A stretch of 64,000 nt of DNA from Macrostomum hystrix (GCA_950097015.1 CATNEN010000007.1:11470001-11534000), one strand, 5' to 3'. Positions 1 through 64,000 are shown, counted from the first letter of the stretch. Notes: generated by a model from the sequence alone, not told the origin. Program-made: numbers and translations.

Positions 1-117
1 ATCCGATCATCTAATATGATGAGTTAAGTTTAGCACCAGTTTATTTTTTCAAAAAGCATTTTTTTGCAAAAGCAAATCCGCACAGAAAAAAAAATTCTGC
101 ATCGTCAGTGGCTGAAG

Positions 118-1745
118 TCAAGAGCTAGCACCATCCACAGCCTGCTGCTGCTGCTGCTGCTGCATGAAGGCCAGGTACTTAAGTTCATCCTCGGGCTTGC
201 TAATCATTGCTCCAACGGCCCCGGTGTGACCGGTTTTTAGGAACTTCACATCAATTGATTCCTGTCGATGACAGAATGCAAGGTGAACAATGGAAACAAA
301 GCTTCAATGTGCAACTGAACTGCGATTAAAAAGAAAGACAAACACTCACTCCAGTAAACAGACGCACGCTCTTCAGGATCTCTGACCGAATGAGCTCGTG
401 GCGGAAGAAGTTGCCGCCCATGTACAGCTTGGGAATCTTTGAGGCCTGAGCGGCTATCGCCAGGTTGCTGAATGCGTTGTAGGCGAAGCTGAACACCAGA
501 GAGTGTGCAATGTCCTCACGAGCTAGGTCAGACACTGAGGAGATTCGGCGAAGGTGAGGAAATCACTTGACGAAGAAGGATTCATTTTTTAATGACAGGC
601 AACCCAAAGCATTAATCATAGCCTTACGCTTTTTGTCAGTGTCAATTACTTTGCCGAATGAAAAGATGGGCAGGTTCGGCGGAAACTGGCCGTACGGCGA
701 GTTTGGGTCGTTGGCCAGGACGTCCTTGACTTCGGTATCAACGTTATTGCGCCTGCCGCGACTGGCAAGCTCCAGGATCTCATCATAGTCGTCAGTGCCG
801 AGCAGCAGCTTGGCCAAGCCGAGGAAGCTGCGGCCGGCGAACCACAGGCCGCCCACCATGTCGGACATTCCGTTCTCCTCGATCTGAAAGTGAAGGTTCA
901 GATTCTCCCATTTGACTAGTATTTATAAAAATTTTAAATTTGTTTCCCTAAACAAACCTTGAGAATGCCTCCACCGGATCCCATAAAAAGCATCATGCAC
1001 GGAAACTTCTGACCGTGCACCAGTTCTCCCATATCCCGCTTCGCTTTCAAGACGAGCTGCTTGATAAAGTTGTTGGACTCGAGTCCTTCTAGTTCGGACA
1101 TGTCGAGCTCGGGCTCCGGGTAGCAGATGTCCGCATCATCGCCGCAGCCGATGAGCCAGTGCGTGCCGCGGCCCTGCGTCAGGAACTCGTTGATGAACTG
1201 GATTCTGCGGAGAGAAACGTGGCAATCGATGTCCTTTTCAGTTCAAAACCATATGTGCGTCAGACGACCTACTAAAGTTACCTGAATGACATTCCTAAGC
1301 GGTAAACTATGCAGAGGCGTGGTCTTTTACTAGCGCCAACTAAGAAACAGCAGCACTCACTCGAGTCCCAGCTTCTCTTTGATCAGCTCTTTGTGGATGT
1401 CACAACCAGCGCCTGTCACGTGCAGCTTTGAGCCCGGCACCTGAACCACCATGCCCTTCTCTTTCAGGTAGTCCAGACCGGCCTCGAAGTGGGAGTTCTT
1501 GAACAGGGCGAAGTGCAGGTTGTAGTGCTCGTCATCCTTCACGGTGCTAAACAAGACCTTCGTCAGGGTGCAGCCTGTACGGTAAATGTGTGTTGGGCAC
1601 TATCACAATATCTATATCACTGCGTCACCAAAGTCTATAACAAATAGCTCATACCTCTGTCCAATCCACCGACAACTCCGACGCCCTCAAAGTGCGACTT
1701 CTTGACAGCAACAACCTTTTCTTCCAGCAGGAACTCTTGGCTCAT
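118..1745 (-). CDS. Divergent type II pantothenate kinase-like protein, paralog 1 (6 exons: 1655-1745, 1361-1574, 958-1204, 628-883, 350-534, 118-261)
   Basis: Manual splicing at GT-AG sites gives an open frame from MSQEFLLEEK to QQQQQQAVDGASS*. PanK-II motif equivalents occur in order: GLDRGCTLTK (DIGGTLxK), VTGAGC (TGGGA), INEF (catalytic Glu), FMGSGGGIL (NIGSGVSIL), FLGLAKLL, FSFGK, REDIAHSL, GGNFFR and GHTGAVGA. Confidence 0.85.
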
Positions 1746-1834
1746 TCTAGGGCTTCTTTGCCTTGGCTGAAGTGCTTTCGTGAGTCTAGCTAAAATGGCT
1801 GCAAGCAAGTGTAGATTGCTGGTTTTACTGTCGA

Positions 1835-1931
1835 TTTTATATAGAAAATGCGACTTAAAATCTGCATTCAGCTGCTCTTATCAGGTCGTCAGTGCCTGGG
1901 TCTTACCTGAAGCTCCACCTTCGGCTTATCA
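1835..1931 (-). promoter_or_regulatory. Putative core promoter of PanK-like paralog 1 (TATA box plus two GATA sites)
   Basis: On the minus strand CTATATAAAA lies at 1835-1844, about 90 nt upstream of the ATG. TGATAAG occurs at 1877-1883 and 1925-1931. A similar layout precedes paralog 2. Confidence 0.45.
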
Positions 1932-2394
1932 GTTTTGAGACTTCCAAAATTGTATTTGGGGTCTGGTGTAGAGAGGTGTGATTAGTGAAAGCAGCTCATT
2001 GCTTAAATTGGACTCCATACAAAGTAAATTATGCAATTTTTTTCATTCTGAGTCAACGTTGCTCAGCTATATAATAAACTCCTTCCTTTTTAGAGGGATA
2101 TTGATTCTATAGGAATCATAGTTTATCTATTGTCTATAACTGTCAAATCAACATCATAAAAATCGTTTATGCGCGTAGAAAAATACAATACAAGTCTCTC
2201 ATTTCCGATGGAGCAAAGAAAAAATGGTTTGTCCTGCTCAGCCCAGCTTAGTCTGGGTGGTATTTTAACTTTGGTCTGCAGAAATTTTGCTATTGGACTT
2301 TGAAACAGATTTCTAACCAGCCCAGTGCGTTTTGTCGAATCCACCTTTTATAACTCGATCTTGTCTAACTCGACCTTGTATAACTCGTCCTTTG

Positions 2395-3938
2395 AAATGG
2401 ATAGAGGCTGAAAGCGGTAGAGTCGGTTATCTACCCGCCTAGCTACCCGCGGGACTACCACTGAGAGAGGGGGAGAAGAAGGGGGAGGAGATGGAGGGGC
2501 TCAGTGGAGGTTGGGAGTGGTCTTATTGGCCTCAGGCTAGCCAGTCCCACTCGTCCCATAGGCCACAGGCATGACTGCCGTGCCTACCCCAAGCTGTGCT
2601 CGAAACAGGCGAAAAGTCTAAGGGAGCATCGGATTGCCCGGAATCGGACAAGACAGGGCCTGGGTAGCCTACTGTCGTTAGTAGTGCGGTGCGCAACTGA
2701 CTCCTAGCTTTTGGTAGCGGTGGTCGAATCGGTCTAGGCCCTTGCCACAGAACTGCGGAATGGCTATCGGCAAAGCGGATAGATGATCTAGATTCTAGGG
2801 TAGCGCCACCACCCAATACGCTACGTGGCCACCGCAGGCATTTGGGAACTTGGGTCCCCGGAGTACACAGCTCCTAGTTTATCACGCAGATCTGGACAAG
2901 CCGAAAATCGGGCATTACTGCAACTTCCGTTTTAGACTGGGGCGGGGGCCCAGGGTGGATCGAGACACGCCTCACAAGTGGATTCCTGCATTTGCGCTAC
3001 AGGGGTCTAGAAAGGTGGTATTAAGAACTCGAAGGAGAATCCGTAGCCAGAATCTTACTCATAACACACCAGGCACATTCGATATATTAGACTGCAGCCT
3101 ACACATTAGGTAACTAAAGATCCCGAATCTGTGTGAGCTGAGGAGATCAGAGGTTGGAGAGATTAAGCAGAACATCTGGCAGAGTGATTCACTAAACACT
3201 AAACTCTCGGTGTTAGAATCCGGAAGTAAGCGGGGGGAGAGTGGAAGAAGAGGCTTCCACAGGGTGACTCCAGGAGGAGCGGAAGGGGTCCAAAAGGTCT
3301 GGTTTGGGGGCAGCGCAGCGCGCTTGCTTAAATAGTCCTGCAGCTTCGCCAACCTCGACATTCATCAAACTAACCCACATTCTCGCCGGCCTGTCAGCGA
3401 GGAATCGGAGCGGCATTGCGCCACCCCGATTGCCCAATGAACTAGCGGCGAGAAACGACAGATGCCCCTCTGAGAGCAGCTGCCGGCAGTCGGCCAATAA
3501 CTGCTATTCCGCCAGGACAATGGGAAGCGCAGGCGCAGACCTGCCTACAGTGACATTACATGTATCTAAAGGGGAAAGGTCAATCGAGCTGGGCTCGGAT
3601 TACACTAAAGAAGTGGGGACATGAAGAATTATTGATCATTCATAACGTCCGAGTGATTCCCGATATCTGATCGCGGTTTGGAGGGGAATTATGACCTAAA
3701 CTAGTTCATACAGTAAAGCTATGGGCCCGCGATCAGTCATTCCTACAGGGGTTGAGACAGATCCAGGCGAAAGGGGATCGATGGCTACTCAATTCACCGC
3801 CGCCCCAAACCCGGCCCTAAAATTAATGATCTTGCTTTTGTGGCCAGATGCTAGTCGGGTAGCGATTATAGATTGCTTAGAATTTCGAAAAATTTGGCTG
3901 GCTCACACCCGCACTCGATTCTCGTAGTACACTTCACA
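2395..3938 (-). mobile_element. Heavily decayed non-LTR retrotransposon (RT-domain relic), inserted into a short 16-bp repeat
   Basis: The minus-strand translation retains traces of LINE RT motifs in order with stops: SIIATRLA..RAGF, TDRGPIALLYEL, GRSAPALPIVL, LLADCRQLLS (YADD-like), and TLWKPLL..TESL. CCTTGTCTAACTCGA-type repeat units flank it on both sides (2342-2390 and 3940-3967). Confidence 0.4.
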
Positions 3939-4663
3939 TCACCTTGTCTAACTCGACCTTGTCTAACGGGTTAGTTGCGGCGCAAAGTGCGCGTCGAATC
4001 TTATCAACAGGCAATTATATTTTGATCTGTGCCTTTCATGCTGCGCAGTCATTATTTACTTGGCACTTTCATTATCTCTGAAGCAGTGTTTGCGCTTAAA
4101 GCCTCGCTTCTAGTCCAGTTGGCTAACTTGCACCTGCGCTTTTCGTTCTTCTGCTGGCCTGTCGTACGCAGAGCGTCGGTCAATGCTCAGGCGATGAAAG
4201 TACGCCTAAGGTTGGGCCTTGAGTGTTCTTCAAAGGTTTAGCAACTGACGATGAGAAAAAAGACACTCGCAATACATGTGCTTGTGTTCTTAAAATTTAA
4301 CACGATTTGAAATTTGGCATTTATGATTCTGCAATGTGTAAAATAAAAAATATTGAAGCTTTGATTGAATACGTCGAAGTACTGGTCTCACCAAATAATC
4401 ACCAAAGATTATTAAAAATAGTAAAAATTTGTATGATAATAAATTTGCGCGCGCAAAGAGAGGCCTATCTTATTACTATATTTTCTTTGGTCTCACATAG
4501 AGTTGCTTCGTGCTAGCCTTCGCAAAGCAAATTAGTAGTATTGAATCGCCAATTCTTAATGTTTTGCGAGTACTTCAATGCAACTACTTTAGGGGTGTCC
4601 GCGTTCATCATAGATTGCGGTTTACTAGAGTCGGAGCACAGTACTGAATTGGGCTTTGTAACT

Positions 4664-5308
4664 CCTGTAGCGCGTTGGTTGTCCTATACCAAAGCGCTGT
4701 ATGCGGCCTGTAGCGCGTTGGTTGTCCTACACCAAAGCGCTGTATGCGGCCTGTAGCGCGTTGGTTGTCCTATACCAAAGCGCTGTATGCGGCCTGTAGC
4801 GCGTTGGTTGTCCTACACCAAAGCGCTGTATGCGGCCTGTAGCGCGTTGGTTGTCCTATACCAAAGCGCTGTATGCGGCCTGTAGCGCGTTGGTTGTCCT
4901 ATACCAAAGCGCTGTATGCGGCCTGTAGCGCGTTGGTTGTCCTATACCAAAGCGCTGTATGCGGCCTGTAGCGCGTTGGTTGTCCTATACCAAAGCGCTG
5001 TATGCGGCCTGTAGCGCGTTGGTTGTCCTATACCAAAGCGCTGTATGCGGCCTGTAGCGCGTTGGTTGTCCTACACCAAAGCGCTGTATGCGGCCTGTAG
5101 CGCGTTGGTTGTCCTATACCAAAGCGCTGTATGCGGCCTGTAGCGCGTTGGTTGTCCTATACCAAAGCGCTGTATGCGGCCTGTAGCGCGTTGGTTGTCC
5201 TATACCAAAGCGCTGTATGCGGCCTGTAGCGCGTTGGTTGTCCTACACCAAAGCGCTGTATGCGGCCTGTAGCGCGTTGGTTGTCCTACACCAAAGCGCT
5301 GTATGCGG
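4664..5308. repeat. 43-bp minisatellite, 15 copies, with an internal inverted repeat
   Basis: Unit CCTGTAGCGCGTTGGTTGTCCTA(T/C)ACCAAAGCGCTGTATGCGG, with no spacers. Confidence 0.97.
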
Positions 5309-5648
5309 CACGATTCGGCGAGACGTCAAATCACCTGTTGAAAGGCTGAAAGCCCAAGAAGAGACTCTAAATTTTTCATTTATTTGTGAAATTCTGGTAC
5401 CAGGTTTCCTACGTCTCGCTTAGTATTAAAGCTAGACTAAAATAAGTAAAATTCCCCACTCGTGATGAATTCCTACATTGTATAAGCAAACTGCTGCTTG
5501 ATTTGCATGTCTCGTATATTTTAATAGTATTTTATCTAGTTCAAGAAAACTGGAGGACAAGACACAGATTGTTCATCGAGTCAGCATTCAAGTAATTCGA
5601 GTGTTATATTGCCAAAAGCTCCGAAAACAGTAGCAAAAGATTCGACCC

Positions 5649-7616
5649 TTAAGAGCTCGCTCCATGAGACACCTGCTGTAGCTGCTGCTGCTGCTGCTGC
5701 TGCTGCATGAAGGCTAGATATTTGAGCTCGTCTTCCGGTTTGCTGATCATTGCGCCAATCGCTCCGGTGTGGCCAGTCATCACAAAGTTTACAACCATCG
5801 CGTTCTGTGGAGTCAGCAGCGAAACATTGTTTAAATCCGTTTTGGATATGCGCGTTTGAATGGCGACTTGCACAATCATAAATACCGGGACGGCCTAACG
5901 AACTTACTCCAGCGAAAAGCCGCACTGTTTTTCGAATCTCCGACCGAATGAACTCGTGACGGAAGAAGTTGCCGCCCATGTACAGCTTGGATACCTTGGA
6001 AGTCTGAGCAGCCAGCGCCAGGTTGGTGAAGGCGTTGTAGGCAAAGCTGAACACCAGAGAGTTAGCAACGTCTTCGCGGGACAGGTCGGACACTTGCGAA
6101 AATAACAACTTTAATGTTTCAGTTACATAAATTGATAGATTGAAAAAAAATTTCTTGATACGATCAAGAAAATATGGTGACAGGTAAAGTGATATTAAAA
6201 CGGGATGGGGTGAAGCAACATTTGTCACGCCTTACGCTTCTTATCGGTGTCAACGACCTTGCCGAAGGGAAAAATTGGCAGGTCCGGAGGAAACTGGCCG
6301 TACGGCGAGTTCGGGTCGTTGGCCAGGACGTCCTTGGCTTCGGTATCAACGTTGTTGCGCCTGCCGCGACTGGCAAGCTCCAGGATCTCATCATAGTCGT
6401 CAGTGCCGAGCAGCAGCTTGGCCAAGCCCAGGAAGCTGCGGCCGGCGAACCACAGGCCGCCCACCATGTCGGACATTCCGTTCTCCTCGATCTGAAGGTT
6501 TTGGTTTTTAAAAGTCGTTGCTTTTTCGGATGCAAAAAATAGCTTCTTATGCAAATAGTTCATGCGGATTGGTACTGGCCTTGAGAATTCCGCCTCCCGA
6601 ACCCATAAACAGCATCATACAGGGGAATTTCTGGCCCGGCACAGGTTCCCCCATGTCACGCTTCCACTTCTGAATAAGTTGCTGAACGAATTTGTTGTCC
6701 TTCAGCGCCTCAAACTCGGAATCATCGAACTCGGGCTCCGGGTAGCAGATGTCCGCATCATCGGCGCAGCCAAGGAGCCAGTGGGTGCCGCGGCCCTGCG
6801 TCAGGAACTCGTTGATGAACTGGATTCTGCAGTGCAAGGAGAAATGTCTCGTAGATAGAGTTAGAGATGCAGAAGCACAAGAGGGTTAGGAAAGCCTTGA
6901 ATGTACGGGCTCGCGCAAAGACGGGAGGGGCGGACAAATGTGAGCTGGGAGTTTTGTCAGCAATCTGCTGCAGGTGCAGACTACAAAGCCCAGACTCCGT
7001 CGTGTCCGACAGGAGGAACCAGGCCTGGCGCGCTGCACACTTGCTCAGCAATGTCTTGAATTCATCCGCAAAAGACAACCTTTAAAAGCGCCTCTTTCAA
7101 GCAGCCGTGGAACTGATCCTCTACGGAAACATTAATCACTAAATGCGAGCGACTGCACTCACTCGAGTCCCAGCTTCTCTTTGATCAGCTCTTTGTGGAT
7201 GTCACAACCAGCGCCTGTCACGTGCAGCTTTGAGCCCGGCACCTGAACCACCATGCCCTTCTCTTTCAGGTAGTCCAGACCGGCCTCGAAGTGGGAGTTC
7301 TTGAACAGGGCGAAGTGCAGGTTGTAGTGCTCATCATCCTTCACGGTGCTAAACAAGACCTTCGTCAGGGTGCAGCCTACGAGTTAAGTTAAAAAGGGCT
7401 CATTAGGGTTAGGAGCGAATCGAATTCTCGAGCTGTCTGCATTTTAGGCTGCATGTACTTTCAGGCATTTAACTCTGTTAGGATAATTTGAGGATGTCCA
7501 GTTCAGATTAACTCTGATCATCACGAACCTCTGTCCAAGCCGCCGATCACTCCGACACCTTCGAAATGCGACTTCTTGACTGCAACGACCTTTTCTTCGA
7601 GCAAGAACTGGCTCAT
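5649..7616 (-). CDS. Divergent type II pantothenate kinase-like protein, paralog 2 (6 exons: 7529-7616, 7163-7376, 6580-6826, 6236-6491, 5908-6092, 5649-5804)
   Basis: Same exon structure, intron phases and motifs as paralog 1, with a C-terminal polyQ. Intron 3 appears to use a GC donor (AAG|GCCAGT). Confidence 0.85.
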
Positions 7617-7707
7617 CTTTTGGACTCGTTGACTCTGATTTTCGGTGTGCTCATGCAATCTTGAAGCAGAAAGTGAAGTGAGGCCGATACTAGGTGTCGC
7701 ACTAGCA

Positions 7708-7763
7708 GTTAAATAGTGCAGTCAAGAGCCAAGCTACAAAGTTCACGTGGCGGCGTCTTATCA
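7708..7763 (-). promoter_or_regulatory. Putative core promoter of PanK-like paralog 2 (TATA-like element plus GATA site)
   Basis: Minus-strand CTATTTAA lies about 93 nt upstream of the ATG, and TGATAAG is at 7757-7763. The spacing matches paralog 1. Confidence 0.4.
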
Positions 7764-9198
7764 GCTGGGGTGCACGTCAATTTCAGTTTCTGCTTGAGGT
7801 GAAAGTTTGAGCAGTTGAAAGGTTGAGCTGCTATTTTAGAGGTCTTCACCCCATTCCTGCGATTTTGCTGTTCTCTGCTGAGCAGCAGCAGTTGACTGCT
7901 CAGCAGTTGACGTATCGACCCATCGCATTGGCTCTAGTGCGCCTTGCAGACTATTGCACTCATATTGCTCGAGCTGGTACAATATAGAATCCAGAAGATA
8001 CGAATTAGCAGATTATAATTTGGCACTCAAAGTTGCAGATTAAACATAAAAATTAAATATAGCATTTAACCATTAGAAATGGACTGCACCCGCCTAGGAA
8101 TGTGGCGAAAGTTAGGGGACCATTGCGAACCGTATCTAATCTGCATGAACTGGGTCTGCAGTCTGGCACTGCAGATCTGGATTTGACCGGCGCAGAATGT
8201 CAGTTTTCAGTTAAGATAGCGCATCGAGAGACCTGCGATTTGATATGAAATCTCAGAAAGCTATTTTTGTCTTTCAACTCATTCAGCAATTCAACGATAT
8301 GCAGCTGAAACATCGCAAGAACTGCTGAGCCAGAAGTACATTGGGTTCCAGATGCCTAGCCTAGAGAACATTGGGCTTTGAGTCTCGTTCTGTGATGCAG
8401 TCCAGGAACTTGTATCAGGCCACAGAGGTGAGGCTGTCGCACACGGATGTCAGCTGCAGGAATCTCAGCCAGCCTCTATGTGCAGCAAAAGCGGCTGCAC
8501 TTGACGTACAAAATCGTCATAGATATGACATAGATACCAGCAGCTCGGCAGCTTGCGGAAGCAGTGTTGCGTTGTGCACTCGTAAGTAAGAACAAGTCCG
8601 ATTCTCTTATCTGATCAAGGTTCCTATCTCTGCGACTCGCGGCAACCTTAACCATGACCGCATGACCGCAGCCGTCCACAAGTTTCCAATTAGTTAACAG
8701 CATGTTCGAATAAGTGTTCAGGTAAACACTTATCCGCTCATTTAGCTCCATCGTATAGATGTTCCGGAGGAAGCCTGCATGCACAGCTACGAATTTAGTC
8801 AGACCTGCAGTGATCCTGACTTGCTGAAGCATTTGCAGTCTGGTGGGGAATTTCGGTGAATTTTCGTAGAAGTCCTCTTTAGAAAGATGGAAAAAACCGA
8901 ATACAAGTAAAGCGTACTGACTGCAATTCCAAATAAATGGATACTTTCAACCAATGATTCTTCCCCGCAGCGTTCGATGCACTTTAAGATACTTTAAGAG
9001 GCCCAAGGCTGCTGCCATTGGCAGATTGGAATTATTGTGCATCTTGCACGAAAGCAAAAGCATTCATGGCCTAGCTGCAGGACTTTGTGATAATCAGCAG
9101 CGTTAGTAAATCAAGGCGGGTTCGTCTTGAGTAGACTCAGGGATTTCCATGGCGTACAAAAATAGCCCTGAGGCTCAAATTTTCAAATCACAGTTTTG

Positions 9199-10899
9199 TG
9201 GATGTTTAGGTAAACTGGATGTCTAGGTAAACTGGATGTCTATAGGTAAACTGGATGTCTATAGGTAAACTGGATGTCTAGGTAAACTGGATGTCTAGGT
9301 AAACTGGATGTCTATAGGTAAACTGGATGTCTATAGGTAAACTGGATGTCTATAGGTAAACTCGATGTCTAGGTAAACTGGATGTCTAGGTAAACTGGAT
9401 GTCTATAGGTAAACTGGATGTCTAGGTAAACTGGATGTCTATAGGTAAACTGGATGTCTATACGTAAACTGGATGTCTAGGTAAACTGGATGTTTAGGTA
9501 AACTGTATGTCTAGATAAACTGGATGTCTATAGGTAAACTGGATGTCTAGGTAAACTGGATGTCTATAGGTAAACTGGATGTCTATACGTAAACTGGATG
9601 TCTAGGTAAACTGGATGTCTATAGGTAAACTGGATGTCTAGGTAAACTGGATGTCTAGGTAAACTGGATGTCTAGGTAAACTGGATGTCTATAGGTAAAC
9701 TGGATGTTTAGGTAAACTGGATGTTTAGGTAAACTGGATGTCTAGGTAAACTGTATGTCTAGATAAACTGGATGTCTATAGGTAAACTGGATGTCTAGGT
9801 AAACTGGATGTCTATAGGTAAACTGGATGTCTATACGTAAACTGGATGTCTAGGTAAACTGGATGTCTATAGGTAAACTGGATGTCTAGGTAAACTGGAT
9901 GTCTATAGGTAAACTGGATGTCTATAGATAAACTGGATGTCTATAGGTAAACTGAATGTCTATAGGTAAACTGGATGTCTATAGGTAAACTGAATGTCTA
10001 TAGGTAAACTGGATGTCTATAGGTAAACTGGATGTCTATAGGTAAACTGGATGTCTATAGGTAAACTGGATGTCTATAGGTAAACTGGATGTCTATAGGT
10101 AAACTGGATGTCTGTAGGTAAACTGGATGTCTATATGTAAACTGGATGTCTAGGTAAACTGGATGTCTATATGTAAACTGGATGTCTGTAGGTAAACTGG
10201 ATGTCTATATGTAAACTGGATGTCTATAGGTAAACTGGATGTCTATATGTAAACTGGATGTCTGTAGGTAAACTGGATGTCTATAGGTAAACTGGATGTC
10301 TATAGGTAAACTGGATGTCTATAGGTAAACTGGATGTCTGTAGGTAAACTGGATGTCTATATGTAAACTGGATGTCTATAGGTAAACTGGATGTCTATAT
10401 GTAAACTGGATGTCTATATGTAAACTGGATGTCTATAGGTAAACTGGATGTCTATATGTAAACTGGATGTCTGTAGGTAAACTGGATGTCTATATGTAAA
10501 CTGGATGTCTATAGGTAAACTGGATGTTTAGGTAAACTGGATGTTTAGGTAAACTGGATGTCTAGGTAAACTGTATGTCTAGATAAACTGGATGTCTATA
10601 GGTAAACTGGATGTCTGTAGGTAAACTGGATGTCTATATGTAAACTGGATGTCTATAGGTAAACTGGATGTCTATATGTAAACTGGATGTCTGTAGGTAA
10701 ACTGGATGTCTATAGGTAAACTGGATGTCTATAGGTAAACTGGATGTCTATAGGTAAACTGGATGTCTGTAGGTAAACTGGATGTCTATATGTAAACTGG
10801 ATGTCTATAGGTAAACTGGATGTCTATATGTAAACTGGATGTCTATATGTAAACTGGATGTCTATAGGTAAACTGGATGTCTATAGGTAAACTGGATGT
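9199..10899. repeat. 17/19-bp minisatellite (~90 units)
   Basis: Unit GGATGTCT(AT)AGGTAAACT, with recurring variant blocks. Confidence 0.97.
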
Positions 10900-11625
10900 T
10901 TCTTGCCAATTGAAGTGCAAATGCGGTAAAAGCATCAAGGGTTCGCTATTGATAGCCATCAGCTACATGTATATGTAAATTTTATCCAGCTATGTATAGC
11001 ATACAATTGTACCTTTGACCATAACAAACCCAGGGTTGGCTGGATCTGCTATTAATTTTATTAGCTTGGAGGCCCTTGAAGAGCTTTTGCGAATTTTAAT
11101 AGAACTCATCGGGGCATAATTAGCTCGTATTAGCAGGTAGTATATAAACTTCGGGCCGCTGTTGTTGTTAGAGCAGATTTACACAGAAGTTTACCAGCTA
11201 GAGTTTCTCGGCTCCTCGCGAGGTGCTAATTTCTGCATATTATTTTGCAAAAGACGTGCCAAATTCTCGAGTCGAACAAAAGCAAGCGTGTACCATGTGC
11301 CCTTACTAGCTTAAGCAACCTCCTGTATTTCAGTAGCAAATGTACAGTGAGAACGTTCGCTGCGAGCACATGATAAATATGTAAACTTCAAGGAAAGGCT
11401 CGAAGTTTCTCTGCCTCTCATTCCAGTGTGCGCACAGTCTCGAGTTAGATTGGCGCCATAGTAGAAATGAGGTCTGGCTGTGTCTGGGTGTGTTTATGTA
11501 AATAAACACATAATATAAAGCAGCAGACTCACTTTAAACACTGAGGCATGGCATGCCAAGTTTCTGGATGGCTCTCCGAAAAAAGGAGCTTGCTTAAAAA
11601 ATCTCTGACCGCCTGGAGACTTTTG

Positions 11626-13044
11626 ATGGAGTCTAGCATGAGCAATGAAGCATGGCGCTGCATAATTCTGGCGAATCTGATGAAATTTGCCTGCAAGCTT
11701 GTTGAGTTTGAGTTCAGCTCATTGGATCCGATTAACTTCCGGTTGAACGATACCGGAAATGAGACTGTGTGCATCTTCGATGACAGCCAAACTGATGCCA
11801 GTGCGCCCAGGCAGAGTTTCACAGCGTGGATTTACACTGCGAGGTACACGATCCCAGTTCTGGGCGGGCTGATGTCCAGCGCTTGGCTTGGATGCACCAA
11901 GGTTCTTCAAATCGGTGGTTCCGTGATGATGCTGTCGACAGTTCTCCTATCTGTTTCTGTGTACCTCGGACTCATGTGCCAAGGATCTCCACTAATTCCT
12001 GTCACGTGGCTTCTTCTACCGTTGCTGTATGGTCTCATCCAGCCCAATATTTTGCTGACGTTGTTTCGCTGGTATCGCAGGAACAAATTAAGCACAGTGG
12101 TTACTTCGATATACTATGCTGTCGCAGCATTTGGCGAGCTGGTTTCCATGCCCTTCGCCTACACTAAGATAGTTCAGGCTTTGGGAAATAACTTCACACT
12201 GGTGCTCGTGGTTGTGAGTGCCCTCTTCTTGACGCTGACAGTGTTCTTACCAGAACTGCGAGAGGAGGAGCCGTTTGAACTTCCACGACGAAGTAGAATG
12301 ATAAAGTACTTCCAAGTCTTCTCGGCGTTGATTCTCTTCTTGACCTTCGTTGGTGATGATAGATCAAAGATACACAAATTTGAAATCAGCACCTTCATGA
12401 ACGAGACGATCGACATTACTGAGCACCCATGGCTGTCACCCGATTTCGTGAAAAACCTCAGCTTGATCTTCTTCGCTTTGGTGACAATTTTAGCTTCGCT
12501 CAAGAGCCGGAGAAGGCTGTCAGTGCCGTCACGCATGCTGTCCGGAGTTCTGCTGAAGGCTGCAACCGAGCTGCTTCTTGTTATAGTCACAGCGGTTGGA
12601 CTGACCAGGTCATCAACTGTGGCTGTGTACTCTCTGGTCTCCATCCTCGACGGAGCGTCAGAGCTGCTGGTGATGGTCGCAGCCTACGATCTCGGGTGCT
12701 CGATCCTTCCAGGCAGCGCTCAGTGTCTGATACTCGGTGTGATGTACACTGTCAGAGGCCTTTCTAACTTCGTGAGTCGCGGGTTGCTATTTATCGCGCT
12801 TGAAATTTTCAAGGCGCGAATAGGAACCAGACCATTGTTCTTCGTGTACCATCTGATCGCTCTCCTGATGCTTATGGGCTGCTTTGCTTGCTGCAAATTA
12901 CTTTCTCTGAAGATTGCAGCTAGCTTTCCCGAAACCGAAGAAGAAGAAAATGACACGGACGAAGAGCATTCGGACCAGTTTATTGACGACGATTGCTATC
13001 AGGGCTCGAACTCAGAGCGGCGCCCTTTGTTGAACGCAGCGTAA
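11626..13044 (+). CDS. Intronless POT/PTR2 (SLC15-like) MFS transporter, divergent, copy 1
   Basis: Multi-pass membrane ORF. YTIPVLGGLMSSAWLGCTKVLQIGG corresponds to the PTR2 Y-x-x-P-x-x-G-G-x-x-A-D-x-x-L-G motif, and SELLVMVAAYDLGCSILPGSAQ corresponds to the TM10 E..GLEF.YS.AP.SM segment. Paralog alignment favours the ATG at 11626 or 11638 rather than 11548. Confidence 0.75.
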   Translation: MESSMSNEAWRCIILANLMKFACKLVEFEFSSLDPINFRLNDTGNETVCIFDDSQTDASAPRQSFTAWIYTARYTIPVLGGLMSSAWLGCTKVLQIGGSVMMLSTVLLSVSVYLGLMCQGSPLIPVTWLLLPLLYGLIQPNILLTLFRWYRRNKLSTVVTSIYYAVAAFGELVSMPFAYTKIVQALGNNFTLVLVVVSALFLTLTVFLPELREEEPFELPRRSRMIKYFQVFSALILFLTFVGDDRSKIHKFEISTFMNETIDITEHPWLSPDFVKNLSLIFFALVTILASLKSRRRLSVPSRMLSGVLLKAATELLLVIVTAVGLTRSSTVAVYSLVSILDGASELLVMVAAYDLGCSILPGSAQCLILGVMYTVRGLSNFVSRGLLFIALEIFKARIGTRPLFFVYHLIALLMLMGCFACCKLLSLKIAASFPETEEEENDTDEEHSDQFIDDDCYQGSNSERRPLLNAA

Positions 13045-13475
13045 GGCTCATCAATTTGTCTATAAAAATTAGAACGTGACGCGATACATTGACACCAATA
13101 CAAAAGCTAACAGCTCCTGTATTTTCTTTTTCCGCCTTGCCTTTGTTAAGCTCACTGAAATCTTTAAAAAAATTACCTGTTCAAATTTTGCCGTAGCTGC
13201 GCCTGATTGTGCTTTTATCCGTTTTTTCCGATTATTGAATTTTAATCCTGAGATCGACATACTTTTGTCACATTAATTATAATAATAAATTATACACTGG
13301 TCTTGAATCCCGACTCAACTTCTGAACTCAGCTTTGCATGTTTGAAATTCTGTTCGCTCAGGTTTCATGCATAAAAAATACAAAGTGAATGTGCGTGCTT
13401 TTTTCACAACAATATAAACAAGTCTGAGTTGTCAAAACTATTTTTGCATTTCATCACGGGTAAATGTAGACACGA

Positions 13476-14258
13476 AAAATAAAACGGTGAGTGAAAATAT
13501 AATAGTGAGTGATGAGAAATTCTCCGGAAAATAAAACGGTGAGTGAAATTATAATAGTGAGTGGTGAGAAATTCTCCGGAAAATACAACGGTGAGTGAAA
13601 ATATAACAGTGAGTGGTGAGAAATTCTCCGGAAAATACAACGGTGAGTGAAAATATAACAGTGAGTGGTGAGAAATTCTCCGGAAAATACAACGGTGAGT
13701 GAAAATATAACAGTGAGTGGTGAGAAATTCTCCGGAAAATACAACGGTGAGTGAAAATATAATAGTGAGTGGTAAGAAATTCTCCGGAAAATACAACGGT
13801 GAGTGAAAATATAATAGTGAGTGATGAGAAATTCTCCGGAAAATAAAACGGTGAGTGAAAATATAATAGTGAGTGGTGAGAAATTCTCCGGAAAATACAA
13901 CGGTGAGTGAAAATATAATAGTGAGTGGTGAGAAATTCTCCGGAAAATAAGACGGTGAGTGAAAATATAATTGTGAGTGGTGAGAAATTCTCCGGAAAAT
14001 AAGACGGTGAGTGAAAATATAATTGTGAGTGGTGAGAAATTCTCCGGAAAATAAAACGGTGAGTGAAAATATAATAGTGAGTGGTGAGAAATTCTCCGGA
14101 AAATAAAACGGTGAGTGAAAATATAATAGTGAGTGGTGAGAAATTCTCCGGAAAATAAAACGGTGAGTGAAAATATAATAGTGAGTGGTGAGAAATTCTC
14201 CGGAAAATACAACGGTGAGTGAAAATATAATAGTGAGTGGTAAGAAATTCTCCGGAAA
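13476..14258. repeat. 52-bp minisatellite, ~15 copies
   Basis: Unit AAAATAAAACGGTGAGTGAAAATATAATAGTGAGTGGTGAGAAATTCTCCGG. Confidence 0.97.
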
Positions 14259-14259
14259 T

Positions 14260-14693
14260 CAACCGGAAAGTCTCTGAATCCTGATTTCTCTCAACAGAAC
14301 TGACCTCAGGGGTTTGTGCATGGCCATTACTGGTCCCGGCTTTTTCCAGAGACAAATTTCACTCCAAACCGGGTCTCCCCGCCTGCCCCTTCTGCGGCCT
14401 AGGTGAGGAAGCCGCGGCACACCACGTCATCTTCTGTCCGTTCTTTGAGAAAGAGCGCAGACAACATCTCGCTCACCCCCAAGGGATCAACGAGCTGACC
14501 ACTGCGGTGAGGATCCGCGGGCTCCAGGCCTTCATTCGACAGACCGCGCCGATGAAGATCGCCAACGCCGATGCAGCGATCCTGCCTGCTGGTGTGGGTG
14601 GACGGATCCCCAAGGTTGAGCCTCTTCTCTTTTACCTTGGGGTTGCGATAGGGGCCTAGCGGCTATTCTCGGCATTCTGCACCAGTAAGTAAG
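14260..14693 (+). mobile_element. 5'-truncated LINE 3' end with C-terminal CCHC knuckle (R1/LOA/I-group-like)
   Basis: Encodes [18 protein letters not shown], then after a frameshift [25 protein letters not shown] (C-x2-C...H...C) and LRAFIRQT. It ends in a TAAGTAAG tail. Confidence 0.7.
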
Positions 14694-15143
14694 ATGAGAA
14701 ATTCTTCCTGGATGGCTCGTGTGCATAGCATGACAGCATATAACAGCTGTTTGTGAAAGCCGTTTTGGTAAAGAAATAAATTATTTGAGATAATTTGCGA
14801 AACCAAGTCAAGAATTGTTGGTACTCGTATTTGTGTTACTGTACGGTGGTGTACAGCAAGTAAAAAGTGGTGATTAGCAAAGTAGAGAGCAACAGTCAAA
14901 AGCTGCATGGCTGGCAAGAACTGCGAATTTGAACTCAAAAAGCAGTACATTCTTGCGCATTTTGTAGTTAAGCAAACGCTTGGAAACAATTCTCCAGCCT
15001 TTACCAGCTTAACAACAGCGGAACATCTTTGCAGCTCGCCTCATGACTGCAAGAACTACTCTCAATGCGACTACTTTAAGTAGAGTACAGTCCGATGGAG
15101 TCCATTGGAGCTCACTTGCTAAAACAGGCCGCCGCAAAAGATT

Positions 15144-15665
15144 CAACAACAACAACAACAACAACAACAACAAGAGACGCTAGCCCCAAGAGTCAGGGAG
15201 GCAGCGTCAGATGGCGCGCCGCAGAGCCAGCGCGCGAACATGGTCCGCGCCGGTGGCAGTGTCGGGCGCCCCAGCGTCGCTCAGCAAGCAGTCGACGTAG
15301 CGGCGGGTCCGAGCCTGGCCGCGCCTGAACGGGCCCTGCAGGGCGAGCAGCAGGACGTCCTGGGCGGGCTGGCGGCAGTAGCTCTCGACCCGAATAACGT
15401 GGCCCGCTAGTCGAAGTCGCCGCTGGCGCAGGATGGTGGACGGGCGTTGCAGCTAGGCTCTCTCGTACAGAGCCTCGGTCCCGACGCTCTCGTCAGCTCG
15501 AAAGGCCGCACGGAGCAGCCCCGAGTGCGCCGAGTCCAGCTCCCGCTCCAGCGTAGCCGTCAGCGTCCACGACTCGGCGTTGTACAGCAGGAGGGTCTCG
15601 ACCACCGCCTGCCACAGCCAAGCCCTCTGTCGGTCAGGAATCGCCGTGGACTGGAGGACGGCCCG
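15144..15665 (-). mobile_element. 5'-truncated RTE-like LINE fragment with (TTG)n tail
   Basis: The minus strand encodes WQAVVETLLLYNAESWTLTATLERELDS...RRLRLAGHVIRVES...RRYVDCLL, typical of the RTE ORF C-terminus, with an in-frame stop. A (CAA)n run on the plus strand at 15144-15173 is the 3' tail. Confidence 0.8.
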
Positions 15666-16175
15666 TAAAAGACGACGGAAAAAGATTCAGTTGCTTTCAG
15701 AGTTGCAGAGAATTTATTCAGCTATCCAATAAAGCGTAGTAGAAGTAGCTGCAGCTGAGCCAACTGGCTGCATATCTGGCTCAAATGTTGTCGGTGTTAT
15801 TTAGTTTCTCTATCTATTTAATAGAAGCACAACTTCGCTTTATAGTAACTAAGGTAATTGCATTTGTATGCTTAAATACGAGTACTTATTTCAAAGTTTC
15901 ATGATCAGCATCGCAACCTTGTAAACTATTCACAATAGTGCGTGATTCAGTTTACTGGTCCTCTGAAAGCTAAGTAAGTCTTGATAAAACCAGTGGCACT
16001 TTCAAAGACCAAAGGATGGAGAAAATCTCTAATAGGATGTACATTCGATATAGATCTTGCAGTGCGAGCTTTGATGCACGAAGAGGTGTGTAAACAAAAA
16101 GGCATACTTGTGAAACATTTATATTTTAATTCAAGTCAATACAGTCAACAGGATTTTCAATTTCGTAAATGAAAA

Positions 16176-17603
16176 ATGCTAACAAACGCTCAAAAAATGT
16201 GCAGTATTTTCTTCGCCGGCCTGATGAAGCTACTGTACAAGCTTGTCGAGACGGAATTCAGCTCGCTGGATCCAAGCAACTTCCGTGAACTAAACAGCAC
16301 AGGAAACGGCACAGACTGGAGGAAAAGCACAGAGAACTGTCGATTTAATGTCGACAGAAGTGACGACGCGTCTGGGAGCCAGTCCCTCACGAAGTGGATT
16401 TACACTGCCAGGTACCTGATTCCAGTTCTCGGAGGACTACTGTCTAGCGCGTGGCTTGGATGCAACAAGGTCCTACAGATTGGTGGCTCCCTGATGCTGC
16501 TATCTACGGTTCTTCTGTCTGTGTCAGTGTACTTCGGGCTCATCTGCCACTTCTCTCCGATAATTATCTGTGCATGGCTGCTGCTACCAGTATTCTACGG
16601 ACTTATTCAGCCGAATATTTTGTTCATTATGTTCATTTGGAATCGTAGAAACAAGTTTTCCACTATTGTGTCCTCCATACACTATTCGGTCTCAACATTC
16701 GGATACCTGGTTTCCGTGGAGTTCGTATACACAAAAGCCTTTCGTTTGCTTGGCAGCAGCTTCACGCTTCTCTTCGTGGCTGTGAGTTTTATCTTTCTGA
16801 CAATTATCGTAACATTACCGAAAATCCCTGAAGAGGAGCCCTTTGAACTACCGACCCGGAGAAGGATGGTGAAATACTTCCAAGTATTTTCAGCTCTGAT
16901 CTTGTTCTTGACGTTTGTGAGCGACGACCGACCAACAGTTTACATAATTGAAATGAGCCACTTCACGAACTCAACGTTTGACACCGTCAATAAACCTTGG
17001 CTGGATCCAGAATGGGTTGAAAACCTGACAATGGTTGTCATGGCACCGCCGATGATACTCGCGACATTCAAGAGCCGGAGGCGTTTACCTTTTCCCTTCC
17101 GCATGTTTTTGGGGATTTTTTTAAAAGCTGCGGTCGAGTTGTTTCTGATTGTTGTTACTTTAGTCGGACTCAAAAGCAAGTCCGGAGCAGTAGCTGTGTA
17201 CTCCGGAGTCTCGATATTCGACGGAATATCAGAGTTCATGTTCATGGTGGCTGCCTACGATCTCGGATGCTCGATTCTTCCCACCAGCGCCCAGTGCCTG
17301 ATCCTCGGCGTCATGTACACAGTGAGAGATCTATCGAACTTGGTCAGTCACGGGCTGCTACTGATTTCCATCGAGATTTTTAAGATTCGAGCCGGCTCGA
17401 AGCCGCTGTTCTTCGTGTACCACCTGATTGCGCTCCTGGTGCTAATGGTCTGCTTTCTGTATCACAAATTCGTCACTCTGAAAATTGCTGCTCAACTTTC
17501 TGAGCCAGAAGATGATATTGCGGACGTTCACGCCCAGCTTATTGCTGACGATAGCCCTGTGAACTCGAACGACGAACGGCAATGCGTTTTAAATGCTTCA
17601 TAA
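16176..17603 (+). CDS. Intronless POT/SLC15-like MFS transporter, divergent, copy 2
   Basis: 475-aa ORF, collinear with copy 1 (YLIPVLGGLLSSAWLG; EEEPFELP; SEFMFMVAAYDLGCSILP; FFVYHLIALL). Confidence 0.8.
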   Translation: MLTNAQKMCSIFFAGLMKLLYKLVETEFSSLDPSNFRELNSTGNGTDWRKSTENCRFNVDRSDDASGSQSLTKWIYTARYLIPVLGGLLSSAWLGCNKVLQIGGSLMLLSTVLLSVSVYFGLICHFSPIIICAWLLLPVFYGLIQPNILFIMFIWNRRNKFSTIVSSIHYSVSTFGYLVSVEFVYTKAFRLLGSSFTLLFVAVSFIFLTIIVTLPKIPEEEPFELPTRRRMVKYFQVFSALILFLTFVSDDRPTVYIIEMSHFTNSTFDTVNKPWLDPEWVENLTMVVMAPPMILATFKSRRRLPFPFRMFLGIFLKAAVELFLIVVTLVGLKSKSGAVAVYSGVSIFDGISEFMFMVAAYDLGCSILPTSAQCLILGVMYTVRDLSNLVSHGLLLISIEIFKIRAGSKPLFFVYHLIALLVLMVCFLYHKFVTLKIAAQLSEPEDDIADVHAQLIADDSPVNSNDERQCVLNAS

Positions 17604-17979
17604 TCTAGAGATGAGAGCCCTGCTTGGCACTCTTCTGCTTGACCTGCTTGACTTCTTCGTGATAGTATAAAGGAGTCGGGAAACGGATGTATCAATTTTG
17701 CTTGTTTATAGAAAAGTTTGCCAAAATCGAACGATAAACTAAGAAGTTAAAGCTTTTCTCGTAACAATATCTAATAAATAGAAATATACTCAGCAACAGT
17801 CAAAAGTTCCACCGTCCAAGCGAGATGGAATTTTTCTCACTTATTGTGAGTGACGCAACTTGCAGCTCGCAGCGAAGCCTATTGTCACTTGGGGGGCTTG
17901 GGTCTGTGTAATGGTACAAAACTGCGTAACGTTAAGAGTCTAAATTTTCAGACTTATCCACACACACACGATTTAAAAA

Positions 17980-18925
17980 ATGGTCCGGCAGATGACTAAT
18001 GCTGAACGATGGCGTGCTGTTGGAATGCTGGAAGTCGGTGTGTCCATCAGCGAAGTTGCTCGCAAATTTGGAAGATCGTGAGTGGCAATTCGAAAACTGC
18101 TGACAAAGTCCCGTGAAACTGGCAGCGTGGAGCACGCTGCGAAAGGCAGCCAGCGCCTTGATCTCCGTGGCTCAACAGCCAGAGCAAATCGCCGTCTGCT
18201 GCGAATAGTAAAGCGAACTCCCACCCTGCCAGCTACCCTGCTCCGTCTGATGCTTCTCTGATGAGAGAAGCAGAGCAGGAAACATCCTGAGTCGAATGCC
18301 CACATCGCCAGCCGAGAGCAGTGGGAGATGCAGCGCGTCCACTGGAGGCAGCAGCAGTGGCGATGCGTTGTTTTCACTAACGAGAGCCGTTTCCGACTTT
18401 TCCAAGCAGATGGTCGCACCCGCGTTTGGCGAGAACCGCTGCAGGAGATGCTGCAGCAGCATGTACAGTGCGCTGCCTCAGTGCACGTTTGGGCCGGCAT
18501 CTCGCTACATTCAAGGACTGATATCGTATTCCTGGATGCCAAAGTGAACGCTAATAGCTACGCAGATCTTCTGCAGACTCGGTTCCTACCGTTTGCCGAC
18601 GCTGCTTTCGCAACTGCATTCTCCAGGATGATAACGCGCCGCCACACCGAGCCGATGCTGTTGGTCAAGTGAAAGAGCAGCTGCAGATCCGCACTCTGCG
18701 CTGGCTTTCCCGGTCCCCAGACATGAATCCATCGAGCCTGTCTGGGACTTTCTAAAGCGCAGCATTCGAAAAGAGAATGCACCACAGAATGTTGCGGAGC
18801 TGCGTCACGCCATTGCAAAGGCTTGGCAGCAACTTCCCCAGGACTTTCTGCGCCGCCTCATCTTGGGGATGCCCCGCAGAGTCGCCGCTCTTCTGCGTGC
18901 GAGGGGATCTCACACGCCGTATTAA
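17980..18925 (+). mobile_element. Tc1/mariner transposase relic (inactivated)
   Basis: N-terminal HTH (ERWRAVGMLEVGVSISEVARKFGRS*), WRCVVFTNESRF (first catalytic D changed to N), VWAGIS, QDDNAPPH, SPDMNP and a terminal GSHTPY*. It carries stops, frameshifts and deletions; TIRs were not clearly found. Confidence 0.88.
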
Positions 18926-19612
18926 GCATTGCGATTCTAACTGCATATTGCAGAAAAAATGTGATTTTGTGCGACTGGCGTTTATTATTGATTCAATCGC
19001 CCCTCCCTCCTCGCGGCGTAGTTGCGTAACTCGCGGGTTGAATTGTGAGCGAGAAGTTAACTCTGACTAGGCGCGATAGGGCTGGAACTTTTGACTGTTG
19101 CTGAGTGTATGTGTATTGCCTGTGTTTCTCAGGCCGACTGCTCGCTAAGGCCGTTGTGTTTGAGGCCGGTTTGTTTGGCTCGGCCTTGACCTCACCCTTT
19201 CTCTCCCTCCTCCCCCGGCCCTGCTCAGGGTGCCCTGTCTCGCCATCGGATTGGCTGGGCGCGGGCATTGTCTGTCAAACCTTACCCCAGCCCTGCGTGG
19301 CTTTGCCCCTCCCGCCAATCAGCTCTGCGTAGCTTTGCCCGTCCACCCGGCCAGTGCGTACAACCCTTGGTGGCTTGACTCTGTGTGTGCACCGCCTCCC
19401 CTGTCTGCCCCCTTGCTGCCCTATTCGTTTGTCACTATCTGCCCGTGCCGCGGCAACTGCGCTGGCTCCGGCGAACTTTTAGATTCCATCGGTAAAAACG
19501 GTCTGTTACTGCGAAGTCTAAAGTTATTGCATACAAATAAACGAAATCGAAGTCATCCTGTGTTCCGACCGGTAAGCGCTGCATTCGTGTCTTTCCTTTC
19601 ATCTCCAGCCTT

Positions 19613-20140
19613 TGGGGTGTTTTTAATCCGTCTTAATGCCGCTTGTGCTGCAGTCACCGCCAGCCCATGGGGTGTTTTTTAATCCGTTTTTAATGCCGCT
19701 TGTGCTGCAGTCACCGCCAGCCCATGGGGTGTTTTTTAATCCGTTTTTAATGCCGCTTGTGCTGCAGTCACCGCCAGCCCATGGGGTGTTTTTAATACCG
19801 TTTTTAATGCCGCTTGTGCTGCAGTCACCGCCAGCCCATGGGGTGTTTTTAATACCGTTTTTAATGCCGCTTGTGCTGCAGTCACCGCCAGCCCATGGGG
19901 TGTTTTTTAATCCGTTTTTAATGCCGCTTGTGCTGCAGTCACCGCCAGCCCATGGGGTGTTTTTAATACCGTTTTTAATGCCGCTTGTGCTGCAGTCACC
20001 GCCAGCCCATGGGGTGTTTTTAATACCGTTTTTAATGCCGCTTGTGCTGCAGTCACCGCCAGCCCATGGGGTGTTTTTAATACCGTTTTTAATGCCGCTT
20101 GTGCTGCAGTCACCGCCAGCCCATGGGGTGTTTTTAATGC
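19613..20140. repeat. 57-bp minisatellite, ~9 copies
   Basis: Unit AATGCCGCTTGTGCTGCAGTCACCGCCAGCCCATGGGGTGTTTTTAATACCGTTTTT. Confidence 0.95.
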
Positions 20141-20608
20141 CCAGCGAAATGTGTTCTGTACTCGATCCATCAGGCTGAATGGGTCAGATAGATGAGCAAA
20201 AATATACCTTAAATTCAACCCCTTTTGCTCTATTGAGCTGTGACAGAATTAAGACAGTGGGCTCCTAAATAGACGGATCGTCTCCACAAAATCCCACACC
20301 CATTACTGTATCTGTGATGTGAAACGGCTAGACAGACTATTGCTCGCAGATCCTAAAAACTAAGCTCTAAGCTCTATAAGGCCTTCCTATTGCTATTGCT
20401 GGCGAGAAATGAGAATAATGTGGCAGTGTTAGACAGAGTTGGAGGGGACGAAACTGCTTGAGTGCGTACCTTCTAGATTCTAGAGTGGAAAGATGCTTCA
20501 AGATATTTTCGGACATTTTGGCTCTACAAAAGGTGCTAGTGCAAGCTGATAAAGCTGCAGTTCTACTCATCGCCTCCTGAACTGTTCTAGCAAGCGTTTA
20601 CTTCGGAG

Positions 20609-22184
20609 ATGAGAGCTTCGGCATGGCACTGCATACTGCTGGCCAGTCAGATGAAGCTCTTGTGCAAGATTATCGAGATCGAATTTAGCACTCTGGATCC
20701 CAGGAACTTTCGCCGAACAAGCCCTGACAACAATGGCACAGATTCGCGAAAAATCGGCGAGTCGTGTTACTTTGATGGCAGCGAGAAGGAAAGTTCATCA
20801 GGAGCTAGCGTGACACTTTACGCAGTGGATTTACATCTCTCGATACATCATGCCGATTCTGGGTGGAGCCATATCCACTGCCTGGCTCGGATACATCAAG
20901 GTTCTTCAGATCGGGGGCTGTATCATGCTGCTATCAACAGTTCTTCTGTCAGTGTCAATGTATCTCGGCCCTATGTGCCAGGAATCTCCGATCATTCCAA
21001 TCACTTGGCTGCTTCTGCCATTGTTCTTTGGACTAGTTTAGCCAAATATTCTGCTCACCATGTTTCGCTGGCACAGGTACCATAAGCTTTGTACGGTGGT
21101 TTCCACGATCTATTACGGCGCTGCCGCTTTTGGACAGTTGATCTCCACATCACTGGTCCATTTCGCCAACACTCACGCTCTTGGGAGCAATTTCGCGCTG
21201 TTGTTTGTGGCTATGAGCATCTTCTTCCTGACACTGACTATGTTTCTACCACAATTTTGGGAGGAGCGTTCCTTCGAAATGCCGACGAATCAGAGGATGA
21301 TGAAGTACTTTCAAGTTTTTTCTGTTCTAATTTTATTTTTGATGTTTTTGAGTGACTCACGTTCCAAAATGTACGTGCTGGAAATAAACCACTTCTTGAA
21401 TGGCACCGTTGACTTTGTCTCTCAACCGTGGCTGTCACCTGACTGGGTAAAATGCCTCAGTTTAGTGGTCCTTGCTCCACCAATGATACTCGTTGTGATT
21501 AAGAGCCGGAGAAGGCTTACCGTGTCATCCCGCATGCTGTCTGGCATTATTTTAAAGGCTGCAATGGAACTAGTCCTGCTGGTTATCAGCAAAGTAGGGC
21601 TGAGCAGTTCATTAACAGTTGGTACGTATTCTGCAATCTCTGTTATCGATGGGGTTTCTGAGTTTCTCGTGATGATCACAGCGTACGACCTTGGTTGCTC
21701 GATTTTGCCTAGCAACGCGCAGTGTCTGATCATCGGTGTCATGTTTACCATTTGGGGAATCGCGAACTTTGCTAGCTATGGATTACTCTGGATCAGTGAC
21801 CAATTCAGAAGTAACAGCCCTGGATCGAGTTCGCAGTTTTTCGCCTATCATCTCATCGCCCTCCTGTCTCTATTTGCCTGCTTTGCTTACCACAAATTCT
21901 TCACGCTGCCGATTGCAGCGCAGCTTGTCGAGCGTTCGGAATATGAAGACATTGATTCAGCAGCTGATGAGCAGCTCACTGATGTCAGCTGGGTCGAATC
22001 TGCGCCAACAGTCTCAGTTATTTTTTTTCTCATCCTCATCATCTATCTCATGAGGAGCTCCTCATCTATTTTTTTCACGCCGGAGATCTCTTTCGTAAGC
22101 TGTCCCGGAGCTGCTAAAGTAACTACTGTTGCCGTTTTCATGACTTCTGTTCCAGAATTCACTTCTAAGCCCAGCAAGAAATAA
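20609..22184 (+). pseudogene. POT/SLC15-like transporter copy 3, disrupted
   Basis: Homologous to the other copies but split over three ORFs. There is a frameshift near 20800-20817 (FTQWIYISRY moves frame) and an in-frame TAG at 21039-21041, where paralogs have Q or H (GLV*PNIL). Confidence 0.8.
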
Positions 22185-22402
22185 ATGGAAAAATCACATC
22201 AAAACGGAAGTCATATCATTAAAGCGTGGCTTGTTTGTGCATTTTTCTGCTATCCGAGACATGGTTATAGCCTGAGAAACGGCTACCACATCTACAAGTG
22301 GCGATCAAAACATTCTGCAATCTACTCTTCTGTAGCCGCTTATGATGCACGGATTAAACAGAAGTTTGATAAACTTTTTCAAAAGTATTCTTTCTTGTCG
22401 AG

Positions 22403-22753
22403 CAGGGGTCGGCAAACTTATTAGCGTGCGGGCCACGGAGAGAACCTAAAAAGACGACAGATGGCCGTATTAACTGTGGGAATATGAGAAAGGGGACAGA
22501 TGAGACACAGGATAGATGAGACAGGGGAGAGCTGAAATCGAGGAGAGATGAGACAATTCATCTCCAGACTAGAGAGAGATGAGACAGGGAAAATATGAGA
22601 CAGGTTACAATCACGGACTACTCAAGTAGACTACTCAACTACTTCAACTATCTACTAGTGGTCCTTGGTTACAATGTGTTGGAAGGGGCAACGGTCCGGA
22701 TTTGGAGCTTTGAGGGCCGCATCTGGCCCGCGGACCGGAGTTTGCCGACCCTG
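22403..22753. mobile_element. Non-autonomous hAT-like MITE
   Basis: Terminal inverted repeats CAGGGGTCGGCAAACT (22403-22418) and AGTTTGCCGACCCTG (22739-22753), with subterminal GGGCCGC/GGCCCGCG motifs typical of hAT/Charlie ends. No clear 8-bp TSD. Confidence 0.75.
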
Positions 22754-24470
22754 TTAAAGAATTTCAACTGATTTTGTGATTGATATAGGCAATTACGCTT
22801 CTATTTACACTTTACTGGACACTAATCAATTTCTGTCTCCAGCCTTATTCAGGAATCGTCAAATCGTCAGGAATCGGACAATATCCGCTTCGTCATTTAT
22901 ATGTGCCTGCAGCTAGGCAAGAAAACTTAAAAAATTCAATTTTGAATAATTCTGACGGGCAAACGAGCAAAATAAGACGAAAGTTCGTCTGGGTGACCCT
23001 GGACATCCGTGACTGAGAAATTTTACCATTTTCTTCAACTTCCAGGGCGGGTCTATGAGACTTCCCTCAGAGTATTTCCCGCTGAGGTTGCGGATAAGTC
23101 TCGGCGCGGAAAAATCTGCGGAAAAACTTTGCTGCAGTACATTCTGGCGCGTGAAAAACGTCTGCGGGAAAGTATCGTGCTCCCGCCTGGACAGCACGCG
23201 GCGGTCGAAATTTTTTCTGAGGGCTCGGTGACCGCCAACACTGAAACCGTGCTACCGGCTCTCTCGCCAGTGGAGTGGTGCCAGGCGGCTGCTGCACCAC
23301 GACAATTCAGCACCCACACTGCACTGCAGCTTCCTGGAGCAGCAAGTAGTTCAGCTGCAAATCTATTCCCCTGTTCCATTGTAAGCGATGTGCTGTAGTC
23401 TGCTGAGCAGCCTCCAGGCAATCTGTGTGGTTAGAGCAGTCTAGGTACTGTGGGAGGGTTCGGGAGTAGGGAAATTTGCGGTTACCCGTGCACACTCATT
23501 TCCACTCGCCACCCCCTCCTCTTTCTCTCTCTCGTTCCAGCTCTGTGTGCGCACTGACTCACATTGCACTCCATGGTGCAATCGCTTCGGTTCGGAAGAA
23601 GACTGGCAGAACATCGCTCAAATGCTCCTACTATGAGTAGAGCACAGTCCGAAAAATACACGGGATGGTGTTTGCATCGTGGAAGTTCACTTCAAGCACC
23701 GTAGTCGAGCACCTAGGCTAGATTTTCTTCATGCTTTTTAGTCGTAGATTTTAAGTTTAGGACATTTCTTGTGTTCATCCGAGAGACGAAAACACGCTAT
23801 TTTCTAAGATTCATTAAGACTTAAGGAATTCCCATTCCCTGATCCCATCTTTGCTGGAGAAGTTAGCGATCCCAAGCCTGACTACCCGGTCGCTCCACTG
23901 CTAGGAAGCATCAGTGTTGAGGCCGGTAAAACCCCATCTGAGTCTTAGCGTTCCCTGTCTTGGTCATTTACCAATTGCGTGGAGCCACGCTACCACAGGT
24001 ACAACATGAGCTAGCGAAAACTAAAACATTTCCTCAGTCACATCACAAAGCATTTGCACATCAGAATTGTTAAGTATTAAAAATGTCTCTATCCTTCATT
24101 GCCGGCACTTCACAGTACTTTTGGTGTAAGAGACACTGCCATGTGCCCAAGCAACAGAGGCAAATGGCACCAGGAGAACAAACGAGTGGGTGCAGCAACT
24201 GATATTTAAATTTAATTTGCACACTGATCCGATTGCGTTTGCACAATCTGCGGTCTCCTGCTTGTCGTCCTCACGAATAAAATTTGAGGCACCTGCAGCT
24301 AGAAACGAGTCACTGAGTGACTGCATTTTGATGTGCGGGAAGCAAGAAAATTGTTTATAAATTTAGCCCTTCTTTCACCTGCAGCCGCAATAAATCTGAC
24401 GTGCAACACGACAATTCACTTGAAAGATTTTCGGTACTGTTTCTGCACTGCTGGTAACTCGCCCAGTGAA

Positions 24471-25862
24471 ATGCTCTCCCCAGCTTGGCACTGCATTCTC
24501 ATGGCCACTCAGATGAAGCTCGTCTATAAGATTGTACAAAATGAGTTTAGCTGTCTGGATCCAAGGAGCTTCCATATCACGAACCAGACGGAAAGACACG
24601 CACCGATCCAAGCAACCAAATGCTACTTTGACAGCAACCAAAGCGATGCCAGCATCACAACCAGCGGCCAGCTTTTCACGCAGTACATATACTTTGCGAG
24701 GTACATGATGCCCATTCTCGGTGGAACACTATCCAGCGCCTGGCTCGGATGCAACCGGCTTCTTCAGATCGGAGGCATTGTGATGTTTTTATCGACGGTT
24801 CTACTCTCGACCTCAGTGTATCTGGGTCTGATGTGCGGCTCCCCAATCATTCAAGTGACGTGGCTTCTCTTGCCCTTGTTTGTAGGGCTTGTGCATCCCA
24901 ACGTTCTGCTCGCAATGTTCTGCTGGCATAGGAATAACAAGTTGTGCACCGCCGTCTCCCTGATCTACTATTCCACTGCTACTTTTGGAGACTTGATTTC
25001 ACTTCCGGTGGTGCAACTCGCTTTCATCCGTACTTTTGGAAACGGTTTCACACTTCTGTTTGTAACACTGAGCGCCTTCTTCCTCACGCTCACTTTGTTT
25101 CTACCTGAAGTTAAGGAGGAGGAGCCTTTTATGCTGCCGACTCGAACGAGAATGCTCAAATACTTTCAGGTGTTCTCCGCGCAGATTTTATTTCTCATTT
25201 TTGTAAGTGACGCACGCGCTACAATGTACCTATCGGAAATGCGCTTATTCATGGGTGAAGCACTGGATACGGTGTCGCATCCCTGGCTGTCACCTGATTG
25301 CGTAAAACGCATTAGCTTTCTAGTCATTGCACAACCGATGATATTTGTAGTGGTCAAGCGCCGAAGGAGATTGTCTGTGCCCTCTCGAATGCTGTCGGGA
25401 ATTATGCTCAAGGCTATAGTCGAGCTTTTTCTAACTGTTGTCACTGCCGGGAGACTGCTCAGTGGTTCAGCAACGGTGGCTGTGTACACAGTAGTATCCG
25501 CCCTGGACGGAGTATCTGAGTTTCTTGTAATGATCGCCGCCTACGATCTCGGGTTCTCGATCATGCCGAGCAGCGCCCAGAGTCTGATCATCGGGGTCAT
25601 GTTTACAGTTTGGGGCATTGCTAACTTTGCGAGCCGCGGACTGCTCCTGCTTGTGGGCGAAATCAGCCGCAATGCAACCGGAGCGAAGCCGCAGTTCTTT
25701 GTCTATCACCTGATAGCCCTGCTGTGCCTGTTGTTTAGTATTCTGTACAACAAGTTCGTTATCTTGCCCATTGCTGATCAGCTCGTCGTTGCCGAGGACG
25801 ATAGGGAAAATTTGCGAGATAACGCTGAAATCACAGACGAAGGCACAGAATTCATACAATGA
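24471..25862 (+). CDS. Intronless POT/SLC15-like MFS transporter, divergent, copy 4
   Basis: Collinear with the other copies. The ATG at 24471 (MLSPAWHCILMA) aligns with paralog starts. Confidence 0.8.
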   Translation: MLSPAWHCILMATQMKLVYKIVQNEFSCLDPRSFHITNQTERHAPIQATKCYFDSNQSDASITTSGQLFTQYIYFARYMMPILGGTLSSAWLGCNRLLQIGGIVMFLSTVLLSTSVYLGLMCGSPIIQVTWLLLPLFVGLVHPNVLLAMFCWHRNNKLCTAVSLIYYSTATFGDLISLPVVQLAFIRTFGNGFTLLFVTLSAFFLTLTLFLPEVKEEEPFMLPTRTRMLKYFQVFSAQILFLIFVSDARATMYLSEMRLFMGEALDTVSHPWLSPDCVKRISFLVIAQPMIFVVVKRRRRLSVPSRMLSGIMLKAIVELFLTVVTAGRLLSGSATVAVYTVVSALDGVSEFLVMIAAYDLGFSIMPSSAQSLIIGVMFTVWGIANFASRGLLLLVGEISRNATGAKPQFFVYHLIALLCLLFSILYNKFVILPIADQLVVAEDDRENLRDNAEITDEGTEFIQ

Positions 25863-26732
25863 CAAACAAACTATGACAAGCAGTTGCACAGTTGACAAAC
25901 AAACAAACTTAGCCTATTAGAGGCTATGTAAAGCCCAACAACCCAGTCATAACAATGAGCTCACCATGGGGTGCTAGCCGCCAGCTTCAACTGTTCTAGC
26001 TTGCTCAAAAAAACCAGACCGGACCGTTTTGATTTGTACCACGCCTTTGCACCCAAACTTTTGTACGTGTATTGATTTTTGCCAACTGAATGCTGAATTA
26101 CAACTGTTTAAAAGTGCATTTCTTTTCAAACTTTAATTAAAACAGAAAATAAATTGAGAATTTAGTCCTGAAGATGTCCATTGTGAGTTGAAATGCATTG
26201 TCATAAGGAAATTTATTTGTATGTTGATTATTAAATTTTATTTATTTATTGTTTATTAAGCGAGCTAATTTGCCTGAGTCATACGATGAGTTCTTCTAAG
26301 GCTGATCTACTGCACTGTTTAATACACGTATATTAGAAATCGAATATACCAAAGTACAGAAAGCAAAAAGTACATTAGTAGATTGGGCGAAGCAAATAAA
26401 GTATATATATGGGTCATATCATTTCTAAAGCACTAACTTTACAGGATTATGATGTTTTTATCTCTGCAAATATTAACCAATTGTACGTAAATGTAAAACA
26501 ATTTAACAGCATATGCCTTTGATTTAATCTCAAGCAACTCTGCACTTGACAAAAAAATATTTGTCAATCGTATTGCTGTATACATTCTTGTTGTTTGTTT
26601 TCCGTAACTACAAAAAATATTTTAACTTACAAAATAAAAAAATGTTTTGATAATTGCAGCTCTAGAGGAGAACTAGTAGCAGCACGCCATTTGGTAATTG
26701 ACGTCTTCAGCAGAACGCAGGTTCCCGTTGCT

Positions 26733-28145
26733 TCAGTTGCAGCTGTGCTGGGCTTCTTCGAGAAGAGGCTGCTCTGCTTTGTCTCGCACTCGCGGCTCTT
26801 CAGGGCACTGGAAGCCGTCATCATCGTCGGTTACGGCAGTTGAAGCCAGCCTGAAGGCAAAGCAGCGATGATAGAAGAGGCTGAGCAGGAGGAGCAGCAG
26901 CATGGTCAGGTGGTAGACAAAGAAGAGCGGCTTGCGGCCAGCACGAGGCTGCAGAATCGGATTCTCTGGGGGAATGGCTCGAAACAGCATGAGCAGCAGG
27001 CGGCCGAGAATGTTGGCCAGCCCAAACACAGTAAACATAATGCCAATGACCAGTGGCTTGCTGCTCCTGTCTGACATGGCGTCCATAAGCTCATATGCAG
27101 CTACCATCGTCACTCCGGTGGCCACTCCATCCAAACAGGAGGCAGTTGTGTAAATCGCGCGGACAGCTGCAAAGCTAGAGAGCTGCTGCAGGTTGATGAT
27201 CATCAGTGAGAGTGAAATACCGCATTCGACCACGATGCCTGCCTGAATTCGTTTCCTCCTGGGCAGCCGTCGGACCGGTACGCACCAGGCCGTGAAGGCT
27301 ATTAGTGCACAGGTAGCTGTGATGCTAATCAGCTTGACTACTTCAGGCGACCATACCTTGACCCAGTTACTTGATTCAAGGCCCTCATCACCCAAAGACT
27401 CCAGCATGTACTGGATCTCGGCCAGGTATACAACCGGTCGGCAGTCTGACACTGCGATCACAAAGGCGATGAGCGCAGCGAAGACATGACAATAGCGAAT
27501 GACTCGCGACTTCGGAGGAAACGAGTACTCTAACTCTTCCTGCAGCGTGAGAGTCAGCCAGAGGAACAGTCCGGAGATGACTGCGCCGGCGATGGTGATG
27601 TTGTCGCCCGCCCCCGCTTTGTCAAGCACGGGCAGCAGCATTCCGATGCACTCGCCTAGCACCGCCGATCCGCAGTAGACGGCCGAAACGATGGTGCAGG
27701 CCCTCGACCCGGTGCGGTGCCAACGAAAAATGGCGTGCATGGCGTTCGGGTGAACCAGAGCGAATGTGAGCGGCAGCAGAAACCAAACAGCCAGACACAG
27801 CTGCGGCCTGCTGCACATCCAGCCTACATGAACTGCCACAGACATTAGGACAGTGGACAGCAGCATGACGAAGCCGCCCAGCTTCAGCGCTCTTACATAA
27901 CCAAAGCCTGCAACGGACAGTGCTCCACCGAGTACGGGCAGCAGGTACCTAGCCGACCAGATCCAGGTGAAAGCTGCCGAATGGTCCGAGGGAGTAGCGT
28001 GTGAGGTGCCGCTGGTTCTCAGGCAGCTGCTGTTGGTCCCAATGAACATGTCCGGTCTCTGAGTGGCAAACTGCAGCTCGACCACCTTGTGAATGAGCTT
28101 CATTGTTGAAGCGATTGCGACTCCGCTTATCGTGGCTGCGCGCAT
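26733..28145 (-). CDS. Intronless POT/SLC15-like MFS transporter, most divergent copy 5 (inverted orientation)
   Basis: 470-aa ORF with ARYLLPVLGGALSVAGFG, VMLLSTVL, LVHPN, MVAAYEL and KPLFFVYHL shared with copies 1-4. Confidence 0.78.
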   Translation of the reverse strand: MRAATISGVAIASTMKLIHKVVELQFATQRPDMFIGTNSSCLRTSGTSHATPSDHSAAFTWIWSARYLLPVLGGALSVAGFGYVRALKLGGFVMLLSTVLMSVAVHVGWMCSRPQLCLAVWFLLPLTFALVHPNAMHAIFRWHRTGSRACTIVSAVYCGSAVLGECIGMLLPVLDKAGAGDNITIAGAVISGLFLWLTLTLQEELEYSFPPKSRVIRYCHVFAALIAFVIAVSDCRPVVYLAEIQYMLESLGDEGLESSNWVKVWSPEVVKLISITATCALIAFTAWCVPVRRLPRRKRIQAGIVVECGISLSLMIINLQQLSSFAAVRAIYTTASCLDGVATGVTMVAAYELMDAMSDRSSKPLVIGIMFTVFGLANILGRLLLMLFRAIPPENPILQPRAGRKPLFFVYHLTMLLLLLLSLFYHRCFAFRLASTAVTDDDDGFQCPEEPRVRDKAEQPLLEEAQHSCN

Positions 28146-28904
28146 TGAGTGCTGGCTGAGGTGTGAACTCGAGTGGCGTCACTCTCAAATCCACTTTCAT
28201 CACAAGCGTTACAATACATAGTTTAGCTTGTTTTCGTCTGGGTTCATGCAGGTAAGACAGAATTTTAAAGCCATGATTTTCATCATGTAAACAATCGCCT
28301 GCCACTAAGGAATGTGAAACTGCAGTCAACTGCAGCCCTTCAGGCGCCCATGAATATATGGCGTGCTTGCTTAGTCACAGTGAACGGCAGGCTGGCAGGC
28401 GCTGTGAATCTTCTGGGACAGGCATTAAAATAACAAGAAAAATAAGTAAATGTTGTAAAACTGTTTCGACTGGCCATCCGCATGGAACAATAGAGCATTT
28501 GAGCGAACTTTTTACATTCTCCATGCTGTACAGTGTAAGCAGACCCAAACAGGCAATGCCTTAGATGACCCTGGGCTGAACAAGGCTGGGGAGAGGTATT
28601 TAGCTATGTGCAGAGCTCAATGGGAACGCTTGCAGTCTTGACTGAATGTGCAGCCTTTGCACAATGCAATTCAAACAATAGTAGATGAGCCAGTTCTGTT
28701 TGTCTCTCTTCTGTCAGGCTCATTCAAGGGCGGTTTCTCTCTCGCTCTCATTTAAATGTTTTAAGTGCTTCGTGGAGCGCCTGGAATAGGTTGTGAGCAT
28801 ATGCCGAGGAACACGTACGGATCGCACCTCTGCGATCTCCATCTAGCGCTTGGCAGTTAGAGAACCATCGACCCATCAGAGCATCAAAAACAGCTGCAAA
28901 AAGA

Positions 28905-31900
28905 ATGCCGAAACCAACTCCGGAGCAGGCTCTGGAGGCAGCCAGAGACGGAAACGTCAAGACGCTCCGCCAGCATTTGGAGGCCGGCGGTGACGCCAAC
29001 TTGCGTGGCGAAAGCGGCCAGCTGACGCTGCTGCACCTGGCTGCAACTGGCGGGCACCTGGGCGCTGTGTCAGAGCTCACGCGCAGCCGCGGCTGTCGCA
29101 TCAACGAGCCATCCGGTAGAAACGGCGATACAGCACTGATCATGGCGGTGAAGCGCAATCACGAATCCGTGGCCAGACATCTCCTGCTGCTTGGCGGCTG
29201 CGATCTCAACGCCCGCAACCGGGCCGGCTTCACGGCCCTGATGAAGGCGGCCAAGCGCGGGGCTGGCCAGCTGGCGTTGCTACTGATGCAGCACGGCGCT
29301 GAGTTGGAGGCCGCGTCGGAGCGCGGAGGGCACACGGCGCTCACTCTCGCGGTGACCAATCAGCGGCTGAGGATGGTTGATCTGCTGCTGCAGTTCGGTG
29401 CCAGCCTCGAGCACTGCACAGCCAGTGGCAAGACACCCGAGGATATCGCCTACGAACTCTACGCCGCAGCCGGCTCCGCTGAGAACTCGAAGTCGCATCG
29501 AATTTACGCAATTATTCTCAAAGCCAAGGATCGCAGGTTCTACTCCCATTCTAAGCTGTTTGTCTCTTGTGAATGGCATATTGCTGTCTCTTAATCGGTC
29601 TCATGAGCATCAGCAATCAGAGAGTTTTGAGGTTAAATAATAATAACTGCAGAAGGGCTGCGGGCAGTGGCACATCATATGGTGGCAGTGGACCCGCAGC
29701 CAGCGATCCCGCCCATTTCGCTGACTCCTGAGCACACACGCACGCACACATGCCCAGTTACATGCTCACACAGGTTTGTAAAACGCGCTGACTTTCTCAT
29801 CGTCAGGCAGTGTGTACACTTTCACTGGAGGTTAGCCCTCAAAGTATAACGGATTAAAATTGCTTCGCCCCATGTTAGGCTGGAGTTCAGGCGCAGTACT
29901 GGCCTGCCCTCGGACGTGCTGAACAGCCAGTACCGGATCATCGAACAGATCGGCAACGGCTCCTTCGGCTCCGTGTTTCTTGTGGACAATCTGCGATGCC
30001 GAGACTTTGGCAGCGACAGTCGCGCAGTGGTGAAGGTGATGCAGCCGCGGCCCAACCGCAAAACCGCAGAATTCCACTCAGAGGGAATGCACGAGGCCAA
30101 GCTCATGCTCATGATGGACCACTCGCAGGTGGCACGCATCGTACAGTACTTCAAGTGTAAGAATCCATTGGACTGAACTCTTTATGTTACAGTGGAGGAT
30201 GTGACAGTGGAGCATGTGACAGTGGAGGATGTGACAGTGGAGCATGTGACAGTGGAGGATGTGAAAATAGAGGATGTGACAATGAAGGATGACAGTAGAG
30301 GATGTGATAATGAAGGATGACAGTAGAGGATGTGACAGTGGAGGATGTGACAGTGGAGCATGTGACAGTGGAGGATGTGACAGTGGAGCATGTGACAGTG
30401 GAGGATGTGAAAGTAGAGGATGTGACAATGAAGGATGACAGTAGAGGATGTGATAATGAAGGATGACAGTAGAGGATGTGACAGTGGAGAATGTGACAGT
30501 AGAGGATGTGACAGTGGAGGATGTGACAGTGGAGGATGTGACAGTGGAGGATGTGACAGTGGAGGATGTGACAGTAGAGGATATGACAGTAGAGGATGTG
30601 ACAGTGGAGGATGTGACAGTGGAGGATGTGACAGTGTAGGAATTGACAGCGGAGGATGCGAGGGTGAGAGTTTTACAGAGAGAATGTATGCTCCTATGAG
30701 TGCTCTAACTTTCCCCTTGAAAGAGCTGTGTTCCAAAGAGTTAAAATGACTTTTTAATTAGATTCGGCAGAAGTTAAAATTCACGCCACTAACCGCGTGC
30801 TGAACCAGGTCCGGCTTTTGCCCGTAAGGCTAACTAATTCTCCACTTTAGTTAGGAGACCAAGTGGAGAGATAAAATGTTTTTGGATAATCTCACCGATT
30901 TGAAACGAACGTTTGTCGAAAATAATATGACGTTTTAACCCCCCCTAAACCTTGAGTACAAGATATTGTGTGGGATGGCGCGAGTACATGGTGCGGGTGA
31001 GCGGCCCCCCACAAATGTGATGGTGCATTTTTTAAATCATGATTTAACATGTTTTATTCAACCCCTTTCGGTGTCCCAATAAAAAAGAGTGGAAATCAAG
31101 TCCGCCAATCGAGTGATCAGATCGTTGGAAACATTTCAGTGGATAAGAGCTTCTGCATCGTGATGGAGTACTGCGAGTTCGGCGACCTGGATGTGTGGAT
31201 CAAGGCCCTGGATCGCAAGCACAAGCACTTCCCTGTGGCGACAGTCATTCACTGGCTCCTGCAGCTGCTGCTTGCCCTTAACTATCTGCATAGCAACAAA
31301 ATTATCCATCGGGACATCAAGCCGAAGAACATTTTCCTGAAGCAGGACGCCACCGCCAAGATTGGTGACTTTGGCTTCTCTCGCCGGCTGCTAGGCGAGG
31401 GTGATTATGCTTCGACCGTGGCCGGCACCGTCGTGTACATGTGCCCCGAGATCCTGCGCAACCTCTCAAGTATCACATCTCGCATTGTCGACGTGCCCAT
31501 TGAAAGTGAGTCAATGAAACGGGCTTAGCAAAATTTGGTTGGGGAACCAGGCGCAGTTGATAAAGCCATCGCCACCGAATTGACTGGCTTTGGTTGAAGA
31601 CAACCACACATCTGTCCCGAAATCGTTTGACCATTTTAGAATACGACGCAAAGTGCGATGTCTGGAGCCTGGGCTGCACGCTGTACGAGCTATGCACCCT
31701 GCAGCTGCCATTTGATCCAGAAAGGCAAAAGGAACAGGTGTGCGGCAACACCGCCCTGCCGTCCTTGCCAAGACAATACCCGGATGAGCTGGACGCACTC
31801 TTTAAGTCCATGCTAGCTCGGGAGCGCAAAGAGCGAGCGAGCTGCAGGCAGCTGCTGGACAGCCACTTCACCCGCGAGAGGCTGCGGGACATGAAGGAGA

Positions 31901-32346
31901 ACGGCTGCGCTGAGGACCTGCGGTTCCTCCAGAACAGCGCACACCTGGTCAAGCGTCAAGGATTCGCCAGCCACGTGGATGCCGACAGCGAGGCCGATAG
32001 CGACGACCGAGACACCTTGACCCCACAGGGAGCCGGCATGCACCGCCTGTGGAAGGCCGTGGACAGCGTGCTGCAGAACCAGCAGCCAGCCGGCCTGGGC
32101 CCGAACTACAATCTGCACGATGACAGCATCTCGGACACGGTACCGGGAAGCATTGTTGAGGCGCTGGCCGAGCGGGTGAAATGGTCTGGCTTCCCGCTCG
32201 AGCAGATTTATAGGCGCACTCTCGTCAACCTCGGCCAAGACGCATCGCCAGAGGCCCGGCGAAAAGACTACACAAGGTACACAGACGATCTGGACGGATG
32301 CGAGCTGGTGGAGACTCTGGTGGTCTGCGAGATGTCCCAGGAGTAG
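28905..32346 (+). CDS. Ankyrin-repeat / NEK-type Ser/Thr kinase fusion (exons 28905-29536, 29879-30156, 31140-31469, 31640-32346; ~648 aa)
   Basis: About 5-6 ankyrin repeats (TLLHLAA, GDTALIMAV, GFTALMKAA, GHTALTLAV, GKTP) are followed by a complete kinase (GNGSFG, VVK, IVMEYC..GDL, HRDIKPKN, DFG, GT..YMCPE, DVWSLGC). All three introns are GT-AG with matching phases, and the spliced length of 1947 nt is in frame. The ANK-to-kinase join is inferred. Confidence 0.75.
30187..30894. repeat. 15-bp minisatellite plus 261-bp unique tail (copy 1, intronic)
   Basis: GGATGTGACAGT(G/A)GA array, then block 30634-30894, which matches 33690-33950. Confidence 0.9.
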
Positions 32347-32853
32347 CGCCTCGACACTGAGCACCCGCGGTTACACGAAATGACAGATTTGAACTAGAAA
32401 ATCTCATTTGCTGATATTTATAGCAAAGGCCAAAGCGGCTAAAAATAAAGAAAGTAAAAATATTCTCGCAAATGTACTTTCTGTTTTTCGCTGCCTTATC
32501 CAGCTAAATAGCACGGCTACAACCATAAAATGATTCAGTGTCAAAAGGTTGAAATATGCTCCTTGACTGTTTGTACCATTGCAAAGTAAAGGACCTGCTG
32601 TATGAGGTTGTAAATATGAATTTATGATGAATTATTTTTCCAAAACATGTGGCATTACAGCATGCTCGCACCAAACTTCCGTGATATTTTTACTGATTCC
32701 CAAGTACATTTTATACTACTGAATCGTCAAGTACTCCTCGATACTATGAGTAAGACATTCCGCGCATGACTCCTGTATTTACATCTAATTTCCAGTATTA
32801 GTTTACTGGTTTGAGGTTGGTGAGGGCAAGGCTATTAGACTGAGAATGTTAAA

Positions 32854-33950
32854 TGGATGTGACAGTGGAGGATGTGACAGTGGAGGATGTGACAGTGGAG
32901 GATGTGACAGTGGAGGATGTGACAGTGGAGGATGTGACAGTAGAGGATGTGACAGTGGAGGATGTGACAGTAGAGGATGTGACAGTAGAGGATGTGACAG
33001 TGGAGGATGTGACAGTGGAGGATGTGACAGTGGAGGATGTGACAGTGGAGGATGTGACAGTGGAGGATGTGACAGTGGAGGATGTGACAGTGGAGGATGT
33101 GACAGTAGAGGATGTGACAGTGGAGGATGTGACAGTGGAGGATGTGACAGTGGAGGATGTGACAGTGGAGGATGTGACAGTAGAGGATGTGACAGTGGAG
33201 GATGTGACAGTGGAGGATGTGACAGTAGAGGATGTGACAGTGGAGGATGTGACAGTAGAGGATGTGACAGTAGAGGATGTGACAGTGGAGGATGTGACAG
33301 TAGAGGATGTGACAGTGGAGGATGTGACAGTGGAGGATGTGACAGTAGAGGATGTGACAGTGGAGGATGTGACAGTAGAGGATGTGACAGTAGAGGATGT
33401 GACAGTGGAGGATGTGACAGTGGAGGATGTGACAGTGGAGGATGTGACAGTGGAGGATGTGACAGTAGAGGATGTGACAGTAGAGGATGTGACAGTGGAG
33501 GATGTGACAGTAGAGGATGTGACAGTGGAGGATGTGACAGTGGAGGATGTGACAGTGGAGGATGTGACAGTGGAGGATGTGACAGTGGAGGATGTGACAG
33601 TGGAGGATGTGACAGCGGAGGATGTGACAGTGGAGGATGTGACAGTAGAGGATGTGACAGTAGAGGATGTGACAGTGGAGGATGTGACAGTGTAGGAATT
33701 GACAGCGGAGGATGCGAGGGTGAGAGTTTTACAGAGAGAATGTATGCTCCTATGAGTGCTCTAACTTTCCCCTTGAAAGAGCTGTGTTCCAAAGAGTTAA
33801 AATGACTTTTTAATTAGATTCGGCAGAAGTTAAAATTCACGCCACTAACCGCGTGCTGAACCAGGTCCGGCTTTTGCCCGTAAGGCTAACTAATTCTCCA
33901 CTTTAGTTAGGAGACCAAGTGGAGAGATAAAATGTTTTTGGATAATCTCA
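32854..33950. repeat. 15-bp minisatellite (~56 units) plus 261-bp unique tail (copy 2)
   Basis: Same repeat unit and same tail as the intronic copy. Confidence 0.93.
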
Positions 33951-34299
33951 ATGCCAATCTCAAGCCTGGTCAGTGGGCCTCTTTAAAATGGTAGAAATAC
34001 TTTCCTTGGCTTTCTGCAGACCTATCCAGGACACATAGATCGCCTCACACAAGGGCAAGGGCGATCGCATCTGTCCTGACCTTAGTTTTCGTCGTCAGAC
34101 CCAATACACTCACTGTGCCCTGCTCTCATGGGAATAAATTGAGCCTCAAACCCCAGCCTTCTCTTCAGAGCTTTTTTCTGGAATTAAGAGTGCCTTATCA
34201 TACTGGCCTTGGCGGACATAGCGTTTCCAGACGGTTGTCCAGTCCGCCTTGCTGCATAACGCAAGGCCTGGACGATTCGGATCCACGACGTGTTCTTCG

Positions 34300-35330
34300 A
34301 TCTGTCCGATCAACGAGTTATCAGCGGCACCAGAGCCGCTGAATGACCTGGGCACGAACGTGCCGGCTAGCAGGCAGTCAACGAATCGCCGGGTGCCTCG
34401 CCAGTCGGCTGCCTGCAGCATCAACACCACCTGCAGGCAGTGCGCTTCGACGCGGATGATGTGGCCAGCAGACAAAGGCCGGCGCAGCGATAAACAGCCG
34501 CGTCGACTGGACGTTCCAGCGTCTCTGTCAGCATCCAGACCTCGGCATTGTATAGTGCTCCAGCGTCTCTGTCAGCATCCAGACCTCGGCATTGTATAGT
34601 GCTCCAGCGTCTCTGTCAGCATCCAGACCTCGGCATTGTATAGTGCTCCAGCGTCTCTGTCAGCATCCAGACCACGGCATTGTATAGTGTTCCAGCGTCT
34701 CTGTTAGCATCCAGACCTCGGCATTGTATAGTGTTCCAGCGTCTCTGTCAGCATCCAGACCTCGGCATTGTATAGTGCTCCAGCGTCTCTGTCAGCATCC
34801 AGACCTCGGCATTGTATAGTGCTCCAGCGTCTCTGTCAGCATCCAGACCACGGCATTGTATAGTGTTCCAGCGTCTCTGTTAGCATCCAGACCTCGGCAT
34901 TGTATAGTGTTCCAGCGTCTCTGTCAGCATCCAGACCTCGGCATTGTATAGTGTTCCAGCGTCTCTGTCAGCATCCAGACCTCGGCATTGTATAGTGTTC
35001 CAGCGTCTCTGTCAGCATCCAGACCTCGGCATTGTATAGTGTTCCAGCGTCTCTGTCAGCATCCAGACCTCGGCATTGTATAGTGTTCCAGCGTCTCTGT
35101 CAGCATCCAGACCTCGGCATTGTATAGTGTTCCAGCGTCTCTGTCAGCATCCAGATCTCGGCATTGTATAGTGTTCCAGCGTCTCTGTCAGTATCCAGAC
35201 CTCGGCATTGTATAGTGTTCCAGCGTCTCTGTCAGCATCCAGACCTCCGCATTGTAAAGCAGACCGCTGATGTAGGCAAACTGCTGACAGCGCGAATGTG
35301 CCGTTGCCCGTCACTCAGCGCCTCTGATAA
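34300..35330 (-). mobile_element. Decayed RTE-like LINE fragment containing an internally amplified minisatellite
   Basis: Minus-strand SEALSDGQR, LYNAEVWMLTETLE and AGHIIRVEAHC...RRFVDCLL match the RTE fragment at 15144-15665. Confidence 0.75.
34512..35255. repeat. 44-bp minisatellite, ~17 copies, derived from LINE coding sequence
   Basis: Unit CCAGCGTCTCTGTCAGCATCCAGACCTCGGCATTGTATAGTG(T/C)T. Confidence 0.95.
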
Positions 35331-36860
35331 TGATTTCATTATTATATTATTGACTATATTCACGTTTACAAACATTACCTTTTTGTATATAATCAGGACC
35401 CACTGAACCACCTCTGTCCCTACTCATCAACCTCGGAAATTCGGTCACTTGTACTGGTCGCTAGCTTTACGCTGCCGCAAAATAGCAGATAAACAGGCTG
35501 CCGGATCTCGCTTAGACTTCCGTCACGTTGGGAAATGGAAAATAATTCGACTAAAATCGGGCCCGACCCGCACTCGCGATTTCTTGTCTCTCTTGGGTGT
35601 CTGCTGAAAGATTGCTCGGCCGATTCCGCCGGGACGGGAGACGGCGGTGTCACGGCGGTCTGGCCGATTCATTGCTCGTAAAAATGCGGCTTGGAAAGTG
35701 AAATTTATTGCGAATGCCGGGCAGACAGCTGGTCCGGGCGGCTCTGTGGGGACGCGGCTCATTAATCTGCGCGCCTATGATACAAAAGGACATGAGAACT
35801 GCACGCTTGCCGAGAGCAATCTGAGGCGCGTGGGGGCAACTGTCCTGCTCCTTTGTCTCCTTTGTACTGCATCACTGTCCAGCTGTTTGCTCCCGTTATT
35901 CTCAAGCTCGTCTGCTCAAGGGACTCTTCACTCCCTGATAAGCACCGAATCCGGATGATCTCCAGCGATGACATCAGATCAACATCATTTTCCCTAGTCA
36001 TTTCCATTTCGCTTCCTCATATGGCAGGTAGCAACTGCAATGACCTCAGCCCCGCTGCCATTGATCCCAGGACCAGAGGAGAAGCCGCTCAACCGGGGCC
36101 GCGAAGTGCCTCCCGCTACGGCTCACTGAACTCGACCGGCTTCTAACCTGTCACAAAGCTGCGACGAACTCACTCCTGTATCGTCAAGTCAGGCATGGCT
36201 AGTGGATGGCCACAGTGAATGTGAGTGAAAGAGAGAGTGCGTGCGCAGTTCAGGTGTGAAGCCAATTTTTAGCACTTCCTCACTTTATTCGCTCTCTTTA
36301 CGTCTCGGTGGCGGCGCGAAAACAAGAAAAAGAGGATCTGAGAGAGGAGGGCCGGGATTGTAAGCACCCGGCCGGGAATGATTTATGCTCGGCGCGGACA
36401 CCGGACACTGGCGGTCCTGGCTGCCAGGCGACCCGGGCGAGATCGGACAGTGAGAGAAGGAAAAGGCGCAGGCGCTCGGCTCTGGGCAAACACGGCTTGG
36501 GCCTCACACGCGGCACCCCATCTGCGGCCGCCTGAAAATTGGGGGGGGGGCGGGTGGCGCGGAAGCCGCGATGCAATATGGGCTGATGAAGAGAGAACGG
36601 TACGCAAGCTGAGAGCTTGCGATGACATATTAATTGAGTTGTATCCACAGCACACACGCTCAGATGCCCTTCACTCACACGCCCACTCGCCCGAGCCTAC
36701 CGCCGCGTCAATCCGCCAAGTTTTAGGACTGCCAGGGGGTGCCCCGGATCCCATTGGCCGGGCCGGCACAGGCCAGTTGTGACGAGCCGCCATTGCCCTG
36801 AAATAGGACTGCAGGCGAGGTCCGCTCAGTCCGGCCCCGGACTCGCCACACACAGCAGGC

Positions 36861-38183
36861 ATGCTGAGCGGCGAGTGCTTCACCGTGCGCGGCTCCAACA
36901 CCAGCGGGGAGCCGCTGAACGAGACGGCCTACTTTGCCAGACAGGTGTCCATGGACAAGCTCATCCTGCTCACCATTGGCACTGCCCTGGCCGGCCTCAT
37001 CCTCAACATCCTATCTCTGGTGGTCTTCTTGCGCGTGTTCAGTCGCTCCAGCAGCCGCAACAACTTCCTAATGTTCTTCGTCTTTCTCACCGTGTGCGAG
37101 ATCGCGTTTTGCCTGGGCAGCACGCTGTCCTATACCATCGCCATGCTCAGCAACCGCATGCGAATCCGCTGGGTGGGCTTCGACCCGCTGCTGGCTGAAA
37201 ACTCGACCAGCCTGGACTACTTTTACTCGACCTACCTGCCCACTGACAGCCGCGCCCAGGCCACCGCGTTCTACCTGTTTCTGAGCTTTTCCAACTACCT
37301 TGCCGTGTTGTCCCAGTTCTCCCGCAACTGCTGGGTCGGCCTCACCGCCCTGCTGCGCTCCTACGTGGCCACGAGGCGGACCAGCGTCCACGCCGGCCGC
37401 GCCTTCAGCCTCGGCCGCGTCTCGGGCATGTTCGCCGCCAAAGTTGCTGTGGTCTTCGTACTGGGCGGTGCCCGCGCCTACATCAAGGACAGGCAGGGCT
37501 TCCTTCGGCCGGAGTTTCATGTGTGCAATGTCCAGTCGGGCGGCGGCCTCCTGCTGCTACACGTGCCGCTGGGCACGCCGCCCTTCTGGCACACGGTGAA
37601 CATGCTGTGGACGCTGCTGAGCCAGACCATACCGCTGCTGGTGATCCTGTTTAGCTCCATCGTGCTGATCGTCTCGCTGCGCCGAAGCAACGCCATGGCC
37701 AACAGCTCGGAGCGCAACAAGCGCGTGACTCGCATGGTCTTCATCTTCGCTCTCGCGTTCGGCCTGCTGGAGGCGCCGCGGGCAGCCCACTACCTGCTGG
37801 AGCAGTTCGTCCGCATTTCCGACCAGAGCCTGAAGATGCGGGTGGCGCAGGTCACGTATATCCTGTCGCTGGCGGACTCCTCGGTGAATGTGTTCATCTA
37901 CTTCTTCAAGGACCAGCAGTTCCGCAAGGAGATCTGCTTCAGCAGCGAGCGGAGGGCCAGCAACGCTGCAACCGGGCATGGCGTCACTGCCGCCGCGGCC
38001 GGAGTTTCAGCTGGAGGCTTCGTCGCCGCGGCTGCGACTGTCGCCGGCGAGGGAAGGTCATCGCCGCAGGAAAAGGCGGCTACCGAGGCCGAAGAGCTAA
38101 AGCCGCTGAATGACAACGGGGCCGCCGCCAACACCGCCGCAGCTACTGCCGGTGACGGGTCCGAAGAGGAAAACGGAGTGTGA
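36861..38183 (+). CDS. Intronless class A (rhodopsin-like) GPCR, probably a neuropeptide/FMRFamide-receptor-like orphan
   Basis: 440 aa with seven hydrophobic segments and N-terminal N-glycosylation sequons (NTS, NET). Motifs: TM1 GLILNILSLVVF, TM3 end LRSY (DRY variant), TM5 QTIP, KRVTRMV before TM6 (LEAP), and TM7 DSSVNVFIY followed by FRKE. Confidence 0.88.
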   Translation: MLSGECFTVRGSNTSGEPLNETAYFARQVSMDKLILLTIGTALAGLILNILSLVVFLRVFSRSSSRNNFLMFFVFLTVCEIAFCLGSTLSYTIAMLSNRMRIRWVGFDPLLAENSTSLDYFYSTYLPTDSRAQATAFYLFLSFSNYLAVLSQFSRNCWVGLTALLRSYVATRRTSVHAGRAFSLGRVSGMFAAKVAVVFVLGGARAYIKDRQGFLRPEFHVCNVQSGGGLLLLHVPLGTPPFWHTVNMLWTLLSQTIPLLVILFSSIVLIVSLRRSNAMANSSERNKRVTRMVFIFALAFGLLEAPRAAHYLLEQFVRISDQSLKMRVAQVTYILSLADSSVNVFIYFFKDQQFRKEICFSSERRASNAATGHGVTAAAAGVSAGGFVAAAATVAGEGRSSPQEKAATEAEELKPLNDNGAAANTAAATAGDGSEEENGV

Positions 38184-41152
38184 CCGTTGCGTTGATGGCT
38201 GCAAATACTTGACCGTGACCGCAGGTTGCAGCTGTTGTGACATGTCTTTGTGTTTGTTATTAGCTGCTGTTAGTCCAGTCTGTCTGCTTCGTGCAAACCA
38301 AAGCCCCACATTGTTGTCTCCCAGCTTGCCTCGCATATTAATCCCCTGCCGTTTATTGAATTCGTCGTTCTGTCCGCATCGCCTCCCCCGCAATGTGCCG
38401 CCGGATGTCCCTCGGCTGCCCTGACTTCATATTTAAACTGAATTGCCGAGCCACAGCCAATGCGCGTCGAATAAAAATGCCAGCCCAGTCAGACGGCGCA
38501 TCAATGCTCAGGCCGAGCGGCTCTTTGACGCCTCACTTCTTTCCCGCCCGCCTCGGCAAGGCGTGGCTGCGGTCTAGTGATAAAGGGAGGAGGGCGAAAC
38601 AGACAGGCTGAAGGCAAGCAATAAAGGGAAAAGTTTATTCGAGCGCTTTGCCCAGAGCGGAGATGGCGGAGAAAAGGTTTGCGATAAGTTTTCCCATCTG
38701 GCCGCGCCCGCCAGTTCCGCGCTCCGGACCAGCCGCTCGCAATCAATTCTTTGCTGCTTCTCACCCTGGCCTGGCCTGCATTCTTCTCTGTTCTGGAGGC
38801 GCGAGGAAAGAAAATCTCAGAGCGCCCGCCCACTCCCCATTGATCTTCGTGATTGCCTGAGCACTGCAGCACTGGGCGCTCCGAGAGCGGGCTCTGCTGT
38901 CAAATTGCGACAGCAGTTTGCGCATTATCGCCATTAATCGGCTGAAAATCACTGCCCGCCGCAACGCCCGTCCGACCCCCCCTCCCCGGCACAAGGCGGT
39001 CACGCGATCGAGTCTCGCTTCGGAGAGAAGCGAGCAGTCGCAGCGCCTCCGCCCGCCTCAAATAGAGAGCCGATTTCGATGGAGCAGCGGAAGACCCGCC
39101 GAGGCGGACGTACCGGGGCGGAGGGCGCCCGCATCGCACGCGGGCTCTGATGCCCCCCCACTGCCCCGGAAATTGGCGAGCCCGCCATTTACGCTCGTAG
39201 CGACCGGAGCTGACCTCACGGGCTCGATACCCGCACTACCTTCCCTACTTATTGCAGCCTTCAACTGCTACTCCCAAGCCTATTTTCCTGAACCTTTGCA
39301 GTATCTCTGTACGTCATTTCCCATCCTATTTATCCCCACTGTCAGCTCCTGCGTGCCTGCTGTGCCGTGAACAGCAGAACATGACAGGCCGAGAACGGCA
39401 TTTCGGTAGTTTGGCTCGGGAATAAACCATCCAGAGGAAAACTAGGAAAACTGGGCCGCATTGTTCCTCGGCTTTGCGAGCCAGAAACGACTGCAGCCCG
39501 TCCTTACCGACCCACTTCCCAACCCGCTGCTTTCACTCTCCCACGCTGGTCCAGCGGGAGCCCAAGTCAACACGGGCACTCACCGCTGTGGGATGAGGGA
39601 GGCCGGAGGCTGCGGTTTTAATCTGTGTGGCCACGCCTGACTGGCCGGTGTTAATCCCGCAAATTTAGCTTTTTGCCAGAAGGGCGACTGCCCGAATGTT
39701 TTTTACACTCTCTGTAATTTTCCAATCGACTTCTGTGAAAGCTGCGACAGCCTTTCAGTGCCAACCGGTCAGCGCGTTATCCACCGATGGCATCTGACAG
39801 ATCGATCAGGAACTGCTCGGAGATCTGCCGAGTGCTCTTTTCTTTATCATTTCCATTTGTCAGAGTCTCCGCGGGACCTGCAGCTAACAAGGTTATGAGG
39901 CGGCCGATAAGGCAGCATGCGGGTCGGCCTGCAATCACTTTCGGGCGTGGCAGCGGCCAGGGCAGCCTTTCAGTCATCTCACGTCATTAGCAGCTTCTCT
40001 GAGACCAGGCAACTCACATCCCACTTCCCAACTCACTCACCCACACACACTCACACCCTCTTTCCCTTTCTGTTCGCAATGGTTTCTCGGTCTGAGCGGT
40101 GCGTGGAGGCAGTTAATAACCTGGCAAATGAATGCCAGGCTCTTTCTGCCCCGGCACTCCAAGCCTTCCTGCGAGATGAGGCAAATGCCGGGCAGCGGGC
40201 GCTTTGGGCGCTACTCAAAGCTGCTCATTGGCCAGTGAGTACACTTTGCTGAGTTGTTGTGGCTAGTATTTAAGTTTTAATTTCGTGCTTAATTTAGCCT
40301 AAACCGCAATGAACTCAACTGCTGACACATCTAGCAACATATTTTTTGCTAAATTATTTACAGACAATGTCCCGAGAGGGCTCGAATCGAAAGGGCATCG
40401 AACTCGGGACCTTACTGACAGCTGCCAGAGAATGACAATCTGGGGCAGAAGCTCAGAAGGCTGCATGGTCTGGAAAATCGGCAGGTGAGCTGTTCTCAGG
40501 CATGCCAGGTGGGCGGCGAGCAACACTGGCCAACTCGGGGGGGGGAGGGGCTAATTTCTCACAGAGCTGATCCCCTGACACTGATCCCCTGACACTGATC
40601 CCCAAATGCGCGGTGCGCGGCTTTTTGCGTTCTTGCCTAAAATGTGGCCACCCAAGCTCCAATGCCCTGGCTGTGCCGTGGAATCAGCTCAGGCCAGTAG
40701 TTGTGGGCCAGGTAATGGCAGGGCTGGCAGCTGACAGGCCGGCTCTCAGCGGCTCAGACTTGTCACGGCCCGCCGCTACTTGGGCATGATCGATTGCAGC
40801 AGCGATTAGGCACTGGATCAGCTGGCCGGCCGCCGAGACCTTCACGGCAGGCGGCAGCCGGAGAAAGTGCAGCTGCACTGAGGCGCGAAAAGTCTCTTAT
40901 CCCACACTCTGGCCCTGATCCCCTTCTCGAGAGGAGTTAGGAGTCGCGGGAGTGGCAAATATGCGGCTCAAGGGAGGGCATTGCAGCCGGGGGACCGGCC
41001 TTCCTGCAGCCAGATTAGGCTGGGCAGAGGGAATCGTAATTGAGATGGGATTAGGCGCTACTCACTGCCTAGTAACACGCTTGCCGCCATTTGCTACAGA
41101 AGTCATCATGATAGTCATGATACAGTGATATGCATGCCTGTGCGGCTGGCCA

Positions 41153-41640
41153 ACCCACTGGACAGTGCTCACCCACCCACTGGACAGTGCTCACCCACCC
41201 ACTGGACAGTGCTCACTCACCCACTGGACAGTGCTCACCCACCCACTGAACAGTGCTCACCCACCCACTGGACAGTGCTCACCCACCCACTGGACAGTGC
41301 TCACCCACCCACTGGACAGTGCTCACCCACCCACTGGATAGTGCTCACCCACCCACTGCTCACCCACCCACTGGACAGTGCTCACCCACCCACTGGACAG
41401 TGCTCACCCACCCACTGCTCACCCACCCACTGGACAGTGCTCACCCACCCACTGCTCACCCATCCACTGGACAGTGCTCACCCACCCACTGCTCACCCAT
41501 CCACTGGACAGTGCTCACCCACCCAATGAACAGTGCTCACCCACCAACTAAACAGTTCTCACCAATAGCTTGGACGGTGCTCACCCACCAATTGAACAGT
41601 GCTCACCTACTGATTAAACAGTGCTCACCAACCCATGCAA
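41153..41640. repeat. 21-bp minisatellite, degenerating at the 3' end
   Basis: Unit CCACTGGACAGTGCTCACCCA. Confidence 0.93.
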
Positions 41641-42396
41641 CAGTTTTAGTCTATGTATTGGACAGCGGGTCCAGCTCGCAGCGGACAAACGGAAGACTCA
41701 TAATTTATGCCTATTGGAGACACTACTCAGTCCCTACTAAAAAATTCTCAGCCTCGCTCAGCTCGGCCAGGAGGAGCTCCGCCATCAAGGAGGCCCTCAA
41801 GTGGCGCCGATTCAGCCGCTAGCGAAGCGTCTGTGTCGCTGAAATTCCGAAAATGCCTACTGAGACAGGGAGGAGGCGTGGCGAGTAGGAGGCATCCTCT
41901 CGCTAGCCACAGAATCCCGTGCCCCCGAGAGCCTCCCAGCATCATTAGTGCCTCATCGTTGGGATTTCCCAAGGCCAGGTGAGCGGCGGGTGAAAGCGGC
42001 AGCAGCCGGCCGGGGCTGCTTCTAAGAAAAAAGTCGGGCGTGGCTTCGCTGTGCCGCGTGAGCCGTGAGCCGTGAGCCGTGAGCACAGCTGGCTACACCT
42101 GGCTGGCTTCCCTAACGATTGCGGGAGCAGGTCTGCCCGGCCCGCTGCTGGCCTCGTCGCCTGCGGTAATTTGGCTTTGCAGCAGGTTCTCATTTTGTAG
42201 CTTTCCCACCGCCTAACGAGAAGTCCCTAGGAGGCGGTGCGGCTGCATGCCGACTCCCTCTGTGGAGGTCGCGTGCGATGATTCTCCACTTTTGAGTAAA
42301 AAAACGAAACGTTTGGACTATTAAATCTACACGGACTATTACCAGTAGAGTTTGCTTTATAGATTCAAGATAAACCATATTGGATCCGAATAAATA

Positions 42397-42825
42397 CAGT
42401 CAGAGATCCCATGAGAGCCAGTCAGAGATCCCATGAGAGCCAGTCAGAGATCCCATGAGAGCCAGTCAGAGATCCCATGAGAGCCAGTCAGAGATCCCAT
42501 GAGAACCAGTCAGAGATCCCATGAGAGCCACTCAGAGATCCCATGAGAGCCAGTCAGAGATCCCATGAGAGCCAGTCAGAGATCCCATGAGAGCCAGTCA
42601 GAGATCCCATGAGAGCCAGTCAGAGATCCCATGAGAGCCAGTCAGAGATCCCATGAGAGCCAGTCAGAGATCCCATGAGAACCAGTCAGAGATCCCATGA
42701 GAACCAGTCGGAGATCCCATGAGAACCAGTCAGAGATCCCATGAGAACCAGTCAGAGATCCCATGAGAACCAGTCAGAGATCCCATGAGAACCAGTCGGA
42801 GATCCCATGAGAGCCAGTCAGAGAT
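42397..42825. repeat. 22-bp minisatellite, ~19 copies
   Basis: Unit CAGTCAGAGATCCCATGAGA(G/A)C. Confidence 0.96.
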
Positions 42826-43321
42826 TTCATCATGGCTTATCAGGTTTCGGGTGAGACCTGCTCAAAGTCAAGCCAATGCTCGGTAGTTGCCAGGCCCTGT
42901 CAGTTGGAACTGAGTTCTATTCCCTGATCATGATGCAGCTGGGCTAATCACTCATAATTAGCCTGCAGTGCCCGCAGCCCCTCCAGCTAATCTGATGGCC
43001 ATCCATTAAGATGGCCGTGAGCGGATGGGCCCAAATCGCTCCGCATTTGTAGGCATTGGCCCCTGGCCCTTTCTCTCCTAAAAGCCTGAAGAGTTTGGTC
43101 TCATCAGGAAATAATTAGACTGCGGCCTGAGGTTATAATTAGTACTGAACCGTTTGAATATTTGTGGCTGGGTATCAAAGCCTAATTGCTGATTTCGCAA
43201 AAAAATTATATTAAATTTCATAGTCTCTAAAACTCATTTCCGAAAAAACACAATAGCGAGAAAATTTCATGCCTGAAGCTTCGCTTAGAGATGTACCAAC
43301 TTACTTGGAACTCGTAGCCGA

Positions 43322-44058
43322 GCGCCATTCTCTACACAGGGTAGCGCCATTCTCTGTACAGGGTAGCGCCATTCTCTACACAGGGTATCGCCATTCTCTG
43401 TACAGGTATAGATATTCTCTGTACAGGTATAGATACTCTCTGTACAGGTATCGCCATTCTCTATACAGGTATCGATATTCTCTTTACAGGTATAGATATT
43501 CTCTGTACAGGTATAGATATTCTCTGTACAGGTATCGCCATTCTCTGTACAGGTATAGATATTCTCTGTACAGGTATAGATACTCTCTGTACAGGTATCG
43601 CCATTCTCTATACAGGTATCGATATTCTCTTTACAGGTATAGATATTCTCTTTACAGGTATAGATATTCTCTGTACAGGTATCGCCATTCTCTGTACAGG
43701 TATAGATATTCTCTGTACAGGTATAGATATTCTCTGTACAGGTATCGCCATTCTCTGTACAGGTATAGATATTCTCTGTACAGGTATAGATATTATCTGT
43801 ACAGGTATAGATATTCTCTGTACAGGTATCGCCATTCTCTGTACAGGTATAGATATTCTCTGTACAGGTATAGATATTATCTGTACAGGTATAGATATTC
43901 TCTGTACAGGTATCGCCATTCTCTGTACAGGTATAGATATTCTCTGTACAGGTATAGATATTATCTGTACAGGTATAGATATTCTCTGTACAGGTATCGC
44001 CATTCTCTGTACAGGTATAGATATTCTCTGTACAGGTATCGATATTCTCTATACTCTC
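43322..44058. repeat. 21-bp minisatellite with 3-4-unit higher-order structure
   Basis: Unit TTCTCTGTACAGGTAT(AGATA/CGCCA). Confidence 0.95.
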
Positions 44059-44434
44059 TAACAAGTAACAAATTTGCAATGCTAAGTTGCTGCTTTCATT
44101 GGAATCGACACCTCTTGGGAAAGTACAGATGACAAGCATTGAAATTTGCTTGGCAGGGCCGCCACTGGGAAAGTGAGCTGAATTGAGACTTGGAGAAACA
44201 CTTGGGACGGGCGGGAAAGGGGCCCCCCAGCAACTGGGATCTGGCAGCTGACAGCCGCCTAATTGAAGGCTGCCAGCCCGCCATCAGCTAATCAAGCCTT
44301 GCCTCAGCCTGGCCTGCAGTGAACTCCGCGGACACTCGCAGCTAATCAAGCCCCGCCTCAGCCCATCCGATTCACTCCGAGGACGCTGAGGGATCTGCGA
44401 AATGGAGAAGGGAGGAAAGCACTCTGGAAATTAA

Positions 44435-44569
<135 letters not shown>

Positions 44570-45182
44570 TAGGCTGGCTGTCGTCGGCGGCAGCGGCAGA
44601 GCCCTATTTGCACTCTTCCAAAAGAATCTCTCATGCGAGAGAGATTCGGGACTGCGGGAGGGAGGGGGACAAAGGGAGGCCTGGAGAGGCCACGGCGGCC
44701 GCACAGTCACGCCAGCACGAACTTCCTGCTGCTCGCTCGCGGATGACTTAATGCGCCGCGCAATCGGAGATGGCGGGGGAGGAGGCGGCTCGGGCCCTCG
44801 GATTTGAGAGTTGCAACTGATAAAAGCGACTCGGCAAAGCAGCTCAGCGGGCTGCCTGCCGGGCCAGCTGGGATGGCCCACAGTGCAAAGTCTGCCCGGC
44901 TTGCCGACTTGAAAGCCGATGCCGAGCTCGATTGTGACATTTTTACGAGCTCAGTTGCTCACAAAGCAGGCGGCATTGATTCTGCGATTCTGCTTTGCGC
45001 GGGGAAGACGTTTTGGCAATCAAACAATAAACACAGTTTACTGGCATTATCGATTGTGGTTGAGCACACTCGGCGAGCAGACTCAGGTGAGTGGCAGGTC
45101 GCTAACGCGCTCGCATCTCGCACCAAGGTGCGAGGCCACATTTATTTTGAGTGCATCTGCTGAAAGAAGGCTTGTCATGCAA

Positions 45183-45303
45183 CTGATGCCGTTGAGGGGA
45201 GACAATGAGAGTGTACACTATCTGATGCCGTTGAGGGGAGACAATGAGAGTGTACACTATCTGATGCCGTTGAGGGGAGACAATGAGAGTGTACACTATC
45301 TGA
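45183..45303. repeat. 39-bp tandem repeat, 3 copies
   Basis: Unit CTGATGCCGTTGAGGGGAGACAATGAGAGTGTACACTAT. Confidence 0.9.
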
Positions 45304-45973
45304 GAATGTCAGGGCAAATGTACACCACTGTGTCAGGAGTCAGCGGAATGGGCGGAATTGCCTCGTGGCTGGCTGCGGGTCTAGTGTCACCAAATGAGGT
45401 GCCATTGCCCGCAGCCGCCAAATGCCCCACTGCCCTCCTGCAAGTATGATTATTACTATTATTACTAGTAATCTCTGAAGCAAGTAAACTTTGCCGGAGC
45501 AGCTGGCCTGTGAAGTGTCTTAGCAGATTAAGACCATTAGTGCCATGCAAAGTAGCAGCATTGCTACAAGATCAAAGTCGCTAGTGTCGCACTCAGTTAC
45601 TCGGGACTTGTCATCACCTGGCTTGGCTGGGCAGCCCAGGCGGGGGTCGCCAGCAAGGAAAGCTCGAGCCTGCGATGAGAGCCAGCTCAGCCCGCTGCAG
45701 CCCGTGAGACTCCCGCGACTCCCGCTGCCGCCTTTCGCCATCAATAAAGCATGATGGGATTATCGGCAGAATCGAGCCGGAGGGGGACGGCCTGTGGAAT
45801 CCGCTCTGGGGATCTCACCTGTTTTCCCGATTCCCATACGGACCTGAATTAGAAATTCTGGAGGTGTGACATGAGCAGCCGCCCCTCCGCTCTCATCACA
45901 CCGCCAGCCTCCCAGGTGCGGGCGCCGGACCCGCTGGAGTGGCTGCTTATCAATCGCTAATTGCTGGGGCGGC

Positions 45974-46088
45974 TGCAGCTTTGAGTCTGAGTCTGTTAAA
46001 ACACTCCGAGTGCAGCTTTGAGTCTGAGTCTGTTAAAACACTCCGAGTGCAGCTTTGAGTCTGAGTCTGTTAAAACTCTCCGAGTGCA
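45974..46088. repeat. ~38-bp tandem repeat, 3 copies
   Basis: Unit TGCAGCTTTGAGTCTGAGTCTGTTAAAACACTCCGAG. Confidence 0.88.
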
Positions 46089-46814
46089 GATTTGAGCAGG
46101 CGCCAAGCAGCAGAAGCCAGGCAAGTGAGAAGGACACGAATAACTGCCGGGCGCACGAGCGCCTAAACTGCAGCTGCTCGGCGCGTCACGGCGAGGTCGG
46201 GCGGGTGCGGAACTCAATAACTCCGCATCAAACTGAGCAGGGGAGGAGGGTCTCACATGCCGCCTTGGAGGCGCCAATTTTCATATCCTCCGCCTGGCCG
46301 CTTCGCTGTTGTCTGCTTATAATATTGGCCTGCTCACCGACTGTTCTCAACCGGCCCTATTTGCTTTGCTGTAAGAAAGTACAGCAGACCTTCTCCTAGC
46401 TCTACTCAGCAGGGGAGGCTGTTTTTCTAATAGATAATTTCTGAATAAATAACTGGAGCATTGCGGTCCTCAATGGCCGGGCAAACATGTCGCTTTGGCT
46501 TTCGACACTGCCGGCAACTCGGCGCGACTTTGTCAGGCCGATTGCGTGCCGCCCGTGACCGCCTCCCCCAGCCGCTCCGTGCCGCGCGGAAATCGAGGCC
46601 AGACAGAGTCCTTCCCACCCGAACCGCACGCACGGAGCAGTAACCCGAAGGACAGAGCTGGGTGACAAGACGGGAGAAAAGGTAAGAGCAAAATGGAACA
46701 GATAGAGCTGTGGGGAATCGAGAATAAAAGCACTGGAAATAAGTTGATGCTTGAAGATAGCGAGACATTGAAACCAGCAAAAGTGAGGCAGAGGGATAAG
46801 AATAGAGGAGATTT

Positions 46815-47291
46815 AGAGAGGTGAGGGGAGATGGAGGTTGAGAGGAGATGGAGGGTGAGGGGAGATGGAGATTATAGGAGGGTGAGAGGTGAGAGGAGAT
46901 GGAGGGTGAGGGGAGATGGAGGGTGAGAGGAGATGGAGGGTGAGGGGAGATGGAGGGTGAGGGGAGATGGAGGGTGAGAGGAGATGGAGGGTGAGGGGAG
47001 ATGGAGGGTGAGAGGAGATGGAGGGTGAGGGGAGATGGAGGGTGAGGGGAGATGGAGGGTGAGAGGAGATGGAGGGTGAGGGGAGATGGAGGGTGAGGGG
47101 AGATGGAGGGTGAGGGGAGATGGAGGGTGAGGGGAGATGGAGGGTGAGAGGAGATGGAGGGTGAGGGGAGATGGAGGGTGAGAGGAGATGGAGGGTGAGG
47201 GGAGATGGAGGGTGAGGGGAGATGGAGGGTGAGGGGAGATGGAGGGTGAGGGGAGATGGAGGGTGAGGGGAGATGGAGGGTGAGGGGAGAT
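46815..47291. repeat. 17-bp purine/G-rich minisatellite
   Basis: Unit GGAGGGTGAG(G/A)GGAGAT. Confidence 0.95.
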
Positions 47292-47949
47292 TATGTGTGA
47301 GAGGTGAGATATGTTGGGTGAGATTAGATGGAGATTGAGGAAAAGGAGAGAGGTGATAGAGAGTAAGGAAACAGATCTAGTGGACGGGTTAATAGAAATA
47401 GGTGTCACATAAAGCGGCAGTCCCATTGTATCAATCTACCCAGAGGGAAGCCATGATTAAAGGCTTGTCAGACTGAGCCTCCGGGTCACAGGGTTGCTGT
47501 GGCGACAAGGGCGCGGATGTGGAGGTGAGGGAGAATGAGGGTCCAGGGCAAGGGGGAAAAGATCAAGGGAAAAGTGCCAGCGCCGAGAAGGCAGGTCAAT
47601 ATAGTGTGTTGTTCTCAAAGAATAAATCAAAGCGGCATTTGGATGGCCCTGAGCTGGCGATTGGTATCGAGAATCCGCTGTATCTGTAAAAAGCAAATGG
47701 CGGAGAAGCAATTTATTGAGCCTTCGCAGAGGCGCGTACATGGGTCAGAACTCGGACACATTCCTCGCTGGGATGTCGAAGAGATTCTCGGCTGGCTACA
47801 TACCCTATCAAAATAATGACAAAGCTAAACGGAAATAAATGGAACTAAACGATGCGCTGCACTACTTAAAGTAGAGAAGAAGGAAGGACGGAATCAGGCT
47901 AAGTCTGGCCACTTTGGCTAAAGTTCAACCATAAACAACGGCCGTCTCT

Positions 47950-48678
47950 TCAAAAGCTCTCGGCATTGTCAGAAACCTGGATAACACTTCCGTTGCCAAC
48001 GATGTTGAGCAAGCCATTCTGGTAGCTTCGGCCAGAAGACTGCTGCGGCTGCCGATGCGCTGGGGGGCTCGGCGGTGGTGACGGGTTTGGCTGCGGCGGA
48101 CGCTGCTCCTCAGCAACATGCGGAGCCCCCGTGCGGTCCAGCGGCTGCGGCAGCTGTTGTGGATTGCTGCCCTGCCGCTCCGCTCCGTGGTTCAAAATCG
48201 GCGGCGGCGCTCCGAGCTGCTGCGCCGGCTGGGCAACCAGGGTCGCATCCCGCCTGCCGTTGTTCCCCTGGGCCGCAATCGGCTTGATGACGTCCGAGGC
48301 CCTGCTTGAAGCCAAGGTGGTGCCGCGAGAGTTGAAGGCGGAGTCGCAGGCACACTGGGCTGAGAAGCGGGAGTCATGGGCTGAGTAGCGGGAGTCATAG
48401 GCTGAGTCGCGAGAGCCCTTGGCTGAGTAGCGTGAGTCATGGGCTGAGTCGCGCAATGTGCTGACGGCCTGGCTGCGGCGGTTCAGTTCAACCAGGAATT
48501 TTTCCAGCTCGGCCTCGCCGAACGGCTGTTTCTTGATGTCTCGGAACTTGTCGGAGAGTCGCTTGGAGTGGTTCTTTGCCAGGAAGTCCTCGGTGCTGAG
48601 ATTTTTGGGTAAGTGCTTCTTGAAGAATTTCTTCACTCTTGGGTTGCCATTCAGGTCCTCAACGAATTCGCGGATCAT
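47950..48678 (-). CDS. Unknown protein, novel family member A (helical N-domain, DSAxDS repeats, Pro/Gln linker, C-terminal RHIM-like motif)
   Basis: 242-aa ORF from ATG 48678 with GC3-rich codons. Its N-domain (KRLSDKFRDIKKQPFGEAELEKFLVEL) and C-terminal QNGLLNIVGNGSVIQV are homologous to the neighbouring ORFs. Confidence 0.7.
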   Translation of the reverse strand: MIREFVEDLNGNPRVKKFFKKHLPKNLSTEDFLAKNHSKRLSDKFRDIKKQPFGEAELEKFLVELNRRSQAVSTLRDSAHDSRYSAKGSRDSAYDSRYSAHDSRFSAQCACDSAFNSRGTTLASSRASDVIKPIAAQGNNGRRDATLVAQPAQQLGAPPPILNHGAERQGSNPQQLPQPLDRTGAPHVAEEQRPPQPNPSPPPSPPAHRQPQQSSGRSYQNGLLNIVGNGSVIQVSDNAESF

Positions 48679-48929
48679 TTTCGCGGACTGAACTGAAAAC
48701 AAGCGATAGAAGAGCAGTTGAGTTGTTGACTGCTATATTTAATCACTCTAATAGGGCACTGATTTAGAGTTTAGCGCATTGTTACGGGGAACTTTGCAAA
48801 GTGGAGAAGACAAGGCACCTGTTGAATCATGGTCTAAAAATAGCCATGAGCTCTCTGAAGTGACAAGCAATGGAGAGCTATGAAAGACAAAAAAACGGTC
48901 GTAAAAACTATGCTATACTTCTGACACTA

Positions 48930-49485
48930 TTATACATTATAATATGCATGGAGACACTCGTACATGAATGTAACTAATGTTCTTGTAGCTGCAGAGTTCA
49001 GGCTGCTCTCAGAAATCGCATCATAGATCCTCCTTGCAAGGACAGCAGAGGATCTGCTGTCCTTCTTTGGCTGACGGACACGAGCAAGTATCGGGGCCTC
49101 TGGTCCAGCAGGTGTCATTGCGGTGGGCCTCAGCGCTCGCAGCCTCAGCCAGCAATGCGTGGCACTAAGCCGACCGCGAAGCAGCTTGTGCCGCGGTGGC
49201 ACGGGCGCAGCGAAGCTCGGGTAGAAGCTCTCGAGGCTGCAACAGCCGGAGTCAGCGCTGTCTCCGAGTGTCTGAAGCTTCTCAGGCAAATCGTGAAAGT
49301 TCCTGAGGTACTGTAGGGCCTCGTCCAGCCTGTTCTGTGAGAATTGCTGTGGACTTTGCTTGGAGAATTTATTGTAAAAGCAATGCTGCTTTAGCAATGC
49401 TGCTTTAGCAGAAGGAGCTGGTGAACATCTTGACGCAGTCGTCACCACGCCAGGAATTCAGGGCGAGAATATCTTCGCAGGGCAT
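48930..49485 (-). pseudogene. Novel family member B, disrupted
   Basis: MPCEDILALNSWRGDDCVKMFTSSFC* aligns to the start of member C (MSFEVQQALKSWPGDQRVMKYVGSFC). A stop and a 14-bp tandem duplication at about 49380-49410 follow. Another frame then resumes with KFSKQSPQQFSQNRLDEALQYLRNF and DSGCCS. Confidence 0.7.
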
Positions 49486-49689
49486 TCCATAGGTCTAGGC
49501 AAAAGAAAAGCAGAATAGGTTGGTGAGTTGCGCACACAGCTATCAGCTATGCCATGCTATTTGGAGAAGAAACAACACAAGCGAGTTACGTCTTAGTTAT
49601 CAAGCTACTGAAAAGACTGACTCATCGATAAGCAAAAAGCAAACGACTTGGCAACCAGACTATTGAATTCCAGTAAATGCATAAAAAAA

Positions 49690-49952
49690 CAACGTGCCAC
49701 TTGAAATCCATGCGCAAGCGGCACAGTGCCAGCTTCCAAAAGCAATACAGCTGCCTGCTCAGTCCATGGACCGTACCTCACCTCACCCATCCAGATTTTT
49801 ACCGCAGCTTCTCAGCCGAGGAACTGAAGCAAGGAGGAATTGGTTTGTGGGCACACATCGTTCCCCGGAGCAGAGATTTGAACCCACGACCTCTATCTTG
49901 GCCACTCTAAAGAGTATGAATCTCTAGACCACAACATGTAGGCCACAACCCC
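49690..49952 (-). mobile_element. tRNA-derived SINE-like element
   Basis: The minus strand begins GGGGTTGTGGCCTA..GTGGTCTAGA (A-box-like), followed by GGTCGTGGGTTCAAATC (B-box, 49875-49885) and a non-tRNA body. The 3' boundary is approximate. Confidence 0.5.
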
Positions 49953-50354
49953 TTTTGAATTTATGAAAAGCTTTGAACGACACAGCAAATGCTTGATCCC
50001 GATGAATTGAACAAAGACTGCACTAGGTGGGCCGAGTACAATGTCAAATAAGGTCAGTTTTTTAGAAAAAACAGAGCAAAAGTCAAAATGTTTTTTGCTT
50101 TGCTCTACGTCTCAGTTTCATTTCTTAGTTGTTACATAAACTTGATAACACGGAGTGACGTCCCGATGAAAATCTGGTTTTGTGGGCAGCAGAAGCCTAA
50201 TATGGAACAAAGACTAAATGAATTGTTCTTGCAGAAATGTAGCCAGCTTCATCTTCTATCGCTGGCTTCTCAAATCTATCGAAAACTGCTTGAATTATCG
50301 GTGCTGTACAGAATTGTACGAAATGGTACGGCCAGGAATTGCAGTGCATCAAAC

Positions 50355-50430
50355 GGAATGGTACTGTCCGGTATGGAATGGTACTGTACGGTATGGAATG
50401 GTACTGTCCGGTATGGAATGGTACTGTAAA
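50355..50430. repeat. 20-bp tandem repeat, ~4 copies
   Basis: Unit GGTATGGAATGGTACTGT(C/A)C. Confidence 0.85.
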
Positions 50431-50659
50431 GTACGGAATAGTTTGCGGAATAGTATGGAGTTGTTTAATGCGGCTTGCAATCACAATAGTATCGAACACA
50501 GTAGCATACATTTTCTAAGACTATATCAATCAAGGCCTACCGCATTTTCCATGCAATAAAATTGCATATGAAATGTTTACGAATAAGGACAAGAAATGTA
50601 CAAGAGCAGGAAGGCCCACTCAGACGGTGTACAGTATGAGACGAATGTTGGTTGTACTT

Positions 50660-51628
50660 TTAGCCCCACTTGGGGCCCGCACTCTGCAGCATAAGCAACG
50701 CGGATAAGTCGCAGTCGACTAAATTTTTCGTGCCACGAATGTTCAAACAGCCGTTCTGGCTGCACTGTTCGCGGCTGCTCCTCTCTTTAGCATCCACAAT
50801 GGCGGCGCGCCTGCTTTGAGCGGCCCTGTGCTCGCCTCGAGCTTCCCCGCTGGCAGCCGACGGCTTGACGCAGGCGGCCGTATTAGCCAGACTGTGGCGC
50901 GGTCGTGGTGTCGGAACCTGAACACCAACCAGGGCGTTCCCGTTGCATGGCTCGCCGACGCAGATCTTTGACCTCTCGTTAGATGAGTAGCTTTCTGAGT
51001 ACTGCCCACGCTCAGGACCATCAGAATAGGCGACTGAGGCCGCTTGAGAACAATCGCAAGTTTCATCACTGAGCCCTCCAAAGGAGTCCAGATTGGTTGG
51101 GTCGTCAGTGGCCGTGCAGCGCGCTAAAGTGCGTCTTGGCCGCGGTTTCGCTGGCTTGACTTCTGGCTTCTCATCCAAGATATCGTATGGGTTTTCAATG
51201 CTTTGTAGCACGTCCTGATTTGCACATGTAGGCGTCACAGAACTCATCTCGCTGCTCGATTCTGTGGGCACAGGTGGTAGAGGTCGGTCAGCTACTGAAG
51301 CCGAGGTGTTGCTGAATTTGCTGAAACCGGGCTGGCGATCCCCAAGACTGCTGACACTGTCGTATCCGGATTCAACATGGCTTCTGCGCGCCGTGAGTTG
51401 CTGGTGCTGCTTCTGGTACTTTCTGAGATAGTCCAAAGCCTCTTCCAGTTGGTTGCAAGAGAATTTCTGCCTCTTCTGCTTGGCAAACTTTTCCTTCAGG
51501 CTTCGCTCCTGCCGCTCGCTGAGGAACTCTTGAAGGCTTGAGTTCTTCGAGCAGAAGGAACCGACGTATTTCATGACGCGCTGGTCACCGGGCCAAGATT
51601 TCAAAGCCTGCTGCACTTCGAAAGACAT
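50660..51628 (-). CDS. Unknown protein, novel family member C (helical N-domain, ESGYDS, SH3-ligand-like motifs, C-terminal RHIM-like motif)
   Basis: 322-aa ORF from ATG 51628 with an N-domain homologous to members A, B and D. Contains RPLPPVP, ENPYDIL, KPRPRR, PTPRPR and a C-terminal QNGCLNIRGTKNLV. Confidence 0.72.
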   Translation of the reverse strand: MSFEVQQALKSWPGDQRVMKYVGSFCSKNSSLQEFLSERQERSLKEKFAKQKRQKFSCNQLEEALDYLRKYQKQHQQLTARRSHVESGYDSVSSLGDRQPGFSKFSNTSASVADRPLPPVPTESSSEMSSVTPTCANQDVLQSIENPYDILDEKPEVKPAKPRPRRTLARCTATDDPTNLDSFGGLSDETCDCSQAASVAYSDGPERGQYSESYSSNERSKICVGEPCNGNALVGVQVPTPRPRHSLANTAACVKPSAASGEARGEHRAAQSRRAAIVDAKERSSREQCSQNGCLNIRGTKNLVDCDLSALLMLQSAGPKWG

Positions 51629-52068
51629 TTTAAGATCGGATCGAGCAGCCAGGCAGTGGAGCGAATATCGCAAAAGTGGCTCTGAATGCTGTTTGCGAGC
51701 TAATACGACACCCAAAAAACAAATCGAGCGCCGAAATTCGGTGCAGCGGAGCAGATGTTTTCAGGCCAGCAGGGACTCGACCTCGTATAATTTAACCCTT
51801 TCTCACCATCGGCCAACATTGTTCTCGCTATTTTTAGCAAATTAGTTACTTGAGATGCAAATACCTTCTAAGATAGAAATGATGCAACTTTCAGAACAAA
51901 CATTACTGAGAATCGCTCGTGAACTGTTAACGAGGTACATACCTCGTATTTATAAATAGCAATTAGAATAGTTTCCTCTACAAAGGAATTAAATTGAGAA
52001 TAAAAGCCTCAAACGTTTCATGGAAGTCTAACGGCAGAAAGTACAAGCTACTGTGCATTAAAAACAAC

Positions 52069-52950
52069 ATGGTGTCAGAACTCATCCAGCTGAGGCATCA
52101 GCAGAGACAGCCTACATTTCGCGAGGAACATGAATGCAGTTACGAGTTTCGACCGGTCCATCGTGACTTAGTGATTTTCTTCAAAACGCAAAAGGCACGC
52201 AGATGCCTGCAGAACTACCTAATGGAAGTGCAACTGGTCACGGAGGTGCGGGAACTGGTGGAGTACCGACAGAGAATCGTCGAAAGAACCAAAGCCAGGA
52301 AGCAGCGCTTTTCGTCCGATGAGCTCACAAAGGTGCTGGACAACGCCCGACTGTGGACCCGCTGTGACAGCGCCGAGAACTACCATGAGCATGCTCCGGA
52401 GAAGCCAAAGAAGAAGCGCTGGAGCAACTCGCTGAAGGCGACCCGCACCAGCAAGGAGTTGGTGAGGTTCCTGAAAAAGGAGGGCGTCAAGTCCAGGCAG
52501 GAACTCGTGGCTAAGGCGGACATGCTGATTAATAAGTACGAAGTGAAGGCCAGACCGTTCTCCCTGCTGGACCTGAAGGAACTCGTCACCGAATTCAGCC
52601 AGCCGCCGCTGTCAGCAGAGCGAAAAAATAGCGGCACCGATGACTCGAATTCCGGTGACAGCGAGGAGACCGCGGCTCGACCGCAGCCCAAGCCGCGGCG
52701 GGCTTCGCGTCCAATTAGAAGCTGGAACTCTGTTGGCAGCCTGCCCGTGTCTGAGGAAGACGGCCTGCAGCGAGAGACTCCAGGGGGCGCTGGTGGCAGC
52801 CGGAGCGATATGCTGGACGTCGGTGTTACCCAGACTGGGGGGCTCGTCAATATAATCGGCCATGAGAACAACTTGAAGCTGGGGCTGACAGGACACAGCC
52901 AGTGGCCGGAGATAAGAGGCGCTTCTTTGTGGAGGCCACAGCGCAACTGA
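52069..52950 (+). CDS. Unknown protein, novel family member D (two copies of the helical domain, C-terminal RHIM-like motif)
   Basis: 293-aa ORF from ATG 52069, head-to-head with member C, with TATAAATA at 51951. Domain ends RKQRFSSDELTKVL and KARPFSLLDLKELV, followed by PQPKPRR and a C-terminal QTGGLVNIIGHENNLKL. Confidence 0.72.
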   Translation: MVSELIQLRHQQRQPTFREEHECSYEFRPVHRDLVIFFKTQKARRCLQNYLMEVQLVTEVRELVEYRQRIVERTKARKQRFSSDELTKVLDNARLWTRCDSAENYHEHAPEKPKKKRWSNSLKATRTSKELVRFLKKEGVKSRQELVAKADMLINKYEVKARPFSLLDLKELVTEFSQPPLSAERKNSGTDDSNSGDSEETAARPQPKPRRASRPIRSWNSVGSLPVSEEDGLQRETPGGAGGSRSDMLDVGVTQTGGLVNIIGHENNLKLGLTGHSQWPEIRGASLWRPQRN

Positions 52951-53531
52951 ACTGCGAACCACTGGTCGCTCTTTTAAACGCTCTGGCAAGGTGGTCAAAA
53001 TGTTTTCAATTTAGAAATCATTTAATTTTTCTGCACCACTTTTATTCTTTGGTGCTTTCCGCATCATTTCTCGTAGATAGACTTGTTGGAAACTATGCAT
53101 AGACGTTTACGCTAAAGTAGAAAGCATTGAGTACTATTTTTAATTTACACTTTAACATCAAAATCAACAGTTCATCGTAAATCTAGGAGTGAGTACACCC
53201 GCTGATAATGAGAGATGCACTAACACTTGCGAGTACTAACACCTGGGAGTTGCTATGCTAGAGCAGCTCGATGCGCAAAGCAACAAAGTAGAATTCTCGA
53301 ATTATAAATATATACTCGCACATCTCGCCCTTCGTTGAATGCTAACACAGAGAATGCAGCGGCTTGACAGATCTTTAATCAGAAAGCGTACCTAGGAATA
53401 TACAGCACAACCCACCCAGACACAATAGGTGCGCTGAATTGCGAGCCCACTGAGCTGTGCTCACGAGTTTATTGCCCAGAGAACACTGTGCAAGCCGCAG
53501 TAAATAACTCGAGTAGAAGAAGCATTTAGGC

Positions 53532-53890
53532 TGCAAACTCGCATCTGTTGCAGTCCCAGTGGTTTGTGAGGATTCGCAGGATAAGTCAATGCAAACTCGC
53601 ATCTGTTGCAGTCCCAGTGGTTTGTGAGGATTCACAGGATAAGTTAATGCAAACTCGGATCTGTTGCAGTCCCAGTGGTTTGTGAGGATTCACAGGATAA
53701 GTTAATGCAAACTCGGATCTGTTGCAGTCCCAGTGGTTTGTGAGGATTCACAGGATAAGTTAATGCAAACTCGGATCTGTTGCAGTCCCAGTGGTTTGTG
53801 AGGATTCACAGGATAAGTTAATGCAAACTCGGATCTGTTGCAGTCCCAGTGGTTTGTGAGGATTCACAGGATAAGTTAATGCAAACTCGG
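53532..53890. repeat. 58-bp minisatellite, ~6 copies
   Basis: Unit AATGCAAACTCGGATCTGTTGCAGTCCCAGTGGTTTGTGAGGATTCACAGGATAAGTT. Confidence 0.95.
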
Positions 53891-54299
53891 TAATCCAAAA
53901 TTAGTTTCAAAACAATAAATCCACAGAGCAGCAGCGGCAGGTAATTTATTATCCGTGTATTCGGTGCACCTCTTCAGGTGAAGAAAAACAAGAGAAATAC
54001 GGAAGTAGAAACTGAAGGAACACAACTCAAACAAATATCGGGTAGTCTCAATGAAAAGAGTTGCTATGCAAATAATTTTTCTGTTTTCGGTACGAAAATA
54101 GCAGGTATAACAGAGACCCGCAATCTTTCTCGGGGAAGGACAGATGTTCTGCGAGGTGGAGAATGGAACACAGCGCACGCTAGTCTTTATTCTGGGCTCC
54201 GTGCACACACGTAACAAGACACACAATTTAGCGCAGAAAGAACTGCTGCTGATCACTGGATCCACAAGAGTGGAAAGCAAGGCTGCAGATAGGAGTGAG

Positions 54300-55030
54300 A
54301 GACGAGCTGGAAGGCTGAGATTGGACTTAGAAGGCTGGAAGAGGAGCTGGAAGGCTGGGAGAGGAGCTGGAAGGCTGGGGGAGAAGCTAGAAGGCTGGGA
54401 GAGGAGCTGGAAGGCTGGGAGAGGATTTGGAAGGCTGGGAGAGGAGCTGGAAGGCTGGGAGAGGAGCAGGAAGGCTGGGAGAGGATTTGGAAGGCTGGGA
54501 GAGGAGCTGGAAGGCTGGGAGAGGATTTGGAAGGCTGGGAGAGGATTTGGAAGGCTGGGAGAGGAGCTGGAAGGCTGGGAGAGGATTTGGAAGGCTGGGA
54601 GAGGATTTGGAAGGCTGGGAGAGGAGCTGGAAGGCTGGGAGAGGATTTGGAAGGCTGGGAGAGGATTTGGAAGGCTGGGAGAGGATTTGGAAGGCTGGGA
54701 GAGGAGCTGGAAGGCTGGGAGAGGAGCTGGAAGGCTGGGAGAGGATTTGGAAGGCTGGGAGACGAGCTGGAAGGCTGGGAGAGAAGCTGGAAGGCTGGGA
54801 TTGGACTTGGAAGGCTGGGATTGGACTTGGAAGGCTGGAAGAGGAGCTGGAAGGCTGGGAGAGGAGCTGGAAGGCTGGGAGAGGATTTGGAAGGCTGGGA
54901 GAGGAGCTGGAAGGCTGGGAGAGGAGTTGGAAGGCTGGGGGAGAAGCTGGAAGGCTGGAAGAGGAGCTGGAAGACTGGGACAGGAGCTGGAAGGCTGGGA
55001 GAGGAGCTGGAAGACTTGGAGAGGATTTTG
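54300..55030. repeat. 20-bp minisatellite, ~36 copies
   Basis: Unit GAGGA(GC/TT)TGGAAGGCTGGGA. Confidence 0.96.
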
Positions 55031-55916
55031 AAGGAGGATGATGAGGACTGCCAGACCAGGTGAAGATGCACTCTAAAGACAGCAGGGTCCAACTGGCCCC
55101 ACTGAGTTCCTGCTCACGAGGTTAATTATCAAGTTCTAAAAAAAAGCAAAAATCTAATAGACTGAAATAGCATGCAATATATTTCGATTGCGAGAAACAA
55201 TCTTCAGGATGCCACACAGCTCTGAAATTAAGAAGCCGTTTGTTTGTGGCATAGCACACCCTGTTAGGTGAGCGGTGCAGTGAAAACGAGGTGCGATGTT
55301 TGGCTGGAGGGCGCTGGGCAGCAAGATAAAAGTGTAACTACAGACGGTAAAGCATCCAGAGATTAATGACCTGTTGCAGAACAGAGGGCAACAATAAAAA
55401 AGCACTTAGCTCAAACACAAGCAGCGCGACAGAAAGATGCCACAGAACTGAACACACACTGGCTCTGATCGAAATTTCAAGCCGAAATTGAAAGTGGAAT
55501 TTCCCAGGGCACGACCTCGATAGCTGAGGCTGAAAGAGCAGCAATGCCTGCACTGAGCATTATCCGATACAAATCGCTTGAAAAACCCAGGAAAAAACGG
55601 CAAACAAAATAATATGGAGCTTTTTGGCGCGAATTTGAATTAGAAGCCAACAGCAGCTCTGTTCGAGTAAATGTCATTCATTCAGGACTACTATTAGTAA
55701 GCATTAACGAGTGCAATAAGCCAGCCAGATGATCTGAGAGTGCACGAAGGCGGAGAGTCGGCTGTGCGGTGGCTACCGCAGCTGGCTCATTGTCTAGAAA
55801 CTTTGACGGGCCGCAATTTACAAGCAAAGTAAAGCAGAACTGCAGTGTTAAGTGAAGAGACTGCACTGAAGCCTGTACAGAGATTGTGTACAGACATTAG
55901 GGGTGGGGACAGTAAA

Positions 55917-56084
55917 GTTACAGCACTCTGACATACACTGACAGGGTAATACAGACAGTTACAGCACTCTGACATACACTGACAGGGTAATACAGACAGT
56001 TACAGCACTCTGACATACACTGACAGGGTAATACAGACAGTTACAGCACTCTGACATACACTGACAGGGTAATACAGTTACAGC
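55917..56084. repeat. 41-bp tandem repeat, ~4 copies
   Basis: Unit GTTACAGCACTCTGACATACACTGACAGGGTAATACAGACA. Confidence 0.92.
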
Positions 56085-56168
56085 AGCCACACACTGATGG
56101 CTTCTACAGTCATTCTGACATTCAGGATGAAGGCAGAGGGGGTGAAGCAGCAGGCAGGCGGGCTGGCC

Positions 56169-58022
56169 TCAGTGGAACAGCAGCACAGCCACGGTGATGT
56201 CATCGCGGTAGTACCTGGCCACGTTGGCTGGCGCGGAGAGCAGCTGGGTGATCATGGTTTCCGATGGCGCCGTGTCGCCGCGTTTCTGTCCGCCCAGAGC
56301 CGCCCGGACCAGCAGGGTGGCGAGGTTGGCGCCGCAGCTCCCGCTGTCCGGACCGTCTTCGACATCGCTGCCGCCGGTGCCACTGCCAAAGTTGCCGCTG
56401 TCGATGGCTGCGCCGACAACAGCGACCGCGTCCTCGGGTGTCAGGTGGTCCCAGAGACCATCGGAGGCCAGGATGAGGAACCGGTCCTCGTCGGTTATCT
56501 GGGATTGAGGAGCGGGTGACAGCGAGAGCTCGGATTGGTTGAAGCTGTCAAATCGCTCCCCACAGAAAATATAACTGGACAGATTTTGCCCTGAAGCAAC
56601 AGACCTGCTGCGAGGCGAAGTCGGGCTCAGCGATCAGGTATGGCGGGGTGTAGTAGTACTGCGGCACGGGGTTGTAGCTGGCGGGCAGCTGCAGGAGGCT
56701 GCCCACGGTGCGCAGCAGGTCGGCGGACCACTTGTAGCGGATGTCGCCGAAGGCCCTCAGCGGCATGAGCTCGCCGAGCAGGCGGTCGTAGCGGACCAGG
56801 AAGTCGCGCTCGCTGACGGGATGGGAGCGCATGAGGCGCTCGAGTTCGGCAGGGTTGTCCGCGCGGTGCTCATCAGTCAGCTTTAGCGAGTACCACACCT
56901 GGTCGTGGCTGCGGCCGAGCACCGCGGCGCAGTCGCCGACGTGCAGGACGTGGAGGCGGTCGGGCGGCTCCAGCACAGCCACTGTGCCGACGCAGCCGGA
57001 GAGCGCCACACGGAGCAGGGCGCGGTTGAGCCCGGTGGAGCCGGGGCGGGGCTGCGCCGCCTCGCCGATGTCCGTGTCCAGGCGCAGCACGGCTGCCCGG
57101 AGGCGCTGGCTGAGGGACTCTGGCTCGCTCAGCGACAGCGTCTCGGAGGCGAAGGCTGACAGCTGAAGTGCGGGTCGGTGGGTGCCAGGTCAATTTTTGA
57201 AAGCTTATAGTTCAATCTGTCAGGGGCGGATAAGGCTTGGAGTGCAATCTGTCAGGGGCGGATAAGGCTTAAAGTGCGATCTGTCAGGGGCGGATAAGGC
57301 TTAAAGTGCGATCTGTCAGGGGCGGATAAGGCTTAAAGTGCGATCTGTCAGGGGCGGATAAGGCTTAAAGTGCAATCTGTCAGGGGCGGATAAGGCTTAA
57401 AGTGCAATCTGTCAGTGGCGGATGCAGCAAACCAGATGGCATCAGACCTGATGCTCATGCAGGCGGCTGAGCTCATCCACGAGACCCTCCCCGTGGGGCG
57501 CCCTGGCTATGCTCAGGCTGATAGGCTGGGCGGCCACCTTGATGTCGGCGAGTCGGTGGGAGTCGGCCATGGCCACAGCCAGGTAGTCGGGGAGGCGCAG
57601 GTGCACGGAGTTGGCGCAGGCGGGCCCGGCGTGGCCGTCGAAGACGCCGACCAATAGCGGGCCCTCAAGCGGCCGGTCCGGCGGGCCCAGCAGCAGGCGG
57701 CTGACGGCCAGCCTGCAGGCAGTTGGGGTCGGATGATGCGAGGAACTGCTGCTGCTGAAGAATAGAAGTTCTAGTAGAATTAGCCTCACCTGTCCTCCAC
57801 GGGTCGGTTGCAGGGCACCTGGTTGCAGTGCACGGTGACGGGCCGGCCGGCCACAAGGGCCGTGTGCCGCTCGGCGCCCTGCCTGAGCAGGTGCCGCACC
57901 TGCTGCGGGCTGATCAGCGGGAAGTGTTGATCACCTCCGAGCGCCTCGGCCTTGGCCAGCCGAGCGGACGCGTGCAGCCAGCGGCGCAGCCAGGCCTGAC
58001 GGGACGCACGCCGAAGCGTCAT
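56169..58022 (-). CDS. PDP1: Pyruvate dehydrogenase phosphatase catalytic subunit (PP2C/PPM family); exons 57790-58022, 57448-57712, 56605-57162, 56169-56498; ~461 aa
   Basis: Arg-rich mitochondrial-type presequence followed by NQVPCNRPVEDR, GVFDGHAGPAC, HVGDC, DRLLGELMPLRAFGDIRYKW, YYTPPYL, FLILASDGLWD and YRDDIT. GT-AG introns give an in-frame spliced length of 1386 nt. Confidence 0.92.
57213..57415. repeat. 32-bp intronic minisatellite, ~6 copies
   Basis: Unit C(A/G)ATCTGTCAGGGGCGGATAAGGCTTAAAGTG, within PDP intron 2. Confidence 0.93.
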
Positions 58023-58602
58023 GGCGAGGCGGCGGCGACGGTAGAGTCGGTGCTCGAGGACGGGAAAAGCAGCTGTGGGAGCGGGTGATGTTCGTGCCCA
58101 TTCTAAACGCTAGTGAAGACAGAAAATCCAGTAAAGTGCATTCCGCAGCTGCCCAAGCTTCCCCATCATCTGGCTCACGCCCCCACCTCAAAGCAAATGA
58201 TATTGCTCAAAGCTATCTTCCCGGTGTTGATTGAAGAACGATAAATCCTTGAGAGATAAGAGAAAAATAGACTGAGCATTCCTGCCAAGAATCATGGCTT
58301 GAGATCTCAGACTAGCAAACACGCCCTCCTAACTGAGCAGTCTTATCAGCTGGTGGAGCACTTTGACAAAAAATCGATCAGGACTCTTCACAATGGTCTT
58401 AAAACACCACAGCTCAGTTGACACTGCTCATATTGCAGTCATAAATAATAACTTATGAAATACTTTACAACTCACGCCGGTTAGTGTGAAAATAAAATAC
58501 CATCTATTAAAATAGTCGACAGATTCCTATTTGATAAACGCGAGACCCGGCAGACTACGCAAGGCATGCGATCCAGACACTGGCGACTGCTTTAGAGTTC
58601 AC

Positions 58603-58878
58603 CTGCCTAACAAGTCAGCTGCCTAACAAGTCAGCTGCCTAACAAGTCAGCTGCCTAACAAGTCAGCTGCCTAACAAGTCAGCTGCCTAACAAGTCAACT
58701 GCCTAACAAGTCAGCTGCCTAACAAGTCAACTGCCTAACAAGTCAGCTGCCTAACAAGTCAGCTGCCTAACAAGTCAACCCTGTCTAACACCGACCCTGT
58801 CTTGTCTAACAAGTCAACTGTCTAACAAGTGTCAACCCTGTCTAACAAGTGCCAACCCTGTCTAACAAGTGCCAACAA
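58603..58878. repeat. 16-bp minisatellite grading into ~20-bp variants
   Basis: Unit CTGCCTAACAAGTCA(G/A). Confidence 0.92.
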
Positions 58879-58999
58879 CGTCTAAAAAGGCCCAAATCGA
58901 AATACTAAAAAGCACTGACCATAGCTGGCTAAGGCAAGAAAGTAACAATTGTCAGAATCACACGCTAACACCTTGGCAATTTCTATTGTGGCAATGGAG

Positions 59000-59346
59000 G
59001 TCAGTGAGGTGAGGCAGTGTCTGAGAGCAGTCAGTGAGGTGAGGCAGTGGCTGAGAGCAGTCAGTGAGGTGAGGCAGTGGCTGAGAGCAGTCAGTGAGGT
59101 GAGGCAGTGTCTGAGAGCAGTCAGTGAGGTGAGGCAGTGTCTGAGAGCAGTCAGTGAGGTGAGGCAGTGTCTGAGAGCAGTCAGTGAGGTGAGGCAGTGT
59201 CTGAGAGCAGTCAGTGAGGTGAGGCAGTGTCTGATAGCAGTCAGTGAGGTGAGGCAGTGTCTGAGAGTAGTCAGTGAGGTGAGGCAGTGTCTGGTAGCAG
59301 TCAGTGAGGTGAGGCAGTGTCTGAGAGCAGTCAGTGAGGTGAGGCA
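59000..59346. repeat. 30-bp minisatellite, ~11.5 copies
   Basis: Unit GTCAGTGAGGTGAGGCAGTGTCTGAGAGCA. Confidence 0.95.
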
Positions 59347-59664
59347 ATCGCGCTATTATTTTCTTAATCAGCTTCCCAAGTGCCAACGCACAGTGATAGA
59401 AATGAGTAAGCCGGTGGCCGTCTCTCGGTAGCAATGCTTGGCCAAACTGGCCAGATTTAGTTAGTGTATTTCCAAAGCCGATGAGGCAGGATTGCAGAAA
59501 AAATAAAAACAGAAACTGCCCCAGCGACTGGGGGCGCGGGTGAGGGCAATTCTTTGGGATATCGATAAGAAATGAGACAGGGGGAAGAGACCGATTTCAA
59601 TACGAGTATGCTTTTATGATTGCACAAGTTATGGGATTAGTGGGTATCTGCCTACATCCTTTCT

Positions 59665-60682
59665 GTGTCTCCCTACATTCTGACTGTGTCTCCCTACATT
59701 CTGACAGTCTCCATACATGTTGACAGTCTCGTTACATTCTGACAGTCTACCTACATTCTGACTGTCTCCCTACATTCTGACAGTCTCCCTACATTCTGAC
59801 GGTGTCCCTACATTCTGAATGTGTCTCCCTACATTCTGACTGTCTCCCTACATTCTGAATGTGTCTCCCTACATTCTGAATGTGTCTCCCTACATTCTGA
59901 ATGTGTCTCCCTACATTCTGACTGTCTCCCTACATTCTGAATGTGTCTCCCTACATTCTGAATGTGTCTCCCTACATTCTGACAGTCTCCCTACATTCTG
60001 ACGGTGTCCCTACATTCTGACAGTCTCCCTACATTCTGACAGTCTTCCTACATTCTGACAGTCTCCCAACATTCTGACTGTGTCCCTACATTCTGAATGT
60101 GTCTCCCTACATTCTGACAGTCTCCCTACATTCTGACAGTCTCCCTACATTCTGACTGTCTCCCTACATTCTGACAGTCTCCCTACATTCTGAATGTGTC
60201 CCTACATTCTGACAGTCTCCCTACATTCTGACTGTCTCCCTACATTCTGAATGTGTCTCCCTACATTCTGAATGTGTCCCTACATTCTGACAGTCTCCCT
60301 ACATTCTGACTGTCTCCCTACATTCTGACTGTGTCCCTACATTCTGACAGTCTCCCTACATTCTGAATGTGTCTCCCTACATTCTGACAGTCTCCCTACA
60401 TTCTGACAGTCTCCATACATTCTGACTGTCTCCCTACATTCTGACAGTCTCCCTACATTCTGACGGTGTCCCTACATTCTGACGGTGTCCCTACATTCTG
60501 ACAGTCTCCCTACATTCTGACAGTCTCCCTACATTCTGACAGTCTCCCTACATTCTGAATGTGTCTCCCTACATTCTGACAGTCTCCCTACATTCTGACG
60601 GTGTCCCTACATTCTGACGGTGTCCCTACATTCTGACAGTCTCCCTACATTCTGACAGTCTCCCTACATTCTGACAGTCTCC
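59665..60682. repeat. 19/21-bp minisatellite
   Basis: Unit CTCCCTACATTCTGACAGT, with a ...GAATGTGT variant. Confidence 0.96.
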
Positions 60683-61316
60683 CCAAGTCCTGCACCTTCC
60701 CAAAGAAAATGCCTGTGCAGGGATCTCATAAAAGCAAAATTTAATAAATAGGCGTTGAGAAAAGTGGCACGACACCTAATGAATTGCAATCCCTCAGGGC
60801 ACGAATAGCTGGCTGTCCTGTGCGGTAGATATAGATATAGTGATTAGATATGGGCAGATTTATGACTGAAAGATGTAGCTTACGGCTACACTGCTAGGGT
60901 GGGCAGATCAGGTGGCTTGCAGCAGAGCATGGTCTGACTGGAAGATATTCGACTACTGAGACAGATAATTAACTAAACAGAAAGTACAAAACTGCAGATG
61001 AGAAGCTGCTGGATGTGCGTAAAGGAACTCTGAAATCTGTCAGCTATGGAAATCAAAGAAGCCAATCTTCCGGTGCCAAGAAAGCTATAATGCAGTGACT
61101 GGGGTCAGGGGGTCAGGCTGCTCAAGCTGAACTGTAGACCCGGAGTCCATAGTCGCCTGGTTCGCTCAGATGGACTGGAAATACAAGATGGGGTGGGTGG
61201 GAGAGATAGTTGACGAAGTGCTGGCAACTGAATGCAGATAATTGTGGAAAACTGTTTATTGCATCAGCAATGAGTTTTCGCTAAAATAGCAACAGAACGA
61301 GAGATAACAGCTAAAA

Positions 61317-62096
61317 ATGATCACGTCTGACCAGGTGTTCCATGATCACGTCTGACCAGGTGTTCCATGATCACGTCTGACCAGGTGTTCCATAATCATG
61401 TCTGACCAGGTGTTCCATGATCACGTCTGACCAGGTGTTCCATGATCATGTCTGACCAGGTGTTCCATGATCATGTCTGACCAGGTGTTCCATGATCACG
61501 TCTGACCAGGTGTTCCATGATCATGTCTGACTAGGTGTTCCATAATCATGTCTGACCAGGTGTTCCATAATCACGTCTGACCAGGTGTTCCATGATCATG
61601 TCTGACCAGGTGTTCCATGATCATGTCTGACCAGGTGTTCCATGATCACGTCTGACCAGGTGTTCCATGATCATGTCTGACCAGGTGTTCCATGATCACG
61701 TCTGACCAGGTGTTCCATGATCATGTCTGACCAGGTGTTCCATGATCACGTCTGACCATGTGTTCCATGATCACGTCTGACCAGGTGTTCCATGATCATG
61801 TCTGACCAGGTGTTCCATGATCACGTCTGACCAGGTGTTCCATGATCACGTCTGACCAGGTGTTCCATGATCACGTCTGAACAGGTGTTCCATGATCATG
61901 TCTGACCAGGTGTTCCATAATCATGTCTGACCAGGTGTTCCATGATCATGTCTGACCAGGTGTTCCATGATCACGTCTGACCATGTGTTCCATGATCACG
62001 TCTGACCAGGTGTTCCATGATCATGTCTGACCAGGTGTTCCATGATCACGTCTGACCAGGTGTTCCATGATCATGTCTGACCAGGTGTTCCATGAT
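61317..62096. repeat. 25-bp minisatellite, ~31 copies
   Basis: Unit ATGATCA(C/T)GTCTGACCAGGTGTTCC. Confidence 0.96.
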
Positions 62097-62246
62097 TAAA
62101 TGATGCGGCAAAAACGGAAAAAAATGAAACGATGCAAGAAAAGCGAAAACTAATAAACTGAACTTAAACCACTTAAAAGTGGTGAAACACATGGTGAAAA
62201 TGGGACTCTGTGGGAAAGGCAGCCAGCACCTGGGCCGCAAAGGCTG

Positions 62247-63672
62247 TTAGTGGCGCTTTGGCCTGCCACACGAGCAGCTGATGGGCGCGCCAGCGGCGTA
62301 GGCCTTGTTAGCCTTGTCGTCTAGCCAGGGTAGAGTTTTCCCAACCGAAGTCTGCGTCACCACCGGTTCCAGCGGCTGCCCCGGCCAGGGTGAAAGCTTT
62401 TCGCCTTCGGGGGAGGCCGCGGGAGCAGCTTTAGAGGCGCCATAGGCAGCTGACCTATCACCGCTGCCTGGAGCTTTCTGTTAATAGTTGCGTTCGGCAG
62501 GCCGGTTATAAATTCGCAAGTGCAGGTGAGCAGGTGAGCTGGGCGTGACTGAGTATTCAAGCAGACTGAGAACAAGGTCAGGAAATACTTGACGCCAACG
62601 ATTGACTCGGTTGCCAGAAATGAACATGTCTCAGTTGTAATTAGCAATACAAGACAGCACGAGTGCTCATTGAAGCTCCCAGATCTCAATGCCCGCTTTT
62701 TACCATCTACCTGCTTTCCGTCCTAAACTTTCCCATCACCTTCCCTCACTATCTTCCCATCACCTTCCCTCTCTATCTTCCAATCACCTTCCCTCCCTAT
62801 CTTCCCATCACCTTCCCTCTCTATCTTCCCATCACCTTCCCTCTCTATCTTCTCTTCCCTCTTTCTCTATCTTCCCTTCGCCTTCCCTCTATCTTTCAAT
62901 ATACCTCTCCTCCCTCCTCTCCTCCATATCGTCATCTTCCCTCCCCCTCTCTCTTTCCTTCACATTTTCTTTACTTTACTTCCTTTCTTTTCCAACCTCG
63001 ATTCCCTGCGTTCTCATTGTTCCCAAAAGCAGCTGAAGTATCTCAGTTGCCCCCGTAATCCCGGGCGCCCACCTGGAAGTACTCCTTGCTCAGACTGGGG
63101 TCCGGCTTCATGGTGCGTTCGCCGGGCCGCCAGCCGGCGGGGCAGACCACACCGTGCTTGTCGGCGTGTTGGAAGGCCTGCACGAGGCGCAGCGTCTCGT
63201 CGACTGAGCGGCCCACCGGCAGGTCGTTTAGCGTCACCTGGCGAAGCAGGCCGCGGTCGCTGATGATGAAGAGGCCGCGGTAGGCGATGCCCTCGTCTGC
63301 CTTGAGCACCCCGTAGGCGCGGCTGAGAGCCTGGTTGCGGTCAGCCAGCAGCGGCATGTTGACGCGGCCCAGGCCGCCCTCCTGCCTTGGCATGTTGGTC
63401 CAGGCCAGGTGCACAAAGTGCGAGTCGGTGCTGCAGGCCAGCAACTCGCAGTTGACCCGGCGGAATTCGTCGACTCGGTCGGAGAAAGCTACGATCTCCG
63501 TCGGGCAAACGAATGTGAAGTCGGCCGGATAGAAGAACAGCACCACATACTTGCCCGAGTAGTCGCTAAGGCGAACGTCAGCGAAACTCTGGTCGGGCAT
63601 CAGGGCCTTACAGGTGAAGCCCGGGGCAGCGGAACCCGGCTGCAGCGGTGACGGCTGCGGCTGCTCCCCACC
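62247..63672 (-). CDS. Typical 2-Cys peroxiredoxin (Prx1/AhpC subfamily), 5'-partial; core exon 63073-63672 and probable terminal exon 62247-62477
   Basis: Motifs [15 protein letters not shown] (peroxidatic Cys), [21 protein letters not shown] (resolving Cys) and EYF. A TTGCAG acceptor at 63673 with no suitable ATG implies an upstream exon that was not identified. The terminal exon is inferred from a phase-0 CAG|GTGGGC donor and an AACAG| acceptor. Confidence 0.9.
62730..62990. repeat. Pyrimidine-rich low-complexity tract with ~24-bp repeats
   Basis: TCTTCCCATCACCTTCCCTCTCTA units, followed by a CT-rich tract. Confidence 0.85.
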
Positions 63673-64000
63673 CTGCAATGTAAAAGCGAATGTACTTTAA
63701 GAATCACGGCACCTTACAATAATAAACAGTACAGTAAGCTTATCAATGCCTGGCGGTTAGTAGAAAGAAATCATTGGATGCCAGGAGGCACAAATGCTAT
63801 TGCTCAACTTCGCTGCAAAATCACACCACGGGTTCGCATAAACTGATCAAAAAGTGCAGGCCCTTTTTATCAAACTAGGCCATTTGATAAGAACACAGTA
63901 TTTCGCTGGGCGGAGCAGTCAAAGCAGCCGTGTGTCTTATTTTTTGGTAAGCTAATTGGAGAAACGAATGAAACGCTGATTGTTTACCAGTCTTTCGCTG

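Follow-up and report, generated by a model that had tools for sequence, protein, structure and literature searches.

A Macrostomum gene cluster may encode a lineage-restricted family of scaffold proteins with a SAM-like helical domain and a conserved C-terminal motif

Introduction

What do four neighbouring paralogs that resemble no recognised gene family encode? The question is raised by a 64,000-nucleotide stretch of the Macrostomum hystrix genome (GCA_950097015.1, CATNEN010000007.1:11470001-11534000), referred to here as the window, in which genes A to D are clustered. A sequence-only reading had proposed that they are signalling adaptors with an immune or cell-death role, assembling through a cryptic amyloid motif of the RHIM type. 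Herein we describe the genes, their helical domain and their tail motif, and weigh this proposal against others. The chances appear about even that the cluster encodes soluble scaffold or adaptor proteins without enzymatic function, a family confined to Macrostomum and built from one or two SAM-like domains, a fast-evolving linker and a constrained tail motif.

Results

The three open reading frames (ORFs) described as intact, A, C and D, are present at the positions below. The sequence-only reading had named a lack of transcripts as an argument against itself; transcript-like contigs were found over all three.

47950..48678, minus strand: gene A coding sequence, 242 aa, single exon (ORF and transcript-like contigs)
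48356..48453, minus strand: coding 21-nt tandem repeat in A, 7 aa, DSRYSAH-like (Tandem Repeats Finder, 4.7 copies)
48930..49500, minus strand: pseudogene B, closest to C (three-frame translation; N-domain HMM match, E 2.7e-23)
49379..49410, minus strand: 14-nt tandem duplication in B (Tandem Repeats Finder, 2.3 copies, 100% match)
50054..50659, minus strand: probable 3′ UTR of C (contigs at 50054-50384 and 50395-51781)
50355-50439: 20-nt tandem repeat in the probable C 3′ UTR (Tandem Repeats Finder)
50660..51628, minus strand: gene C coding sequence, 322 aa, single exon (ORF and contigs)
51708..51781, minus strand: 74-nt segment upstream of C, not part of the family (98.6% identity to L019:1531-1604)
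52069..52950, plus strand: gene D coding sequence, 293 aa

Contigs of runs X5 and X6 span exactly A, C and D plus their UTRs, skipping B and the intergenic DNA. They are colinear across 47700-48693 for A (extending beyond 47700) and across 50395/50429-51781 for C, and lie over 52147-53200+ for D, where 52074-52245 is covered by a contig of run X3. The 74-nt segment, which is a copy of the last part of a PLA2-like gene lying on a different contig, accounts for a false joint in the contigs near C. Position 51628 is the first ATG of gene C, since an in-frame stop lies upstream, and the start of D at 52069 is supported by the orthologue alignment, in which L8 and R9 are kept, as is the N-terminal segment around them. 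The runs differed from one another by two in-frame indels and by base changes of which three were synonymous and one was non-synonymous, a pattern we read as coding constraint; the copy number of the 21-nt repeat in A also differs between runs, with an in-frame 42-nt skip in a contig of run X3. No signal peptide or transmembrane segment was found in the family (Kyte-Doolittle 19-residue window maximum <=0.7).

Copy B is indeed a pseudogene, as had been suggested. It contains two frameshifts and premature stops, its 3′ half including the motif and tail is missing, and its homology to C was traced from frame 0 to frame 2 and back to frame 0, the reading frame having been shifted by the 14-nt tandem duplication. 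No transcript contigs were present for B, with depth zero across 48804-49907 in all four runs.

A basic helical N-terminal domain (N-domain) had been reported as shared by the family, and this is borne out by several comparisons.

48454..48678, minus strand: A N-domain, basic (pI 9.9), helical, ending K-K-Q-P-F-G-x-x-E-L (BLASTP against C and alignment)
51371..51628, minus strand: C N-domain, predicted five-helix bundle (AlphaFold2, pLDDT 81, pTM 0.66)
52153..52368, plus strand: D N-domain copy 1 (hhalign against copy 2 and the A/C profile)
52405..52608, plus strand: D N-domain copy 2, five predicted helices, pLDDT about 80 (AlphaFold2)

The N-domains of A and C are related by BLASTP (E=6e-8), and that of B is related as well. 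The D domain is only weakly similar in pairwise comparison (E 0.1-0.2) and was brought in by profiles: for an HMM of D orthologues, the best two non-self matches among 558 ORFs of the window were A (E 0.0035) and C (E 0.11), and the A/C profile aligned by hhalign to D domain 1 (E 5.5e-4) and D domain 2 (E 0.012). One domain per ORF had been implied, which holds for A and C; in D a second copy had been missed, and its two tandem domains match each other by hhalign with a probability of 87% (E 3.8e-6). F56 and L61 are invariant in all five domain copies aligned, eight of the nine copies examined have a pI of 9.4-10.5, and an N-domain profile run over the 220-Mb genome matched only the five copies of the cluster.

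AlphaFold2 predicts helices in the C N-domain at residues 3-10, 16-25, 32-35, 38-50 and 58-86, and the model of D domain 2 has the same five-helix order. The suggested AlphaFold/Foldseek check gave a confident five-helix model (pLDDT 81) and no significant Foldseek match, with nothing at E<=0.001 for the N-domain models. With all structural matches at a Z of about 6 or less, within the stated noise range of VIA-align and below its own guide for helical bundles, the C N-domain matched the lambda-integrase core-binding domain (Z 6.1) and the CNK/HYP SAM domain (Z 5.5), while D domain 2 had the tankyrase-1 SAM domain as its best match (Z 6.0, rmsd 2.4 Å, 58/63 residues), together with p73 SAM (Z 5.7, 60/61), Sans and SAM_PNT; Rad51(-paralog) N-terminal domains and AF1548 were further matches. 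By these weak matches the two independent models would both fall in the SAM-domain-like fold class (SCOP a.60), of which the Rad51 N-terminal and lambda-integrase core-binding domains are other superfamilies. The ESM Atlas gave a weak SAM_1 lead (score 0.76). Sequence did not support SAM_1 (PF00536): Pfam returned no SAM match to the proteins at E<=1, and when the N-domain and D profiles were aligned by hhalign to 11 SAM_1 domains from this genome, the probabilities were 0.1-0.3%, below 1% throughout. These modest Z scores, the lack of a significant Foldseek match and the lack of SAM_1 profile similarity count against a scaffold reading, as does the fact that a domain this basic, with lambda-integrase and Rad51 matches, fits nucleic-acid binding equally well.

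The second conserved island claimed, a C-terminal motif, is real in A, C and D. It spans about 16 residues, with the common form Q-x-G-x-phi-N-[IV]-x-G-x-x-[NS]-x-phi-x-phi (phi, hydrophobic); a more accurate form of the pattern first given is G-x-phi-N-[IV]-x-G-x-x-[NS]-x-phi.

47974..48021, minus strand: A tail motif, QNGLLNIVGNGSVIQV, 7 residues before the C-terminus (regex and DNA-pattern match)
50711..50758, minus strand: C tail motif, QNGCLNIRGTKNLVDC, 16 residues before the C-terminus (regex and DNA-pattern match)
52831..52881, plus strand: D tail motif, QTGGLVNIIGHENNLKL, 22 residues before the C-terminus (regex and DNA-pattern match)
52612..52947, plus strand: D tail, without predicted structure (AlphaFold2, pLDDT below 50 almost throughout, no secondary structure)

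Pfam finds nothing in these proteins, and a search of 1.84 billion representative proteins returned only three relatives, two M. lignano "hypothetical proteins" and one Logan transcript-derived protein, so that the paralogs were rightly called unrecognised. P0002, the sole complete D orthologue, is about 36% identical overall and keeps the motif (QSGLVNVCGQGNQVAL) within tail flanks that cannot be aligned, in agreement with the claim that the motif is kept while linkers diverge. Conservation in further homologs extends to P0002 and not to the M. lignano D orthologue, which as annotated is without the motif; this absence, and a total of five known motif instances, also weigh against a scaffold reading.

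The fifth instance belongs to an ORF on another contig, outside the cluster (L088), which encodes a Q-rich repeat protein without the N-domain. Its tail is colinear with that of the family (BLASTP E 0.001, NIIGH-x-N-x-L identical), suggesting that the tail may be a transferable module. In all five instances the motif lies near the C-terminus, 3-22 residues before it, and retains G(0), N/S(+3), phi(+5) and phi(+7). A genome scan with the back-translated DNA pattern gave 71 matches, of which all but five, mostly tandem-repeat array copies, were examined in context; among those examined, only A, C and D lie close to where an open frame of at least 260 aa ends. Because just these three are so placed, and because an orthologue in another species keeps the motif, it is not a chance pattern.

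Discussion

A, C and D are genuine genes that are expressed and conserved, the predicted fold of the N-domain is confident, and the motif is kept where its flanks are not. An adaptor-like build had been claimed, and the elements are those expected: a folded helical domain and an unstructured D tail in the models, and a short motif kept amid diverging linkers. Binding and an adaptor role are inferred, as parts of a reading to which we give about even odds. The helical domain would provide one binding or oligomerising surface, or two in D, and the tail motif a second, as a strand-turn-strand element pairing with another beta strand, which could come from this motif in a paralog or from a common partner. 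With a helical surface and a tail surface, family proteins could bridge or cluster partners. The family originated by tandem duplication, and copy B is now dead. SAM scaffolds such as tankyrase, CNK/HYP, Sans and SARM1 are among the closest known systems, sharing a five-helix bundle of about 60-70 residues (predicted here), the helix order and a modular scaffold build, and the tandem SAMs of SARM1 recall the two helical domains of D. Unlike these, the family shows no SAM_1 profile similarity, reaches structural Z scores of only about 6 and has an unusually basic domain.

Could the tail instead be an ordinary short linear docking motif, one that pairs as an added beta strand with a conserved globular partner rather than with itself, for example as SUMO-interaction motifs (SIMs) do, with the proteins acting as clients or recruiters of that partner? 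Its core, phi-phi-N-[IV]-phi, would fit the hydrophobic SIM pattern psi-psi-x-psi, with psi-psi-x-psi-psi-type cores LLNIV, LVNII, PINII and LVNVC, and a position near the C-terminus in five of five instances, in a tail that in D lacks predicted structure, is typical of docking motifs. However, the C core is weak (CLNIR), the acidic or phospho-serine flanks usual in SIMs are absent, and the conserved stretch runs 8-10 residues past the core (G-x-x-N-x-phi-x-phi), beyond what a SIM needs. We consider this explanation unlikely.

An amyloid-type homotypic signalling motif, like RHIM, cRHIM or fungal PP, strikes us as a little more improbable; here N-domain oligomerisation would nucleate cross-beta assembly of A, C, D and the Q-rich protein. 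The RHIM is defined by the tetrad (V/I)-Q-(V/I/L/C)-G (PMC13506858). A regex search over A, C, D, the Q-rich L088 ORF and P0001-P0003 found no canonical tetrad in any member. The Pfam scoring that had been proposed gave no RHIM (PF12721) match at E<=10 by hmmscan of the three tails and P0001, P0002 and P0003, and a tail profile run against all PDB chains at E<=10 returned only a FliS chain and no RIPK, ZBP1, TRIF or HET-s chain. RHIM family membership was rejected on these three grounds. What stands of the RHIM-like claim is one half of the pattern, G-x-x-N-x-phi-x-phi, in which G(0), N(+3), phi(+5) and phi(+7) match exactly, and this half resemblance makes an amyloid role conceivable. As in the 18-20-residue RHIM segment, G-x-x-N-x-(M/L/V) lies downstream of the core, and the D segment is flanked by unstructured sequence, paralleling RHIM and HET-s motifs, which are flanked by unstructured regions (PMC4262963). 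As in RHIMs (RIPK1, RIPK3, TRIF, ZBP1, M45) and cRHIMs (IMD, PGRP-LC/LE), a short (~16-18 aa) N/Q/G-rich strand-turn-strand element with alternating hydrophobics stands outside the folded domain and is common to otherwise different proteins, here two architectures as well as adjacent paralogs. Yet the likeness depends on a degenerate pattern. In the family, the core reads phi-N-[IV]-x-G, Asn replacing Gln and one additional residue preceding Gly, and the Gly-to-Gly distance of six residues rather than four shifts the register of hydrophobic side chains. The family also lacks the kinase, TIR, death, Z-alpha and PGRP domains of RHIM and cRHIM proteins.

Fungal PP motifs, like RHIMs, are built on the pseudopalindrome G-phi-Q-phi-G, flanked by N and G (PMC7885112), and G-x-phi-N-phi-x-G is likewise pseudopalindromic, around N instead of Q (A: NGLLNIVGN). 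HELLP and NWD2/HET-S resemble the family further in that their carrier proteins bear the motif C-terminally and are encoded by clustered genes. Membership among the fungal PP and HET-s motifs was rejected, as the family motif is Asn-centred with two extra residues. Neither an NLR partner nor a HeLo-type membrane-targeting domain was found.

A search for motif-bearing partners among receptors, kinases and pore-formers had been proposed. In strict pattern and profile scans of the genome, the only carriers found were A, C, D and the Q-rich ORF; the motif turned up neither on a receptor or a kinase nor on a TIR, death-fold or pore-forming protein, hence on no sensor or effector domain, and 12 TIR loci lacked it. 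Nor do the neighbours of the cluster, a GPCR, an ankyrin protein, a possible MFS-type transporter (below the Pfam cut-off) and a peroxiredoxin, suggest immunity or cell death, leaving the proposed role without the context expected. It seems doubtful, and slightly more so than the amyloid reading at large, that Macrostomum has its own amyloid-type homotypic motif (evolved, or retained in disguise), with a G-x-phi-N-phi-x-G-x-x-N-x-phi core carried by SAM-like oligomerising adaptors and a Q-rich prion-like protein, where domain-driven clustering would nucleate a cross-beta signalling assembly. In structure, such a motif would be analogous to those of the RHIM and PP type.

Least probable of all is that the basic helical domain binds DNA or RNA like the Rad51 N-terminal or lambda-integrase core-binding domain, in a lineage-specific chromatin- or RNA-associated family with a regulatory or localising tail: its charge (pI 9.4-10.5 in 8/9 copies) and best structural matches, including lambda-integrase (Z 6.1), Rad51-paralog N-terminal domains and AF1548, are in keeping with this, but every score is inside the noise range, true SAM protein-interaction domains rank equally in the same searches, Pfam detects no helix-hairpin-helix signature, and the family has no detected recombinase or ATPase domain.

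The linkers comprise 100-200 fast-evolving residues, enriched in Ser, Pro, Ala, Gln or Gly and bearing short proline/basic motifs. A third, weak island, P-x-P-[KR]-P-R, is also shared.

51266..51286, minus strand: RPLPPVP in the C linker (read from the sequence)

This heptapeptide of C presumably fits the class I SH3-ligand pattern R-x-x-P-x-x-P.

Genes, transcripts and a pseudogene

The sequence-only reading had described a cluster of three intact open reading frames and one pseudogene, and all four were found as described. Each protein consists of a basic helical N-domain, a diverging linker and a C-terminal tail motif, Q-x-G-x-Φ-N-[IV]-x-G-x-x-[NS]-x-Φ-x-Φ.

Features of the cluster
47950-48678, minus strand: ORF A, 242 aa
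48930-49500, minus strand: pseudogene B, C-like and frame-switching, with the C-terminal half missing
50660-51628, minus strand: ORF C, 322 aa
52069-52950, plus strand: ORF D, 293 aa

Frame switches, stops and the missing C-terminal half bear out B as a pseudogene. Indeed, the match to C can be followed through it only if the frame is changed on the way (MECPAKIFSP-stop, then WRGDDCVKMFTSSFC-stop, then ...KQHCFYNKFSKQSPQQFSQNRLDEALQYLRNF), and one of these frameshifts stems from a 14-nt stretch perfectly duplicated in tandem at 49379-49410. For expression, four public sequencing runs were mapped on 47700-53200; two of these, X5 and X6, are of unrecorded kind and behave like transcriptome assemblies. 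Long X5/X6 contigs with 0-4 mismatches were colinear with the genome for A (48693 to past 47700), for C including its 3′ UTR (50054-51781) and for D (52147 to past 53200), at unequal depths of 33-40, 246-272 and 71-113, respectively. The 1.1 kb containing B carried no contig of any of the four runs, and X5 and X6 left the stretch between C and D uncovered. Transcript-like contigs, which the sequence-only reading had asked for, therefore cover A, C and D, and the three coding sequences are intronless and transcribed while B is silent in these runs. Coding differences between runs comprised three synonymous changes, one non-synonymous change (R274P in the linker of C) and two in-frame indels. 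The indel in C is a 15-nt deletion (50769-50783) ending two codons before Q291, the first residue of the motif, which stays intact; that in A spans 42 nt, or two units of a 21-nt (7-aa) coding repeat at 48356-48453. These differences, in a small sample, fit coding constraint.

The contig break at 51781 was rejected as a 5′-UTR intron of C. The 74 nt just upstream of C (51708-51781) are 98.6% identical to L019:1531-1604 on another contig (G000:C31:~2465360), where a PLA2-like gene with a CCEVHDHCY motif has them as its last six codons and 3′ UTR, so that k-mer assemblies fuse both transcripts into a chimera with a false joint at 51781. The D contigs of X5 and X6 both stop at 52147, immediately after an AG and at a codon start in D's frame. 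A start of D downstream of 52069, as these ends might suggest, was rejected by orthologue alignment: orthologues keep residues encoded upstream of 52147 (L8, R9 and more), a contig of run X3 spans 52074-52245, and the originally proposed start at 52069 is therefore retained. One possibility is that the AG at 52145-52147 acts as a spliced-leader trans-splicing acceptor, giving a shorter D isoform. C and D stand head to head with start codons (51628 and 52069) only ~440 bp apart, and may share a bidirectional promoter.

A tiny, apparently genus-restricted family

Pfam found nothing on the family proteins. When the A/C/D profile was run with HMMER against 1.84 billion representative proteins, only three matches were returned.

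Database relatives of the family
PAA93897.1: M. lignano, partial D orthologue
Logan transcript contigs only: 230 aa, complete D orthologue
PAA49170.1: M. lignano, 101-aa fragment, A/C type

The M. lignano relatives are 38-47% identical to the family genes, a level in keeping with a congener rather than with M. lignano itself. A homologous-protein search with C gave no relatives, and searches with the D alignment and with residues 36-200 of the database relative P0001 gave only already-known proteins. In the 220-Mb, 42-contig genome the N-domain profile matched just the five copies of this cluster, and no further D paralog was found. Based on three database relatives and five genomic copies, the family is tiny and, as far as databases reach, genus-restricted. 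Literature searches on Macrostomum together with RHIM, or on the two M. lignano locus tags of the relatives, found no papers.

The N-domain

An N-domain common to all members had been claimed, and A and C show it readily in a BLASTP comparison (E=6e-8), whereas D, marginal in pairwise comparison with the family (E about 0.12-0.16), joins them through profiles. When an HMM built from D and its two orthologues was run on the window's 558 open frames, the two strongest non-self matches were A (E 0.0035) and C (E 0.11), and profile-profile comparison linked the A/C type to D domain 1 (E 5.5e-4) and domain 2 (E 0.012). Together with the common tail motif and the adjacency of the genes, these links lead us to accept common ancestry of D with A and C. 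Overlooked at first was that the domain occurs twice in tandem in D (hhalign probability 87%, E 3.8e-6). Over five domain copies, F56 and L61 of the signature K-x-[QR]-x-F-[SG]-x-x-x-L are invariant. Neither a signal peptide nor a membrane segment was found in the family proteins.

AlphaFold2 modelled C residues 1-92 from the five-copy alignment with a mean pLDDT of 81 and a pTM of 0.66, predicting helices at 3-10, 16-25, 32-35, 38-50 and 58-86. In D, domain 2 was modelled with pLDDT about 80 and five helices in the same order, domain 1 with less certainty; no structure was predicted for residues 182-293, which include the motif and lie nearly all below pLDDT 50. Foldseek gave no significant match for the C N-domain or D models. 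An exhaustive structural aligner, with every score inside the tool's stated noise band, matched C to the lambda-integrase core-binding domain (Z 6.1), the CNK/HYP SAM (Z 5.5) and the liprin SAM, and D domain 2 best to the tankyrase-1 SAM (Z 6.0, rmsd 2.4 Å, 58/63 residues), and also to the p73 SAM (60/61), the Sans SAM, SAM_PNT and a Rad51-paralog N-terminal domain. These Z 5-6 matches all belong to what we take to be the SAM-domain-like fold class (SCOP a.60), and evidence for a SAM-like fold is thus convergent but weak. The ESM Atlas added a weak SAM_1 lead for the C N-domain (score 0.76) and no usable match for D domain 2. As judged from sequence the N-domain is not a SAM: compared by hhalign with 11 SAM_1 domains from the same genome, it reached probabilities below 1% only.

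A constrained tail motif

The C-terminal motif sits in all three proteins (A, QNGLLNIVGNGSVIQV; C, QNGCLNIRGTKNLVDC; D, QTGGLVNIIGHENNLKL) exactly where it had been placed. Its conservation in further homologs, also predicted, holds in one of two D orthologues. In the complete Logan D orthologue, about 36% identical overall, both N-domains align well and the flanks of the tail are unalignable, yet the protein ends in ...ADQSGLVNVCGQGNQVALTIT; retention of the motif despite such flanks is decisive. We estimate from typical residue frequencies that this pattern would occur by chance in a 230-aa protein with a probability of about 2e-5. M. lignano PAA93897.1, in contrast, reaches '...AVQTG' at the matching place and then diverges into Arg/Gly-rich sequence, with a frameshift in this 'partial' model being possible. 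The back-translated DNA pattern G-x-[LVF]-N-I-x-G-x-x-[NS] matched the genome 71 times, as compared to 42 for a reversed control. Most of the 71 fell within tandem repeats. Of the matches inspected in their context, A, C and D alone came close to the end of an open frame that reached 260 aa, and the other non-repeat matches had frames of 10-90 aa. Further matches were dismissed as chance, that in stretch L032 as antisense (by eye) to an XPC-like gene, and L090, L091 and others for their short frames or tandem repeats. Also by eye, LC8 binding was rejected as a common function of the tails, with TQT present in D only, as was a PDZ ligand or PTS1, with no extreme C-terminal residues in common.

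A genome scan with a 27-position profile of the A, C and D tails revealed one further open frame (E 0.5, G000:C38:4097710-4097760), on contig C38.

Fifth motif carrier
L088:1471-2874 (G000:C38:4097680-4099083), minus strand: ORF of 467 aa

An Ile at the third position had hidden this frame from the first DNA pattern; widening the pattern gave only chance additions (antisense to the XPC-like gene; frames of 52-53 aa). About twenty 13-aa Q-rich repeats (QHQLEQQPTEQIL) make up most of the ORF, which ends ...YKRLQSGPINIIGHGNVLRVQASVLPHRSS, with the motif (QSGPINIIGHGNVLRV) 10 residues before the stop. Over its last 143 residues it is colinear with the tail of D (BLASTP E 0.001), and both a Q-P-K-P island and NIIGH-x-N-x-L are part of this alignment. 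The N-domain is absent from this ORF, so that the tail is found on two different front ends. A canonical, frame-keeping 78-nt GT-AG intron lies upstream, and the locus thus looks like a real spliced gene, a candidate for a protein of ~470-520 aa. Also upstream of the ORF, at a distance of 3 kb, is a peroxiredoxin gene with 77% protein identity to, and the same orientation as, that at 63043-63678 in the window; the two peroxiredoxin-linked loci are probably old duplicates.

Comparison with known amyloid motifs

The sequence-only reading had likened the tail to a RHIM. In support, the downstream half of the motif is conserved and follows the RHIM pattern: in five of five instances the Gly is followed by N/S at +3 and by a hydrophobic residue at both +5 and +7. 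However, the family core is Φ-N-[IV]-x-G, in which Asn replaces Gln and one residue is added, so that the Gly-to-Gly span is six rather than four. The canonical RHIM tetrad, (V/I)-Q-(V/I/L/C)-G (PMC13506858), is absent throughout every family member, Pfam RHIM did not match the tails at E<=10, and the tail profile found no RHIM or HET-s chain in the PDB. Fungal PP motifs have a pseudopalindromic G-Φ-Q-Φ-G core flanked by N and G (PMC7885112), and the family motif is likewise pseudopalindromic (NGLLNIVGN in A). Unstructured regions flank RHIM and HET-s motifs (PMC4262963).

Partners with the motif (receptors, kinases, pore-formers) had also been envisaged. None appeared in the genome scans, and no sensor or effector domain bearing the motif was found by pattern and profile scans or at 12 TIR_2 loci. 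With neither tetrad nor profile match, the family does not belong to the RHIMs but may work like one. Neighbouring genes in the window encode a GPCR, an ankyrin protein and a peroxiredoxin, and possibly an MFS-type transporter, which scored below the Pfam cut-off. That rapid divergence, duplication and pseudogenisation point to immunity is a generic argument, which gained no specific support. The adaptor reading therefore stands in part: the build is adaptor-like and the conserved motif recalls a RHIM, but it is not one, and no immune link emerged.

TIR_2 matches number 44 in this genome, with the tail motif in 0 of the 12 loci inspected; at G000:C38:17955000-17996000 (stretches L059-L069), at least five near-identical TIR_2-domain genes form a tandem array.

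A proposed modular scaffold

We put at about even chances that the family is a modular scaffold with two interaction surfaces. Genes, expression, conservation, fold confidence and motif constraint are observed, whereas all binding is inferred. The SAM-like-fold domain, two of them in D, would provide the first surface for interaction or oligomerisation, and the constrained tail the second, as a strand-turn-strand element that would pair with another strand. Where that strand lies separates two alternatives. It is unlikely, though the best placed of them, that the tail docks in a SIM-like manner on a strand of a globular partner. Somewhat more doubtful is pairing with the same motif in a paralog to build an amyloid-like stack, which the RHIM-like downstream half would suit and the lack of a tetrad does not favour; a predicted complex of four A tails scored 0.02, which counts neither way for binding. 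Least probable is nucleic-acid binding by the basic domain, for all its pI of 9.4-10.5 in eight of nine copies.

The family, which recalls both SAM-like scaffolds and short β-motif modules, is an interesting lead, not a demonstrated system. Functional amyloid signalling is so far described in vertebrates, arthropods, fungi and some bacteria, and to our knowledge flatworms are without most canonical innate-immune adaptors. If the reading is true, a constrained RHIM-like tail on lineage-specific scaffolds would extend the amyloid signalling principle to Platyhelminthes; with or without amyloid, the family offers a clear example of a genus-restricted modular protein. Since only a confidently folded domain and a motif of ~16 residues are conserved, the partner of the motif is directly testable, and RNAi and transgenesis exist for Macrostomum.

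Other features of the window

Rfam over 46000-54500 gave nothing and ARAGORN called no tRNA in the whole window. Between B and C, 49790-49910 (minus strand) resembles by eye the 3′ half of a tRNA (T-arm-like GGTTCAAATC), is uncalled by either tool and could derive from a SINE or a tRNA. Long plus-strand ORFs of 374-509 aa at 11548-13044, 16176-17603, 21060-22184 and 24333-25862 match no Pfam family at E<=0.001. Large minisatellites flank the cluster at 46820-47291 (17 nt x 27.8), 53532-53890 (58 nt x 6.2) and 54299-55025 (20 nt x 36), and give rise to long spurious ORFs in several frames.
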